From the NCBI GenBank assembly GCA_016868575.1, contig VGGL01000005.1:108-64107 (forward strand): a DNA stretch of 64,000 nucleotides. Reading direction: 5' to 3'. This DNA comes from Bacteroidota bacterium. GTDB lineage: Bacteria; Bacteroidota; Bacteroidia; Bacteroidales; FEN-979. This document shows, one piece after another, positions 1 through 64,000 of this stretch (its first letter is position 1; each line of letters opens with the position of its first letter). The notes under the pieces were generated by a model, which saw only the letters and a program-made list of their open reading frames with translations, was not told the DNA's origin and did not search any database. A program made the translations under genes and the position numbers.

Positions 1-252
1 CTGCAGTCCACCTCGGCTTACGGCAACAACCTGTGTCATGTAGATCCCAGCGTGTATGCCATCTTCTGCGGGGATGCCAACAAGGACGGGGTTGTCGACA
101 GTATGGATATGGGAGATATTGACAACGCCTCCGGCGCTTTCATGATGGGATATCTGATAACCGACATCAACGGCGATGGCGTCATCGATTCCAATGATTT
201 GGCTCCGACCGAGAACAATGCGAGCAATTTTATTATTGTCATAACTCCTTAA
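1..252 (+). CDS. 3' end of a secreted repeat protein (5' end cut by the window edge) terminating in a dockerin-like module with two Ca-binding loops
   Basis: Frame 1 is open from nt 1 (LQSTSAYGNNLCHVDPSVYAIFCGDANKDGVVDSMDMGDIDN...). It aligns position by position with the last ~80 aa of the 293..5470 product (AYGNNLIFVSSNVFAIYCGDENQDGAVDSGDMGDIDN...). Confidence 0.8.
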   Translation: MQSTSAYGNNLCHVDPSVYAIFCGDANKDGVVDSMDMGDIDNASGAFMMGYLITDINGDGVIDSNDLAPTENNASNFIIVITP

Positions 253-292
253 AGTATTAACACATTCAACAAAACGCAACAATCCTAACAAC

Positions 293-3200
293 ATGAAAAA
301 AAGTATCTTATTCGTAGTCATTATGGCCTTCATCCTGGTCATGGGCGCTCAGGCACAACAAGCAACTGTCAAATCGTCCAAACAACCTGTTAATGAGCAG
401 GTTGATACCCGTGTGGACAATATGCGGTACTGGATGAAAAAAGCTGCAGAAGGATTGACGCCCTACAATCCGCAGGTTCCTATCGAGCCTGCCATTTACA
501 GGGGAACCAAGATCACGGTCAATGGTGTGAAAACAACGAACTCACCCGATATTCCTGTCACCAATCTTACCAATGTCACGGAGAGTGAGAATTCGGTTTT
601 TGTCGATCCCAATAATGCGCAGTATCTTTTAAATTCCAATAACTCCACTTCCTGGAGCGGAGGATCAGTTGGAGATCTTTACGGAGCCAACTTTTTTCAA
701 TCTGCGAATGGCGGAACAACCTGGGGAGGATCGCCATTAGGAGCAGGTGGGGCCAATTCCGGAGATCCCACAACAGCTATCAGTCTTTCCGGTCGTCAAT
801 ATGTTAATTATATCAGTGATCCGGGCGGACAGGGAGTGTCTTACTCAGATAATGGCGTTAACTGGACAGCGGCGACCATTGCACCCAATCCAGGATCATT
901 GGCTGACAAGAACCACATGTGGATCGACAATAAGTCCACCAGTCCCAATGAAGGGAATCTTTACTGTGCCTGGACTGACTTTGGGGGAACTGACGACACG
1001 GAAATAAAAATTTCGCGATCGACCAATGATGGCGTTACATGGAGTTCACCATTGAACATCAGTGCTGCAATCAATGCAGGGAGCCACAACCAGGGCGTTA
1101 ACGTCCAGACAGGTCCCAATGGAGAAGTTTATGTTGCCTGGGCTGTATACGATGGATGGCCAACGGACGAATCGGCGATAGGTTTTGCCAAATCGACCAA
1201 CGGCGGGGCTAGTTATCAGACTGCCACACGGATCATCTCAAATATCAAGGGTATCAGGACAACCGCTGTATCCAAAAACCACAGGGTTAACTCATTTCCT
1301 GTCATGGCGGTAGATATCAGCAATGGGCCAAACAGTGGTAACATCTATATTGTTTGGACCAATGTTGGGGTTCCCGGGGTGAATACCGGAACCAACAAGA
1401 GCGTCTACATGATCCGTTCAACCAATGGAGGAACTTCCTGGTCAACACCGGTCAGGGTCAATCAAGGGCCTAATACAGCCGGTAAGGAAGCGTATTTCCC
1501 CTGGATCAGCTGTGATCCGGAAACAGGGGTTCTGAGTGTGGTCTTTTATGATGACCGCAATGTTAGCAGCACTCAGTGTGAAGTGTATTCAGCCTATTCA
1601 ACGGATGCCGGCAATACATGGTCGGATTTCAAGGTGAGTGATGTTGCATTCACACCGGCAGCTATTCCTGGTCTTGCCGGAGGATATATGGGTGATTACC
1701 TGGGTATTACTTCGAAAGGCGGGAAAGTATACCCCTGTTGGACTGATAACCGGGGAGGTATTTATATGACTTATGTCTCGCCTTATGAACTCGGATTAAA
1801 CGCCAGTTTTTCAGCCAATGTTACCACGGTTTGTTCTGGAGGAGGGGTCATTTTCACGAACAGTTCAACGGGTAATCCGATATCCTGGAACTGGAGCTTT
1901 CCGGGAGGCACACCCAGCTCCTATAATGGCCAGAATCCCCCAACAATTACATACAGCACACCTGGAACCTATGATGTTTCGCTGACGGTTTCCGATGGAA
2001 CCAACAATGATACGGAAACCAAAACCGGGTACATTACCGTTAAGAATGTCATCGCCGATTTTACAGGGACTCCAACTACCCTGGTTGTCGGAAATTCAGT
2101 GACTTTCACAGACAATTCATCCTGTAATCCAACAACCTGGACGTGGTCTTTCCCGGGAGGTACCCCCTCCTCCTATGTTGGTCAGACACCGCCTGCCATC
2201 ACTTATAATACTGTCGGAACTTATGATGTAACCCTTACCGTTACGAAGCCGGGATCAACTGATACCAGAACCAGGACAGGTTACATCACCGTGTCGCCAC
2301 CGGAATTCAATATGACCAATGGAAATGTTACCACCTGCACCGGCAATTTCTATGATTCAGGCGGTCCGACCGGCAGTTACCAGAACGGTGAGAACTTCAC
2401 CATGACATTCAATCCTTCCACCCCCGGGAGCATGGTACGTTTCAATTTCACCTCATTCAGCACAGAATCTGGATATGATTATCTCCGGATATATAATGGG
2501 ACAAGTACTGCGGCTCCTCTTATCGGAACATATCATGGGACCACCGGACCAGGCATTGTTACGGCATCCAATACCTCCGGAGCCCTCACCTTCAACTTTA
2601 CTTCCGATGTCAGCGTTATCTCAACCGGATGGGTGGCAAGCATCGATTGCTATTCCTCGACCAATCCTCCCGTAGCCGATTTCTCTGCTTCCAATCTTAC
2701 CCCTGGAGTTGGCATAACCGTGACCTTCACCGATCTTTCTACCAATGTGCCTACCTCCTGGAATTGGGTCTTTACCCCCAACACAGTGACCTATGTAAAC
2801 GGGACCAATGCCAATTCCCAGAACCCACAGGTGCAATTCAATGCTATCGGACTTTATACCGTTTCCCTTACTGCCACCAATGCATATGGTTCAGATAATG
2901 AAACAAAGACAAACTACATCTCTGCCGGTGCCCCGGAATATATCATCTCCAATGGAACCGTGACTACCTGTACCGGAAACTTCTATGATTCAGGCGGATC
3001 ATCAGGAAACTACCTGAACAATGAGAGTTACACCGAAACTTTTTATCCGGCCACGTCTGGTAACTCCATCCGGTTTACTTTCAATACTTTCAACACCGAG
3101 TCAGGGTATGATTTCCTGAGAATATACAATGGCATCAACACCTCGGCTCCGTTGATCGGAAGTTACTCCGGCACAACCAGTCCGGGTGTTGTAACAGCTT

Positions 3201-5470
3201 CGAATGGATCAGGTGCATTGACCTTCTATTGGACATCGGATGGAAGTGTTGTTTCCTCCGGTTGGTCTGCCAGCATCGCCTGTATCGCACCTTCCTTGCC
3301 TCCCGTTGCTGATTTCTCAGCTTCTTCGGTCTCACCAGGTATCGGACAAAGCGTTATCCTCACTGACCTCTCTACCAACACACCCACTTCCTGGAGTTGG
3401 ACCATCACCCCAAATACCTACACCTTTGTGAACGGAACCAACGCCAATTCACAAAATCCAGAAGTTCAATTTTCAGCGTTGGGAAGCTACACGGTATCCC
3501 TCACTGCGACAAATGCATTTGGTTCAGATACTGAAACCAAGACCAACTATATTACCGTGGGCAATCCGGAATACATCATTGCAAATGGGACGGTAACTAC
3601 CTGTAGTGGGAATTTTTATGACACCGGAGGATCAAGTGGAAGCTATCAGAATAATGAAACCATTACGGAAACTTTTTATCCCTCCACCTCAGGAAACATG
3701 ATCCGGTTTACATTCAATTCATTCTCTACGGAGTCCGGGTATGATTATTTACGTATCTATAATGGAACCAGTACTTCCGCACCTTTGATCGGTTCCTATT
3801 CGGGTACAACAAGCCCAGGGGTTGTAACCGCATCAAATACTTCGGGCGCGTTGACCTTTTATTGGACCTCTGATTATAGTGTTACCTATACTGGATGGTC
3901 GGCTGCCATTTCCTGTTATAACCCTTCAATACCTCCTGTAGCTGACTTTTCGGCGAGCAATGTGAACCCTGGCATCAATACAGACGTTACCTTCACTGAT
4001 CTGACAACCGGTGGACCTACAAGCTGGACCTGGGGTTTCACGCCAAATACTGTTGTTTATACGAATGGAACAAATGCCAATTCACAGAATCCGGTGGTTC
4101 AGTTTACTGGAACAGGGCTTTATACCGTTTCATTGACGGCAACAAATGCTTTCGGAACAGATACAGAGACAAAAACAGATTACATCGATGCCGAGCTTTG
4201 CTCCTATTGTAGCTCAACATCCAATAATGCTACCGAAGAGTGGATCGGCAACGTGACATTCAATACGATCAACAATACAACGACAGGCACAGCAGGATAT
4301 GAGAATTTCACCACCATTTCCACGGATGTCAGTCAAGGAGTGCTTTATAACCTTTCTGTAACCTGTGATCAGACCGCTACCTTCACAGAAAATTGCTGGG
4401 CTTTCATCGACTGGAACCAGGATTGCGATTTCACGGATGCCAATGAATCGTTTGATCTGGGTCAGGTAATTGGACCTGGAACCATGTCCTTGGATATTAC
4501 CATTCCGACCGAGGCACTCACAGGTACAACACGGATGAGGATATCCCTGAAATATTACTCAGATCCGACCCCATGCGAAACATTCGCCTATGGACAGGTA
4601 GAAGATTATTCGCTGAATATCCAGGTTGGAAATTATCTTACTGTTTTGCCGGCCGTCCGCTATGTTGGAGAAGTTGCCGGAAATACAACTTTTGATGTTA
4701 CCTCGAACACCAACTGGACTGCTTCGAGTAACCAGACCTGGTGTACCGTAACTCCGGGCGGTTCAGGAAACGCAACAATTACGGCTGACTACCTGGCAAA
4801 TAATCAGGTTGCCCAAAGGGATGCTGAAATCACAGTATCTGCATCAGGTGTTTCACCGGTTGTCGTCTCTGTTGTGCAGGATGGCATTGCCCTCATCACA
4901 CTCAACCTGAAGATCTACCTCGAAGGTTTATATATCGGCGAAGGACTCATGCACAAGGCACAGAATGAATCTGGAGATCAGTTCCCAGGAAGTACTGCCG
5001 ATCAGATTTCGGTTGCACTTCATGATGCCACTGCCCCATATGGGATCATTGGATCACCTTACACCGGAAACCTCGATGTGAACGGAACCTGCCAGATCAC
5101 CATTCCTTCTATTCACAGCGGGAATTACTTCATTGTGATCAAGCACCGGAACAGCATTGAAACATGGACTGCCGGTCCCGTCAATCTGATCTCAACGCCT
5201 ATCCTGTATGATATGTCAACTTCGGCGGCTTCAGCCTATGGAAATAACCTGATATTCGTTTCATCAAACGTTTTTGCAATCTATTGTGGCGACGAAAACC
5301 AGGACGGAGCTGTTGATTCAGGCGACATGGGAGATATTGACAATGATGCCGGCTCCTTTATGATGGGCTACCTTGTAACCGATATCAATGGGGATGGGTC
5401 CATTGATTCCAATGACCTTGGGCTTACGGATAATAATAGTTCAAACTTCGTAGGGACTATTCAACCCTGA
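293..5470 (+). CDS. 1725-aa secreted mosaic surface protein: signal peptide, six-Asp-box BNR/sialidase-like propeller, 2 PKD, 3 x (CUB-like + PKD), GEVED, BACON-like, beta-sandwich and dockerin-like C-terminus
   Basis: Signal peptide MKKSILFVVIMAFILVMGAQAQ. Asp-boxes: SANGGTTW, SDNGVNW, STNDGVTW, STNGGASY, STNGGTSW, STDAGNTW. PKD signatures (WxFPGGTPSS..TYxxxGTYDVxLTV). CUB-like CTGNFYDSGG...GYDYLRIYNG...SD. GEVED motif YGQVEDYSLNI. BACON-like NTNWTASSNQTWCTVTP. Dockerin-like GDENQDGAVDSGD...TDINGDGSIDSND. Confidence 0.85.
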   Translation: MKKSILFVVIMAFILVMGAQAQQATVKSSKQPVNEQVDTRVDNMRYWMKKAAEGLTPYNPQVPIEPAIYRGTKITVNGVKTTNSPDIPVTNLTNVTESENSVFVDPNNAQYLLNSNNSTSWSGGSVGDLYGANFFQSANGGTTWGGSPLGAGGANSGDPTTAISLSGRQYVNYISDPGGQGVSYSDNGVNWTAATIAPNPGSLADKNHMWIDNKSTSPNEGNLYCAWTDFGGTDDTEIKISRSTNDGVTWSSPLNISAAINAGSHNQGVNVQTGPNGEVYVAWAVYDGWPTDESAIGFAKSTNGGASYQTATRIISNIKGIRTTAVSKNHRVNSFPVMAVDISNGPNSGNIYIVWTNVGVPGVNTGTNKSVYMIRSTNGGTSWSTPVRVNQGPNTAGKEAYFPWISCDPETGVLSVVFYDDRNVSSTQCEVYSAYSTDAGNTWSDFKVSDVAFTPAAIPGLAGGYMGDYLGITSKGGKVYPCWTDNRGGIYMTYVSPYELGLNASFSANVTTVCSGGGVIFTNSSTGNPISWNWSFPGGTPSSYNGQNPPTITYSTPGTYDVSLTVSDGTNNDTETKTGYITVKNVIADFTGTPTTLVVGNSVTFTDNSSCNPTTWTWSFPGGTPSSYVGQTPPAITYNTVGTYDVTLTVTKPGSTDTRTRTGYITVSPPEFNMTNGNVTTCTGNFYDSGGPTGSYQNGENFTMTFNPSTPGSMVRFNFTSFSTESGYDYLRIYNGTSTAAPLIGTYHGTTGPGIVTASNTSGALTFNFTSDVSVISTGWVASIDCYSSTNPPVADFSASNLTPGVGITVTFTDLSTNVPTSWNWVFTPNTVTYVNGTNANSQNPQVQFNAIGLYTVSLTATNAYGSDNETKTNYISAGAPEYIISNGTVTTCTGNFYDSGGSSGNYLNNESYTETFYPATSGNSIRFTFNTFNTESGYDFLRIYNGINTSAPLIGSYSGTTSPGVVTASNGSGALTFYWTSDGSVVSSGWSASIACIAPSLPPVADFSASSVSPGIGQSVILTDLSTNTPTSWSWTITPNTYTFVNGTNANSQNPEVQFSALGSYTVSLTATNAFGSDTETKTNYITVGNPEYIIANGTVTTCSGNFYDTGGSSGSYQNNETITETFYPSTSGNMIRFTFNSFSTESGYDYLRIYNGTSTSAPLIGSYSGTTSPGVVTASNTSGALTFYWTSDYSVTYTGWSAAISCYNPSIPPVADFSASNVNPGINTDVTFTDLTTGGPTSWTWGFTPNTVVYTNGTNANSQNPVVQFTGTGLYTVSLTATNAFGTDTETKTDYIDAELCSYCSSTSNNATEEWIGNVTFNTINNTTTGTAGYENFTTISTDVSQGVLYNLSVTCDQTATFTENCWAFIDWNQDCDFTDANESFDLGQVIGPGTMSLDITIPTEALTGTTRMRISLKYYSDPTPCETFAYGQVEDYSLNIQVGNYLTVLPAVRYVGEVAGNTTFDVTSNTNWTASSNQTWCTVTPGGSGNATITADYLANNQVAQRDAEITVSASGVSPVVVSVVQDGIALITLNLKIYLEGLYIGEGLMHKAQNESGDQFPGSTADQISVALHDATAPYGIIGSPYTGNLDVNGTCQITIPSIHSGNYFIVIKHRNSIETWTAGPVNLISTPILYDMSTSAASAYGNNLIFVSSNVFAIYCGDENQDGAVDSGDMGDIDNDAGSFMMGYLVTDINGDGSIDSNDLGLTDNNSSNFVGTIQP
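1796..2296 (+). repeat. Two tandem PKD-domain coding units (~85 aa / 255 nt period)
   Basis: The pattern NxSTGNPxxWxWSFPGGTPSSYxGQxPPxITYxTxGTYDVxLTV occurs twice in succession. Confidence 0.7.
2297..4195 (+). repeat. Three tandem 633-nt (211-aa) CUB-like + PKD coding units
   Basis: The P-E codons of PEFNMTNGNVTTCTGNFYDSGG, PEYIISNGTVTTCTGNFYDSGG and PEYIIANGTVTTCSGNFYDTGG lie at 2300, 2933 and 3566, spaced exactly 633 nt. Units 2 and 3 are visibly the most similar. Confidence 0.85.
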
Positions 5471-5541
5471 TGATGTAGCCTTTCAGGGACAACTAACGGC
5501 AATCCCTGTCATTCCCTGAGAGGCAGGCCAATTTTCCCGTT

Positions 5542-5590
5542 AAACGCTGTGAAATACATTATATAATGATTTCACAGCGTTTTTATTTAT
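5542..5590 (+). terminator. Rho-independent terminator after the 1725-aa gene
   Basis: Perfect 14-bp stem: aaacgctgtgaaat (5542-5555) pairs with atttcacagcgttt (5569-5582). The loop is 13 nt and is followed by ttttatttatt. Confidence 0.8.
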
Positions 5591-5611
5591 TGCGTATTTT
5601 TACATAAAAAT

Positions 5612-6421
5612 ATGATCCCTATGAAAGCAAAGCATTTCCTGTTCATTGGATTGATCCTGTCGATGGTCTTTTCCGGTTGCTCGAAAGATGATTCCAGCAT
5701 CAACATTTTTTCTGTGAATGATGATATCGCCCTTGGGAACCAGGTTGATCAGGAGATCCTGTCGGATCCCCAGCAATTTCCGGTTCTTGATTCGGTGCAA
5801 TACGCCACCGCATACCAGCATCTTTACCGGATACGAAACACGATCCTTGCTTCCGGACAACTGACCTACGGCAGCCGGTTTCAATGGAAGTGCAGGATTA
5901 TCCGGAACGATACGACCATCAATGCGTTTTGCCTTCCGGGAGGAAATATGTATTTCTACTCGGGTATCATCAAGCTGTTGAACAATGAGGCAGAATTTGC
6001 CGGTGTGATGGCCCACGAGATGGCCCATGCCGATCGAAGGCATTCGACCGACCAACTCACCCTGGTTTATGGGATTGACATTCTGCTGGGCATCGTGCTG
6101 GGGCAGAATCCATCACAGATCGCTGAAATTGCCGCCGGTCTTGCCTCGGGGTTGTCCACCCTCGCCTTCTCCCGAGGCAATGAATACGAAGCTGACAAGT
6201 ATGCTGTCAGGTATATGTATGCTACCGAATATGATGCTGCCAGTCTGGGAGACTTCTTCGAGATCATGGGTAACCAACCGCATCCGCCAACTTTCCTGAG
6301 TACGCATCCATCACCGGAAGACCGGTTAGCGAAGATCAACGAGGAGTTTATGGCTCAGGGTGGCGTTCACGGACAAGTATTCGAAACACGCTACGGAGAG
6401 TTCAAATCATCCCTGCCCTGA
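5612..6421 (+). CDS. M48-family Zn metallopeptidase, lipoprotein (BepA/LoiP-like)
   Basis: HExxH motif in VMAHEMAHADRRH. Lipobox-like LSMVFSGCSKDD. An alternative start at 5621 (MKAKHF) is possible. Confidence 0.8.
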   Translation: MIPMKAKHFLFIGLILSMVFSGCSKDDSSINIFSVNDDIALGNQVDQEILSDPQQFPVLDSVQYATAYQHLYRIRNTILASGQLTYGSRFQWKCRIIRNDTTINAFCLPGGNMYFYSGIIKLLNNEAEFAGVMAHEMAHADRRHSTDQLTLVYGIDILLGIVLGQNPSQIAEIAAGLASGLSTLAFSRGNEYEADKYAVRYMYATEYDAASLGDFFEIMGNQPHPPTFLSTHPSPEDRLAKINEEFMAQGGVHGQVFETRYGEFKSSLP

Positions 6422-6530
6422 GTAAGGGAATCGACTGCTTTAAGCCAGGGAGCAAAGGAGTATCCTGGTTCAGATATTTTCCCTATTGAAATTTCTATTA
6501 CTTTTGTGTATGATTTTATTCATATTTGCG

Positions 6531-6538
6531 TAATTTTG
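6531..6538 (+). promoter_or_regulatory. Bacteroidota -7 box (TAnnTTTG) upstream of the ATPase gene
   Basis: TAATTTTG lies 20 nt upstream of the ATG at 6558. A second match, TACTTTTG, is at 6499-6506. Confidence 0.45.
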
Positions 6539-6557
6539 TAAATATTTTTAAACAAAA

Positions 6558-7739
6558 ATGAAATATCGGAAATTATATGCAGATATCCAGCCATACTTCC
6601 ATCATAAGAATGCGATCGTTGTGACTGGGATGCGTCAGGTTGGGAAAACAACATTATTGCGACAGATATTTGACTCCCTGGAGACGGATAGTAAACTTTG
6701 GTTTGATCTGGATAATCCACTTGATCAATTGATTTTCGAGCATACTGATTTCCGTTCAATCCATGCGAACCTGAAAAGGTTAACCAAAGGAGACCGGCTC
6801 TATGTATTCATTGATGAAATTCAGAACTATCCGAAGATTACAAGTGTCATCAAGTATTTGATTGATCATTTTGGCGTCAAGTTCTTTCTGACCGGTTCTT
6901 CATCATTTTATCTGAGAAATCTCTTCCCAGAATCGTTAAGCGGCCGAAAGTTCCTATTCCAATTATCGACTTTGAGTTTTAGTGAGTTATTGTATTTTCA
7001 TGACAGGATTACTTATGATGAATTGATCCATCATCCGCCATTACTATCTCTTTCTACAGCAGATCTTCATGCCTATCACTCGCTTGACAATGAATTTCGG
7101 GAGTTTCTTGAATATGGTGGATTTCCGGAAGTAGTCACAACCGAAAGTCCTGAAACAAAGAAGCTGATCCTTAAGAATATTTTTACCTCCTTTTTTGAAA
7201 AAGATATTCGAATACTGTCGGACTACAAGGATATGCGTGAATTGCGTGATTTGATTTTACTGCTTGTTCCCAAGGTCGGATCCCTGCTCGATATCACCCG
7301 GATCTCTTCGGAACTCGGTGTTCAACGAGGGAAGCTATATCATTATCTTGAGTTGTTACAAGGACTATTTCTGCTCCATTTGCTACCCAGATATTCAAAG
7401 GGAATTGATCGCTCTGTTGCCGGTGGGAAAAAAGTATATTTTACAGATCAGGGACTGTTAAACTATATCGGTAAGGTCAATGAATCCCAATTGCTTGAGA
7501 ATACGGTGATTAACCAATTAAAAGAATACGGCCGGGTCTCCTTTTTCAATTACAGGAATACAGCTGAAATAGATGCCATACTTGATGGAAAAATGGCTTT
7601 TGAGGTTAAGATGACAGGGACCGAATCAGACTTGACCAGGCTTGAAAAGGTCGCCAGGAAACTGGGCCTTACAGAACAATTTGTAATAAGTTTGAACTAC
7701 CGTAAAAATGAGTGGTTTCTCTTCCCACATTTTATCTGA
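6558..7739 (+). CDS. AAA+ ATPase with a C-terminal DUF4143 / PD-(D/E)xK-like domain
   Basis: Walker A VVTGMRQVGKTTLL and Walker B-like LYVFIDEIQ. The C-terminus carries AEIDAIL...AFEVKM (D...ExK). Confidence 0.75.
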   Translation: MKYRKLYADIQPYFHHKNAIVVTGMRQVGKTTLLRQIFDSLETDSKLWFDLDNPLDQLIFEHTDFRSIHANLKRLTKGDRLYVFIDEIQNYPKITSVIKYLIDHFGVKFFLTGSSSFYLRNLFPESLSGRKFLFQLSTLSFSELLYFHDRITYDELIHHPPLLSLSTADLHAYHSLDNEFREFLEYGGFPEVVTTESPETKKLILKNIFTSFFEKDIRILSDYKDMRELRDLILLLVPKVGSLLDITRISSELGVQRGKLYHYLELLQGLFLLHLLPRYSKGIDRSVAGGKKVYFTDQGLLNYIGKVNESQLLENTVINQLKEYGRVSFFNYRNTAEIDAILDGKMAFEVKMTGTESDLTRLEKVARKLGLTEQFVISLNYRKNEWFLFPHFI

Positions 7740-7804
7740 CGATGCCGTTAACCTTCCTGTTTTCATTGTCTTTTTTTCTACTTTTACGCCACTATTGAAG
7801 ATGT

Positions 7805-8515
7805 ATGGGTAAGCTATATGACCGGCTTGCGGAAGATGTTCGTTTTCAGGAGGGGTTGAAATCATGCATCAATTGTGGAACATGCACAGCGATCTGTCCT
7901 GCGGCGGAGTTTTATAACTATCAGCCCCGGAATATCGCTGTTATCCTTCAAAGCCGTGATGATGAACAGATAGAAACTTTGCTAAAAAGCGAATCCATCT
8001 GGTATTGTGGAGAATGCATGTCGTGCAAGACCCGGTGCCCGCGGGGAAATGCTCCGGGATTACTGATCACGGTGCTTCGATCGGTATCACAGGATCTCGG
8101 TTATTTCACAGAATCAGAAAAAGGAAGGCAGCAACTGGCCATCAAAAGAACGATAGGTGATTGGATCCTTAAACATGGTTACTGCCTGTATCCGTCTGGC
8201 ATTCTTCCGGATGCACATCCGGAACAAGGTCCCATCTGGGAATGGGAGTTCAGTCATATTGATGATGTGATGGACCGGCTTGGAGCGAACCTGAACAGAC
8301 CAGGTACAGGTGTTCTAAGAAGGATCCCGCAGGAATCGATTGATGAGATCAAAAAGATATTTGATGTGACGGGGGGTACAAAACGGTTTGAACTTATCGA
8401 GCAATTCTCAAGGGAAAAAGCTGAAGAGATGGGTATGGAACTCGATGAAACCAATGAGAACGAATACTTTAACTATATCTATACAACAGATAACGGTCAA
8501 CACCTGGCTCCATGA
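7805..8515 (+). CDS. HdrC-like 2x[4Fe-4S] ferredoxin-domain protein with a ~130-aa C-terminal extension
   Basis: CINCGTCTAICP and CGECMSCKTRCPRG (two CX2CX2CX3CP motifs). Its end overlaps the next gene by ATGA. Confidence 0.7.
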   Translation: MGKLYDRLAEDVRFQEGLKSCINCGTCTAICPAAEFYNYQPRNIAVILQSRDDEQIETLLKSESIWYCGECMSCKTRCPRGNAPGLLITVLRSVSQDLGYFTESEKGRQQLAIKRTIGDWILKHGYCLYPSGILPDAHPEQGPIWEWEFSHIDDVMDRLGANLNRPGTGVLRRIPQESIDEIKKIFDVTGGTKRFELIEQFSREKAEEMGMELDETNENEYFNYIYTTDNGQHLAP

Positions 8516-9591
8516 AGAAGGAAGGTAAAGAGTACATCTGGAAAGACTACCAGAAAGAAATCGCTGAAGACAAGTATTTTTACGTCAGGAGTTGTGTCCG
8601 GCAGAATTTTTTCCCCGGATCAGAATGGGCATTTCAAAAGATCCTTAGAGAAGAGTTGAAAAAGGATCTTTTCGAGAATGCTGCCCATACCTCATGTACA
8701 GGTATTGGATACCACACTGAAATAGTCCCGTTCGAAACCATGATGACTGTTGTAGCCAGACAATTTGCCCTGATGACGGAAGCAGGGTATGAGCACTTCG
8801 TTTCTTCCTGCATCACCTCCTTTGGCATCTATTCAGAGATCCTTGAAACCTGGGAGCATTTCCCCGAAACGGAAGCCAGGGCGCACCAGTACCTGAAAGA
8901 GGCCACCGGCAGGGACTTCATCAAACCGAAAAACCTGGCACATACCGGCGATATCATCTACAAATTCAGAAAAGAAATAGTTGCAAAGGGAAAGTACCGC
9001 CTGGTTCATCATCAAACCGGTGAACCATTGAAGATCGTCGAGCACATCGGTTGTCACTATTCCAAGATGTTTCCACACCGTGGGATTGGCGGCGCAGAGT
9101 ACCCCTATGTGCTGGTAGGGATGATTGAAGATTGGGGCGGCAAAGTTGTGGATTATCCTGAACGGAGACATTGTTGCGGATTTGGTTTCCGCCAATACAT
9201 TGTCCGGGCTAACCGGGGTTACTCCATTGCGTGTTCCCGCAAGAAGTTCGAATCGATGGAGCCTTACCATCCGGATGCCATTCTCACCAACTGCCCGGGT
9301 TGCCCCATGTTCCTTGATCGCTGGCAATATGCTATCAGCGAGATGGAAGGGAAAACATATGGTGAGAACGGACATGGGATTCCGGTGCTGACGTATGAGG
9401 AACTTGCCGGACTTGTGCTGGGTTATGATCCCTGGGATCTGGGTTTGCAGGTACACCAGGTTCCTGTTGAGCCTTTGCTTGATAAAATCGGCATCCCTTA
9501 CGATCCTTCGAAAAAATTCCTTGGAAAAGATGGCAGGGATCTGGGTCGCCCCGAAGCGCCTCATTTCCTCAAGTTCTACAAAGAGTCATGA
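8512..9591 (+). CDS. HdrB-like CCG-domain Fe-S protein
   Basis: The C-terminal CCG domain is intact: GCH-x39-CCGFGF-x38-CPGC. The N-terminal copy is degenerate (SCTG in place of CCG). Confidence 0.7.
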   Translation: MKKEGKEYIWKDYQKEIAEDKYFYVRSCVRQNFFPGSEWAFQKILREELKKDLFENAAHTSCTGIGYHTEIVPFETMMTVVARQFALMTEAGYEHFVSSCITSFGIYSEILETWEHFPETEARAHQYLKEATGRDFIKPKNLAHTGDIIYKFRKEIVAKGKYRLVHHQTGEPLKIVEHIGCHYSKMFPHRGIGGAEYPYVLVGMIEDWGGKVVDYPERRHCCGFGFRQYIVRANRGYSIACSRKKFESMEPYHPDAILTNCPGCPMFLDRWQYAISEMEGKTYGENGHGIPVLTYEELAGLVLGYDPWDLGLQVHQVPVEPLLDKIGIPYDPSKKFLGKDGRDLGRPEAPHFLKFYKES

Positions 9592-10601
9592 GACAGGTAG
9601 TGATCATTGGTGGCGGAGTTGCCGGGCTGGAAGCTGCCGGGTTCCTTGGAAAAATGGGACACCAGGTCGTATTGCTGGAAAAAGAAAAGGCTGTTGGCGG
9701 CCATGTGGGCAAATGGGACAGGCTCTTTCCAAACCGGCGTCAGGGATCGGAGGTAATGGATTTCATCCGGAAGAAAATGGATGAAAAAGTCTCGATAATC
9801 ACGGAAGCCGGGATCAAATCTATCGACACTTCTCCTGACGGCTACGCTGTTGTATTGACCAATGGAGAAGCGATCCGCGCGGATGCCATCCTGCTCGCCA
9901 CCGGATTTGAGTTATTTGATGCCCGGAAAAAAGAAGAATACGGCTATGGTATCTACGACAATGTGATCACATCTGCCGACCTGGAGCGGATATTCAGGGA
10001 AGAAGGAAAGATCACCACGGCTGATGGCCAGGCACCGCAGAAGGTTGCATTTGTCCACTGTGTAGGCTCCCGGGACGAGAAAGCGGGAAATGTTTACTGC
10101 TCCAAGGTTTGTTGTGTGACCGGTGTCAAGCAGGCCATTGAAGTGAAAGAGATGATGCCAGCTGCCAAAGTTTACAGTTTCTATATGGACATCAGGATGT
10201 TCGACCGGCATTTTGAAGAACTCTATATCGAGGCACAGCAACAAGGGATCACCTTTATCCGGGGACGTCTTTCAGAGGTCTACGAAGACCAGGGAAAAGT
10301 TCAGTGCAAAGTCGAAGATACCCTCACCGGCAAACCGATGAAGGTGACCGTCGACTTGCTGGTGCTTTTGGTTGGTTTCATGCCTTCTCCCGAAACAAAG
10401 CGCCTGGCTGGTATGCTGAAAATCAATATCGGTTCGGATGGTTTCGTGCTTCCAATCGACGGGCATATAAGTCAAAATGAGACCGGTGTTCCCGGTATTT
10501 TTCTTGCCGGCGCAGTCACAGGACCGAAATGTATTGCCACCACCCTCTCCGATGCCCGCTCTGCCGCCCTGCAGATCGATCAGTACCTGAAGACCAAGTA
10601 A
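9588..10601 (+). CDS. Short HdrA-like FAD/[4Fe-4S] flavoprotein
   Basis: Dinucleotide fold VVIIGGGVAGLEAAGFL. HdrA cluster signature CVGSRDEKAGNVYCSKVCC. At 337 aa it has no appended ferredoxin or MvhD domains. Confidence 0.75.
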   Translation: MRQVVIIGGGVAGLEAAGFLGKMGHQVVLLEKEKAVGGHVGKWDRLFPNRRQGSEVMDFIRKKMDEKVSIITEAGIKSIDTSPDGYAVVLTNGEAIRADAILLATGFELFDARKKEEYGYGIYDNVITSADLERIFREEGKITTADGQAPQKVAFVHCVGSRDEKAGNVYCSKVCCVTGVKQAIEVKEMMPAAKVYSFYMDIRMFDRHFEELYIEAQQQGITFIRGRLSEVYEDQGKVQCKVEDTLTGKPMKVTVDLLVLLVGFMPSPETKRLAGMLKINIGSDGFVLPIDGHISQNETGVPGIFLAGAVTGPKCIATTLSDARSAALQIDQYLKTK

Positions 10602-10611
10602 CCCGGGGGCT

Positions 10612-10962
10612 ATGAAGAAGGATAAGTGGGGATATGGCATCCATCCTGACCGGCAGATCGACCTGGACAACGCAAACCTGTCATTGCTGGAACTGGTGAG
10701 GCAGTCAGAACCATCTTACAACCTCTGCATCGCCTGTGGAAGCTGTGCCGCCACCTGTACGGCAGGAAATCTGACGACTATCAGTCTCCGCCGGATCAAT
10801 ATATATCTGCAACGCGGGATGATCAAGGAACTCCGGGAAGAGATCCGGCGATGCATGCTCTGTGGAAAGTGTTATCTGGCCTGCCCGAGAGGGGTAAACA
10901 CAAGACATGTCATCATCGCCATTCATGAGGCATTAAAAGCGACAGGGTATGAGGAATTATGA
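10612..10962 (+). CDS. Small HdrC-like 2x[4Fe-4S] ferredoxin
   Basis: CIACGSCAATC and CMLCGKCYLACPRG. It overlaps the next gene by 14 nt. Confidence 0.7.
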   Translation: MKKDKWGYGIHPDRQIDLDNANLSLLELVRQSEPSYNLCIACGSCAATCTAGNLTTISLRRINIYLQRGMIKELREEIRRCMLCGKCYLACPRGVNTRHVIIAIHEALKATGYEEL

Positions 10963-12793
10963 CCCATTCGTCCTTCCCTTCATGCTGGGGTTCCTGTTCC
11001 TGGTGGTTCTCATCATTTACAAGTTCGCCCAGTGGCTGATTCGCCTGAACATGCGCGAGAAGGTCCTTTTCCGGCATGGCATGCTGAGCCGGAAGTTTCT
11101 CCATGCCGGCAATGAGGTATTCATGGAAAGCCTGATTCACCGGAAGATGTTCAAAGCCAATCCTTTGCTGGGATATATGCACATGAGCCTCGCCTTTGGG
11201 TGGTTTCTGCTAATCGTCCTGGGAAATGTCGAATCCCGCCTCCATACCGGGGCACATCTCAACATGCCCTATTTTCCTATCTTCCTGAAGTTTTTTGTGA
11301 CTGAAAAAGAGACCATCCCGTTCTATGGCGGCTTTACCAACCTGATGGATTTTCTGCTGCTCATGGTTCTCTCCGGTGTATTTCTGGCGCTGATCAAGAG
11401 GATGACCTCCCGGATTTTCGGCATGCGCCGGACGACAAATCTGAAGGTCGGGGACAAGATCGCACTGATCACCCTATGGTTGATCTTTCCGCTCCGTCTT
11501 TTTGCCGAAAGCCTTACGGCAGCGCAACATCACAATGGAGGATTCATGACAGAAAATGTCGGGCAATTCCTGGCTGCTTTTCTGCCGACAGATCAGTTAT
11601 CCTATCCAGCCTGGTGGCTCTATTCCATCTCCCTTGGCGCATTCTTCGTTGCAGTCCCTTTTTCAAGGTATATGCACATCCCTGCGGAAATATTGCTGAT
11701 CTACCTCCGGCATTTTGGGATCCATTCCACCAAGGTCTATTCTTCTTTCTCGGAACTGGAGGTCTACTCCTGTTCACGATGCGGTGTTTGTATTGACAAA
11801 TGCCAGCTTCATACAGCGGATATACACTTCAATACGCCAACTTATTTTTTCCGCGCCATCCGGGAGAGATCGCTCTCTGGCGATTTGACCGATGCCTGTC
11901 TGTTGTGTGACCGGTGCACGGCCGCTTGCCCCGTGGAGATCAACACAACAGCCATCCGGATCGCAAAAAGGGCAACATTTTCAACTTCTTTTAAGTCTGA
12001 TTTTTCCTACCTTCCCGCCAACCATACCCGGCGTAAAGCTGACGTGGCCTACTTTGCCGGCTGCATGACACATCTTACACCGGCAATCAGAAAGGCGATG
12101 ATCGCCATCCTGGAACATGCAAAGGTCAAATACCACTTCATCGACGAGCAAGGGATCTGTTGCGGTCGGCCGCTGATGATGACCGGCAGGCTGGAAGAAG
12201 CCCAGCAACTGGTCCGGAAAAACGAGGCGCTGATCAAGGGCAGTGGAGCCAGGATATTGCTGCTGTCCTGTCCAATCTGCCTGAAAGCTTTCCGGGAAGA
12301 CTACCACCTCGATATCCGGATCATGCATCATTCGGAATATATCTGTGAGCTGATGGACCGGCAAATACTCCAAATTCCCGCCGGCACACAACTGTTTTCC
12401 TTCCATGATCCCTGTGAGTTGGGAAGGGGTTCGGGAATATTTGATCAACCCAGAAAGATTCTGTCTGAAGCCGGAAAACTGGTCAAATCTAAGTTTGAAA
12501 AAGAAAACTCTTTCTGCTGCGGAGGAAGTCTGGGCCATACTTCGTTATCACAGGCTCAACGGAATATAATCACGCAGGAAGTTGTTAACGAACTTACCAA
12601 AAACAACCCCGATTCCCTGGTTACCGCATGTCCGCTCTGTAAAAAAACATTCACCCGCTGGTCGGAGGTGCCGGTGAAGGATATTGCTGAGATTGTTGCC
12701 GAAGTAATTTCATTAGGCTCTACACAGTCAGACAGGGAACAAAATACAAACTCACTGGGAATAAAAGTACATGAAAAGCAAAAAAGGAAGTAA
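10949..12793 (+). CDS. Membrane-anchored Fe-S/CCG protein (polytopic N-terminal domain fused to an HdrD/DsrK-like module)
   Basis: About five hydrophobic spans in the first ~255 aa. These are followed by CSRCGVCIDKC and CLLCDRCTAACP, then two CCG domains (CCGRP...CPIC and CCGGS...CPLC). Confidence 0.75.
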   Translation: MRNYDPFVLPFMLGFLFLVVLIIYKFAQWLIRLNMREKVLFRHGMLSRKFLHAGNEVFMESLIHRKMFKANPLLGYMHMSLAFGWFLLIVLGNVESRLHTGAHLNMPYFPIFLKFFVTEKETIPFYGGFTNLMDFLLLMVLSGVFLALIKRMTSRIFGMRRTTNLKVGDKIALITLWLIFPLRLFAESLTAAQHHNGGFMTENVGQFLAAFLPTDQLSYPAWWLYSISLGAFFVAVPFSRYMHIPAEILLIYLRHFGIHSTKVYSSFSELEVYSCSRCGVCIDKCQLHTADIHFNTPTYFFRAIRERSLSGDLTDACLLCDRCTAACPVEINTTAIRIAKRATFSTSFKSDFSYLPANHTRRKADVAYFAGCMTHLTPAIRKAMIAILEHAKVKYHFIDEQGICCGRPLMMTGRLEEAQQLVRKNEALIKGSGARILLLSCPICLKAFREDYHLDIRIMHHSEYICELMDRQILQIPAGTQLFSFHDPCELGRGSGIFDQPRKILSEAGKLVKSKFEKENSFCCGGSLGHTSLSQAQRNIITQEVVNELTKNNPDSLVTACPLCKKTFTRWSEVPVKDIAEIVAEVISLGSTQSDREQNTNSLGIKVHEKQKRK

Positions 12794-12888
12794 TAGATCA
12801 AGTCCATTATTAGACATTATTGCTTTAATCTAAGGAGTTTATCTCGGTTTGTCTAATAGAAATCAAGTTCAACATCTGGTTTTCTTCG

Positions 12889-12896
12889 TATTTTTG
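12889..12896 (+). promoter_or_regulatory. -7 box (TAnnTTTG) upstream of the HEPN gene
   Basis: TATTTTTG lies 19 nt upstream of the ATG at 12915. Confidence 0.45.
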
Positions 12897-12914
12897 CATT
12901 AACTCAATTAACAT

Positions 12915-13325
12915 ATGGAAGAAAAAGAGAAGGAATATATTGATTATGAGAGAAGTATTAATCATTGGATCGAAAGTTCCGACAGAGATTTTCAAACAAT
13001 GAGTAATCTTTTTAACTCGAAGGATTATAGTTGGTCTCTTTTTTTGGGTCACCTTGTGATTGAGAAACTTCTCAAGGCAATAGTAGTCAAGGCAACCCGT
13101 CAATACCCCAAACCCATACATGACCTCAGCAGATTGGCCATTCTTGGTCAACTCAACTGTTCAAATGAACAACTTGATTTGCTCGATACAATTACCACAT
13201 TCAACATCAACACAAGATATGAGGATTACAAACTTGAGTTTTATCAACGTTGTACAAAAGACTTTGCTGAAACATGGATCAGCCATATAAAAGAACTCAG
13301 GAAATGGATAAAATCTCAACTATAA
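12915..13325 (+). CDS. HEPN-domain protein (putative toxin partner)
   Basis: IEKLLKAIVV...PKPIHDLSRLA...NINTRYEDY matches the HEPN helical-bundle pattern. It sits next to a nucleotidyltransferase gene. Confidence 0.7.
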   Translation: MEEKEKEYIDYERSINHWIESSDRDFQTMSNLFNSKDYSWSLFLGHLVIEKLLKAIVVKATRQYPKPIHDLSRLAILGQLNCSNEQLDLLDTITTFNINTRYEDYKLEFYQRCTKDFAETWISHIKELRKWIKSQL

Positions 13326-13618
13326 ACCTGCTGATTGAATACCTTAAAGCCGTTCCCAAGGAAAAATATCATTTATCCAGGGCGTTTCTTTTTGGATCTT
13401 ATGCCAGAGATAATCAGCATGAGGACAGTGATATTGATCTCGCCATTGTAATAAAGAATTTGAGAGATCCCTTTTCAGCTCAGCTTGAATTGATGAGGCT
13501 CAGACGTAAATTCGATCTTCGAATTGAACCCCATCCTTTTAGTGAAAGTGATTTTACTGCCCAAAATCCAGTTGTCTCTGAGATATTAAAATATGGCCAG
13601 GAGATTCCAATTGTTTGA
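13304..13618 (+). CDS. Minimal nucleotidyltransferase (MNT) domain protein (putative antitoxin partner)
   Basis: The pol-beta NTase motif FGSYARDNQHEDSDIDLAIV. The start is either 13304 (MDKIST, 22-nt overlap with the HEPN gene) or 13274. Confidence 0.7.
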   Translation: MDKISTINLLIEYLKAVPKEKYHLSRAFLFGSYARDNQHEDSDIDLAIVIKNLRDPFSAQLELMRLRRKFDLRIEPHPFSESDFTAQNPVVSEILKYGQEIPIV

Positions 13619-13626
13619 CCATTATC

Positions 13627-14082
13627 TCAGGACCCAAACCAGACTTTGAATTTCGTCACCTTGTCGATGCTGACAAAAACCTCACCCTGTGGAGGGGGGT
13701 ACAACTCGACTTTCAACTTGCTTTTGGGATAAACGAACACATTCCGGATGGCTTTGTGGTTGACCAGGAATTGCCTGTTGATGCGGAAAAAGCGTTTGGG
13801 ATCCATCCGTTCTGTTAATTGATCCAGACTGTAGTCAATGGGGTATTCCATCTTGTCAGGGGCAACGAGGAAGGTAATGCCGGCATTGGCATAGAAAATG
13901 GCAAAGCTGAGATCGTCTTCGAGGTGGATATCGAGGAAGATCAGGTCGGGTTCCTGGTGTTGATGGAACCATTCCACTGTTTCGGCCACTGATGGTAGCT
14001 TTGCCAGCACCTGGATAGCCGGGTCGTATTTCTGTAACATTTTCTCGAGGTGATCGGCAGAAAAACGCTCATCCGCGATTAG
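13627..14082 (-). pseudogene. Remnant of a LytTR-family response regulator (lost start codon, internal deletion)
   Basis: LIADERFSADHLEKMLQKYDP...PDLIFLDIHLEDDLSF is the first half of a receiver domain. It jumps directly to the LytTR tail (DPKRFFRINRQFLVNHKAI). Only ~150 aa remain of the ~240 expected, and no Met precedes LIADE. Confidence 0.65.
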
Positions 14083-14402
14083 GTTGTTCCAAACTTGACC
14101 GGGATCATGGTTCCGGGCTGACCAATGATCTCCCCGGGAAGTAATGTCGTAGGGAGTTCCAGGTAATGTTCGAACTGTCCACCAGCGCTTAGGTGTGGGA
14201 GTCCTGCACTCCGGGCTTCCCGGATCATGTATTTCACCCTTTTTGCCTCCAGGGATGCTTGCTGAACCGATTTATTTTGATCCACGGCCATCTTCAGCAA
14301 TTCTGGTAACGAAAAGCTAACGGTGTCAACAGCTTGTCCCAAAGCAACCATACCCGAAAGAAAAACACAGCTTAAGATGCAGAGAAATATGCGTGAAGTC
14401 AT
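14079..14402 (-). pseudogene. N-terminal 107-aa fragment of a TolC-like outer-membrane efflux protein
   Basis: A signal peptide is followed by LPELLKMAVDQNKSVQQASLEAKRVKYMIREARSAGLPHLSAGGQ, typical of the first TolC repeat. The frame stops after 107 aa, against an expected ~450 aa. Confidence 0.6.
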
Positions 14403-14507
14403 TTGCTGGAAATTTTCTGCAAATGAACAAGGGTTTCAAGTACCCCGGAAGAAAAGATCGCCGAATAACAGAAAAAGGGGGATGAACGGCGGGTAAAAGA
14501 AAACGAA

Positions 14508-15446
14508 CTATTTTCCGGCCACAGCCATCATCCGGTCACCCAAAACACCAAACCACCTTGTCAGGTAGTAATTGGGATACTGAAAAGCCAGCTTGATCAT
14601 GTTTTCCAGCATGGAATGACGCAAGGTTATGGTTTTGGGATGCTTGGTGGATTGATCAATTTTCACCTTTGAGAATCCGGCTTGATGGAACATCCGATCA
14701 AGGGTGCGAGGCATGAATTCGGTGAGGTGGTAAGGCGGGATGGTCATGGTTTTTTGGTTACCCGTCAGCCGGTAGAGCGTGAATGCCAGTCGGGTAGAAA
14801 TAAGGTTCAAGGTACCAGGGACCTTGGTGATGACAACCCCATCAGGTTTCAGGATGCGATGAATGATTTGCAGGGCTTCGAGGGGTTGGGTGAGATGTTC
14901 CAGGATATCACCCATGAAAACAATGTCAAACTCATTTTCATGTAACTCGTGGCCAATCAGATCTTCGGAGAAAGGTTTGGAAATGATGTCAATGCCGAAT
15001 TTCTCCCGGCCATAGCCGGCAGCAAACTCGGAAATTTCAACTCCCCTGACCTCAAATCCATGGTTTTGTAGCCGATGGAGAAAGGCCCCTGTCGCGCAAC
15101 CGATCTCGAGAAATTTTCCATGGTCTTTGTGTTTCTTGATGAATTCGATCATGCTGGTGTTATCCGCCACCGCAGTTGCCGAGAGATAGTCGCGGGTCAT
15201 GTGGTGGGTCTGGCCATCAGCTCCGGTGAAGTAGTCAGCGACATACATCTCCCTGATTTCTTCCGGTTCAGGGCGAGGAAAAATGGAGATCAGGCCACAA
15301 TCATTGCATCGCATTCCCCAGAGAAACCTGTCTTTGAAACGATACCTGAACGGGATTCGTTTCAGTCGATCAGAGCTGCAGAGGGGGCAAATGAAAGCCG
15401 GAGTTAGTTTACCCATTGAGGTACAAAAATCAGAAATAGTTTTCAT
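14508..15446 (-). CDS. Class I SAM-dependent methyltransferase with an N-terminal Zn-ribbon
   Basis: CPLCSS...CNDCG zinc ribbon. Motif I FLEIGCATGAFL. Motif post-II DIVFMGDILEH. The start was chosen at MKTISDF; the ORF-track start at 15509 is less likely. Confidence 0.75.
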   Translation of the reverse strand: MKTISDFCTSMGKLTPAFICPLCSSDRLKRIPFRYRFKDRFLWGMRCNDCGLISIFPRPEPEEIREMYVADYFTGADGQTHHMTRDYLSATAVADNTSMIEFIKKHKDHGKFLEIGCATGAFLHRLQNHGFEVRGVEISEFAAGYGREKFGIDIISKPFSEDLIGHELHENEFDIVFMGDILEHLTQPLEALQIIHRILKPDGVVITKVPGTLNLISTRLAFTLYRLTGNQKTMTIPPYHLTEFMPRTLDRMFHQAGFSKVKIDQSTKHPKTITLRHSMLENMIKLAFQYPNYYLTRWFGVLGDRMMAVAGK

Positions 15447-15610
15447 ATAGCGTCTTACTGAATAACTGAATGTATTGTAGATCTCACTGATTCTCCATCC
15501 CCATTCCACAGCAACAACCGTTTGCGGCTTTCCTCAACCCAACCACACTGTTCGTTCTTCTCAGATCAAAAAAAAACCAGATTTTGTATTATCTATATTA
15601 CATTTTATAT

Positions 15611-15618
15611 TATTTTTG
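15611..15618 (+). promoter_or_regulatory. -7 box (TAnnTTTG) upstream of the second ATPase gene
   Basis: TATTTTTG lies 21 nt upstream of the ATG at 15639. Confidence 0.45.
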
Positions 15619-15638
15619 CATAATATATATGACAAAAA

Positions 15639-16835
15639 ATGGATAAGTTGTATCAATATTCCGCATCGAGAATAAATTCGGTAAATCTAACCCGGAAAAG
15701 ATATCTATGGGATAAGATCAATTGGAACAATCGTTTGATCGTGCTGACAGGAGCCAGGGGAACAGGAAAAACAACCATGCTCTTGCAATATATCAAAGAG
15801 AACCTCCATGGAAATTCCGGAGATGTGATTTACGTAAGCATGGACGATCTGTATTTCTCGAAAAACAGGATTGTTTATTTTGCCGATGATTTTGTAAAAC
15901 GGGGAGGAAAATATCTTTTTTTGGATGAAATCCATAAATACCGGAACTGGCCACAGGAGATCAAGAATATCTATGACTATTTTTCAGATTTGAAAGTTGT
16001 GATCACGGGTTCGGCAGCTTTGAATATCTACCAGGGTACTGCTGATCTCAGCAGGAGAGCGGTTCTCTACCATTTACATGGTCTTTCATTCAGAGAATTT
16101 ATAGGATTCAAATATAATAAACCGTTCCCGGTTCTACCACTCGAAGAAGTATTGCATCATCCGGATGATTACATTAAGGGAATCTTAAAGGAGTTAAAAC
16201 CAATAAAACTATTCGAGGAGTATATTCAGAAAGGATATTATCCATATTTTATAGAAGACGAATCCACCTATTTTGACCGACTGAAGCAGACGGTCAATCA
16301 TGTGCTTGAAGTCGACCTTCCTTCGGTCGAAAACATTGATTACAATTCAGTTCATCATCTCCGTGTCCTGCTATCTGTTATCTCAGAGATTGTCCCCTTC
16401 AAGCCAAACATCATCAAACTTAGCAAACAGCTTGGCATTAGCAGAGATACCCTGTTAAAGTATTTGAATCTCCTTGCCCGGGTAGACTTGCTCCTGCTGT
16501 TGCAATCAGAAACAAGGGGAATCAGCAGACTCAATAAACCGCAAAAAATTTACCTTAATAACCCCAATCTGATGTTTGCATTAAATGATTCGCTTGATAA
16601 TAAAGGATCTTTAAGGGAAACATTCCTGATGAATCAGTTAAAAGGAAATTATCAGGTTGCCTATGATGATAAAGGAGATTTTCGAGTCTCCAGCAATTAT
16701 ATTATAGAGGTCGGAGGAAAGAATAAAACGCGAAAACAAGTTTCCGGGATTGAAAATGCCTATATCGCCGCAGATAATATTGAATATGCTTTTCAGAAAA
16801 CAATTCCGCTATGGTTGTTTGGGTTTCTTTATTAA
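15639..16835 (+). CDS. AAA+ ATPase with a C-terminal DUF4143 / PD-(D/E)xK-like domain (divergent paralog of 6558..7739)
   Basis: Walker A VLTGARGTGKTTML and Walker B YLFLDEIHK. The C-terminus carries GDFRV...IIEVGGK. Confidence 0.75.
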   Translation: MDKLYQYSASRINSVNLTRKRYLWDKINWNNRLIVLTGARGTGKTTMLLQYIKENLHGNSGDVIYVSMDDLYFSKNRIVYFADDFVKRGGKYLFLDEIHKYRNWPQEIKNIYDYFSDLKVVITGSAALNIYQGTADLSRRAVLYHLHGLSFREFIGFKYNKPFPVLPLEEVLHHPDDYIKGILKELKPIKLFEEYIQKGYYPYFIEDESTYFDRLKQTVNHVLEVDLPSVENIDYNSVHHLRVLLSVISEIVPFKPNIIKLSKQLGISRDTLLKYLNLLARVDLLLLLQSETRGISRLNKPQKIYLNNPNLMFALNDSLDNKGSLRETFLMNQLKGNYQVAYDDKGDFRVSSNYIIEVGGKNKTRKQVSGIENAYIAADNIEYAFQKTIPLWLFGFLY

Positions 16836-16872
16836 ATATAGCCGAATGATTCATTAGGTTTATCTTTGAAAA

Positions 16873-17745
16873 ATGATCGTTACATCTAAATTAACCGGAG
16901 CATTTTTCCTTCTTAGGAAATATAGCGTACTATTCCGGTTTGCAAGATGGTTCCTATTGATCAACTTCCTCCTCTCCTTTCAGCCAACTCATTCCCAATG
17001 CCTCGGCAAAAATCTGGCCTTCCGTTCAGGCGAGATCATGCAGTTTGATGCTTACTACAACTGGGGCTTGCTCCGGGTGAAGGCCGGAAAAGCGGAATTT
17101 ACCACCGCGATGGAAGAGAAGGATGGCGAAAGCCTTTTTCACATCAAAGCAACGGCGCATTCCCTTTCTTCCTGGGACTGGTTTTTCAAAGTGCGGGATA
17201 CTTATGAAACCTGGGTTGACACTTGCCGGCTGTATCCCAGGGAATTCATCCAGCAAACCTCCGAAGGCGGATATCAGGCATACAATCGCTTCGCGTTTGA
17301 CAGAAATCTGCGGTCGGTTAAAACCTTCCATTCTGAAAAAGGAAAAGAACTTAAAGAAACTACACTTCAAACTGAAAAACCTGCCTTCGATGTTATGAGT
17401 GCAGCCTATGCCGCCCGATCCATCGACTATTCCAAAATGAGTCCAGGCGATAAGATCCCCATCAACATCATCCTGAACAATGAGATTTTTACCCTCTATT
17501 ACAGATACCTCGGCAAGGAGGTGGTCAAGAATATCGATGGACACCATTATCGCTGTCTCAAGTTCTCAGCCATGGCGGTCGAAGGAACCATCTTCAAAGG
17601 GGGCGAGGACCTCTTTGTGTGGGTTTCGGATGATCAGAACCACGTCCCGGTCAAGGCTGAATCAAAAATCCTGGTCGGATCTGTAAATGTTTTCCTGACC
17701 AAGGCTAAAAACTTGCGGTATAAGGTGACGTGTATCGTTGACTGA
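16873..17745 (+). CDS. DUF3108-like secreted protein
   Basis: The pattern FRSGEIMQFDAYYNWGLLRVKAGKAEF...FKVRDTYETWVD...YPREFIQQTSEGGY matches my recollection of DUF3108. This was not verified by search. Confidence 0.55.
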   Translation: MIVTSKLTGAFFLLRKYSVLFRFARWFLLINFLLSFQPTHSQCLGKNLAFRSGEIMQFDAYYNWGLLRVKAGKAEFTTAMEEKDGESLFHIKATAHSLSSWDWFFKVRDTYETWVDTCRLYPREFIQQTSEGGYQAYNRFAFDRNLRSVKTFHSEKGKELKETTLQTEKPAFDVMSAAYAARSIDYSKMSPGDKIPINIILNNEIFTLYYRYLGKEVVKNIDGHHYRCLKFSAMAVEGTIFKGGEDLFVWVSDDQNHVPVKAESKILVGSVNVFLTKAKNLRYKVTCIVD

Positions 17746-17758
17746 ACATGATCTTTTA

Positions 17759-17766
17759 TACTTTTG
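17759..17766 (+). promoter_or_regulatory. -7 box (TAnnTTTG) upstream of the S9 peptidase gene
   Basis: TACTTTTG. The ORF-track TTG start (17764) lies inside this box, which favours the ATG at 17800. Confidence 0.45.
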
Positions 17767-17799
17767 CTGATAAGGAGCACATCATTAAATCCATTACAT

Positions 17800-19890
17800 A
17801 TGATCAGAAAATCGTTGATGTTACTGCTGGCAGTGACCGCAGCCATCCTCATCGCCTCGTGCGACAGTTCAAAGAAAGATGAAACACCGGTCATCGGCAA
17901 GCCGGAGATCAAGATCAACAGCGACCGGATGACACCGGAGGTGCTCTGGTCTTTCGGACGGGTTACCGAACCGGCCATCTCCCCCGACAACCAGGCCATT
18001 CTGTTTGGGATCACCTATTATGACATCGCCCAAAACAAAGGAAACCGGGAGTTATATTCAATGCCCGTTGCCGGCGGTGAGATCACCCGGCTCACAACCA
18101 CTCCCAAAGGTGAGAACAATGCCATCTGGCGACCGGACGGAAAAAAAATCGGTTTTGTTTATATTGATGATAATGACGTTCCTCAAATATGGGAGATGAA
18201 TCCCGATGGTTCAGGAAGGATTCGGATATCGGCAGTTCCTGAAGGAGTCACCGGATTTTCCTATGCCCCAGATCAGCAAAAGATCCTCTACACCAGTGAA
18301 GTCAAGCTCGACAGCACGGCGCAGGATATCAATAAAGACCTTCCCCTTTCAACCGGCAAAATATTTTCTGACCTGATGTACCGGCACTGGGATTCATGGG
18401 TGGAGACCTACAGTCACATTTTCATTGCTGATTATGATGGTAAACAGATCAACAATCCCATCGATATCATGAAAGATGAAAAGTGGGAAAGTCCCATCCG
18501 GCCTTTTGGCGGCATGGAACAGATCACCTGGAGCCCCGACAGCAAATCAGTTGTTTACGCCAGCCGGAAAAAGCAGGGGAAAGAATATGCTGTGTCTACC
18601 AACTCCGATTTATATCAGTATCAACTTGAAACGGGTAAAACCACGAATCTCACTGTAGGGATGAATGGCTATGACCTGAACCCGGTCTTTTCACCCGATG
18701 GCTCAAAACTGGCCTGGGAATGCATGGAACGTGACGGCTACGAATCGGACAAGATCAGGTTGTTTGTGATGGATGTGGCTTCAAAAGAAAAAACCGACTA
18801 CTCCGCCAACTTTGACCAAAACGCCGAACGCCTTGCATGGGGTGATGATAATACCATCTGGTTCATCAGCGATTACCAAGCAACTGATGATATCTATAAA
18901 CTACTCCTCTCTACCAAAGAGATCACCGGGCTCACCAAAGGGATCCACAACTTCACCGGGGTCTTCCCTGCCGGTGACAAGCTGATCGCCACCCAGGTCT
19001 CCATGTCGAAACCTGCAGAGATCTATGCCGTTGATCCTGCCACAGGCGCTGAAAGCCAGCTCACCTTTGTGAACAAGGAGACACTTGACCAACTGGCATT
19101 GGGCGAAGTGCGTCAGCGTTGGGTGAAGACCACCGACAACAAACAAATGCATGTATGGATGATCTACCCTCCCCATTTCGATTCCACCAAAAAATATCCG
19201 GCGCTGCTTTATTGTGAAGGGGGTCCTCAAAGTACCGTATCTCAGTTCTGGTCGTACCGTTGGAACTTCCAAATGATGGCCGCCAACGATTATATCATTG
19301 TCGCTCCAAACCGCCGGGGATTGCCCGGTTTTGGCAGGGAGTGGAATGAGCAGATCAGTGGGGATTATGGCGGACAGAACATGAAAGATTACCTCACAGC
19401 CATCGATGCCTTGAGCAAGGAACCTTACATCGATGCCAACCGGCTGGGCGCAGTTGGAGCAAGTTACGGTGGTTTCTCCGTTTTCTGGCTCGCAGGCAAT
19501 CACCAGAAGAGATTTAAGGCTTTCATCGCCCACGACGGGATGTTCAACCTCGAAGCGCAGTATCTTGAAACCGAAGAGATGTGGTTCGTCAACTGGGACC
19601 TTGGCGGGCCCTTCTGGGATAAAACAAATGCCATTGCCCAAAGGACTTACTCCACTTCCCCCCATAAGTATGTGCAGAACTGGGATACCCCCATCCTGGT
19701 CATCCATGGTGCCAATGATTACCGGATCGCCTTTACCCAGGGGATGAGCGCTTTCAATGCGGCCATTCTCCGGGGGGTTCCTGCTGAGTTCCTCTATTTC
19801 CCGGATGAAAATCACTGGGTGCTGAAACCCCAGAACGGCATTCTCTGGCAGCGTACCTTCTACCGGTGGCTTGACCGGTGGCTGAAATAA
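17800..19890 (+). CDS. S9-family serine peptidase (prolyl oligopeptidase / acylaminoacyl-peptidase type), lipoprotein
   Basis: Lipobox AILIASCDSS. TolB-like propeller repeats (SPDxxxI). Nucleophile elbow GASYGGF and the C-terminal HG..D..I catalytic region. Confidence 0.85.
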   Translation: MIRKSLMLLLAVTAAILIASCDSSKKDETPVIGKPEIKINSDRMTPEVLWSFGRVTEPAISPDNQAILFGITYYDIAQNKGNRELYSMPVAGGEITRLTTTPKGENNAIWRPDGKKIGFVYIDDNDVPQIWEMNPDGSGRIRISAVPEGVTGFSYAPDQQKILYTSEVKLDSTAQDINKDLPLSTGKIFSDLMYRHWDSWVETYSHIFIADYDGKQINNPIDIMKDEKWESPIRPFGGMEQITWSPDSKSVVYASRKKQGKEYAVSTNSDLYQYQLETGKTTNLTVGMNGYDLNPVFSPDGSKLAWECMERDGYESDKIRLFVMDVASKEKTDYSANFDQNAERLAWGDDNTIWFISDYQATDDIYKLLLSTKEITGLTKGIHNFTGVFPAGDKLIATQVSMSKPAEIYAVDPATGAESQLTFVNKETLDQLALGEVRQRWVKTTDNKQMHVWMIYPPHFDSTKKYPALLYCEGGPQSTVSQFWSYRWNFQMMAANDYIIVAPNRRGLPGFGREWNEQISGDYGGQNMKDYLTAIDALSKEPYIDANRLGAVGASYGGFSVFWLAGNHQKRFKAFIAHDGMFNLEAQYLETEEMWFVNWDLGGPFWDKTNAIAQRTYSTSPHKYVQNWDTPILVIHGANDYRIAFTQGMSAFNAAILRGVPAEFLYFPDENHWVLKPQNGILWQRTFYRWLDRWLK

Positions 19891-19913
19891 CCAAACTACC
19901 TGTTGTTTCGATC

Positions 19914-20669
19914 ATGAACGAACAAATTGCTCGGGCGGCTGAAATCCTTCAAGCATCAAAATTCACAACGGCCTATACCGGCGCAGGTATCTCCGTGGAG
20001 AGCGGTATTCCCCCTTTCCGCGGAGATGGCGGACTGTGGAGCAAATATCCGCCCGAATCACTGGATATTGACTATTTCCTGAGAGATCCTGAAGGATCGT
20101 GGAAAGTGATCCGGGAGATATTCTTTGATTTCTTCAAGCAAACAAAATACAATCAAGCCCACTTTCTCCTGGCAGAGATGCAGAAACATGGCCTCATACA
20201 CCGCATCATCACCCAAAATATCGACAACCTCCACCAGGAAGCCGGTAGCACCCAAGTCTTTGAGTTTCACGGCAACTCAAAATCCCTGATTTGCCTGGTG
20301 TGTCTTCAGGCCTATCATGCCAGCGAGGTCGACCTGTCGGTTTTGCCTCCACGGTGCTCCTGCGGCGGGCTGCTGAAGCCCGATTTCGTCTTCTTCGGCG
20401 AACCCATCCCCATGGATCCGCTGAATGCGGCTCATGAAGCCGCCCGATTGTCAGATGTTTTCCTCATCATTGGCACCACCGGGGAAGTCATGCCGGCAAA
20501 CATGATCCCTCCCATGGCCAAAGCAAACGGGGCTAAAATCATTGAGATTAACCCGGAAGAGTCGAATTATACCCGAAAAATCACCGATGTCTTCCTGAAG
20601 GGAAAAGCAACAACGATGATGCAAGCCTTGTATGATGCGTTATTTTCCCCGCCCCTGGAGAATAATTAA
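19914..20669 (+). CDS. cobB: NAD-dependent protein deacylase (Sir2/CobB family)
   Basis: GAGISVESGIPPFRG, TQNIDNLHQEAG, a Zn-ribbon (CLVC...CSCGG) and LKPDFVFFGE. Confidence 0.85.
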   Translation: MNEQIARAAEILQASKFTTAYTGAGISVESGIPPFRGDGGLWSKYPPESLDIDYFLRDPEGSWKVIREIFFDFFKQTKYNQAHFLLAEMQKHGLIHRIITQNIDNLHQEAGSTQVFEFHGNSKSLICLVCLQAYHASEVDLSVLPPRCSCGGLLKPDFVFFGEPIPMDPLNAAHEAARLSDVFLIIGTTGEVMPANMIPPMAKANGAKIIEINPEESNYTRKITDVFLKGKATTMMQALYDALFSPPLENN

Positions 20670-22058
20670 GGCGGTGTAGATCAGGATTTTGAAATCCATG
20701 GCCAGGGACATATTCTCGATGTACAGCAGGTCGTAGTTCAGCCTTTCGAGCATCTGATCAACATTCTCAGCGTAACCGTATTTGACTTGTCCCCACGATG
20801 TAATGCCGGGCTTAACCTTATGCAGCAACTTGTAATGCGGGGCACGCCGAACGATCTGGTCAATGAAGAACTGTCGTTCAGGACGAGGGCCCACGATGCT
20901 CATATCGCCTTTCAATACCGTGAAGAATTGGGGAATTTCATCCAGGCGAACTTTACGGAGAAACTTACCGAAGGGGGTTATCCGGCTGTCGTTTTTGGAT
21001 GAGAGCTGCGGAACGCCACCTTCGGCATTTTTATACATGGTTCTAAACTTGTGCATCACAAAGGGCCTGCCTCTCAGTCCGATCCGTTGCTGGCTGTAAA
21101 TAATGGTACCTTCAGAAGTCATCTTGATCCGTATAGCCACAAAGATCATGACCGGTGATAACAGGATGATTGCAATGACTGAAAATACAATATCGATCAC
21201 TCGCTTCAGCGACATTTGCCAGGCCGGCATCAGGTCGGGCGATATGGATATCATGGGCGCCGTGAAAATGGAGGTGGTCTTCACCGTTCCCATAATGATA
21301 TCTTGCACGTCAGGCATAATCTTGATGACCACATCGGTGTCGATCAGGCGGTTGATGATATTCTGAATGGTGTTATGTTCCGAACGTTCGATGGCAATAA
21401 TTACCTCCTCAACCTTGTGCTGGTCGATGATCTCCTTGAGCTGGTCAATATTGCCCAGGTGAGGCAGGTATTCCGACAACTTATACTCATTATAGCCCAC
21501 AGCGTTTACGAAGCCGATAAAGGAATTACCTGAAGAAAGCTCCTGACCGATGATATCGCGGTAGGCTTTAATCGCATTTCCGTTGCTTCCGATGATGATC
21601 GTGGGAAAACCGATCTTTCCATGATGTATCCTGATGGCCGTTATGGTAGTAATGATGAACCTGACCGAAGCGGTAAAGAACAAGTGGATAAAGAACAGGG
21701 CCAGGAAGAACTGAAGATAGGTTTTATTGGTCTTGATTACGTCATCCAGGATGAGGGTGAAAAAGATGATGGTCACGCCAAGGAAAGTGATCAGGATCGT
21801 TTGACTCAATTCACGGAGTCGCGATTTATGGTATATCTTGCGATAGGTGCCGATCATCACATACAGAATCAGCCAGAATACCGGGATAATGGTGATGCCG
21901 AGGTAGAGGTTTGGATCACCGAAGATGATTTCGATGTGTGAAAAGATCGTCGGATCAACCGTGTATTTCCTGTAGATGAAAAAGATGGTCCAGGCCACTA
22001 CCGCAGAGATCAGATCTGCAATAACATATTTGGCTACCTGTAGTCTTTTATTCACCAT
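20640..22058 (-). CDS. Polyprenyl-phosphate sugar phosphotransferase (WbaP/EpsL-like initiating transferase)
   Basis: Multi-span N-terminus plus the bacterial sugar-transferase core KRVIDIVFSVIAIILLSPV...HKFRTM...DEIPQFFTVLKGDMSIVGPRP. Confidence 0.85.
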   Translation of the reverse strand: MVNKRLQVAKYVIADLISAVVAWTIFFIYRKYTVDPTIFSHIEIIFGDPNLYLGITIIPVFWLILYVMIGTYRKIYHKSRLRELSQTILITFLGVTIIFFTLILDDVIKTNKTYLQFFLALFFIHLFFTASVRFIITTITAIRIHHGKIGFPTIIIGSNGNAIKAYRDIIGQELSSGNSFIGFVNAVGYNEYKLSEYLPHLGNIDQLKEIIDQHKVEEVIIAIERSEHNTIQNIINRLIDTDVVIKIMPDVQDIIMGTVKTTSIFTAPMISISPDLMPAWQMSLKRVIDIVFSVIAIILLSPVMIFVAIRIKMTSEGTIIYSQQRIGLRGRPFVMHKFRTMYKNAEGGVPQLSSKNDSRITPFGKFLRKVRLDEIPQFFTVLKGDMSIVGPRPERQFFIDQIVRRAPHYKLLHKVKPGITSWGQVKYGYAENVDQMLERLNYDLLYIENMSLAMDFKILIYTALIILQGRGK

Positions 22059-22083
22059 CGGGATGTCGACTTATCGTGTTGAT

Positions 22084-22953
22084 CTATCTGGTTACCAGTT
22101 TAATATTGTCAAAGTAGATTTTTGCTTCTGAGGTTCCATCATCCTTAAAACCACCAAAGAATACCTTGTACTCAAGGGCCGTTGGAAAGGAGGCTACCGC
22201 CAGGGACAGGTCCACGTATATTTTTTTCCAGACACCATTTGTCTTATTCACGACCATCACTGGATGCTGTTGCACCGAACTCAGGCTTTGGGCAAATATG
22301 CCGATTGTAAAAGCCTGTTCGGTATTGAAGTTCAGTTCCAGAAAAACGGGTTTATTGCGTGTCAGGATCAATCCGTCTTTGTTGGCGATCTCAAAAAAGT
22401 TCAGGGAATCAGTCAGGGTAATCATACCGGAATGAAGCCCTTCGAAAACCGGTCCCGGGGGAGTGAGTTTCACTGAAACCTTGCTGTTTCTGGTGGAATC
22501 AATCGAAACAGCGATATCTTCGAAATCTTCTATCCAGGTGAATTCGGTATTGTCGTAATACCTTACCGAAGGGGAGAAGCTAAGAATGCTGTCAGGGATC
22601 AGGACGACATCCTTGGTGAAGGGTTTGAAGAAAGGGTAAGCTGTTCGTGTGGCGCCGATCCCGTTTTTCTTGACTCCGGCATAGATGCTGAGTTCGTGTG
22701 TTCCTTCTTTCAATACCGGGAAGGTGGCCGGGAGTTCAAAAGCTCCGATGAACGTACCATCAACATAAACCCAGGCATCTGTGATATTGTAGGAGGCTGT
22801 TCCCTGGGTGGAATGATCGGTTGTGAGGAAGATGGAATCGATATGGATATAGGCGGGAATGGTCTGATCGGATTCGAACTTGTCACAACCGAGAAACATC
22901 GGGATCAATAGGGAGAATAGGAAGAGCCTGGAAAAGGGTAGAGATATTTTCAT
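22084..22953 (-). CDS. Hypothetical lipoprotein
   Basis: MKISLPFSRLFLFSLLIPMFLGCDK lipobox. I recognised no family. Confidence 0.5.
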   Translation of the reverse strand: MKISLPFSRLFLFSLLIPMFLGCDKFESDQTIPAYIHIDSIFLTTDHSTQGTASYNITDAWVYVDGTFIGAFELPATFPVLKEGTHELSIYAGVKKNGIGATRTAYPFFKPFTKDVVLIPDSILSFSPSVRYYDNTEFTWIEDFEDIAVSIDSTRNSKVSVKLTPPGPVFEGLHSGMITLTDSLNFFEIANKDGLILTRNKPVFLELNFNTEQAFTIGIFAQSLSSVQQHPVMVVNKTNGVWKKIYVDLSLAVASFPTALEYKVFFGGFKDDGTSEAKIYFDNIKLVTR

Positions 22954-23032
22954 GCCATTGTTCGAAAACGATATTATAATTCCCAACGGAGATACCGTTT
23001 TAATATTGTCATTCTTTCCGCTTGATGAAAAA

Positions 23033-24028
23033 TTAGGTCAGGTTGGCGCTGGATTCATTGATCTTGTCAATGATCCGGTAAGCTACATCCAGCGCATTGT
23101 ACCCGTCGTTGATGGTTACCGGTGGGGTGGTATCGCTGATAATGGCCTGGTAGAAACTCTCCAGTTCCGTCCGGATGGCGTTGATGGGTTTGATCTCCGG
23201 TTTTTCAAACAAGATCTGCTTTTTCCCTTTTCCTTCACCCAGATCGATAACAAATGGAAATGCTCCCGAGGTGGTGGCACCCACCTCTTTCATCCTGACG
23301 ATTTCGGTGGTTTTGTTCAGGAAGTCTACGGAAATGTAAGCATCCCGCTGAAAAAACCGGGACTTTCTCATATCCTTTACCGAAATCCGGCTGGCTGTGA
23401 GATTGGCTACACACCCATTGACAAATTCGATGCGTGCGTTGGCAATATCAGGGGTATCACACACCACCGATACGCCACTGGCACTGATTCTCCGAACATC
23501 TGATTTCACCACACTCAGCACGATGTCGATGTCATGGATCATCAGGTCGAGGATCACCGGGACATCTGTACCCCTGGGGTTGAACTGTGCCAGGCGGTGT
23601 GATTCGATGAACATCGGCCGGTTGAAAAAAGGCTCCACAGCCAGGAAGGCAGGATTGAATCGTTCCACATGACCTACCTGTACCTTAACATTGGCTTCTT
23701 CAGCGACCTGTATCAATTCCTTTGCTTCATCCAGGGAGGTGACGATCGGTTTTTCGATGAACACATGTCGGTTCTTCTTCAATGCTCCCGATGCACATTC
23801 AAAATGCCGGATGGTGGGCGTTACAATATCTACCACATCCACCGCATCGATCAATTCTTCCTGTGACTGGAAACGCCGGATAGAGAACTCCTTCTCCACT
23901 TTTGTTGAGATGTCGGGATCAGGATCAAAAAAACCTGCAAATTCATAAGCTTCAATTTCCTTGATGCAACGGATATGAATTTTTCCCAGGTGTCCGGCAC
24001 CCAATACACCTATTCGAAGACGTTTCAT
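23033..24028 (-). CDS. Gfo/Idh/MocA-family NAD(P)-dependent oxidoreductase
   Basis: N-terminal Rossmann motif MKRLRIGVLGAGHLGKIH. The length and EKP motif (VFIEKP) are typical of the family. Confidence 0.8.
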   Translation of the reverse strand: MKRLRIGVLGAGHLGKIHIRCIKEIEAYEFAGFFDPDPDISTKVEKEFSIRRFQSQEELIDAVDVVDIVTPTIRHFECASGALKKNRHVFIEKPIVTSLDEAKELIQVAEEANVKVQVGHVERFNPAFLAVEPFFNRPMFIESHRLAQFNPRGTDVPVILDLMIHDIDIVLSVVKSDVRRISASGVSVVCDTPDIANARIEFVNGCVANLTASRISVKDMRKSRFFQRDAYISVDFLNKTTEIVRMKEVGATTSGAFPFVIDLGEGKGKKQILFEKPEIKPINAIRTELESFYQAIISDTTPPVTINDGYNALDVAYRIIDKINESSANLT

Positions 24029-24050
24029 GAGGATATCTCTTTTACATTGG

Positions 24051-24058
24051 CAAAGTTA
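24051..24058 (-). promoter_or_regulatory. -7 box (TAnnTTTG on the minus strand) upstream of the oxidoreductase gene
   Basis: Plus-strand caaagtta equals TAACTTTG on the minus strand, 23 nt upstream of the start at 24028. Confidence 0.4.
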
Positions 24059-24113
24059 GCGTTATTTGCCAAAATGCTTACTTTAGCAGCAGATATTTAG
24101 ATGATCATTCAAT

Positions 24114-24767
24114 ATGCCGGTCAACCTGGAGGACTCTTTCAGACACAAAGGCTTACGTAAACAACTGGTAGAAACGATCCGCCGAAAAGGTATCTCCGAT
24201 CCTGAAGTGTTGCGTGCCATGGAGACCATTCCCCGCCATTTCTTCTTCGATTCCTCCTTTATCTCTTTTGCATATGAAGATCAACCTTTTCCAATTGGTG
24301 AAGGACAGACGATTTCACAACCATATACCGTTGCCTTTCAATCCGAATTGCTTCGAATCAAAAAAGGGGACAAAGTGCTGGAGGTGGGGACCGGTTCCGG
24401 ATACCAGGCATCCATTCTGGCCGAAATGGGCGCCAAGGTCTTCAGCATCGAACGGATCAAACCACTCTACCTCAAAGCCAAGGAAATACTTCCGAAAATG
24501 GGGTATCCGGTCAAGGTATTCTATGGAGATGGGTATAAAGGGCTGCCCGGGTTTGCACCTTTCCACAGGATCATTGTAACGGCCGGTGCACCTGACATCC
24601 CTGAACCCCTGATTGAACAGCTCAAACCCGGCGGCATCCTGGTCATCCCTGTCGGGAAAGGAGATATCCAGATCATGAAAACACTGGAAAAAGATGACAA
24701 CGGACAAGTCCGGATCACCGATCATGGAACATTTCGGTTTGTCCCTCTATTGGAAAATAGATCGTAA
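24114..24767 (+). CDS. pcm: Protein-L-isoaspartate O-methyltransferase
   Basis: GQTISQPYTVA, VLEVGTGSGYQASILA and the overall 217-aa length. Confidence 0.9.
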   Translation: MPVNLEDSFRHKGLRKQLVETIRRKGISDPEVLRAMETIPRHFFFDSSFISFAYEDQPFPIGEGQTISQPYTVAFQSELLRIKKGDKVLEVGTGSGYQASILAEMGAKVFSIERIKPLYLKAKEILPKMGYPVKVFYGDGYKGLPGFAPFHRIIVTAGAPDIPEPLIEQLKPGGILVIPVGKGDIQIMKTLEKDDNGQVRITDHGTFRFVPLLENRS

Positions 24768-24796
24768 TTCAATGGTTTTATTATCTATACAAAAAA

Positions 24797-25216
24797 ATGT
24801 GTTATGAAACGAGTATTCTTTTATTTGCCATCCTGGCATTTCTGTTTACCTGTCAATCAGAAAAGGTGAACTTTAACCAGCTTCAGAACCGAAGCGGCAT
24901 CTTTTAAAAGATGAATGATCAGTATCCGTTTTCAGGATCAGTAGAGTCATTTAGTGATGGGAAGAAAGAATTTGAGGGAAACGTGAAAGACGGTCTGCGT
25001 GAAGGTCTGTGGGTTTATTACTATCCATCCGGACAGAAAAAATCGGAAGGATGTTTTAAAAATGGTGTGAAAAATGGAACCTGGAACTATTATGCGGAAA
25101 ATGGTTCTTCGCTTGGAACGGAAAACTACAAAGACGGCACGCGGCTGGGCAACCAGGTGATGCCGGAAGAAGGTGATACTACTGCACCTGAAGAAGGGGT
25201 TGAATTGGTTTCTTAG
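24797..25216 (+). pseudogene. MORN/YwqK-like repeat lipoprotein gene interrupted by an in-frame TAA (24905-24907)
   Basis: The ATG at 24797 encodes MCYETSILLFAILAFLFTCQSEKVNFNQLQNRSGIF, then TAA. The same frame continues K-MNDQYPFSGSVESF...GLREGLWVYYYPSGQKKSEGCFKNGVKNGTWNYY (MORN-like repeats). Confidence 0.55.
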
Positions 25217-25716
25217 CCTTTTGCTGTTAGCGTGAAAATGCCCTCAAACAGGCTGATGTTGATGGGCACTATACCTGAAACGATCAACAGCAAAACCACC
25301 TGAATGATCGCGAACAGCGTAATGAAATAATATCTGTTCTTGCCCTGAGAAAAAACCTGGGTAAACCCGGCAAAAGCCTGAACTACGATCCATACAACCA
25401 GGATTCCTGAAACGCCTGAAAAGAAGGCACCGATCACGCTCCAGAAAGACCGGTTGGCCACGCCATAATCCATCACGTACAAGTACTCCGAATAATTCCG
25501 GTACAATATCTGGTAGAGTACGAGGGCAATCACCAGTACGGCAAACAGGTGCATCAGGTAAGCGGCTTTGGCCACATATTCCATCATGCCACTCTCGTCA
25601 TCTCTCCGTCGGGCAAGTCTGAGCAGAAAGATCGTTGCCAGCGCCGTGATTATGGCCACTGCAATGAAGAGCATGCCAATATCACCAGGCATCCGGTGAA
25701 TAATTTCTTGTTCCAT
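25213..25716 (-). CDS. Hypothetical polytopic membrane protein
   Basis: About five hydrophobic spans and no recognisable motif. Confidence 0.45.
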   Translation of the reverse strand: MEQEIIHRMPGDIGMLFIAVAIITALATIFLLRLARRRDDESGMMEYVAKAAYLMHLFAVLVIALVLYQILYRNYSEYLYVMDYGVANRSFWSVIGAFFSGVSGILVVWIVVQAFAGFTQVFSQGKNRYYFITLFAIIQVVLLLIVSGIVPINISLFEGIFTLTAKG

Positions 25717-25777
25717 ATTAACTATCGAATGAAAAGTACTTATCCCTGGTCATCAGGCCGACACATGGCCAGGTCTA

Positions 25778-27070
<1,293 letters not shown>

Positions 27071-27610
27071 TTACTCCTGTTTGTTTTCAGTCCCGGCTTC
27101 CGGAGCGACAGTCTCGGCTTTTGGAGTTTCTGCGGGGGCTCCAGCTTTAGGTTCATCCGCGTGTTTAACGGCAGTTGTCTTTTTCTTCGCAGTTCCGCGA
27201 CGACGGCGTGTTGCCTTTTCCTTTGCTTCGGGAGCAGCCTCCAGCATATTTATGTTGTAATCAACCAGTTCGATGATCGCCATGTCGGCGTTGTCACCGG
27301 CACGTTGTCCGATTTTCAGGATGCGGGTGTAACCGCCCGGACGATTTGCGATCTTCTGCGAAATCTCACGGAACAGTTCAGAAACTGCTTTCTTATCCTG
27401 CAGATAGGTAAAAACGATCCTCCGGTTGTGGGTGGAATCATTCTTGGCCCGGTTGATCAGGGGCTCTACATAAGGCCGCAGAACCTTTGCCTTGGCCAGG
27501 GTGGTAGTGATCCGTTTATGTATGATCAGCGAAGCTGCCATATTGGACAACATTGCCTGCCGGTGCTCTTTTTTCCGACCTAAATTGTTGACTTTATCTC
27601 CGTGTCTCAT
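27071..27610 (-). CDS. rplQ: 50S ribosomal protein L17 with an Ala/Lys/Glu/Pro-rich C-terminal tail
   Basis: [25 protein letters not shown]. It holds the last position of the alpha operon. Confidence 0.95.
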
Positions 27611-27616
27611 CGCTGT

Positions 27617-28609
27617 TTATTCCTTTTCCAGTTTATACTTCGATATATTCATTCCAAACTCCAGTCCTTTTGCCCGGACCAGTTCCTCGAGTTCTGTCAG
27701 TGACTTTTTTCCGAAATTCCTGAACTTCAACAGATCATTTTTATTATAGGCTACCAGGTCGCCAAGGGTGTCGACATCAGCAGCTTTCAGGCAGTTGAGG
27801 GCCCTTACGGAAAGGTTGAGGTCGATCAGTTTGGTCTTCAGCAGTTGTCTGACATGCAATGTATTCTCATCGAATTCGTCAGAAGCTTCCTTTTCTTCTG
27901 CTTCGAGTGTGATCTTTTCATCAGAGAACAGCATAAAGTGGTGGATCAGGATATGAGCCGCCTCTTTTAATGCACTCTTTGGGGTGATCGATCCGTCGGT
28001 GGCAATTTCCAGGATCAGTTTCTCATAGTCGGTTTTCTGCTCAACGCGGGTGTTCTCAATGGTATATTTCACATTCTTGATGGGGGTGTGAATGGAATCG
28101 ATAAAGATTTTCCCCGGTTGGGCATTGGCCACCTTGTTCTCTTCTGCAGGCACATATCCCCTTCCCTTGTTGATAGTGACCTCAATATTGACTCGCACCT
28201 TTTTCTCCAGGTGACAGATCAGCAGGTCAGGGTTCAATACCTGGAATACAGACAGGAACTTATTGATATCGCCTGCCTTGAATTCTTCCTGGTCACCTAT
28301 GACAATATTGACCTTTTCGGATTCCTCGGTATCCAATTGCCGTTTGAAGCGAATTTGCTTCAGGTTGAGAATGATCTCGGTGACGTCTTCGATCACTCCC
28401 TTGATGGTTGAGAACTCATGATCCACGCCATCAATCTTCACCGAAGTGATGGCATATCCTTCCAGGGAAGAGAGAAGGATCCTCCGTAAGGCATTTCCGA
28501 TGGTGATGCCGAAACCAGGTTCCAGCGGACGGAATTCGAACACTCCCCGGCTATCATCGGTTTCGATCATGACCACTTTTTCGGGCTTCTGAAATGCTAA
28601 TATTGCCAT
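27617..28609 (-). CDS. rpoA: DNA-directed RNA polymerase subunit alpha
   Basis: [14 protein letters not shown]...[17 protein letters not shown]. The start was moved to the ATG at 28609. Confidence 0.95.
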
Positions 28610-28640
28610 ATCATGAAAATTAATAGTGTCAAATATGCTT

Positions 28641-29246
28641 TTACTTGGAATACAATTCAACGATCAATTGTTCCCGGATGTTTTCAGGGATTTGGTCTCT
28701 GGATGGATAATTCATCATTTTCCCGCTCATCAGATCCTGGTCCCATTCCAACCAGGGATACTGGTTTGATCTTGAACTCAGGGCTACGGTGATCACTTCG
28801 AGGGATTTGGAGCGTTCCCGAACACCCACAATATCACCTGGGCGAAGTTCACAGGAAGGGATGTTAACCACTTTCCCGTTCACGGTGATGTGGCGATGGG
28901 AAACCAACTGGCGTGCAGCGGCCCGTGTAGGGGCAATCCCCAGGCGGAAGACCACATTATCCAGCCGGGCTTCGATGAGTTGCAGCAGCACCTCACCCGT
29001 TACGCCTTTCTTGCTGGAAGCTCTGTGGAAGATGTTCTTGAACTGGCGTTCCAGGATGCCGTATGTATACTTGGCTTTCTGCTTTTCCATGGATTGGGTG
29101 CCATATTCAGAGACTTTTGAGCGTCTTCTGGAGGTACCATGCATTCCGGGTGGATAGTTCTTTTTTTCAAAGTATTTATCGGGTCCATAGATCGGATCCT
29201 TGAACTTTCGGGCTATCTTTGATTTTGGTCCAATGTATCTTGCCAT
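28641..29246 (-). CDS. rpsD: 30S ribosomal protein S4
   Basis: [15 protein letters not shown]... Confidence 0.96.
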
Positions 29247-29282
29247 TTCGACGTTATTTTATTTTTTGTGATTCAGCAGTGA

Positions 29283-29672
29283 TTATACCCGGCGTCTTTT
29301 CGGTGGTCTGCAACCATTATGTGGCAACGGGGTGATGTCGACGATCTCCATCACCTCAATCCCGGCTGTATGGATGGTACGGATAGCCGATTCCCTCCCT
29401 GCTCCGGGTCCACGAACAAATACCTTTACTTTTCTCAGTCCCAGATCGTGTGCAACCTTTGCACAGTCGGCCGCGGCCATCTGAGCGGCATAAGGAGTGT
29501 TTTTCTTCGAACCCTTGAAACCCATTTTCCCGGCCGATGACCAGGAGATCACCTGTCCGGCACTGTTGGTAAGGGTTACGATGATGTTGTTAAATGAAGC
29601 GTTTACGTAAGCTCTGCCAATCGCATCAATTTTCACGACCCGCTTCCTGGCGCTCTTTTCCGATTTTGCCAT
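29283..29672 (-). CDS. rpsK: 30S ribosomal protein S11
   Basis: ...[18 protein letters not shown]... Confidence 0.96.
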
Positions 29673-29705
29673 TGTATGATATAAATATGATCGATAATTC
29701 AGTTT

Positions 29706-30086
29706 TTACCCTTTGGTTGCCTTTTTCTTGTTGGCAACGGTCTTTTTCCTCCCTTTTCTGGTCCGGGCATTGTTTTTTGTGCTTTGCCCCCGAACAGGAA
29801 GTCCAACCCGGTGACGAATGCCACGGTAACTTCCGATGTCCATCAGCCGTTTGATGTTCATTTGAACCTCCGACCGGAGCGCACCCTCAACCTTGAACTT
29901 GTCGTTGATGATGGTTCTGATCTTGTTCTGTTCGTCATCATTCCAATCCTGGACTTTCTTATTCAGGTCGATGCCCGCTTCCTTCAGGATCTTCTGGGCA
30001 GAACTCCTGCCAATGCCGAAAATATAAGTCAGACCTACTTCTCCCCTTTTCTGCTTGGGAAGGTCAATTCCTGCAATTCTTGCCAT
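29706..30086 (-). CDS. rpsM: 30S ribosomal protein S13
   Basis: [26 protein letters not shown]. Confidence 0.96.
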
Positions 30087-30110
30087 ATATATTGCCTTTT
30101 GATATTGTTC

Positions 30111-30227
30111 TTATCCTTGACGTTGTTTGTACTTGGGTTCTTTCTTGTTTATCACAAAGAGTTTACCCTTCCTCCTGACGATCTTGCAGTCGGCTGTTCT
30201 CTTCTTGATAGATGTACGGACTTTCAT
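30111..30227 (-). CDS. rpmJ: 50S ribosomal protein L36
   Basis: Not in the ORF track because it is under 60 aa. Hand translation gives [38 protein letters not shown], located between infA and rpsM. Confidence 0.9.
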
Positions 30228-30239
30228 GCGTTTTCTTTT

Positions 30240-30458
30240 TTATTGATATCTGAACGTAATTCTTCCTTTTGTCAAGTCATATGGCGACATCTCAATCCGA
30301 ACCTTGTCTCCGGGTAAGATTTTGATGTAATGCATCCTCATTTTCCCGGAGATATGGGCGATGATGACGTGGCCATTCTCGAGTTCAACCCGGAACATGG
30401 CATTTCCCAGTGATTCGATAACCACCCCATCTTGCTGGATTGAAGCTTGTTTTGACAT
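30240..30458 (-). CDS. infA: Translation initiation factor IF-1
   Basis: [30 protein letters not shown]. Confidence 0.96.
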
Positions 30459-30464
30459 TGATCC

Positions 30465-31250
30465 TTATATATTTGAAACCATTGTTTCTTCAATAAACCG
30501 GAAGGTTGAGAGCATTTCTGCCCGATCTTTCCGGACAACCACCGTCAGCTCAAAATGGGCTGACGGTTTTCCATCGGCAGTCCGGATCGTCCATCCATCC
30601 GAACCATGGGTGATGTTTCTTGTTCCCAGGTTGATCATGGGTTCAATGCAGAGCACCATTCCTTCGCGGAGTTTCATCCCGGTCCCCCGTTTCCCATAAT
30701 TGGGAATTTCCGGTTTCTCATGCAACTCCATTCCAAGCCCGTGACCAACAAGGTCCCTGACTACCGAATAACCTTTCGTTTCAACATAGCCTTGCACCGC
30801 CCGGCTGATATCTCCTACTCTTTTTCCGGCCAGTGCCGCTTCGATTCCTCTGAACAGAGAGGCCTTGGTATGATCCAGGAGGGCTTTGATATCAGGAGCA
30901 ACTTCACCCACTTCAAAAGTATAGGCTGAATCTCCATAATAGCCATTTTTCTTTGTTCCGCAATCGATCGAAACGATATCACCATTTAAAAGAACGCGTT
31001 CACCGGGTATGCCGTGAACCACTTCATCATTCACTGAGATGCACAGTGTTGCCGGATAACCCTGGTACCCTTTAAACCCGGGTACTGCTCCATGGTCCCT
31101 GATATAAGTCTCTGCGACTTGATCCAGGATACTTGTTTTCACCCCGGGCTTGATACACCTGGCTACTTCTGCCAGGGTTTTACTGACCAGGATGGCATTT
31201 TCCCTCAGGAATTCAATCTCTTGCTCGTTTTTTTCCAACGATCCAGCCAT
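30465..31250 (-). CDS. map: Type I methionine aminopeptidase
   Basis: ...VVHGIPG...DIVSIDCG...HGLGMELHE... Confidence 0.93.
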   Translation of the reverse strand: MAGSLEKNEQEIEFLRENAILVSKTLAEVARCIKPGVKTSILDQVAETYIRDHGAVPGFKGYQGYPATLCISVNDEVVHGIPGERVLLNGDIVSIDCGTKKNGYYGDSAYTFEVGEVAPDIKALLDHTKASLFRGIEAALAGKRVGDISRAVQGYVETKGYSVVRDLVGHGLGMELHEKPEIPNYGKRGTGMKLREGMVLCIEPMINLGTRNITHGSDGWTIRTADGKPSAHFELTVVVRKDRAEMLSTFRFIEETMVSNI

Positions 31251-31259
31251 GATCCGGGG

Positions 31260-32624
31260 TTATCCCGTCATACCCATACTCCTTCCCTTGATCCGCCCCG
31301 ACTTTGTCAATCCATCATAATGGCGCATCAGTAGATGGCTTTCGACCTGTTGCAGGGTGTCTAATACAACCCCAACAAGGATCAGCAAAGAAGTACCTCC
31401 ATAAAATTGAGCAAACTGGGTATTTACACCCACCAGCCTGACCAGTGCCGGCATGATGGCTACAAAACCCAGAAAGATTGATCCCGGCAAAACAATGCGC
31501 GACATCACGCTGTCAATGAACTCTGCCGTTTTTCGACCCGGCTTAACCCCGGGAATAAAGCCGCCATTTTTCTTCATATCCTCAGCCATCTGGTTGGGAT
31601 TGATGGTAATGGCGGTGTAGAAATAGGTAAACAAGATGATCAGTATAAAGAAAATAAAGTTATACCAAAAACTATTGATATCTGTGAAAGTACGGGCAAT
31701 ACCGCTCAGTGTTTGCGATTCTGCAAAACCGGCAATGGTGAGCGGCAGGAACATGATCGCCTGGGCAAAAATGATCGGCATCACGCCGGCAGTATTTACC
31801 TTGAGCGGGATATATTGCCGTACTCCGCCGTATTGCTTGTTTCCAACAATTCTCTTGGCGTATTGCACAGGGATCTTGCGGGTTCCCTGTACGAGCAGGA
31901 TCGTGATAATAATAACCACAACCAAAATGGCAAGTTCAACAACAAAAAACACCAGACCACCGCCTTTCTGCTCCATCCGGGAGGCCAGCTCTCCGAAGAG
32001 TGCAAATGGCAGCCGGGCAATGATACCGATCATGATGATCAGAGAAATACCATTCCCGATCCCTTTGTCGGTGATCCGTTCACCCAGCCACATAACGAAC
32101 ATCGAACCGGCAGTTAGGATGATGATCGAAGAGATACCGAAGAAGGAAAACACCGAATGCATCGTAACATTTGGATTGAACGGAGCGATGGCTTCGGCTG
32201 GGAGCTGGGATGCAAGATTGGCAATGTATGCGGGTGACTGGAATACCAGGATTATGACCGTCAGGTAGCGGGTGATTTGGTTGATCTTCTTCCGGCCACT
32301 CTCTCCTTCCTTCTGTAAACGCTGGAAGTAAGGTATGGCCATGGTGAGGAGCTGCACAACGATGGATGCCGAAATGTACGGCATGATCCCAAGGGCAAAG
32401 ATGGAGGCGTTGGCAAATGCACCGCCGCTGAACATGTTGAGCAGACCGAGCAAGCCACTTGATGACTGATTCTGCAGGCTGGCCAGCATCCCCGGGTCAA
32501 TGCCCGGAAGAACAACATAAGATCCTATCCGGTAGATCAGGATGATGCCCAATGTGTACATGATCCGCTTCCGAAGTTCTTCGATCTTGTAGATGTTCCT
32601 TAATGTCTGTATGAGTTTTTTCAT
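31260..32624 (-). CDS. secY: Preprotein translocase subunit SecY
   Basis: Ten-span profile, GIMPYISASIVVQLL, and its position after rplO. Confidence 0.96.
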   Translation of the reverse strand: MKKLIQTLRNIYKIEELRKRIMYTLGIILIYRIGSYVVLPGIDPGMLASLQNQSSSGLLGLLNMFSGGAFANASIFALGIMPYISASIVVQLLTMAIPYFQRLQKEGESGRKKINQITRYLTVIILVFQSPAYIANLASQLPAEAIAPFNPNVTMHSVFSFFGISSIIILTAGSMFVMWLGERITDKGIGNGISLIIMIGIIARLPFALFGELASRMEQKGGGLVFFVVELAILVVVIIITILLVQGTRKIPVQYAKRIVGNKQYGGVRQYIPLKVNTAGVMPIIFAQAIMFLPLTIAGFAESQTLSGIARTFTDINSFWYNFIFFILIILFTYFYTAITINPNQMAEDMKKNGGFIPGVKPGRKTAEFIDSVMSRIVLPGSIFLGFVAIMPALVRLVGVNTQFAQFYGGTSLLILVGVVLDTLQQVESHLLMRHYDGLTKSGRIKGRSMGMTG

Positions 32625-32658
32625 CCCGTTGCTGATTTTTCAGTTATAGAACAGGTCA

Positions 32659-33111
32659 TTAGGCTTTGATGATTTGGGCAGATCCGCCGGCTGCTTCAAT
32701 GGCTTTGAGTGCTGACTGGGAGAAAGCATGGGCTGTAACATCAACCTTGGCTTTCAGTTCTCCCCGACCCAGGATTTTTACCAGGTCCTTCTTACCAACC
32801 ACTCCGTGTTCATACAATGTCTCGGCATTAATCGTGGCAAGACCCTTTGCATCAACCAGTTTCTGTAGTACATCCAGGTTGATCCCTTTATATTCTTTCC
32901 GGGAGATATTGGTAAATCCGAATTTTGGGAGCCGCCGTGACAAAGGCATTTGTCCGCCTTCATGTCCAACCTTCTTGGTGTAACCGCTTCTTGACCTGGC
33001 TCCCTTATGCCCTCTGGCTGATGTTCTCCCCTTCCCGGAACCTTGTCCGCGGCCAACGCGTTTGCTCTTTTTAACAGCGCCTTTTGCGGGCTTCAAATTG
33101 CTTAAATCCAT
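32659..33111 (-). CDS. rplO: 50S ribosomal protein L15
   Basis: MDLSNLKPAKGAVKKSKRVGRGQGSGKG. Confidence 0.95.
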   Translation of the reverse strand: MDLSNLKPAKGAVKKSKRVGRGQGSGKGRTSARGHKGARSRSGYTKKVGHEGGQMPLSRRLPKFGFTNISRKEYKGINLDVLQKLVDAKGLATINAETLYEHGVVGKKDLVKILGRGELKAKVDVTAHAFSQSALKAIEAAGGSAQIIKA

Positions 33112-33150
33112 GATGTAAGTATATCTTTTTGGATTGGTAATTCAAATTCA

Positions 33151-33333
33151 TTATTCAACTTCTTCAACCCTGACCAGGTGATCCACTTTTCGGATCATTC
33201 CCAGGATCTGGGGTGATGGGTTAAGTTTAACGGAATGACCCAGCCTCCTGAGACCCAGGGCCAGCAAGGTGCGTTTCTGCCGCTCCGGTTTTCCGATCTG
33301 GCTTCTAACCTGTGTGATTTTCAATTTTTTCAT
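33151..33333 (-). CDS. rpmD: 50S ribosomal protein L30
   Basis: [28 protein letters not shown]. Confidence 0.93.
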
Positions 33334-33354
33334 CGAATGAAGTTTTGCTGGTAA

Positions 33355-33873
33355 TTATCCCTTAAATACTTTTTCCAGACTCACGCCCCGCAATTGGGAA
33401 ACAGTAAATGGATCCTTGAGTTGGAGCAGCGCATGGATGGTAGCTTTCACCACGCTGTGGGGGTTGGAGCTCCCCTTTGATTTGGCGAGCACGTCTTTCA
33501 CTCCCACGCTTTCCAATACTGCGCGCATGGCGCCTCCCGCGATAACTCCCGTTCCGGGTGCTGCAGGCTTGATATAAACCAGTGCACCGCTATATTTGCC
33601 GGTTGTATCATGCGGAATGGTACCTTTCAGTACGGGCACCTTGATCAGGTTCTTCTTGGCATCATCAATCCCTTTGGAGATGGCTGCAGTAACCTCTTTG
33701 GCCTTGCCAAGACCATAGCCCACCACACCGTTTTCATTGCCAACCACTACGATGGCAGAAAAACTGAAGGCACGTCCGCCTTTGGTTACCTTGGTTACGC
33801 GCTGGATGCTGACCAGCCGGTCTTTGAATTCGATTTCGCTCGATTTTACTCTTTTGATATCTACGTTTCCCAT
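33355..33873 (-). CDS. rpsE: 30S ribosomal protein S5
   Basis: ...[26 protein letters not shown]... Confidence 0.96.
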
Positions 33874-33883
33874 GATTGATGTT

Positions 33884-34246
33884 TTAGAATTTCAGTCCTC
33901 CTTCTCTGGCAGCTTCAGCCAAGGCTTTTACCCTGCCATGATATAAATAACCATTGCGGTCGAAGACCACCGATTGAATACCTGCCTGGGTTGCCCGTTC
34001 AGCAAGTAATTTTCCGACCAGCTTGGCCTGTTCGGTTTTGTTTGCTTTAACCGCCACAATTTCCTTGACCCTGGAGGAAGCGCTCGCCAGCGTTTTTCCG
34101 GCCAGGTCATCAATGACCTGGGCATAGATTTGCTGGTTACTCCTGAAAACGGTTAGCCGGGGTCTTTCCGGAGTGCCTGAAATGATCTTGCGAATCCTTT
34201 TCCTGATTCTGGTTCTTCTGTATTCTTTTCTCGATTTAATTGCCAT
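33884..34246 (-). CDS. rplR: 50S ribosomal protein L18
   Basis: ...[18 protein letters not shown]...[16 protein letters not shown]. Confidence 0.95.
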
Positions 34247-34282
34247 CCTGGTTGGTATTTAATGTTTAAGGATGATAGCTGC

Positions 34283-34837
34283 TTATGCAGATGCTGATTT
34301 ACCGGCTTTTTTCCTGATTTCTTCTCCGGCAAAACGGATCCCTTTCTGTTTGTAGGGTTCCGGTGGTCGCAGCGAACGAATCTTGGCTGCAACCTGTCCG
34401 ATCAGCTGCTTGTTGTTTGATTTGAGGGTGATCGTCGGGTTCTTTCCACGCTCGGTAACTGTTTCAACCTTCACTTCGGGAGGAAGTTCAAGGACGATAT
34501 TGTGTGAATAACCCAGAGAGAGCTCAAGCAGTTGTCCGTTTGCATTGGCTTTATACCCAACGCCTACAATTTCCTGGACGATGGTATATCCTTCCGAAAC
34601 CCCTTTCACCATGTTGGCCAGCAGGGCCCTGTAAAGGCCATGTATGGACCGGTCGGTCTTGTTCTCTGATTGCCGTTCAACGAACATTTGGTTCCCATCC
34701 ATGCGGATGATAATTCTGGGATCAACCTGCTGTTGCAGTTCGCCAAGTTTCCCTTTCACATGAACCAGGTTCTCAGCAGAGACCGTCACCTGTACACCAT
34801 CCGGGATCACGATCGGTAATTTTCCTATTCTTGACAT
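34283..34837 (-). CDS. rplF: 50S ribosomal protein L6
   Basis: MSRIGKLPIVIPDGVQVTV. Confidence 0.96.
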   Translation of the reverse strand: MSRIGKLPIVIPDGVQVTVSAENLVHVKGKLGELQQQVDPRIIIRMDGNQMFVERQSENKTDRSIHGLYRALLANMVKGVSEGYTIVQEIVGVGYKANANGQLLELSLGYSHNIVLELPPEVKVETVTERGKNPTITLKSNNKQLIGQVAAKIRSLRPPEPYKQKGIRFAGEEIRKKAGKSASA

Positions 34838-34850
34838 TGTAATATGCTGT

Positions 34851-35249
34851 TTAACTGATGTAACAAATCACTTCCCCGCCAATTTTCTGCTGACGGGCTT
34901 CCTTGTCGGTCATCAACCCCTGGGAGGTGGAGATGACTGCGATTCCAAGGCCATTCATAACACGGGGAAGCTTGTCAGCCGGAACATATTTTCTCAAACC
35001 TGGTGAGCTCACCCGTTCCAGTTTGGTGATGGCAGGTTGTTTGGTCACCGGATGGTACTTCAACGCGATCTTGATCACGCCTGGTTTTGGTTCATCTTCC
35101 GTCTTGAAATTGAGGATATAACCTTTCTCCATCAGGATGCGGGTAAGTTCCTTTTTCATGTTCGATGCCGGTATCTCGACGATCCGGTGGTTGGCCATCA
35201 CGGCATTTCTGACTCTGGTCAGATAGTCTGCAATTGGGTCTGTAACCAT
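34851..35249 (-). CDS. rpsH: 30S ribosomal protein S8
   Basis: [16 protein letters not shown]. Confidence 0.96.
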
Positions 35250-35279
35250 TTGTATTTTTCTATTTTCTTCTCTATTCTA

Positions 35280-35549
35280 TTACCAACTCGCTTTTTTCAA
35301 ACCGGGGATCATACCCTTGAGCGCCATCTCGCGGAAGTTGATCCTTGAGATTCCGAAAAGACGCATATAGCCTTTGGGACGCCCGGTGATTTTGCACCGG
35401 TTATGAAGCCGTACCGGGGATGCGTTTCTCGGCAGCCTTTGCAAGCCGACGACATCTCCTGAAGCCTTGAGTGCAGCTCTTTTATCTGCATACTTGGCTA
35501 CCATACGCTCCTTTTTTTTCTCCCTTGCTTTAATCGATTCTTTTGCCAT
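35280..35549 (-). CDS. rpsN: 30S ribosomal protein S14
   Basis: [24 protein letters not shown]...[23 protein letters not shown]. The start was moved to 35549. Confidence 0.94.
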
Positions 35550-35553
35550 AAGA

Positions 35554-36108
35554 TTATTGTTGATTTTTAAAGGGTAATCCAAATTTTTTCAGCAAGGCCA
35601 ACGATTCGGCATCGGTCTTTGCAGTAGTGACGATCGAAACATCCAAACCGTTAATCTTGGTCACTTTGTCCATATCAATTTCCGGGAAGATGATCTGTTC
35701 CGGGATGCCCAGGGAGTAATTTCCTCGGCCATCGAAACCTTTGTCGTTGATGCCGCGAAAGTCCCTGATACGGGGGATGGCTACTGCAACCAGCCGGTCA
35801 AGAAATTCGTACATCCTGTCGCCACGCAATGTTACCCTGGCGCCAACCGGCATTCCTTTCCGGAGTTTAAAATTGGAGATGTCCTTCCTGGATTTGGTAG
35901 CAACTGCCTTCTGCCCTGCGATCATGGTCAATTCGGCAATGCCTGAATCGATCAGCTTCTTGTCGGCGATGGCATCTCCGATACCCTGGTTGATACAGAT
36001 CTTGACCAGCCGTGGTACCTCCATGTTCGATTTGTAACCGAACTGCGTCATCAATACAGGAACAATTTCGTTCCTGTATTTATCCTTGAGTCTTGGTGAA
36101 TAGGCCAT
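35554..36108 (-). CDS. rplE: 50S ribosomal protein L5
   Basis: [20 protein letters not shown]. Confidence 0.96.
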
Positions 36109-36431
36109 TATTTAATTACCTCCCCTGATTTTTTGGAATAACGGATCAGTTTATTGGTTTTGGTGTCCATCTTTCTACCTGTCCGGGTTGGTTTGCTGGA
36201 TGCGTCCAGAACCATGAGGTTAGAGATATGGACGGGGGCTTCTTTTTTAATAATACCGCCCTGGGGCTTCTTGGCGTTGGGTTTGGTATGCTTGGACACC
36301 AGGTTGATACCTTCAACGATGGCGGTTCCCTTCATGGGTGAAACGCGGAGTACTTTCCCTTGTTGTCCCCGGGAATTTCCGGCAATCACTTTAACCATGT
36401 CGCCCTTCTTGATGTGTGTCTTTATTTTCAT
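36108..36431 (-). CDS. rplX: 50S ribosomal protein L24
   Basis: [24 protein letters not shown]. There is a 1-nt TAATG overlap with rplE. Confidence 0.95.
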
Positions 36432-36446
36432 GTGGAAAATATCTGT

Positions 36447-36815
36447 TTAAAGCACTTCCGGTGCCAGTGAAACGATTTTCATGTATTGTTTTTCTCTCAG
36501 TTCCCTGGCGACAGGTCCGAAGATACGTGTACCGATCATCTCTCCCGTTGCATTCAACAACACCACGGCATTGTCATCAAACCGGATATATGATCCATCG
36601 CTGCGACGGATCTCTTTCTTCGTCCTGACAACCACTGCTTTGGAAACAGTACCTTTTTTGATATTTCCGGATGGAATGGCATGTTTCACGGTAACAACGA
36701 TGGTATCGCCCACCGATGCATAGCGTTTGCGGGTTCCGCCAAGAACCTTGATACACAGCACCTCTTTGGCGCCACTGTTATCAGCCACAGTTAGTCTGCT
36801 TTCCTGCTGTATCAT
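36447..36815 (-). CDS. rplN: 50S ribosomal protein L14
   Basis: [27 protein letters not shown]. Confidence 0.97.
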
Positions 36816-36817
36816 AA

Positions 36818-37081
36818 TTATCTAGCTCTTTCAATGATTTCTACCATTCTCCAGCATTTCTGCTTACTTAAGGGTCGTGTTTCCATGATTTTCACCAGGT
36901 CACCTTCCTTGGAGTCATTTTTTTCATCATGGGCCATAAAACGGGATGTCTTTTTCACAAACTTCCCATATTTGGGATGTTTGATCCTCCGTTCCACCTC
37001 CACGATAATAGATTTTTGCATGTTGGTACTGACGACAATACCTATCTTTTCTTTTCTAAGATTACGGTTTTCCATAGCCAA
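36818..37081 (-). CDS. rpsQ: 30S ribosomal protein S17
   Basis: ...[29 protein letters not shown]... Confidence 0.94.
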
Positions 37082-37087
37082 AGCCGG

Positions 37088-37303
37088 TTACTTATTTTTA
37101 TTTTGTGACATTTCCTCGAGCTGGCGTCTCCTGAGTTCGGTTTCCATCCTGGCGATGGTTTTCCTGTAAGTCTGGATTTTCTTGGGATTTTCCAGGGAGG
37201 AAACGGCATGGTTCAAGCGCATTTTCACCAGTTGTTTCTTTTCTTCTTCCAGCCTTTCCAGTAACTCTTTCAGGGAGAGTTCACGTATTACCTTTTGTTC
37301 CAT
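37088..37303 (-). CDS. rpmC: 50S ribosomal protein L29
   Basis: ...LSLKELLERLEEEKKQLVKMRLNHAV... Confidence 0.9.
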   Translation of the reverse strand: MEQKVIRELSLKELLERLEEEKKQLVKMRLNHAVSSLENPKKIQTYRKTIARMETELRRRQLEEMSQNKNK

Positions 37304-37343
37304 TTCGATGATGATTATCTATTGATTTATCCGGTGTTTCCTG

Positions 37344-37763
37344 TTATTCCTTATAATCCCTGCGAAGGATGAATTTTGTATTGACCGGCAATTTCTGGGC
37401 GCCCAGCCGGAGGGCTTCCTTAGCCACTTCCAGAGGAACGCCATCGGCTTCAAAAAGAATGCGGCCGGGGGTTACCGGGGCAACGAAGTATTCCGGTGCA
37501 CCTTTTCCCTTACCCATTCTGACTTCAGCCGGTTTTTTGGTCACCGGTTTATCAGGAAATATTCTGATCCAGAGTTGACCTTCCCTTTTCATGTGACGGG
37601 TCACGGCCTGACGGGCGGCTTCGATCTGTCGCCCGGTGATCCAGGCTTCTTCCAGGGTTTTTATTCCAAAGGAGCCGAAGGCAAGCTGATTGCCTTTTTG
37701 GGCGAACCCCTTCATCTTGCCCTTTTGTTGTTTTCTGTACTTTGTTTTCTTCGGTTGTAACAT
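37344..37763 (-). CDS. rplP: 50S ribosomal protein L16
   Basis: [19 protein letters not shown]. Confidence 0.96.
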
Positions 37764-37787
37764 AGCTGATGAAGAAATATATGATGA

Positions 37788-38510
37788 TTATCCTTTTCTG
37801 TTTCTTGTTCTACCACCCCTAGGAACCCTTGGCCTTTGTTCGTTGATGGTTTTAGGTCCGGCTGTTGTTGGGAACAGGTCTGGTTTGCCATAGACTTCTC
37901 CCTTGCAGATCCAAACCTTCATTCCGATACGGCCGTAAGTTGTATGAGCTTCGGCGGTGGCATAGTCGATATCGGCACGGAACGTGTGCAGGGGGATTCT
38001 CCCCTCCTTATACTGTTCCCTTCTGGCCATTTCAGCGCCTCCCAACCTGCCGGAGATAAGCACTTTGATCCCTTCCGCCCCAATTCTCATAGTGGAAGAA
38101 ATGGCCGTCTTGATGGCCCGGCGATAAGAGATCCGGCCTTCTATCTGGCTGGCAATCGCGTTGGCTACGATCACAGCATCGAGTTCCGGCCGCTTGATTT
38201 CCGAGATATTGATCTGAATCTCCTTGGTTGTCAGTTTCTTAAGCTCTTCCTTCAGCTTGTCAACCTCCGCACCGCCTTTGCCGATGATAATGCCGGGTCT
38301 GGCCGTATGGATGGTCACCGTGATGAGCTTCAGGGCACGTTCAATCACAATCTTTGAAATGCCGGCTTTAGATAATCTCGCCGACAGGTATTTCCTGATC
38401 TTTTCATCTTCGATGAGTTTCGGTGCAAAGTTTTTGCCACCATACCAGACGGAATCCCATCCACGGATGATTCCAAGCCTGTTAGCGATCGGATTCGTTT
38501 TTTGTCCCAT
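37788..38510 (-). CDS. rpsC: 30S ribosomal protein S3
   Basis: [20 protein letters not shown]. Confidence 0.96.
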
Positions 38511-39109
38511 TAATTATCTGATGATTTTTTGTTATCTTTTGTCTCTTTTTTGGCTGTTTTTTTCTTTGCAGGAGTTTTTTTCGCAGCAGCTTCCTTTTTC
38601 GCTCCGGTTGCCTTTTTGGCTGCGGCTTTAGCGGGGGCTGCTTTTTTGGTCACTTTCTTCACCGGTTTTTCGTCTTCCTGCACCGATTCAAAAGCATTTT
38701 CGGGAAGTTCAGCAGAGCGAAGATCTCCCAGGATCATGGTCACATGGTTAGACCTTTTTCTGATCCTGTGGGCCCGACCGTGGGGAGCCGGGTGGATACG
38801 TTTGAGTGTACGTCCTTCATCGACGAAAATCTCCTTGATGAACAGGCCGGCATCATCCAGTTTCTCCCCTTCGTTTTTATTCTGCCAGTTGGAGATGGCT
38901 GAGATCAGCAGCTTGCGTAATCGCTCGGCCGGTCCTTTCTCGCAATTTTTAAGTATCATCAGGGCTTTCTCAACCGATGTACCCCTCACAAGGTCAGCCA
39001 CCAACCGTGTCTTTCTTGGTGAGGTTGGGCAGTTATTCAGCCGTGCCATGTAAAGCTTTTTCCGGCTCTCTTTTTTCTTCTCCGCTTTGTTGTGTATCTT
39101 GGATCCCAT
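38510..39109 (-). CDS. rplV: 50S ribosomal protein L22 with a ~70-aa Lys/Ala-rich C-terminal tail
   Basis: Core [22 protein letters not shown]...[16 protein letters not shown], then a tail [45 protein letters not shown]. Confidence 0.93.
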
Positions 39110-39126
39110 GTCGTTAATCGGTTACT

Positions 39127-39405
39127 TTACTTTTTAGCCTTGTCTTTGTTTCCAGCATGTCCCCGGAAGATGCGGGTAGGTGCAAATTCTCCCAGTCTGT
39201 GTCCAACCATGTTTTCAGTCACATAAACAGGAATGAATTTATTCCCATTGTGCACTGCGATGGTCTGCCCGACAAAATCGGGAGAGATCACGGATGCCCT
39301 TGAGTAGGTCTTAATGGCTGTTTTCTTCTTCGACTCAACCATTTCAAGAACTTTCTTCTCAAGTTTAAAATGGATAAACGGACCTTTTTTTAATGAGCGG
39401 CTCAT
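39127..39405 (-). CDS. rpsS: 30S ribosomal protein S19
   Basis: [15 protein letters not shown]. Confidence 0.96.
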
Positions 39406-39430
39406 TGTTTCAGTGGTTTATTGCTGGTTG

Positions 39431-40255
39431 TTATTTCTTGCGTTTTTCAATGATATACTTACTGCTCGTTTTCTTTTTGGAGCGGGTTTTATATCCCTTG
39501 GCAGGCATGCCTTTCCGGGATCTTGGATGACCACCGGAGGCACGGCCTTCACCACCTCCCATGGGATGGTCAACCGGGTTCATGGCGACGCCACGGTTTC
39601 TGGGTCTCCGGCCAAGCCATCTTTTCCTGCCGGCTTTTCCCGACATTTCCAGGTTGTGCTCAATATTGGATACCATTCCAACCGTAGCCTTGCAGGTTTG
39701 CAGGATCATCCGGGTTTCACCACTGGGAAGCTTGATGGTAGCGTACTTCCCATCCCTCGACATCAGCTGGGCATAAGAGCCGGCACTCCGTGCCATTTTG
39801 GCTCCCTGTCCCGGGCGCAGTTCGATGTTGTGGATCACCGTTCCAAAAGGTATCTCGCTCAGGTACAAGGCATTGCCTATATCCGGAGACACCCCTTTCC
39901 CGGACAAGATCTGTTGTCCGACTTTTAACCCATGCGGGGCAATGATGTAGCGTTTTTCGCCATCTGCATAAGCTACAAGTGCGATGCGGGAAGTCCTGGC
40001 CGGATCATATTCAATGGAATGAACCACAGCAGGAATGCTGTCTTTTTCCCTTTTAAAATCAATGATCCGGTACATTTGTTTATGCCCGCCACCAAGGTAG
40101 CGCATGGTCATCTTCCCTTCGTTGTTCCTTCCGCCGCTTTTTTTCAGCGGAACCAATAAACTCTTCTCCGGTTTCGTTGCTGTGATCTCTTCAAAGGAGC
40201 TGATCAGCATGAAACGCCTTCCCGGTGTTGTTGGTTTGAATTTCTTGAGCGCCAT
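39431..40255 (-). CDS. rplB: 50S ribosomal protein L2
   Basis: [16 protein letters not shown]... Confidence 0.97.
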
Positions 40256-40259
40256 TTAT

Positions 40260-40550
40260 TTAGATATTGCTGTAAAAATCAATAGTTTCTCCTTCGGCCA
40301 AGGTGATGATGGCCTTCTTGATTGTGTTTGTTCTGCCGGTTATGTACCCTGCTTTGGTGTAACGTGATTTGTTTTTCCCGGTAATCAGGATGGTATTCAC
40401 TGACTTCACGGTAACACCATAAAGGGACTGGATTTCCGCTTTGATCTCCAGTTTATTGGCATTGCGTTGGACGATAAACCCATATTGGTTGAGCTTTTCG
40501 CTCTTTTGGGTCATCTTCTCCGTAATGATCGGTTTTACTATTACACCCAT
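40260..40550 (-). CDS. rplW: 50S ribosomal protein L23
   Basis: ...IVKPIITEKMTQKSE... Located between rplD and rplB. Confidence 0.93.
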   Translation of the reverse strand: MGVIVKPIITEKMTQKSEKLNQYGFIVQRNANKLEIKAEIQSLYGVTVKSVNTILITGKNKSRYTKAGYITGRTNTIKKAIITLAEGETIDFYSNI

Positions 40551-40571
40551 GGTAATGATGGTATTGTCTGA

Positions 40572-41207
40572 TTATGCTTTTTCCTTATGCTGTTCTTCAA
40601 TGATCCTGACCGAACCTTCTGTGATCAGGAGGTTATCGGCGTTCAGGATGTCGTAGGTGTTGATGTCGGAAGCCTGTATCACCATGACATTTTCCAGGTT
40701 CCTTGCGGAGAGGGTGATCTTTTTGTCGCTACCGGGGACTATCACCAGTGTTTTTTGGTACGTCAGTGAAAAGCCTTTCAACAAATCAATGATCTGTTTG
40801 GTTTTGGGCTGTTCGAAGGAAAAGTCCTCCACAACCTGGATTTTCTCTTCTTTTACCTTATAGCTCAGGGCAGATATCCTGGCAAGTTTCTTAAGCTTTT
40901 TGTTCAGCTTGAAACTATAATCTCTTGGGCGAGGGCCGAAGATACGAGCACCACCTCTGAATAAAGGGTTCTTGATGCTCCCTGCACGGGCGCCACCAGT
41001 TCCTTTTTGCCGTTTGAGTTTCCGGGTGCTTCCGGAAACCTCAGATTTTTCCAAAGCCTTATGGGTTCCCTGCCGTTCATTGGCCATGTGCTGCTTCACA
41101 TCCAGGTAAATCGCATGATCATTTGGGGTGATACCGAACACGGAATCATCCAGGTTTACCTTCCGGTTCACCTTGGAACCACTGATATTATATACTTCTA
41201 CTTCCAT
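40572..41207 (-). CDS. rplD: 50S ribosomal protein L4
   Basis: ...[30 protein letters not shown]... Confidence 0.95.
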
Positions 41208-41827
41208 CTTTCAAGCAATAAATATGATCCTTTGGGACCTGGTACAGAGCCTTTTACAACCACCAGGTTCTCGTCCGGGATTAGTTTTACAATCTGAACG
41301 TTGATTTTCTTCATTCTTCTTCCGCCCATCCTGCCTGCCATTTTCAAACCTTTGGCAACTTTTGAAGGCCAGGAAGATGCGCCTACGGAGCCGGGAGCTC
41401 TGAGCCTGTCGTGCTGACCATGTGTCGATTCCCCAACACCTTTAAAGTGATGACGAACCACCACACCTTGAAATCCTTTTCCTTTCGTGGTGCCCACCAC
41501 ATCGATAAATTCGCCTTCTACGAATACATCTACCTTCACAACATCTCCGAAGGTTTTCTGGTGGCCGGCTTCAAACCTGGTAAATTCTGCAAGAACTTTC
41601 TTTGGTTCAATACCCGCTTTTTTGTAATGACCCAGGACGGCTTTGGTCACTTTTCTCGGCTCCACATCTTCAAATGCAAGCTGTATAGCTTCATAGCCAT
41701 CATTCTCAACCGTTTTGACCTGAGTTACAACACAGGGGCCTGCTTCGATCACCGTGCATGGAATATGTTTTCCAGAGGCATCATAGATGCTGGTCATCCC
41801 TATTTTTTTTCCTATTAATCCTGACAT
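41198..41827 (-). CDS. rplC: 50S ribosomal protein L3
   Basis: [16 protein letters not shown]. Confidence 0.96.
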
Positions 41828-41867
41828 TTGACCCTTATTTTATATTTTCACTTATCATCCATCTTGA

Positions 41868-42173
41868 TCATACCTTGATCTCCACTTCCACCCCGCTGGG
41901 AAGTTCCAGTTTCATCAGGGCATCAATGGTTTTGGAGGTGGTGGAGTAGATATCCATTAACCGTTTGTAGGTACAAAGCTGAAACTGTTCCCTTGATTTT
42001 TTATTGACAAAGGTTGAACGCAAAACAGTAAAAATCTTTTTGTCAGTTGGCAAAGGAATGGGACCACTTACCACTGCGCCGGTTGCTTTTACCGTTTTCA
42101 CGATCTTTTCTGCGGATTTGTCCACCAGGTTGTAATCGTACGACTTCAGTTTTATTCTGATTCTTTGGTTCAC
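41868..42173 (-). CDS. rpsJ: 30S ribosomal protein S10
   Basis: [25 protein letters not shown]. Confidence 0.96.
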
Positions 42174-42194
42174 GTTGAATTGCTTTTTTTGTTC

Positions 42195-44303
42195 CTAATT
42201 ATTTATAGGTACGTATCCTCGGATTTTATATAAAACATCATCCATCACCGCTTGCGGGGTGATGTCATAATGGGAAAATTCCATGGTTGATGTGGCTCTT
42301 CCGGAAGTCAATGAGCGCAAGGTAGTTACGTAGCCGAACATTTCAGCAAGTGGTACGCGGCCACTGATCACCTGCTGGTCGAGCCGGCTGTCGATGTGGT
42401 CGATCTGTCCCCTGCGGCGCGTCATATCGCCCGTAACATCTCCTACATTTTCATAAGGTGTTACCACTTCAAAACGCATAATAGGCTCCAGGAGGGTAGA
42501 CTTGGCTTTCTTGCAGGCTTCACGGAAGGCGTGGCCGGCTGCAACTTCAAATGCCAGGGCATCAGAATCCACTGGATGAGTCGATCCATCCAGGAGGGTA
42601 ACTTTCACACTCTCCATCGGAAATCCAACCAGGACACCATTTTGCATGGCATTGCGGATCCCTTTTTCGATGGACGCAACATATTCTTTGGGAATGTTGC
42701 CGCCTTTCACATTATTAAAGAATTGAAGTCCCTTTAATCCTTTGGATGCCGGGGCAACTTCAATGGTCAGGTCCGCAAAACGTCCTTTCCCACCGGTTTG
42801 TTTTTTATAGACCTCCTGATGTTTAACATTGTTCAGGATGGCCTCCTTGTATGCAACCTGAGGTTTCCCTTTGTTGCAATCGATATTGAATTCGCGTTTA
42901 AGCCGGTCAAGCAATACATCGAGGTGGAGTTCACCCATTCCGGAGATGATGGTCTGTCCGGTTTCTTCATCGTTCTTCAACCGGCAGGTAGGATCCTCCT
43001 CTGTCAGGCGCGTTAACGCGTTGATGAGTTTCTCAATATCTTCCTGCGTTTTCGGTTCCACAGCAATATTCAGTACCGGTTCCGGGAATTGGATATTTTC
43101 GAGCACCACCGGATGTTTAATGTCGCAAAGCGTATCTCCTGTCCGGATCTCTTTCAGCCCGACGGCTGCGCCGATCTCTCCGGCTTCAATACGTTTCAGG
43201 GGGTTTTGTTTGTTGGCATGCATCAGCATGATCCGGGAGATGCGGTCCTTTTTGTTTTTACTGGAGTTCAACACCACAGAGCCGGCTTCCAGACTCCCTG
43301 AATAGACCCTGAAAAACACCATTTTGCCTGAGAAAGGATCATTGACGATCTTGAAAGCAAGCGCACAGAAGGGCTCTTCCGGATCGGGATGGCGTTCTTC
43401 CTCTTTTTCAGTGAATGGGTTCATTCCCTTCACCGGGGGCATATCATATGGGTTCGGGAGGAAATTCACGATGGCGTTCAACAGGAACTGTACACCTATA
43501 TTCTTATATGATGATCCACAGATCACCGGGGTGATCCGGTTTTCGATGGTTGCCTTACGCACCACGGAGATGAGCTCCTCAGCGGTGATCGAAGCGGGAT
43601 CTTTCATGTATTTGTCGAGCAGTTCTTCCCTTTCTTCGGCAGCGCCTTCGATGAGTTTATGGCGGTATTCATTGACCGTTTCAGACAGTTCGTTCGGAAC
43701 CGGGATCTCTGTATAATTGGCTCCCAGGGAGGACGAATCCCATTGAAATGCTTTGCCGGAGATCAGGTCGACCACGCCGGAGAAGGATTCTTCCTCACCG
43801 ATCGGGATCTGTAAGGGGATTGGCTTGGCATGCAACCGTTCTTCGATCTGATTGACCACACTAAAAAAATCAGCCCCAAGTCGATCCATTTTATTGATGT
43901 AGGATATCCTTGGGACGTGATATTTATTGGCTTGTTTCCAGACTGTTTCGGATTGGGGTTCAACGCCGCCAACAGCACAAAAGAGTGCCACGGCTCCATC
44001 AAGCACCCGGAGGGAGCGTTCCACCTCTACGGTAAAATCTACGTGTCCGGGAGTATCTATGATGTTGATCCGGTATTTGCTCTGATCCGGATTCCAGTAC
44101 ACGGTTGTAGCGGCAGAGGTAATGGTGATCCCGCGCTCCTGTTCCTGCACCATCCAGTCCATGGTTGCTGTACCATCGTGGACCTCACCCATTTTATAGT
44201 TGATTCCGGTATAATACAGTATGCGCTCAGTAGTTGTGGTTTTACCCGCATCTATATGAGCCATAATGCCTATATTTCTCGTATTTAAAAGCTTATCAGA
44301 CAT
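42195..44303 (-). CDS. fusA: Elongation factor G
   Basis: [24 protein letters not shown]...DTPGHVDF. Confidence 0.97.
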
Positions 44304-44340
44304 TATTACTTCCTTCGAGAAGGCTCACCGGATCAGTATC

Positions 44341-44808
44341 TTAGAACCTGAAATGGGAGAAAGCCTTATTGGCTTCTGCCATTCTGTGCGTATCCTCCTT
44401 CTTTTTAAATGCAGCACCTTCTTCCTTGTAAGCGGCCATAATTTCTGAAGCCAGTTTCAAGGCCATTGATTTCTCATGGCGTTTCCGGGAGAACAGGATC
44501 AGGGATTTCATGCCCATTGACATTTTTCGGGCAGGTCTGATCTCTGTAGGGATCTGGAATGTAGCACCTCCAACCCGGCGGCTGCGAACTTCAACCGAGG
44601 GAGTGACATTGGCCAGCGCCTTTTTCCATACTTCCAATCCGTCTTCTTTGGTTTTTTCCGAAACGATATCGATGGCATCATAAAAAATCTTCGATGCATT
44701 GTTCTTCTTTCCGCTCAGCATCAGGTTATTAACGAATTTGGTAACCAGCTGATCGTTGAATCTGGGATCGGGAAGTATCAGTCTTTTTTTGGGTTTTGCT
44801 TTTCTCAT
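44341..44808 (-). CDS. rpsG: 30S ribosomal protein S7
   Basis: [27 protein letters not shown]. Confidence 0.96.
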
Positions 44809-44836
44809 GGCCGATGATGAATAATATGCTTAACCA

Positions 44837-45223
44837 CTATGATTGTTTCTTTTCTTTCGGGCGCTTAGCGCCATATTTTGAACGGCGCTGCATACGGCCA
44901 TCCACGCCGGCGGTATCCAGGGCGCCACGGATGATGTGATACCTCACACCGGGCAGATCTTTCACACGACCTCCTCTAACCAACACGATGGAGTGTTCCT
45001 GCAGATTGTGACCTTCCCCGGGAATATAGGCGTTGACTTCCTTTTGATTGGTTAATCGTACCCTTGCCACTTTCCGCATCGCAGAATTTGGCTTTTTAGG
45101 CGTGGTTGTGTACACCCGTACACACACACCCCGGCGTTGCGGGCAAGAATCAAGTGCAGGAGCTTTGCTTTTGTAAGTAAGCTTCTCTCTTCCCTTTCGT
45201 ATCAACTGCTGTATCGTAGGCAT
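44837..45223 (-). CDS. rpsL: 30S ribosomal protein S12
   Basis: [14 protein letters not shown]...[17 protein letters not shown]. Confidence 0.97.
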
Positions 45224-45272
45224 AATCGCTGATTAATGATATCCAAATAAAAAGTCCAAAATTTTGGGACTG

Positions 45273-45280
45273 CAAAGGTA
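45273..45280 (-). promoter_or_regulatory. -7 box (TAnnTTTG on the minus strand) upstream of rpsL; candidate promoter of the ribosomal supercluster
   Basis: Plus-strand caaaggta equals TACCTTTG on the minus strand, 50 nt upstream of the rpsL ATG. The palindrome ccaaaattttgg (45256-45267) lies in the predicted leader. Confidence 0.4.
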
Positions 45281-45419
45281 GAAATTAATTTTAAATAAAA
45301 ATCAAATCCTATAATATTTTTTCATGCCAATAAGCATAAGGATGCCAAAAACAACTCTTTCGCATAAAATTACCTGCAATTTTCCTTTCACCTGCGTGAT
45401 TCCGTTTTGTGATTTATGG

Positions 45420-45427
45420 TACTTTTG
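45420..45427 (+). promoter_or_regulatory. -7 box (TAnnTTTG) upstream of uvrD
   Basis: TACTTTTG lies 15 nt upstream of the ATG at 45442. It sits downstream of the ORF-track GTG start at 45409, which argues against that start. Confidence 0.45.
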
Positions 45428-45441
45428 CCCCTTCATCTCTT

Positions 45442-47754
45442 ATGAAAGATATCCTCAACGATCTCAATGAAGAACAACGTGTTGCCGTAACGGCCACGGA
45501 AGGACCTGTGATGGTCATTGCAGGCGCCGGCAGCGGTAAAACCCGCGTATTGACTTACCGCATCGCACACCTGATCAATAAAGGTATTGATCCCTTTCAC
45601 GTCCTGGCGCTCACCTTTACCAATAAGGCAGCCCGGGAAATGAAAGACCGCATCATCAAACTCCTTGGCTCCTCCGAATCAGCCAACGTGTGGATGGGAA
45701 CCTTCCATTCCGTATTTGCCCGTGTCCTCCGGGTGGAAGGACAGAAACTTGGATACCCATCCAATTTCACTATCTACGATACCGATGATACCAAAAGGGT
45801 GATCAAAGCCATTATCAAGGATCTTCAATTGGATGACAAAGCCTACCAGGTATCCTATGTTTATCACCGGATATCCTCAGCAAAAACCAGTCTGATCACG
45901 CCGGAAGATTACATCCAGAGCCCGGAAATTCAGGAACAGGACAAATCGGCCAATAAACCGCTGCTGGGAATGATTTACCAGGCCTACCGGAAACGCTGCT
46001 TTCAATCAGCAGCCATGGATTTTGATGACCTCCTGCTCAACACCTATAAGTTACTGAGAGATTTTCCGGAAGCCCTGTATAAGTACCAGCATAAATTCGA
46101 ATATATCCTGGTGGATGAGTATCAGGACACCAATTACCTGCAGTATCTCATCGTTAAAATGCTGGCTGCCAATAATGAAAACCTGTGTGTTGTGGGAGAT
46201 GATGCCCAAAGTATCTATGCTTTTCGCGGCGCCAATATTCAGAATATCCTAAGCTTCCGGAAAGATTACCCCGAAGCTCAGGTATATAAACTGGAGCAAA
46301 ACTACCGGTCAACCAAGCTGATCGTAGAAGCGGCCAATCAGGTGATCAAAAACAATAAGAACCGGATTTTTAAGGAAGTCTGGACGCATAATGATCAAGG
46401 ACATAAGATACAGGTTTTCAGAGCGATCACTGATGGGGAAGAGGGCATGCTGGTCGCCGGCTCCATCTTTGAACAAAGGATGAACACCCATTCACCGAAT
46501 GAAGCCTTTGCCATCCTTTACCGAACCAATGCGCAATCCCGCTCTTTTGAAGAGTCGTTGAGAAAACTCAACATCCCCTACCGCATCTTTGGTGGCATTT
46601 CCTTTTATCAACGGAAAGAAATTAAAGATGTTCTTGCCTACTTCAGGCTGATCATCAACAACAAGGATGAAGATGCCTTGCTCCGGATCATCAATTACCC
46701 GGCCCGTGGCATTGGAAAAACCACCATCGAAAAACTGCAGGTGATCGCTGAAGAAACCGGTCGCAGTCTTTGGGACACCTTGGAATCGCCGGGGAGGGGA
46801 CATTTCAACGAAGGGACCTTCCAGAAGTTGTCGGCATTTGCAACCATGATCCGGAGTTTCTCAGCCATGCTCGGGAAAAAAGATGCCTTTGAGCTGGCCC
46901 GGCATATCATGCACGCAGCCGGCATCAAAAGGGAACTGGAAGAAGATAAAACCCCTGAAGGGGTGAACCGTTCTGAAAACGTGGAGGAACTCCTGAATGC
47001 GATCAAAGAATTTGCTACTGCCCCCACCCCCGGCCCCTCCCCCCTGGAGGGGGAAGAGCTGGAATTAAGGGCTTCTCTGGCAGATTTCATGAAAGATATT
47101 GCCCTGCTCACCGATGCAGATGTGGAGGATAAAACCAACACTGACAAGGTTTCCCTTATGACCGTACACCAGGCCAAGGGGCTGGAGTTTCCATTCGTCT
47201 ATATTGTCGGCCTGGAAGAAAACCTCTTTCCTTCCATCCAGTCACTGAATGACCGTTCTGACCTGGAAGAAGAACGGAGATTGTTCTATGTCGCCATCAC
47301 CCGGGCACAGCAACGGTTATTTCTTTCCTTTGCTGAAAACCGATACCGGTGGGGTAACCTCACTTTCTGCGAACCCAGCAGGTTCCTGGAAGAAATTCCA
47401 CAGGAACTCCTTGAGTTTCCGAGGAAAGCATCTCCTCCAAGACCGACCTTTCATCCCAAGGATAATTTCTCTGATATCATCACGCCGAAAGCCCCGAAAA
47501 TCAATATCCCCGGTCATTATAAAAAAGTGATCGGCACACAAAGTCCTGCCGGTAGTGTTCCCGCAAGCCAGGAACCAATGGTTGAAGTTTTCCCGGGACA
47601 GGAGGTGGAGCATCCCCAGTTCGGCAAAGGTAAAGTGCTGGCTGTTGATGGGCAGGGAGCCAATAAAAAGGTAACGGTATTTTTTGCCGGAATCGGTCAA
47701 AAGCAGTTGCTGTTGAAGTTTGCGAGGCTCAAGGTGGTAACGCATGACACTTGA
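45442..47754 (+). CDS. uvrD: ATP-dependent DNA helicase, UvrD/PcrA/Rep family
   Basis: LNEEQRVAV...AGAGSGKTRVLTYRIAHL...VDEYQDTN...QNYRST...TVHQAKGLEF. Confidence 0.92.
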   Translation: MKDILNDLNEEQRVAVTATEGPVMVIAGAGSGKTRVLTYRIAHLINKGIDPFHVLALTFTNKAAREMKDRIIKLLGSSESANVWMGTFHSVFARVLRVEGQKLGYPSNFTIYDTDDTKRVIKAIIKDLQLDDKAYQVSYVYHRISSAKTSLITPEDYIQSPEIQEQDKSANKPLLGMIYQAYRKRCFQSAAMDFDDLLLNTYKLLRDFPEALYKYQHKFEYILVDEYQDTNYLQYLIVKMLAANNENLCVVGDDAQSIYAFRGANIQNILSFRKDYPEAQVYKLEQNYRSTKLIVEAANQVIKNNKNRIFKEVWTHNDQGHKIQVFRAITDGEEGMLVAGSIFEQRMNTHSPNEAFAILYRTNAQSRSFEESLRKLNIPYRIFGGISFYQRKEIKDVLAYFRLIINNKDEDALLRIINYPARGIGKTTIEKLQVIAEETGRSLWDTLESPGRGHFNEGTFQKLSAFATMIRSFSAMLGKKDAFELARHIMHAAGIKRELEEDKTPEGVNRSENVEELLNAIKEFATAPTPGPSPLEGEELELRASLADFMKDIALLTDADVEDKTNTDKVSLMTVHQAKGLEFPFVYIVGLEENLFPSIQSLNDRSDLEEERRLFYVAITRAQQRLFLSFAENRYRWGNLTFCEPSRFLEEIPQELLEFPRKASPPRPTFHPKDNFSDIITPKAPKINIPGHYKKVIGTQSPAGSVPASQEPMVEVFPGQEVEHPQFGKGKVLAVDGQGANKKVTVFFAGIGQKQLLLKFARLKVVTHDT
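47021..47058 (+). repeat. GC-rich element embedded in frame within uvrD (encodes APTPGPSPLEGEE)
   Basis: cccccacccccggcccctcccccctggagggggaagag. It shares the core CACCCCC(C)GGCCCC(C)TC with the intergenic hairpin at 53220-53272. Confidence 0.55.
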
Positions 47755-47773
47755 CACTTGACACTTGACACTT
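47746..47773. repeat. Heptamer tandem repeat (GACACTT)x4 spanning the uvrD stop codon
   Basis: Four perfect copies: gacactt gacactt gacactt gacactt. The uvrD TGA (47752-47754) is formed across a unit junction. Confidence 0.9.
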
Positions 47774-47782
47774 GAAAAGTGA

Positions 47783-50596
47783 TTGACGATGAGTGAACAG
47801 AAACAGATCATCATCAGGGGGGCAAGGGTCAATAACCTGAAAAACATCAGCCTGACCATTCCACACAACAAGCTGGTTGTGATCACCGGTGTTTCAGGGT
47901 CAGGGAAATCTTCATTGGCATTCGATACCCTGTATGCGGAAGGACAGCGTCGCTATGTGGAAAGCCTCAGCGCCTATGCGCGGCAATTTCTCGGACGGAT
48001 GAGCAAACCGGATGTCGACCTGATCCATGGCATTGCCCCTGCCATTGCCATCGAGCAAAAAGTCAACACGAGCAATCCGAGATCAACGGTTGGCACTTCA
48101 ACAGAGATTTATGAGTACCTGAAACTGCTTTTCGCCAGGATTGGCAAAACCTATTCGCCAATCTCAGGTCAGCTGGTCAAAAGACACAGCGTTACCAATG
48201 TGGTGGATTTTATCCTCTCTCAGCCCGATGAAACACGGGTGATGATTGCCTGTCCACTGATTAACGGCTCCGGGAAAAACCTCCAGGACAAACTGAGCCT
48301 GTTGCTTCAGCAAGGTTTCAGCAGGCTGCTGATGAGATCTGAAGTCGTTCGCATCGATGATGCCATCCAATCCATGCCAGATGCGACAACAAATGGCGAT
48401 ATCCTCCTTTTAATCGACAGGATAGCGGTGCGACATGCAGAAAGCGAACTTGCATCCCGCCTGGCCGACTCCGTGCAAACGGCCTTTTTTGAAGGTCATG
48501 GCAGTTGCATTGTCTTCAGTCAGCATGACGATATAACGAGCCAACAGTCATTCTCTCACCATTTCGAGCAGGATGGGATCACTTTTGAAGATCCATCGGT
48601 GAACCTGTTCAGCTTTAACAATCCTTATGGCGCCTGCAAGACGTGCGAAGGGTTTGGTAGCATCATCGGAATTGATGAGGACCTTGTCGTCCCTGACCGA
48701 AGTCTGTCCATCTATGAGGATACCGTTGCCTGCTGGAAGGGAGAAAAGATGAGTGAATGGAAAAACCGTTTCATTGCGCATACTTACCAATACAAGTTTC
48801 CGGTTCATACGCCCTATGCAGAGCTCACTCCGGATGAACTTGATCTGCTTTGGCATGGACGGCGAGATGTGGATGGGATCGACGATTTCTTCAAGATGGT
48901 GGAATCCAATCTCTACAAGATCCAGTACCGGGTGATGCTATCGCGATACCGCGGTAAAACGGTCTGCCCCGAATGTAAGGGAACCCGGTTACGGAAAGAT
49001 GCCAACTATGTGAAAGTGGCTGATTTTTCCATCAGCGACATGGTGATGATGCCGGTTTCCCGGTTGAAGTCAGTGATCGAAACCCTGGAATTATCGGATT
49101 ATGACCGGCAGGTATCAGAAAGGATCCTGCTGGAGATCAGTTCCCGTTTGTCCTTTATGTGCGAAACCGGCCTGGGGTATCTGACGCTGAACCGGCTCTC
49201 CTCGACCCTGTCTGGCGGAGAATCACAGCGCATCAATCTGGCGACATCGCTTGGAAGTAATCTTGTCGGTTCTCTTTACATCCTCGACGAGCCCTCGATA
49301 GGCCTCCATCCGAGAGATACCCACCGGCTCATTCACACCCTGAAAAAACTGAGAGACCTCGGAAACACGGTATTGGTGGTTGAACATGATGAAGAGGTGA
49401 TCAAAGCAGCCGATCATATCATTGACATTGGACCGCTGGCAGGCGAAAAAGGTGGTGAGCTTGTGTTTGAAGGTAATCTGCAAGCCTTGCTCCAGGATCA
49501 TAAGAGCTTCACAGCCCGGTACCTGAACCACCAATTGAATATTCCCGTTCCGGAAACAAGACGGAGATGGAAGGACGCTATCGTCCTGCATGGTGTCAGG
49601 GAAAATAACCTTAAATGTCTCACTGTCAGGTTTCCGCTGAATACCTTCTCCGTCGTGACCGGAGTGAGTGGATCGGGGAAAACATCACTGGTTAAAAGGG
49701 TGCTCTACGCCGCGCTGAGGAAAATGCATCAGGGTTATGGAGAAAAGACCGGAAGGTTCGACAGCATCAGCGGGGACTATACCCTTATCGGAGCTGTGGA
49801 ATTGGTTGATCAGAACCCCATTGGAAGATCATCCAGGTCGAATCCGGCAACCTACCTGAAAGCCTATGACGAGATCCGGGATCTTTTTGCCGAACAACCG
49901 CTATCCCGACTCCGCGGGTACAAGCCGGGTTTCTTTTCTTTTAACGTTGCCGGTGGACGATGTGATGAATGTGAAGGAGATGGGGTTGTGAAAATCGGCA
50001 TGCAATTCATGGCTGATATTTACCTGACATGCGACAGTTGCAAAGGGAAAAAATTCAAGGATGAAGTGCTGGAAATCAAATACCGGAATAAAACCATCAC
50101 CGATATCCTTGATCTCACCATTGATGAAGCCATTACATTCTTTTCTGACGGAATGGGAAAGCCCGGTATGCTGGAAAAGAGGATCATCACCAAACTCAAT
50201 CCACTCCAGGAAGTCGGGTTGGGCTATCTGCGGCTGGGGCAATCATCCAGTACCCTGAGCGGAGGTGAAGCGCAACGGGTCAAACTTGCCTTTTTCCTCT
50301 CCAAGGGCAACACGGATAAACAGACGCTATTCATTTTCGATGAACCCACAACAGGACTTCATTACTACGATATTCACAAATTGATTGAATCCTTCCACGC
50401 GCTCCTGAACCAGGGACATTCCATCATTGTGATCGAACATAACATGGAGGTGATCAAATGCGCCGACTGGTTGATCGACCTTGGAAAAGAAGGGGGAGAT
50501 GAAGGAGGTTATATCGTTTTCGAAGGAACTCCTGAGGAGATGGTCAAATGCAAGGAATCCTATACCGGCATGTTTTTAAAGGAAAAAATTCTATGA
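47783..50596 (+). CDS. uvrA: Excinuclease ABC subunit A
   Basis: IRGARVNNLKNISLTIPHNKLVVITGVSGSGKSSLAFDTLYAEGQRRYVESLSAYARQFLG. Zn modules (CKTCEGFG, CPECKGTR, CDECEGDG) and two ABC signatures (LSGGESQR, LSGGEAQR). Confidence 0.96.
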   Translation: MTMSEQKQIIIRGARVNNLKNISLTIPHNKLVVITGVSGSGKSSLAFDTLYAEGQRRYVESLSAYARQFLGRMSKPDVDLIHGIAPAIAIEQKVNTSNPRSTVGTSTEIYEYLKLLFARIGKTYSPISGQLVKRHSVTNVVDFILSQPDETRVMIACPLINGSGKNLQDKLSLLLQQGFSRLLMRSEVVRIDDAIQSMPDATTNGDILLLIDRIAVRHAESELASRLADSVQTAFFEGHGSCIVFSQHDDITSQQSFSHHFEQDGITFEDPSVNLFSFNNPYGACKTCEGFGSIIGIDEDLVVPDRSLSIYEDTVACWKGEKMSEWKNRFIAHTYQYKFPVHTPYAELTPDELDLLWHGRRDVDGIDDFFKMVESNLYKIQYRVMLSRYRGKTVCPECKGTRLRKDANYVKVADFSISDMVMMPVSRLKSVIETLELSDYDRQVSERILLEISSRLSFMCETGLGYLTLNRLSSTLSGGESQRINLATSLGSNLVGSLYILDEPSIGLHPRDTHRLIHTLKKLRDLGNTVLVVEHDEEVIKAADHIIDIGPLAGEKGGELVFEGNLQALLQDHKSFTARYLNHQLNIPVPETRRRWKDAIVLHGVRENNLKCLTVRFPLNTFSVVTGVSGSGKTSLVKRVLYAALRKMHQGYGEKTGRFDSISGDYTLIGAVELVDQNPIGRSSRSNPATYLKAYDEIRDLFAEQPLSRLRGYKPGFFSFNVAGGRCDECEGDGVVKIGMQFMADIYLTCDSCKGKKFKDEVLEIKYRNKTITDILDLTIDEAITFFSDGMGKPGMLEKRIITKLNPLQEVGLGYLRLGQSSSTLSGGEAQRVKLAFFLSKGNTDKQTLFIFDEPTTGLHYYDIHKLIESFHALLNQGHSIIVIEHNMEVIKCADWLIDLGKEGGDEGGYIVFEGTPEEMVKCKESYTGMFLKEKIL

Positions 50597-51954
50597 AATC
50601 GATCAATCCTTTCACCGGGCAACTTATCATGGAATACCGGGAACATACGATTGAAGAAACCGGTAACATCCTACAGAAAGCCGATGGCGCCTGGAAAACC
50701 TGGAAAGAAACCGGTTTTTCTTACCGGGCAGGCTTGTTTAAAAAGGTGGCTGAAATCCTTTTAAAAAACAAGGACGAATATGCCCGGTTGATGACCAGTG
50801 AGATGGGCAAACTCTTCCGGGAATCGGTTGCAGAAGTCGAGAAATGTGCCTATTGCTGCGATTTTTACGCTGATCACGCCCGGGACATGCTGAAAGATGA
50901 AGTGGTTTCTACCGATGCGGTTAAAAGCTATGTCATGTTCCAGCCATTGGGTGTTATCCTGGCAGTGATGCCATGGAACTTCCCGTTCTGGCAGGTGTTT
51001 CGTTTCGCAGCTCCCACTTTGATGGCCGGTAATGTTGCGGTTCTTAAACATGCGTCCAATGTTCCTGGTTGCGCACAAAAAATCGAAGAAATCTTCCGGC
51101 TGGCAGGATTCCCGGAGCATGTGTTTTCAACCCTGATGATCACTTCCGACAAGGTTGAACAGGTGATTGCCAATCCGGTCATCAAAGCGGTTACCCTCAC
51201 CGGAAGCGAGGAAGCAGGAATCAAAGTAGCTGCGACATCAGGAAAATATCTAAAGAAGACCGTTTTGGAACTGGGTGGCGCAGATCCTTTTATTGTCCTG
51301 GAGGATGCCGACATCGAATACGTTTCCAGAATGGCGGTTACAGCCCGCATGATCAACATGGGACAGAGCTGTATTGCAGCCAAACGTTTCATCGTGCAGG
51401 AGAAAATTGCGGGTTCATTCGAAAAGGCTGTCTTTTCGATCATGGAAATGTTGAAGGCCGGCGATCCGATGGCACCTGAAACCCAAGTTGGACCGCTGGC
51501 ACGTCCTGACCTCGTCGAAGACATTGATGCACAAGTACAGCGTTCGATTCAAGAGGGCGCCCGGCTGGTTCTTGGAGGAAAAAAGATCCAGGGAGCCTGC
51601 TACTTCTATCAACCAACGATTCTGGCTGATGTTAAAAGAGGAATGACCGTATATTCGGAAGAGACATTTGGACCCGTCTTATCGATCATCACATGTAAAA
51701 ACGATGAAGAGGCCATTGAGATGGCGAACGACTCTTCCTTCGGCCTGGGTGGGAGCATCTGGACAAATGATGTATCAAGAAGCGAGCAAATCGCCCGGCA
51801 AATTGAAACAGGTAATATCTTTGTCAACGGAATGACCAGGTCTGATCCACGGCTTCCTTTCGGTGGAATCAAGAAATCGGGATATGGGAGGGAATTATCC
51901 CACTTCGGAATCAGGGAGTTTGTGAATATCAAGACGGTTGTCATCTCACCCTAA
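50593..51954 (+). CDS. NAD(P)-dependent aldehyde dehydrogenase (succinate-semialdehyde dehydrogenase-like)
   Basis: WNFPFWQ, the ELGG Glu motif and the catalytic Cys in GQSCIAAKR. The ATG overlaps the uvrA stop (ATGA). Confidence 0.85.
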   Translation: MKSINPFTGQLIMEYREHTIEETGNILQKADGAWKTWKETGFSYRAGLFKKVAEILLKNKDEYARLMTSEMGKLFRESVAEVEKCAYCCDFYADHARDMLKDEVVSTDAVKSYVMFQPLGVILAVMPWNFPFWQVFRFAAPTLMAGNVAVLKHASNVPGCAQKIEEIFRLAGFPEHVFSTLMITSDKVEQVIANPVIKAVTLTGSEEAGIKVAATSGKYLKKTVLELGGADPFIVLEDADIEYVSRMAVTARMINMGQSCIAAKRFIVQEKIAGSFEKAVFSIMEMLKAGDPMAPETQVGPLARPDLVEDIDAQVQRSIQEGARLVLGGKKIQGACYFYQPTILADVKRGMTVYSEETFGPVLSIITCKNDEEAIEMANDSSFGLGGSIWTNDVSRSEQIARQIETGNIFVNGMTRSDPRLPFGGIKKSGYGRELSHFGIREFVNIKTVVISP

Positions 51955-51994
51955 TTACAAATTACTAATGACAAATTACTAATGACAAATTACG
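51951..51994. repeat. 14-mer tandem repeat (ACAAATTACTAATG) x ~3 starting at the aldehyde dehydrogenase stop codon
   Basis: Two perfect copies (51957-51970 and 51971-51984) plus partial flanking copies. Confidence 0.85.
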
Positions 51995-52006
51995 AGCAAT
52001 CATCAA

Positions 52007-52070
52007 TCACCCAGTCACCAAATCACCCAATCACCCAATCACCAAATCACTAAATCACCAAATCACCCAA
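52007..52070. repeat. Octamer tandem array (TCACCMAA)x8 ending on the first base of the next start codon
   Basis: tcacccag tcaccaaa tcacccaa tcacccaa tcaccaaa tcactaaa tcaccaaa tcacccaa, then tg. The whole array contains only one G. Confidence 0.9.
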
Positions 52071-53194
52071 TGAACATTCTCATCCTTGGCGCCGGGCTTG
52101 TCGGTGGGCCGATGGCCATTGACCTTGCCAAAGAAAAAAGCATGAAAGTGACTGTGGCAGATATTAGCCGCGAGGCACTTAAAAAGTTTGAAAAGATCAA
52201 ATCCATTAAAACCATTCAGCAGGATCTTTCTGATGCAGGTAAACTGAAGTCTTTGCTTAAGCAAGCCGACCTGGTTGTGAATGCAGTCCCTGGTTTCATG
52301 GGATTCAAGACCTTAAAGAGCATCATCGAAGCAGGAAAGAATGTCGTTGATATTGCTTTTTTTCCGGAAGATCCGTTTGAACTTGACAACCTGGCGAAGA
52401 AAAAGGGTGTTATTGCCATCTGCGACATGGGTGTCGCCCCGGGAATGAGTCATGTATTGAGTAGCTACGCTTATCATCAACTTGACGAAACAACGGATAT
52501 CCGTATCTATGTAGGCGGTCTGCCCAAAGTCAGAACCTGGCCGTTTGAGTACAAAGCCGTCTTCTCCCCTGTTGATGTCATAGAAGAGTATACCCGTCCG
52601 GCAAGGTACGTTGTTAACGGCGAACTGGTTGTCAAGCCTGCCCTGACAGACCCGGAATTGCTTGATCTGCCTGGTGTCGGCACGCTAGAGGCTTTTAATA
52701 GCGACGGGTTACGCTCGCTGATTAAAACCTTGAAGGCTAAAAACATGATTGAAAAGACTTTACGATACAAAGGGCATATTGAAAAAGTGATGGTATTGCG
52801 GGATAGCGGGTTTCTTTCAACCGATCCCATCACAGTTGGAAAGTCAAAAATCTCACCATTCGAATTTACTACATCTCTTCTGTTCAAATCCTGGAAATTG
52901 AGTGAAGGAGAGGAAGATATCACGGTGATGCGCATCGAGGTTGAAGGATTCAAGAAAAAGAAAAAAATAAAATTTATCTTTGATTTGTTAGATGCTTATG
53001 ATCCGGTGACAAAAACACACTCGATGGCAAGGACCACGGGATACGCAGCGACTGCAGCAGTGAGAATGATTGCCAAAGGTCTCTTTTCCCGGAAGGGCTT
53101 ATCCGTTCCGGAATACATCGGAGAGCAGAAAGAATGTGTGAGATTTTTGTTGGAGGATATGAAGAAGAGAGGGGTTTGTTATAATGAAGAATGA
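52070..53194 (+). CDS. Saccharopine dehydrogenase-family NAD(P)-binding protein
   Basis: MNILILGAGLVGGPMAIDLA Rossmann N-terminus. The length and the C-terminal domain pattern (EDITVMRIEVEG...HSMARTTGY) are typical of the family as I recall it. Confidence 0.7.
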   Translation: MNILILGAGLVGGPMAIDLAKEKSMKVTVADISREALKKFEKIKSIKTIQQDLSDAGKLKSLLKQADLVVNAVPGFMGFKTLKSIIEAGKNVVDIAFFPEDPFELDNLAKKKGVIAICDMGVAPGMSHVLSSYAYHQLDETTDIRIYVGGLPKVRTWPFEYKAVFSPVDVIEEYTRPARYVVNGELVVKPALTDPELLDLPGVGTLEAFNSDGLRSLIKTLKAKNMIEKTLRYKGHIEKVMVLRDSGFLSTDPITVGKSKISPFEFTTSLLFKSWKLSEGEEDITVMRIEVEGFKKKKKIKFIFDLLDAYDPVTKTHSMARTTGYAATAAVRMIAKGLFSRKGLSVPEYIGEQKECVRFLLEDMKKRGVCYNEE

Positions 53195-53217
53195 AGAATG
53201 AAGAATGAGGAATGAAT
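53183..53217. repeat. Heptamer tandem repeat (AATGAAG)x5 spanning the saccharopine dehydrogenase stop codon
   Basis: aatgaag aatgaag aatgaag aatgagg aatgaat. The gene's TGA (53192-53194) lies in unit 2. Confidence 0.9.
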
Positions 53218-53219
53218 GA

Positions 53220-53272
53220 CCTCACCCCCCGGCCCCCTCTCCTGTAAGGAGAGGGGGAGAAAGGGGGGGAGG
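53220..53272. repeat. GC-rich nested palindromic element (extended hairpin)
   Basis: Inner perfect 11-bp stem: ccccctctcct (53233-53243) pairs with aggagaggggg (53247-53257) around a 3-nt loop. Outer arms are cctcacccccc and gggggggagg. No T-run follows. Confidence 0.75.
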
Positions 53273-53287
53273 TTCTGAAAAAAACAT

Positions 53288-54949
53288 ATGGCGAAAACAA
53301 AGAAACAACTGAAAGGGCTGCCTGAGCCTGAAAAGAAGTACCTGAAAGGTTTCTACCCTCTGCTTTGGATGGCTATCATCGCATTTGTTCTGTACGGCCA
53401 AACGATCAGCTACTCATACTGTTACCTGGATGACAACGCCCTGATCCTTGACCAGATGGAGAAGCTGAAGGATATCTCCTACATTCCTCAGACGTTTAAA
53501 GAAGATGCTTTTCACACCACCGCCGGAACAGGTTTTTACTACCGGCCGCTGCTGACAACCTCATTTGTGATCGATGCCGCGATCGGCGACGGAAACTTTC
53601 GCATCTTTCATATTTCCAACATCATATACCACATTCTCGCCGCTTTCTTCCTTTTTCTCTTGTTGGTTGAACTGGGTTATGACCGGATGAAATGCTTCCT
53701 GTTCGGATTGATCTTTTTGGTCCATCCGGTGCTTACCCATGCGGTTGCCTGGGTTCCCGGACGAAACGACTCCCTGCTGGCCATCTTCCTCTTCCCATCA
53801 TTCCTCTTCCTACTGAGATATCTGAAAAATGGAAAGATCGGAGACCTGGTTGTTCACCTCATTCTCTATATCCTGGCCCTTTTCAGCAAAGAGACAGCTA
53901 TCGTTATTCCGGCTGTGGCGCTGGTTTACATGCTTTTCATCCACCGGCGGTGGACAGCGAAATCCTTTTACCCGATCATCGCCTGGGTCATCATCACACC
54001 CATCTGGATGAAGATCAGGTTTGATGTCCTGGGCGGTTCGCATGGATATCCCATGGCTGACTCCATCGAGTCGATCATCACGAACCTACTAGCCCTGCTG
54101 ACTTTCTTCGGAAAAACACTCTTCCCGTTCCAGCTCTCGGTCTTTCCTATCCTGCCTGATATGCAGGTATCACTCTTTCTGGGGATTCTCTGTCTGATCA
54201 TCCTCTTTGTCATCTTTATTTTCACCAGGAATAAAAGATTGGGTTACTGGCTGTTTGCCATTGCCTGGTTTATCGGGTTCATCATCCTCTCCTTCATCAA
54301 GACAAAATCGCAGAAACCCGATTTTACAGAGCACCGGGTTTATATCTCCATGCTTGGCTTTTTTATTCTCTTCCTGGAAAGTGACCTGCTGAGAAAAGCC
54401 AATGTGAAAAATATTTTTTTCAGGATCAGTTTCATCGCCATCATCATTCTCTTTGCATTTCTGACTTTCAAACACAGTCGCCATTACAAGGACAGGCTTG
54501 CATTCTGGACCAATGCCGTGGAAACTTCCCCTACCCATGCTTTCAACTTCAACAACCTTGGTGCGATGTATTTCCTTGATGGCGATCTGGTTACTGCCGA
54601 GAAGCTTTTCCGGCAGGCGATACGGATCAACCCCGAGGAACCTTTGGCAAATGGGAACCTGGGCCTGGTGTTGATGCGTACAGAACGACCGGCAGAGGCT
54701 GAAAAATATTACCTGAAAGAGGTGGAGATCAATCCGCTTTACGACAATGTGTATTATAACCTCGGTTTGCTTTACCTGAATGCCGGTTTGACTGATCAAG
54801 CCATTGTCCTGTGGGAAAAAACCCTTCAGATCAATCCGTATTACAGCGATGCTTACCACGGATTGGCAATGATCTACGAGAAACTTAAACGGCAAGAGGA
54901 TTACACACGAATCATCGAAATGGCCAAAAAGAACGGACTGCTACCATAG
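53288..54949 (+). CDS. Polytopic membrane protein with C-terminal TPR repeats (PMT/ArnT-like glycosyltransferase architecture)
   Basis: About ten hydrophobic spans, followed by TPR units (AFNFNNLGAMYFLDGDLVTAEKLFRQAIRINP; NVYYNLGLLYLNAGLTDQAIVLWEKTLQINP). Confidence 0.7.
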   Translation: MAKTKKQLKGLPEPEKKYLKGFYPLLWMAIIAFVLYGQTISYSYCYLDDNALILDQMEKLKDISYIPQTFKEDAFHTTAGTGFYYRPLLTTSFVIDAAIGDGNFRIFHISNIIYHILAAFFLFLLLVELGYDRMKCFLFGLIFLVHPVLTHAVAWVPGRNDSLLAIFLFPSFLFLLRYLKNGKIGDLVVHLILYILALFSKETAIVIPAVALVYMLFIHRRWTAKSFYPIIAWVIITPIWMKIRFDVLGGSHGYPMADSIESIITNLLALLTFFGKTLFPFQLSVFPILPDMQVSLFLGILCLIILFVIFIFTRNKRLGYWLFAIAWFIGFIILSFIKTKSQKPDFTEHRVYISMLGFFILFLESDLLRKANVKNIFFRISFIAIIILFAFLTFKHSRHYKDRLAFWTNAVETSPTHAFNFNNLGAMYFLDGDLVTAEKLFRQAIRINPEEPLANGNLGLVLMRTERPAEAEKYYLKEVEINPLYDNVYYNLGLLYLNAGLTDQAIVLWEKTLQINPYYSDAYHGLAMIYEKLKRQEDYTRIIEMAKKNGLLP

Positions 54950-55024
54950 ACCACTTCTTCCCCCCTTTCCCTGGTACAATAGAAAAAATATCTCTAACCT
55001 CTTGACACAGGGGCTTTATTGTTG

Positions 55025-55032
55025 TATTTTTG
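55025..55032 (+). promoter_or_regulatory. -7 box (TAnnTTTG) upstream of the beta-helix repeat gene
   Basis: TATTTTTG lies 117 nt upstream of the ATG at 55149, implying a long leader. Confidence 0.3.
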
Positions 55033-55148
55033 TGACCTGTATTATATATAAGGTCTATATCTTTTAACCGCAAAATATCCGAAATACTGCGGGAAGTTCA
55101 TAAAAAACGGATGATGGCTGGGATTGGATAACTTAAAAATGAAGACAA

Positions 55149-58100
55149 ATGAAAAAGGGAGTTCTACTCATGGTTATTCTTGCGGTGCACGGCCTTACGA
55201 ACTTATGCATGGCCCAGAGTGCAGGTGATTTCAGAACACGGGCCAGCGGAAACTGGAACCAGGTAGCTTGCTGGCAGCGATACGACGGCAGTTCCTGGGT
55301 TAATGCAACCTGGACACCTACCTATTCCGATGGAGCTATAGAAGTCCTTTCCGGCCATGTCATCACTGTAACCGTCAATGTGTCGGTGGATCAGACTACC
55401 CTCAATGGGACACTAACAATTAACTCAGGTATAACCTTCCAGGTGAGAGATGGATCAGGTGTCGATTTGACTGTTAACGGACTTCTCATCAACATCGGTA
55501 CCATTGATCCTTATAGTGGCCCGCTTATGTTATATAACAATGGGAGTAAATACCAGCATGCGCAAAACGGTGGGACGATCAGGGATGCCTCATGGTATGC
55601 TGGCTCAACCTGTGAGATTACCGGAGTCACAACAGATGAACCAAGTAACCTTGATCAATATTTTGCCCATTTTACCTGGAACTGCACGGAACAAACTGCT
55701 TCCGTGGATATGAATGGCCAACTGGAGAATATCAGCGGAAACTTCACCGTAACCAGTACCGGTTCCGGCGGCATGGGGATCAGTCAAACTGCAGGAACAA
55801 CATTGAGTATAGGAGGTAATTATTCCCAAACTGGCGGCTATTTCTATCTGACAAGAGGTGGAGCAAGTAACACCGTAAATATCTCAGGATCCTTTTCACT
55901 GAGCGGAGGCGGGATTTCAAATCCTGCATCTGGTAATTGTACGATGAATGTTTCCGGGGACTTCAATTTTTCTTCTGGCGCTATCGCCAGGCCAGGTACA
56001 GGTACTTTTACGCTCCGCTTCAATAAATCTGGTATACAAAATTTTTATCGGGGTGTTTCCGCTAACTTCAGCGATGCCATTAACATTTTTGTTTCATCCG
56101 GAACAACGCTTGATATGGGTTCCAGTACAATCACCGGAAGTACCGGTACTTTTACACTGGAAAGCGGAGCCGGACTGAAAACAATGGATGCCGGCGGTAT
56201 TACCTCTTCAGGCGCCAGCGGATGTATTCAGGTGACGGGCACAAGAAGCTATCATTCCAACGCTAATTATTTCTATTACCGCAATGGGGCACAAAACACA
56301 GGAACCGGGTTGCCATCAAGTCTTTCCGGATTACTCACTGTCGGAAGCAGCTCCAATGCCACAAACCTGGCGATTACCAACGGAACACAGACCATCAATA
56401 ATAAGCTGATACTGGTTAGCAGCAACACAACCAACAGCTCTCTCACCTCCGGAACCATTCAATACGGCTCATCCGGTACACTGGAATACTTTGGATACTC
56501 CGCTCAAACCGCTGCTGACCGGGAATTTCCGGCCAGTTCCGGACCCTATTCCCTAATCATCAATAACACTTTCGGCGTTAACCTTCATGCCAACAGAGGG
56601 CTAAACGGCGTATTAACCCTTACCAACGGGCAGCTGATTATTGGAAACCGTACCCTCACCTTGAATGGAACGGTAACCAGATCGGCTGGTGGATTAACAG
56701 GTAGTCCAACTTCCAACATTATTTATGGCGGATCAGGCGCCAGCACCATCTTACCCGGAGTTGAACTGGGTGAACTGACCATCAACCGTCCGGCAGGCAC
56801 AACCATCACCCTTGCAGGAAACGTAACCATTCAGGGTACCTTCTATATGACCAACGGATCATTTGCCCTGGGTTCCTATTCCCTCACCTATGGATCCGCT
56901 GCCTCGCTGAGATACAATGGTTCGGTTAGCCAAACTACAAGCAGCAACGAGTTTCCTTCAACAGGAGGGCCCCAGAACCTTATCATTGCAAACAATTCCG
57001 GTGTTTCCCTCCATGCCGGCAGAACCATTCCTCAAACCCTGAATCTTGATCTTGGCAACTTTTCTATTGGGAACAACAACACCCTCACTTTGAACGGTAC
57101 GATCATTGACGGGCCGGGTACTTTGGTTGGAGGTTCACTTTCTCATATCATTTTCGGAGGCACAGGTGTTTCAACGGCACTCCCAAGCGTTCAATTGGGA
57201 AACCTGACTATTGACCGGTCTGCCGGGATCACGCTTGGCGGCTCGGTAACAACATCAGGAACAATGTATCTCATTCAAGGTACATTATCTATTGGATTTA
57301 ATACGCTTACGATAAATGGTTCAATTAATCAGACTTCAGGAACACTGGTCGGAGGAATAAATTCTGATATTGTGTTCGGTGGAACTGGTGCATCCACTCA
57401 ATTGCCCGAGATCGAACTGAGGAATCTTACCATCAACAGAAGCAGCGGGATTACCATGGGAGGGAATGTGACGGTTCATGGTTCACTGATCCTGCAATCG
57501 GGAGCATGCTCCATTGGGAATAACCTGCTGACCATCAATGGAAGTATAAATACGACCTCAGGCTCCTTAACAGGTGGAGGACAATCCATGATGCGTTTTG
57601 GCGGATTAGTCCCTTCTACCAACTTGCCCGCTGTCATCCTCCGGATCCTGGAGATTGACCGGCTTAACGGTATTGAAATGGGCGGTAATGTACAGGTAGA
57701 AGAGTCTCTTAACCTGATATCCGGTCCCTTTTCCATTCAATCATATACGCTTACCATCAATGGAGACATCAATTACACGGGCGGCTCTCTGAACGGCGGG
57801 ACGACATCCAGTCTGGTGATCGGGGGCGGGGGCGGTATCGGCAATTGCTCCCTGGATGCCATGACCCTTTCGAATCTTACCCTGAACAGAAACGCCGGTA
57901 TCGACTTACTTAATGACATCTCAGTGATAAACAACTTCTATTTGATCAGCGGACAAATCAACCGGTATGGATATTCATTGTACGGGCCGAACGCCACGCT
58001 TAACTATCTTGGAACAAGCCTCCAGACGACCTCTTCAGAAGAGTGGCCGAATAGTGGAGGACCCTATAATGTCTCCATCAATAACCCTATGGGAGTTGAT

Positions 58101-58973
58101 TTGCATGATGACCGGACCATTTCCGGCATGCTTTCACTCAATAACGGCCCCTTCTCTATTGGAAGCCATACCTTTACGATATATGGAAATATATCACAAT
58201 TCTTTGGAAATCTCATAGGAGGGTTGACTTCCAACCTGGAAATCAGAGGAAGCGCCGACATATCAAGCGCCATGATCCCCGCTGTAACCCTGAATAATCT
58301 GCTTATCGACCGCTCAACAGGCGCTTTTCTGGGAGGAGATGTTTCCGTTTTTAGGCAACTTTCGCTTATCAATGGCACATTTAGAGTAGAAACTTGGACA
58401 ATGAACCTGTTTGGCCTGCCAATTACAGGAACTCCGACCAACATGGTCACCAGACATACCTCAACGCTCCGATTTGGGGGTAATGCAACCGGCGTATTTA
58501 TTCCTTCCAGCGTTAACCAACTCAATGGTCTTTATATCGAAAATCCAAACGGTGTTGAATTGCAAGGCTCAATACAAATCAACTCCATACTTCACATAGA
58601 CGGGACAATAGATTTGAATGATTATGAATTTATCGGCACTGGCGCACTAACTATTTTATCAACCTCCAAATTACTTGTCGGGCACCCCAATGGGGTTGGT
58701 GGAAATATTCAACTTTCCGGGCCTCAAAACATAAGCCAGGAGGTAGATTATACATTTGATGGAACGACGGCACAGGTTTCCAACATGCTTCCAACACATG
58801 CCGGACATATATGCCGTCACTTCAATGTTCTAAACAATTCCGGTAACGACCTTACCCTCACCGAACCTCTCCTGGAAGTAACAGGAACATGCACCGTTTT
58901 CCCGGATGCAAAGCTGGTTATCGATCCTTCGGTTACGTTCCAGGTTAACGGTCCCTTTATTCTCAAGCAATAG
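55149..58973 (+). CDS. 1274-aa secreted repeat protein, predicted parallel beta-helix
   Basis: Signal peptide MKKGVLLMVILAVHGLTNLCMAQ. N-terminal GDFRTRASGNWN..W module. Many Gly/Asn/Thr-rich ~74-aa units of the form xIxFGGxGxSTxLPxxxLxNLTIxRxxGIxxGGxVxVxGxLxLxxGxxSIGxNxLTINGxI. Confidence 0.75.
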   Translation: MKKGVLLMVILAVHGLTNLCMAQSAGDFRTRASGNWNQVACWQRYDGSSWVNATWTPTYSDGAIEVLSGHVITVTVNVSVDQTTLNGTLTINSGITFQVRDGSGVDLTVNGLLINIGTIDPYSGPLMLYNNGSKYQHAQNGGTIRDASWYAGSTCEITGVTTDEPSNLDQYFAHFTWNCTEQTASVDMNGQLENISGNFTVTSTGSGGMGISQTAGTTLSIGGNYSQTGGYFYLTRGGASNTVNISGSFSLSGGGISNPASGNCTMNVSGDFNFSSGAIARPGTGTFTLRFNKSGIQNFYRGVSANFSDAINIFVSSGTTLDMGSSTITGSTGTFTLESGAGLKTMDAGGITSSGASGCIQVTGTRSYHSNANYFYYRNGAQNTGTGLPSSLSGLLTVGSSSNATNLAITNGTQTINNKLILVSSNTTNSSLTSGTIQYGSSGTLEYFGYSAQTAADREFPASSGPYSLIINNTFGVNLHANRGLNGVLTLTNGQLIIGNRTLTLNGTVTRSAGGLTGSPTSNIIYGGSGASTILPGVELGELTINRPAGTTITLAGNVTIQGTFYMTNGSFALGSYSLTYGSAASLRYNGSVSQTTSSNEFPSTGGPQNLIIANNSGVSLHAGRTIPQTLNLDLGNFSIGNNNTLTLNGTIIDGPGTLVGGSLSHIIFGGTGVSTALPSVQLGNLTIDRSAGITLGGSVTTSGTMYLIQGTLSIGFNTLTINGSINQTSGTLVGGINSDIVFGGTGASTQLPEIELRNLTINRSSGITMGGNVTVHGSLILQSGACSIGNNLLTINGSINTTSGSLTGGGQSMMRFGGLVPSTNLPAVILRILEIDRLNGIEMGGNVQVEESLNLISGPFSIQSYTLTINGDINYTGGSLNGGTTSSLVIGGGGGIGNCSLDAMTLSNLTLNRNAGIDLLNDISVINNFYLISGQINRYGYSLYGPNATLNYLGTSLQTTSSEEWPNSGGPYNVSINNPMGVDLHDDRTISGMLSLNNGPFSIGSHTFTIYGNISQFFGNLIGGLTSNLEIRGSADISSAMIPAVTLNNLLIDRSTGAFLGGDVSVFRQLSLINGTFRVETWTMNLFGLPITGTPTNMVTRHTSTLRFGGNATGVFIPSSVNQLNGLYIENPNGVELQGSIQINSILHIDGTIDLNDYEFIGTGALTILSTSKLLVGHPNGVGGNIQLSGPQNISQEVDYTFDGTTAQVSNMLPTHAGHICRHFNVLNNSGNDLTLTEPLLEVTGTCTVFPDAKLVIDPSVTFQVNGPFILKQ
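56700..58530 (+). repeat. Tandem coding repeats (~222-nt basic unit, some ~430-nt double units) inside the beta-helix gene
   Basis: FGG-anchored unit starts lie at about 56711, 57141, 57362, 57585, 57808, 58231 and 58462. Confidence 0.7.
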
Positions 58974-59027
58974 ATTCGTTTCATTTGAGACAGGTTATTT
59001 TCTTATCTTGCGGGCTCACTCGTTGAT

Positions 59028-59948
59028 ATGAAGATACGATACAACATCACGGAATTGAGGTGGATTAAAAAAGCGCTGGTCTATTCCCGGAGGATCGTCA
59101 TTCCCGGTTTTGATGGCATGCCCTTGTACGATGTGATGGTCTTTTTTATCAAGGGTTTATACGAAGGCTCCCTCTCTATCAGGGCTTCCGCCGTATCATT
59201 CAATTTCTTCATCGCCATCTTCCCAACTATCATCTTTCTGTTTACCATCATCCCGATTCTGCCCATTGCGAATCTTCAGACGGAGTTGTTGTCGTTCATT
59301 GAAGACATGATTCCCCAAACAACATACCAGACCGTGAGAGATACCCTTGAAGATATCATCATCCGGCCGCATACCGGACTGCTCTCTATCGGTTTTATTC
59401 TTTCGGTGTACTATTCAACAAGCGGTGTTCACAGTTTGATAGATGCCTTCAACAACACCTATCATGAAATGGAAACACGTTCCTGGTTCAAGGTACGGCT
59501 CATCTCCCTGGTCACCCTCTTGTCCCTTTTCCTGTTCATAGTCATTGCCATCGGAATGATCCCATTTGGCACCAGGCTCATCGCCTACCTTTTTCCCGAA
59601 TCATTCCTGAATAGCTCATTCTTCATCACCCTGCTCATCATTTTTAAATGGATCATCATTGTTGCTTCCCTCTTTTTTGCCATCTCCCTCTTGTATTACC
59701 TGGCCCCTGCGAAAAGGAGAGATTTCCGGTTCATCTCTGCCGGGTCAAGCTTGGCAACACTGTTGCTGATCATGACAACCCTTGGATTTAACTACTACAT
59801 CGATAATTTCTCCAAATACAATATTCTCTATGGATCGATAGGTACAGTGCTGATCCTGATGCTGTGGATCTACTTCAATTCGTTTAGTCTGATCATCGGG
59901 TATGAGCTCAATGCCAGTATCCTGCAGGCAAAACGTAAAAGACGGTGA
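59028..59948 (+). CDS. YihY/BrkB-family inner-membrane protein
   Basis: LSIRASAVSFNFFIAIFPTIIFLF, six hydrophobic spans, typical ~300-aa length. Confidence 0.7.
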   Translation: MKIRYNITELRWIKKALVYSRRIVIPGFDGMPLYDVMVFFIKGLYEGSLSIRASAVSFNFFIAIFPTIIFLFTIIPILPIANLQTELLSFIEDMIPQTTYQTVRDTLEDIIIRPHTGLLSIGFILSVYYSTSGVHSLIDAFNNTYHEMETRSWFKVRLISLVTLLSLFLFIVIAIGMIPFGTRLIAYLFPESFLNSSFFITLLIIFKWIIIVASLFFAISLLYYLAPAKRRDFRFISAGSSLATLLLIMTTLGFNYYIDNFSKYNILYGSIGTVLILMLWIYFNSFSLIIGYELNASILQAKRKRR

Positions 59949-59955
59949 GAACAAC

Positions 59956-60648
59956 TTACCGGATACCTCTGATTTCCATTGACCTTATTACGATCTCGAC
60001 CATTTTGGGAACAGGTATCGTCATGGCATTGAGCGAGATGTCAAAGCAGGCATCATCCCCTTTTCCTTTTGAAAAATAGGTGCGCACTTGCGACCTAAGC
60101 TTGTCATTATCCTGAATGTGCCTGATGGCATCCTGTTTCGACAGATTGTATCGTTGCATCACTTGTTGAATCCGCCATTCCATCGGGGCATGCAGCCGGA
60201 GATGCAAAGCCTGCGGATGATCTTTCAGAATGACACTGCCTGCTCTCCCTATAATGATGTTGTACCCGCTGCTGCCTAAAAAAGTAATCACTTTGCCAAC
60301 TTCATTCTTGATGATGGCATCGGAATGATGGTATTTTTCAGATAAGGAGGAGATGATCTCATCCACAATATTGCGGTCAGCCACAGATATCACTTGTCTG
60401 ACCCTTGCATACTCGATTCCAAGTTTAGATGCGGCTGACTGCAATATTTCCTTGCTTTGGATTTTCCAGAAATGATCCTGCTTTCGATTATCCGGAGCCT
60501 GATTCAACCTTTCACATAAAGCAGAAGCAACGATTTTAGCCCCGCACCCACATTCCCTTGACAGGGTGATCACAGGGCCTATAACTTGCTTATAATCTGA
60601 CTCTTCATCCAGTGAGATGGCTAGATATTGATGGAGAAAGTTGTCCAT
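59956..60648 (-). CDS. Cytidylate-kinase-like family protein (P-loop-like, AAA_33/Cytidylate_kin2 type)
   Basis: ITLSRECGCGAKIVASALCERL resembles the ITISREYGSGG N-terminus of that family. Assigned from memory, not from a search. Confidence 0.5.
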   Translation of the reverse strand: MDNFLHQYLAISLDEESDYKQVIGPVITLSRECGCGAKIVASALCERLNQAPDNRKQDHFWKIQSKEILQSAASKLGIEYARVRQVISVADRNIVDEIISSLSEKYHHSDAIIKNEVGKVITFLGSSGYNIIIGRAGSVILKDHPQALHLRLHAPMEWRIQQVMQRYNLSKQDAIRHIQDNDKLRSQVRTYFSKGKGDDACFDISLNAMTIPVPKMVEIVIRSMEIRGIR

Positions 60649-60716
60649 TACGTAACAAAATGATCACGTAAAATTACAAAATAAAAGCAGCGAAGTCAAG
60701 TAAAATCGTTAGCCGG

Positions 60717-61541
60717 TCAAGGTATTTCAAAACCAAACTGGGAAGAAAGCTCAGAAGCAGTGTAAAAATGAATAGAGACCTTCTTCATATACACATTATC
60801 ATAAGGCCTGTGATTCAAGTTATTGACAGGCACCTGCGAGATGGCTTCCACCGCATCCATGCCATTCACAACGATCCCGAAAACAGTGTATCTCATATCC
60901 AGATTAGGCAATCCGGCTTCCACATCGACGATATAGAACTGGGAGCCATTGGACTCTTTGTTGGGATTGATGACATTATCGTCCACACGGGCAGCGCCGA
61001 CAGATCCATAATCATGCTTGATGTAAGATCGAAATTCTGCCGGAATGGTATATCCGGGTCCACCATAACCGGTTCCCAAAGAATCTCCTCCCTGAATGAC
61101 AAATTCATCCATCACCCGGTGAAAGATGAGGCTGTCATAATAATGTCTTTCCGTCAGGCGGATGAAATTGTTCCGGTGAAGGGGCGTGGCGGGATAGAGC
61201 CAGATAAGGATGTTACCAAAACCGGTCTCCATGAATGCCAATTTGTACTTCAGGGTTATCTTGATCGTATCCGATGCGGTCTCGCCATTTTTCGTCACCT
61301 GCACCCAGAATGTGCCCGCCGTATCGATCACGATTGAACTGGTAGTTGATCCATTAGACCAGAGATAGATTGCACCCGCAGATTCAGCGCTGACAATGAT
61401 GCTGTCTCCTTCTTTGATAATGGTATCATTACCGATGGAGATGGTAAACCTGGGAGGTTCAGGGTCATCCTTTTTTTTACAGGAAATGATGGTTGAGGCA
61501 GCTGTCAGTAAAACAATGGCTGCAAAGGTGAACTTTTTCAT
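60717..61541 (-). CDS. Cyclophilin-type peptidyl-prolyl isomerase lipoprotein with an N-terminal extra domain
   Basis: Lipobox TIISCKKKD. Cyclophilin core FHRVMDEFVIQGGD...GSQFYIV. The start was moved to MKKF at 61541. Confidence 0.85.
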   Translation of the reverse strand: MKKFTFAAIVLLTAASTIISCKKKDDPEPPRFTISIGNDTIIKEGDSIIVSAESAGAIYLWSNGSTTSSIVIDTAGTFWVQVTKNGETASDTIKITLKYKLAFMETGFGNILIWLYPATPLHRNNFIRLTERHYYDSLIFHRVMDEFVIQGGDSLGTGYGGPGYTIPAEFRSYIKHDYGSVGAARVDDNVINPNKESNGSQFYIVDVEAGLPNLDMRYTVFGIVVNGMDAVEAISQVPVNNLNHRPYDNVYMKKVSIHFYTASELSSQFGFEIP

Positions 61542-61565
61542 GGATGAAACATTGGTTTGACCCTG

Positions 61566-61573
61566 CAAACATA
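61566..61573 (-). promoter_or_regulatory. -7 box (TAnnTTTG on the minus strand) upstream of the PPIase gene
   Basis: Plus-strand caaacata equals TATGTTTG on the minus strand, 25 nt upstream of the ATG at 61541. It overlaps the ORF-track start at 61568, which argues against that start. Confidence 0.4.
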
Positions 61574-61626
61574 TTCAATTTCATCTCATTATTTTACATG
61601 GGTATTGACTTTTTTAAAAAATGATT

Positions 61627-61634
61627 TATTTTTG
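61627..61634 (+). promoter_or_regulatory. -7 box (TAnnTTTG) with an upstream TTG, ahead of the tail-fibre-like gene
   Basis: TATTTTTG at 61627 and TTG at 61605 (22-nt spacing). The ATG is at 61680. Confidence 0.45.
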
Positions 61635-61679
61635 CTAAAGAAATGGTAAATGCATTTTCAAGAAAAATTCCACAAAATC

Positions 61680-64000
61680 ATGTCAGGTATGAAAAATTTT
61701 ACAAATTTCCGGAAGCTGGCCATTGTGGCTACTATCCTTCTTGCATCAACAATGATGATGGCTCAAACAGTTCCACAACAGATCTCCTTCCAGGGAAAGC
61801 TGATGGAGAGCGGTACACCTGTTACCGGATTAAGAAATTTCATTTTTGCCTTTGTAGGGACCACCTGGTCTGAATCACATCTTAATGTCCCGATAAACAA
61901 TGGGATTTATACAGTGATGCTTGGGAAATTCATTCCAATCCCGGTTAGTGTTTTTAACAACTATTCTTCCATGAACCTTCGGATAACGGTAGATGGTACC
62001 ACGTTGACACCCGATGTTGCAATCACCTCCTCAGGATATGCCATCAAGTCGGATAAATCCGATGATACAAAAAAAATTGCAGGGTATGAGGTGGGTTCTG
62101 TTGTTCCATCTTCTCAGCAGATCCTGAAGTTTGACGGAATCAGATGGGTGCCAGCTAATCTTCAGTGGACCACAACCGGGTCAGATATTTACTATAATAC
62201 AGGGAATGTTGGCATCGGTACAAATGTTCCTACAACCCAGTTGCATACCACTGGAAGTGTCAGGTTTGCAGGGCTGACCGGAACAGGTACCGTGGTTGCA
62301 ATTGACGGTACTGGAAATCTCTCTAAAACGTCAATTACAGGTATGCCTTCAGGAACCTTCGGTCAAACCCTCTACCATAACGGTTCTGCCTGGGCAGCAA
62401 CCAGCACCCTTTTTAACAGCGGTCCCAGTATTGGAATCGGGACCACTACCCCCCAGGATCAGCTTGAATTGACATACAATTTTAGGATTCCTGTATCTAC
62501 CAACCTCAATACAGGTGTCATCATGAAAGGATCCAACAGATTCATTCATGACTACAAACCACCATCCAACACCGGATTAAACACATTTGTTGGAATCCAG
62601 GCAGGTAATTTTGTTATGTCAGGTATCGAAGTATATGAATCCAGCAGGAATACAGGCATTGGATATACTGCCCTTACCTCCCTGGGAAGCGGGTACAACA
62701 ATACAGCTGTGGGATTTGAAGCGTTAAAAGCCAATACTTCCGGCTATGCCAATACATCCTTTGGAGCCTATGCGCTTGATAACAATACAACCGGGGTAAG
62801 GAACACCGCTGTTGGACATAGTGCCCTGGAATACAATCTGAACGGAGTTGATAACGTGGCAGTCGGAGAATCAGCACTCTTGAGAAATGAAAGCGGCGTG
62901 AGTAATACAGTCTGTGGAAGATATGCGGCTTTATATACCAAAACAGGATCCGGTAACAGTGTTTTTGGGAGCCAGGCAGGACAGGGACAATTGAACCAGT
63001 CCTACTCCAACAATTCCCTTTTTGGTGAAGGAGCAGGAATTAATCTTACATTAGGTTCAGTGAATACGCTTATCGGAAAAGGTTCAGGATCCAGCCTGAC
63101 CACTGGAAACAACAATATTACATTGGGTTATAATGCTGGCCGGTTTTTGACTTCCGGTTCAAATAATATCATTATCGGTATTGATCTGGCGGCACCTTTA
63201 GCTACAGGAAATTATCAGCTGGTCATCGGCGCCCAGGATCTTCTTTTCGGGGATATTCAGAATAAAAAGATCGGGGTAGGAACCACGACTCCATCAACCC
63301 AGTTTCATACTACAGGTGGGGTTCGATTCGAAGGTTTGAGTGGCAGTGGATCAGTGGTTGCCATTGATGGATCAGGTAATTTGTCAAAAACTTCACTGAC
63401 TGGTTTGCCGGGTGGAACTATTGGTCAGACCCTTTTTCACGATGGATCCAGCTGGAGTGCTAACAGCACCTTAGTAATCATGGGATCAAATGTGGGTATT
63501 GGAATTACAAACCCTGCAACACGCCAGTTGGAACTCAGTAGATCCATTAAGCTTCAGGCGACTACGAGCAGTGATATTGGCGTTATTTATCTGGGTACGG
63601 ATCGGTTTATTCACGGTTACAACGCGCCTGGCACAACTGGTGGAAATGTCTTCATCGGGCAGTCAAGTGGAAATTTCTCATTTACTGGAGCTGTATCTGG
63701 TCAGGGTAGCGCAAATACAGGAATTGGAAAATCAACTTTAAAAGATTTAACTACTGGGTTTGATAATACAGCAGTCGGTTCTTATTCTCTGATGAACACA
63801 ACTGTGGGGAATGAAAATACGGGTTGTGGATACGGCGCATTAATGAGCAATCAATCCGGGTCCTCCAACAGTGCCTTTGGAGATAAAACCTTAATAAACA
63901 ACAATATTGGTTTTGGCAACGTTGCAATGGGAACTTCCGCATTGTATTCCAATACCGGTGGAACTTACAATACAGCTATTGGGGTGCAGGCAGGTTTCTA
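61680..64000 (+). CDS. Large secreted repeat protein, tail-fibre-like / YadA-head-like Gly-Asn-Thr-Ala repeats (3' end beyond the window)
   Basis: Hand translation shows no stop from 61680 to the window end (773 codons). The product begins MSGMKNFTNFRKLAIVATILLASTMMMAQTVPQQISFQGKLMESGTPVTG... Repeats are of the type NTAVGFEALKANTSGYANTSFGAYALDNNTTGVRNTAVGHSAL. It is absent from the ORF track because no stop is reached. Confidence 0.75.
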   Translation, partial: MSGMKNFTNFRKLAIVATILLASTMMMAQTVPQQISFQGKLMESGTPVTGLRNFIFAFVGTTWSESHLNVPINNGIYTVMLGKFIPIPVSVFNNYSSMNLRITVDGTTLTPDVAITSSGYAIKSDKSDDTKKIAGYEVGSVVPSSQQILKFDGIRWVPANLQWTTTGSDIYYNTGNVGIGTNVPTTQLHTTGSVRFAGLTGTGTVVAIDGTGNLSKTSITGMPSGTFGQTLYHNGSAWAATSTLFNSGPSIGIGTTTPQDQLELTYNFRIPVSTNLNTGVIMKGSNRFIHDYKPPSNTGLNTFVGIQAGNFVMSGIEVYESSRNTGIGYTALTSLGSGYNNTAVGFEALKANTSGYANTSFGAYALDNNTTGVRNTAVGHSALEYNLNGVDNVAVGESALLRNESGVSNTVCGRYAALYTKTGSGNSVFGSQAGQGQLNQSYSNNSLFGEGAGINLTLGSVNTLIGKGSGSSLTTGNNNITLGYNAGRFLTSGSNNIIIGIDLAAPLATGNYQLVIGAQDLLFGDIQNKKIGVGTTTPSTQFHTTGGVRFEGLSGSGSVVAIDGSGNLSKTSLTGLPGGTIGQTLFHDGSSWSANSTLVIMGSNVGIGITNPATRQLELSRSIKLQATTSSDIGVIYLGTDRFIHGYNAPGTTGGNVFIGQSSGNFSFTGAVSGQGSANTGIGKSTLKDLTTGFDNTAVGSYSLMNTTVGNENTGCGYGALMSNQSGSSNSAFGDKTLINNNIGFGNVAMGTSALYSNTGGTYNTAIGVQAGF

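Follow-up and report, generated by a model that had tools for sequence, protein, structure and literature searches.

sHdr is a cytoplasmic system that oxidizes sulfane sulfur and has been reported always with LbpA and sulfur transferases; in its type II form EtfAB and EMO are proposed to pass electrons to menaquinone. In EtfD, the heme ligands are His78 and His241, and Phe85 stacks on menaquinone. The present study analyzes a cassette with features of both in a 64-kb window (the whole stretch of DNA analyzed) from a Bacteroidota bacterium. The cassette (7805–12793, forward strand) comprises five co-oriented, overlapping genes, with ATGA overlaps at 8512–8515 and 9588–9591, a 10-nt gap (10602–10611) from the HdrA gene to the ferredoxin gene, and a 14-nt overlap (10949–10962) between the latter and the gene for membrane subunit M. 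The initial annotation, which described this operon packing and the motifs of the five products, proved exact in its coordinates and junctions when read against the sequence, and all motifs were seen, the domain content being confirmed by Pfam and NCBIfam profile searches. It also reported no LbpA, DsrE/TusA, Etf, hydrogenase or Qmo/Apr gene nearby, and indeed the rest of the window consists of housekeeping genes, with no LbpA, DsrE/TusA, Etf or Qmo genes in the 64 kb and no tblastn match there to LbpA or Etf. Curated family models searched with the five products all fell below cut-off (HdrB 130 bits against 450, qmoC, which matched genes 1 and 4, 52 against 300, SdhE 38 against 500, GlpC 86 against 278, GlcF 37 against 333, TfrB 113 against 385 and DsrK 61 against 400), which supports the earlier interpretation of a quinone-linked thiol/disulfide module outside characterized families; a literature search found no paper on such a five-gene arrangement.

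The first gene (7805–8515) encodes an HdrC1-like subunit of 236 aa with two [4Fe-4S] motifs, C21xxC24xxC27xxxC31P and C68xxC71xxC74xxxC78P (Pfam Fer4_8, E 6e-11), a C-terminal extension and a conserved extra Cys127; it scored 85 and 80 bits with HdrC models, far under their cut-offs, and all 9 Cys are kept in 69/69 orthologs. The HdrB1-like subunit (8512–9591, 359 aa) aligns along its full length with methanogen HdrB (E 5e-31; CCG Pfam E 1e-10) and combines a complete C-terminal CCG site, C181-x39-C221C222-x38-C261xxC264, with a variant three-Cys N-terminal copy in which C28, S61-C62 and C100..S103 stand in place of C9, C41C42 and C78..C81 of HdrB. Its site residues are invariant in 69/69 orthologs, and in 25/25 from a clade linked to cysteate synthase (see below), and it is the most conserved of the five subunits (64–77% identity). 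The third product (9588–10601) is a short HdrA-type FAD/[4Fe-4S] flavoprotein of 337 aa carrying GGGVAGLEAA and HCVGSRD..YCSKVCC, with C158, C171, C175 and C176 kept in 76/76 orthologs. It matched Hyphomicrobium sHdrA (6tjr) over its full length (E 5e-59) at a core identity of only 32%, and a neighbor-joining tree placed it with that protein in the short-HdrA clade, bearing out the sHdr-like soluble C-B-A core proposed at the outset; against methanogen HdrA the core matches and the N-terminal, inserted and C-terminal ferredoxin domains are absent. The fourth product (10612–10962, 116 aa) has two CxxCxxCxxxC motifs, with 8 Cys kept in 73/73 orthologs, and matched HdrC TIGR03290 (E 1e-8) and, through residues 2–114, the N-terminal 122 aa of Picosynechococcus HdrC2 (30.5% identity, E 3e-13). 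It equals the HdrC2 ferredoxin core without the C-terminal extension, which refines the initial description as a two-cluster ferredoxin: gene 4 is a trimmed HdrC2, neither a stand-alone ferredoxin nor sHdrH.

M (10949–12793, 614 aa) fuses NarI-like cytochrome-b, HdrC-like and HdrB-like non-cubane-cluster domains in an EtfD/EMO/HdrDE fold, in agreement with the quinone-facing fused HdrD-like anchor originally described. Five TM helices were assigned by DSSP of the AF2 model (pLDDT 84) at 6–31, 72–100, 126–152, 167–194 and 214–238, within a membrane domain of residues 1–265 (10949–11743), and hydropathy, K+R distribution and the positive-inside rule gave an N-out/C-in topology. Two cubane [4Fe-4S] motifs (C275, C278, C281, C285 and C317, C320, C323, C327) lie in residues 266–345 (11744–11983; Fer4_8 E 4e-7) and two complete CCG motifs (C372, C404, C405, C441, C444 and C489, C523, C524, C561, C564) in residues 360–590 (12026–12718; CCG E 2e-24, in two stretches); all of these Cys are kept in 82/82 orthologs, and those of the CCG motifs also in 34/34 from the linked clade. 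The predicted fold matched mycobacterial EtfD (9OJN) over its full length (Foldseek E 6e-19, TMq 0.68), with LutA the second-best match, and the sequence profile matched as well (E 6e-29). H78 and H243 are invariant, as are W85 and H64, and H78/G84/W85 align with H78/G84/F85 of EtfD; H78 and H243 are candidate ligands of one cytoplasm-proximal heme b. There was no conserved distal His pair in the ortholog alignment, and M is probably mono-heme. Most precisely, M is an EtfD/EMO-fold protein with Hdr-type 10-Cys ligation retained. Weak matches were to DsrK, TmcB, HmcF, TfrB, LdhH, GlpC and GlcF models, all far below cut-offs.

About 600 M-encoding stretches occur in species-representative genomes, and of 80 inspected nearly all were from Bacteroidales. 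The five-gene order is kept in 75 of 84 loci, the remainder being cut by contig ends, and extends to deeper HdrA branches (L091–L094), and every cluster-binding Cys, those of the CCG and HdrA sites included, is conserved in all orthologs compared (69/69 to 82/82, by subunit). Together with hundreds of homologs of each, this recurrent order and invariance indicate that the five ORFs are real genes, not chance ORFs, and the predicted complex is widespread among anaerobic Bacteroidales. Its carriers live by fermentation or anaerobically and are not lithotrophs. Among cassette neighbors no family is found in more than 12 of 82 loci, EtfAB was near the cassette only in L002/L008 and on the opposite strand, and A-Fd-M modules without C1/B1 occur. 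LbpA and lipoate-assembly genes were near the cassette on one related contig only (L003/L004), where it is followed at 34 nt by GcvH-like LbpA, TauE, LipS1 (263 bits, cut-off 230), LipS2-like, lipoate ligase and LipT-like reductase genes. GcvH-like lipoyl carriers adjoin other Hdr complexes, and a cysteine-dioxygenase-type cupin gene lies inside the cassette in two loci. That the substrate is not obvious, as the initial annotation held, is true of the window, which itself offers no clues, but relatives do offer them, through this LbpA/lipoate contig and through cysteate synthase.

The best explanation is that the five genes encode one membrane-bound complex, and we tentatively favor an sHdr-like sulfur oxidoreductase coupled to menaquinone, with sulfite as its probable product. 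Sequence and fold show a short HdrA (FAD and one [4Fe-4S]) flanked by two iron-sulfur arms. One runs from HdrC1 (two cubanes) to HdrB1, where a classical non-cubane site is paired with the variant 3-Cys site; the other runs from the small HdrC2-type ferredoxin to M. Like EtfD, M would conduct electrons to a menaquinone site, through its two cubanes, its two non-cubane clusters and probably one heme b. Modeled on the sHdrA homodimer and on the sHdrAA'C1B1C2B2 assembly that has been proposed, HdrA would join both arms, so that electrons from the HdrB-type non-cubane active site would reach menaquinone, and one complex would do the job proposed for sHdrB3, EtfAB and EMO in type II sHdr. The substrate may be a thiol-bound or sulfane sulfur compound, oxidized probably to sulfite because the only short-HdrA/HdrB1/HdrC1 system with genetic characterization is proposed to do this and because a ligand-identical sister clade is co-operonic with cysteate synthase; menaquinol would be re-oxidized by the respiratory chain. 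Electron-flow direction, heme content and quinone use are predicted. A sulfur link is also supported by the LbpA/lipoate contig, by the cupin gene inside two cassettes and by the Picosynechococcus relative, which is followed by an SQR-like flavoprotein, while the absence of LbpA and sulfur transferases near nearly all cassettes, and the missing sHdrH, count against an sHdr-like reading. With the S0/sulfite couple at about −40 mV and menaquinone at −74 mV, the donor couple is not plainly the lower of the two, and removal of the product would have to draw the reaction forward.

Cysteate synthase (TIGR03844) directly follows M in L091 and L095 (460 and 454 bits, cut-off 325), and makes cysteate, the sulfonolipid precursor, from phosphoserine and sulfite. 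In a reverse test starting from cysteate synthase loci, the module was present in 32 of 57 with at least 2 kb upstream and in 29 of 44 with at least 5.2 kb, and M and cysteate synthase were less than 70 nt apart in 30 of 34 linked cases. The linked clade is monophyletic, is sister to the window's cassette and has identical cofactor ligands, and this co-operonic position in a sister lineage hints that the complex makes sulfite. Several findings weigh against the sulfite reading. Because carAB and lysine-fermentation synteny are common to the linked loci, they represent one broad lineage, not 34 independent events. Five linked loci lack both C1 and B1, which suggests that catalysis does not hinge on B1 or that B1 is encoded elsewhere. 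Cysteate synthase was not adjacent in the window nor in any of 71 testable stand-alone loci; the window's copy being stand-alone, any sulfite that it forms might leave the cell or serve a cysteate synthase encoded elsewhere. If true, this reading would provide a sulfite supply in sulfide-rich anoxic habitats without assimilatory sulfate reduction.

Alternatively, though we consider it somewhat unlikely, the direction could be reversed, giving a menaquinol-oxidizing disulfide, trisulfide or sulfite reductase in which M, like a fused HdrED or DsrMK, draws electrons from menaquinol and delivers them via heme b to the 10-Cys non-cubane site that it carries itself, with HdrA-C1-B1 as a second site or confurcating input. 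This is consistent with the retention in M of all ten Hdr-type Cys, a trait of the catalytic HdrB/HdrD that is not shared by the pure electron wires EtfD and EMO, with the A-Fd-M modules, which point to catalysis in M, and with the weak matches to DsrK, TmcB, HmcF and TfrB. In the linked operons, which also contain a MarR/OhrR-like regulator and SulP permease favoring this direction, the complex would join cysteate synthase as a second enzyme that consumes or detoxifies sulfite. However, with menaquinol as donor sulfite reduction runs uphill, neither the window nor the recurrent neighbors include DsrC, DsrAB or any other disulfide carrier that is known, one conserved His pair would not allow a di-heme redox loop as in NarI, DsrM and HdrE, and the closest characterized C1-B1-A relatives work oxidatively. 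A substrate-agnostic electron-transfer or flavin-based bifurcating/confurcating hub, i.e. an HdrA:menaquinone oxidoreductase, seems quite unlikely. Here the HdrA FAD would trade electrons with a diffusible partner encoded elsewhere (ferredoxin, an NAD(P)H-linked enzyme or a lipoyl protein, the last in line with the lipoyl carriers beside other Hdr complexes) and HdrB1 would act only as a relay or as a sink of high potential. In its favor, methanogen HdrABC bifurcates at HdrA, EtfD and EMO use the same membrane fold purely as a flavoprotein-to-quinone wire, and a highly variable genomic context is expected of a general module, but the short HdrA has no ferredoxin-binding domain of bifurcating HdrA, the strong conservation of HdrB1 with its classical site intact argues for catalysis, and the tight cysteate synthase link would be left unexplained. 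An anchor for a non-sulfur dehydrogenase of GlcF/GlpC/LutA/LdhH/SdhE type, with CCG domains passing electrons from an organic-acid dehydrogenase to quinone, is very improbable in spite of the LutA fold match and the LdhH, GlpC, GlcF and TfrB model matches, since the latter are so far under cut-offs, no GlcD-, GlpA- or LutB-type catalytic subunit is in the cassette, the flavoprotein is HdrA-type and the gene order is that of Hdr/sHdr.

The cassette shares with type I sHdr (shdrC1B1AHC2B2-lbpA, of sulfur oxidizers such as Hyphomicrobium denitrificans) the C1-B1-A order with C2- and B2-type functions coming next, a short HdrA that holds FAD plus a single [4Fe-4S] and aligns with all of 6tjr, and one B-type subunit with a variant site beside a second with two classical non-cubane sites. 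It differs in lacking sHdrH, in a C2 consisting of the ferredoxin core only, in a membrane fusion protein, heme-b domain included, that takes the place of B2, in the absence of LbpA, lipoate-assembly genes and TusA/DsrE from the window and all but one related contig, and in its fermentative or anaerobic Bacteroidales hosts as opposed to lithotrophs. Type II sHdr (shdrC1B1AHB3-etfAB-emo) has the same C1-B1-A core, a fused C2-B2-like polypeptide and an EMO-type membrane Fe-S/heme protein as proposed menaquinone route, but in the cassette the single protein M covers B3 and EMO, EtfAB is absent, and M has ligands for two non-cubane clusters whereas sHdrB3 is reported with only one.

The ETF:menaquinone oxidoreductases (EtfD of M. 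smegmatis, 9OJN, and EMO of S. aciditrophicus) have in common with M a three-domain fold of five TM helices, two-cubane domain and non-cubane-cluster domain, the heme-ligand His78 and a His after TM5, and an aromatic residue at the menaquinone-stacking position, and MsEtfD resembles M in being mono-heme, as M probably is. Sequence identity is only about 15–21%, however, and M has HdrA and ferredoxin rather than EtfAB as partner and no disordered C-terminal ETF-docking tail; it keeps 10 Hdr-type Cys, whereas EtfD has a linear [3Fe-4S] cluster with the C42 equivalent replaced, and SaEMO, with a [4Fe-5S] cluster, likewise misses one Hdr-type Cys. HdrDE of Methanosarcina and DsrMK/HmeCD of sulfate reducers also couple a membrane cytochrome b to an HdrD-type protein in which two cubanes accompany a 10-Cys non-cubane site, linking a quinone-like pool to disulfide chemistry, but M is a single fused chain with one conserved His pair in place of a di-heme arrangement, and is combined with HdrA-C1-B1 outside any CoM/CoB or DsrC context. 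QmoABC similarly connects HdrA-type flavoprotein(s) to the quinone pool through an HdrC-like Fe-S/HdrE-like cytochrome-b fusion subunit, but its two HdrA paralogs, absence of an HdrB/CCG subunit and AprAB link do not apply here. The uncharacterized plasmid cluster C1-B1-A-C2-B2-SQR-like of Picosynechococcus sp. PCC 7003 differs in its full-length C2 (203 aa), its soluble 290-aa HdrB as B2 with no membrane domain, and the sulfide:quinone-reductase-like flavoprotein that follows. It resembles the cassette in having C2 directly after A with no sHdrH, no LbpA annotated within 9 kb, the variant HTSC...CxTS N-terminal site in B1, and identities of 44% for C1, 44% for B1 and 49% for A.

The five forward-strand genes of the cassette, encoding HdrC1-like (C1) and HdrB1-like (B1) proteins, a short HdrA, a 116-aa ferredoxin (Fd) and a 614-aa membrane fusion protein (M), occupy 7805–8515, 8512–9591, 9588–10601, 10612–10962 and 10949–12793, exactly where the initial annotation had placed them. 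Reading of the sequence confirmed the junctions, i.e. ATGA at both 8512–8515 and 9588–9591, then a gap of 10 nt and an overlap of 14 nt, and all of the motifs earlier listed for the products were found. Pfam assigned Fer4 families to C1 and Fd, CCG to B1, a pyridine-nucleotide-disulfide-oxidoreductase fold to HdrA, and both Fer4 and CCG to M. The top NCBIfam models for the first three genes were HdrC, HdrB, and HdrA, with scores far under curated cut-offs (130 bits versus 450 for HdrB, 266 versus 1100 for HdrA2), and the same applied to qmoC (52 bits versus 300), DsrK (61 versus 400), SdhE, GlpC, GlcF, and TfrB. All cassette NCBIfam scores being under cut-off, the cassette lies outside every curated family; none of the characterised families to which it might have belonged (qmoC, SdhE, GlpC, GlcF, and others) reached its cut-off.

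Upstream of the cassette are genes for a PKD/CUB/BACON surface protein, an M48 peptidase and an AAA_14/DUF4143 ATPase, and downstream a HEPN/nucleotidyltransferase pair, a LytTR protein and a methyltransferase. Two AAA_14/DUF4143 ATPase genes (6558–7739 and 15639–16835) flank the cassette and, with the overlapping HEPN/nucleotidyltransferase pair (12915–13618), bracket it. Cassette G+C is 0.49–0.51 versus 0.42–0.43 in the immediate flanks, still within the window-wide range. The remaining window is housekeeping in character (peptidase S9, Sir2, enolase, EF-G, UvrD, UvrA, and aldehyde dehydrogenase). EF-G was 70–74% identical to proteins all named Bacteroidales or Bacteroidota, and so the Bacteroidota context stands, within a fairly deep lineage. 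EF-G (42195–44303) also ends a run of short minus-strand ORFs at 26000–42000 with an AT skew of −0.19 to −0.27, which probably represents ribosomal-protein operons, EF-G and enolase being the genes checked. A 1274-aa ORF at 55149–58973 had no Pfam match at E up to 1e-5. A scan for sigma-70 promoters and terminators over 7400–13400, which is uninformative for Bacteroidota, gave counts no higher than shuffled sequence. By tblastn, no LbpA, lipoate-assembly, Etf, or TauE match occurred in the window, bearing out the claimed lack of such partners, and at the level of annotation no TusA, DsrE, or rhodanese was present among window genes or recurrent neighbours.

The cassette genes are real genes, and the order C1-B1-HdrA-Fd-M was complete in 75 of 84 loci, the others being cut by contig ends. 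Thousands of homologs of M are annotated only as “(Fe-S)-binding protein”, and at least 595 stretches encoding a relative were recovered in a scan of one genome per species. The best 80 of these were nearly all from Bacteroidales, with carriers including Prolixibacteraceae, Draconibacterium, Mariniphaga, Lentimicrobium, Rikenellaceae, and the cultured Gaoshiqia hydrogeniformans. B1 was the most conserved subunit (64–77% identity), and the cluster-binding cysteines, on which the proposed assignment depended, were all invariant among orthologs. More distant short HdrA proteins (39–50% identity) were found within the same cassette type. Unbiased clustering of neighbours around 82 stand-alone cassettes, the kind to which the window copy belongs, found no family in more than 12 loci, the commonest neighbours being a HisKA_3 kinase with a LuxR regulator, a lipoprotein, an ABC ATPase, DUF4159, and PurL. 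The cassette tolerates insertions between B1 and HdrA: one relative locus (L036) has a 112-aa ORF (2269–2607) within an insertion of about 0.9 kb, and another (L072, 2033–4582) has an insertion of about 3 kb with two opposite-strand genes, one of which by eye resembles a membrane-bound O-acyltransferase. At the same position two further loci, L007 (7989–8552) and L071 (8078–8626), encode a cysteine-dioxygenase-type cupin of about 185 aa (PF05995, E 2e-10), the two copies being 53% identical. A GCV_H match in L071 was rejected as LbpA, lying 8 kb away with 34% identity, and is probably an ordinary GcvH.

The AlphaFold2 model of M (pLDDT 84) has five transmembrane helices and, after them, helical Fe-S and alpha/beta domains, and its sole full-length structural match in Foldseek was Mycobacterium smegmatis EtfD (9OJN, E 6e-19, TMq 0.68), with LutA and HdrB next; the profile match to EtfD had E 6e-29. 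EtfD is described as having five transmembrane helices, two cubane clusters, two CCG-bound clusters and one heme b, which is held by His78 and His241, with Phe85 stacking on menaquinone. H78, G84, W85, and H243 of M are invariant, the first three align with EtfD H78, G84, and F85, and H78 and H243 correspond to EtfD His78 and His241 as candidate heme b ligands. The positive-inside rule predicts an N-out/C-in topology, with H78 at the cytoplasmic end of TM2 and H243 at that of TM5. The only other conserved histidine of the membrane part, H64, is in a cytoplasmic loop. Because no distal His pair is conserved in the ortholog alignment, M is probably mono-heme like M. smegmatis EtfD, and not di- or tri-heme like NarI or SaEMO. 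In catalytic Hdr proteins ten cysteines hold two non-cubane clusters, and EtfD and SaEMO, each one cysteine short, act as wires; M has all ten Hdr-type cysteines in 82 of 82 orthologs and in 34 of 34 sequences from the clade linked to cysteate synthase. The isolated membrane domain of M matched no NarI family in Pfam even at E up to 1, and its relation to NarI and EtfD is therefore drawn from the fold and from aligned motifs. Weak similarity also links M to a 727-aa EMO-like protein that a cassette-carrying genome, L002, encodes near EtfAB genes (E 4e-18 over the soluble part and 4e-5 over the membrane part). In that genome the EMO-like membrane Fe-S protein is encoded at 807–2990 and EtfAB with an acyl-CoA dehydrogenase at 11977–15542, so that it holds both M and a canonical EMO-type protein as paralogs.

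Among the soluble subunits, HdrA aligned end to end with crystallised Hyphomicrobium sHdrA (6tjr, E 5e-59), and its core (residues 96–328) matched methanogen HdrA, from which it differs in lacking the N-terminal, inserted, and C-terminal ferredoxin domains. An exhaustive search gave 5552 HdrA relatives; in a neighbour-joining tree of the core region, built without support values, all 40 short HdrA proteins (about 340 aa) formed one clade, with 6tjr most basal and the Bacteroidales proteins nested within. B1 aligned over its full length with methanogen HdrB and has a complete C-terminal CCG site; at the N-terminal site only C28, C62, and C100 are kept and Ser replaces HdrB C41 and C81, a variant pattern invariant in the family and common to a Picosynechococcus homolog. 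For gene 4 the homologous part of the Picosynechococcus HdrC2 is the N-terminal ferredoxin core (30% identity, E 3e-13), and gene 4 is therefore a trimmed C2. The candidate identity of sHdrH, in the literature a soluble protein of unknown function, was ruled out for this two-[4Fe-4S] ferredoxin of HdrC2-core type.

The strongest functional clue from relatives is adjacency to cysteate synthase. In two relative loci, L091 and L095, a cysteate synthase gene follows M (TIGR03844, 460 and 454 bits versus a cut-off of 325), and in L095 an FNT channel lies between them and a SulP permease after. PALP genes near L024, L027, and L046, and that of L002, proved TrpB-like and were rejected as cysteate synthases. 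The reverse test took 80 metagenomic loci encoding close relatives of the L091 and L095 cysteate synthases: M was directly upstream in 32 of the 57 loci with at least 2 kb of upstream sequence, and among 44 with at least 5.2 kb HdrA-Fd-M was present in 29 and the full five genes in 24. In 30 of 34 cases fewer than 70 nt separated M from cysteate synthase. Linked loci often have a MarR regulator before the cassette and a SulP or nitroreductase-like gene after it; TusA, DsrE, LbpA, and cysteate acyltransferase were not recurrent among them. The 34 linked M proteins formed one clade, sister to an 84-leaf stand-alone clade holding the window M, and none of 71 testable stand-alone loci had an adjacent cysteate synthase. 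Because the linked loci share synteny with carAB and lysine-fermentation genes, they represent one broad lineage and not many independent events. Their PurL proteins were 56–61% identical to those of named Bacteroidales loci, the flank domains not being diagnostic for taxonomy, and the linked clade appears consistent with Bacteroidota. Between the two clades M and B1 do not differ in their cofactor ligands, which makes the same chemistry plausible in each. Five linked loci have the order MarR-HdrA-Fd-M-cysteate synthase with C1 and B1 absent, which an sHdr-style model does not explain. Reduced operons of the form MarR-HdrA-Fd-M-(FNT)-cysteate synthase-(SulP) without upstream HdrC1/HdrB1 were seen in L095 (7882–15390) and also in L098, L099, L103, L111, and L158; either HdrA-Fd-M is a self-sufficient unit or C1 and B1 are encoded elsewhere.

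Other relatives bear on the sHdr affinity. On a single contig holding loci L003 and L004 (L003 628–12614), the cassette is followed at 34 nt by an LbpA-like GcvH and then by DUF169, TauE, LipS1 (263 bits versus a cut-off of 230), a LipT-like reductase, lipoate ligase and a LipS2-like gene, which is the accessory set of sHdr systems. The contig carries the bin name “Euryarchaeota HGW-1”. In the tree its HdrA lies among the Bacteroidales proteins, and the closest proteins to its LbpA are those of Altiarchaeota and Aerophobetes. The last finding is at odds with a simply misbinned Bacteroidales contig, and the mixed affinities point to possible misbinning or horizontal transfer. The nearest relatives of this LbpA do not adjoin the present cassette, adjoining instead long-HdrA HdrABC sets or CCG proteins. 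The GcvH-like carrier genes closest to it, in L085 (10001–17941), L086 (10001–14951), and L087 (5273–10420), come from Altiarchaeota, Aerophobetes, and other anaerobes, lie beside HdrC/HdrB and long HdrA (649–917 aa) or CCG proteins, and are often accompanied by a lipoate-protein ligase. This suggests that lipoyl carriers are tied to Hdr complexes more widely, beyond sulfur oxidisers. A plasmid of Picosynechococcus sp. PCC 7003 (NZ_CP016476.1; L088, 8242–13982) carries C1-B1-short HdrA-C2-B2 followed by an SQR-like flavoprotein, with all subunits soluble, with C1, B1, and HdrA 44–49% identical to those of the window, and with no LbpA annotated within 9 kb. The small Acidithiobacillus ferrooxidans plasmid pACF1 (L089, 787–4490) encodes a 446-aa HdrB-related protein near a GcvH-like gene, hemerythrin-domain genes and a thioredoxin, with the rest of the Hdr set absent.

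The cofactor motifs of the cassette comprise FAD, seven cubane [4Fe-4S] clusters (two each in C1, Fd, and M, and one in HdrA), and three classical and one variant non-cubane sites; one heme b is probably bound as well. The structural model shows the EtfD-like fold of M ending at a putative quinone site. The initial proposal of an sHdr-like C-B-A core joined to a quinone-facing, HdrD-like anchor thus finds support in the C1-B1-HdrA core, the clade shared with 6tjr, and the EtfD fold. By analogy with the HdrABC structure and the proposed sHdrAA'C1B1C2B2 complex, HdrA would bridge a C1-B1 arm and an Fd-M arm, and electrons would flow from an HdrB-type active site to menaquinone. With less confidence, the substrate may be thiol-bound or sulfane sulfur and the product sulfite, which cysteate synthase would consume where the genes are linked. 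The sulfite/sulfide couple lies at about −116 mV and sulfite/S0 at about −40 mV. With menaquinone at the reported −74 mV, sulfur oxidation by menaquinone would be near equilibrium, and removal of the product would therefore be needed.

A sulfite-forming, quinone-reducing function is the best-supported reading, tentatively held and a little short of an even chance. Cysteate synthase reportedly condenses phosphoserine with sulfite, as described by Graham et al. in 2009. In the sulfonolipid papers examined this enzyme is named as the first step of synthesis, with sulfite nowhere mentioned. We regard as possible but rather doubtful the further proposal that the cassette is a lipoate-independent, menaquinone-dependent oxidase of sulfide or sulfane sulfur to sulfite with a biosynthetic job, supplying sulfite to cysteate synthase for the sulfonolipids of anaerobic Bacteroidales, including host-associated Rikenellaceae. 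If true, this would be a route of “assimilatory sulfur oxidation” and would answer where strict anaerobes living on sulfide obtain sulfite. PMC11525784 connects sulfonolipids to host inflammation. Because carriers are available (cultured Gaoshiqia hydrogeniformans, and MAGs assigned to Draconibacterium and Mariniphaga), the idea is testable genetically and biochemically. To date sHdr-type complexes have been regarded as machinery of lithotrophic sulfur oxidation that needs special lipoate-binding proteins, and anchors of the EtfD/EMO type are familiar as acceptors for electron-transferring flavoprotein. The cassette unites an sHdr-type core and an EtfD/EMO-type anchor in one operon, in about 600 stretches from species-representative genomes of mostly fermentative Bacteroidales. 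If it couples sulfur or thiol oxidation to menaquinone, it would be a third architectural type of sHdr system, the EtfD/EMO fold could keep a catalytic ten-cysteine Hdr site, and the operon link to cysteate synthase would offer a testable sulfite source for sulfonolipid synthesis in anoxic sulfidic habitats.

The chief alternative is that the reaction runs in reverse, M acting as a fused HdrED or DsrMK-like reductase. The two-cubane, ten-cysteine HdrD-type part and membrane cytochrome b of HdrDE and DsrMK are indeed both present in M. However, in those systems they are two subunits and in M one chain, and their NarI-type cytochrome b is di-heme with two His pairs, of which M lacks the distal. 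They also serve a cognate disulfide system (CoM/CoB or DsrC/DsrAB), whereas the surroundings of the cassette have none, with neither CoM/CoB biosynthesis nor DsrC/DsrAB in the window or among recurrent neighbours. Qmo does not fit either, since QmoABC has two HdrA paralogs and QmoC, is linked to aprAB and lacks HdrB, and the cassette has a single HdrA and an HdrB, with no Apr gene in the window.

M has the same single-chain arrangement of five-helix NarI-like, two-cubane, and non-cubane-cluster domains as EtfD/EMO, and the proximal heme b ligand positions are kept (H78/H243). The donor to EtfD/EMO is EtfAB, whereas the conserved partners of M are HdrA, HdrB1, HdrC1, and the ferredoxin, with Etf in one genome only; the distal non-cubane site of EtfD/EMO is a variant (linear [3Fe-4S] or [4Fe-5S], one Hdr cysteine missing) and that of M is complete.

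Published sHdr systems are of type I (shdrC1B1AHC2B2) or type II (shdrC1B1AHB3-etfAB-emo), both linked to lbpA and sulfur transferases; the proposed electron route to menaquinone in type II runs through EtfAB and EMO. Bacteroidota were not tied to sHdr in the sHdr literature examined, and a full-text search found no description of the C1-B1-HdrA-Fd-M arrangement. Like type I, the cassette has syntenic, overlapping C1-B1-short HdrA genes, a match judged on gene order and on the alignment and clade of HdrA with sHdrA. Type I has sHdrH between shdrA and shdrC2, whereas only the HdrC2-core ferredoxin lies between HdrA and M; its sHdrC2 and sHdrB2 are soluble and separate, whereas in the cassette C2 is cut to 116 aa and the B2 function resides in a 614-aa protein with five transmembrane helices. 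The linked lbpA, slpl(AB), lipS1, lipS2, and lipT of type I are absent from the 64-kb window, and among about 85 loci LbpA with lipoate-assembly genes adjoins the cassette only in L003/L004. Type II has clustered etfAB and the window has no Etf; EtfAB is near the cassette only in L002 and L008, on the opposite strand with an acyl-CoA dehydrogenase. By its description, type II sHdrB3 is a soluble C2-B2 fusion with one non-cubane cluster, whereas M is membrane-bound with ligands for two. The cassette is thus not a member of type I or II sHdr, EtfD/EMO, HdrDE/DsrMK, or Qmo as defined. With no sHdrH or Etf, a trimmed C2, and the roles of B2/B3 and EMO merged in one polypeptide, it is a new architectural variant of sHdr/Hdr-type systems.
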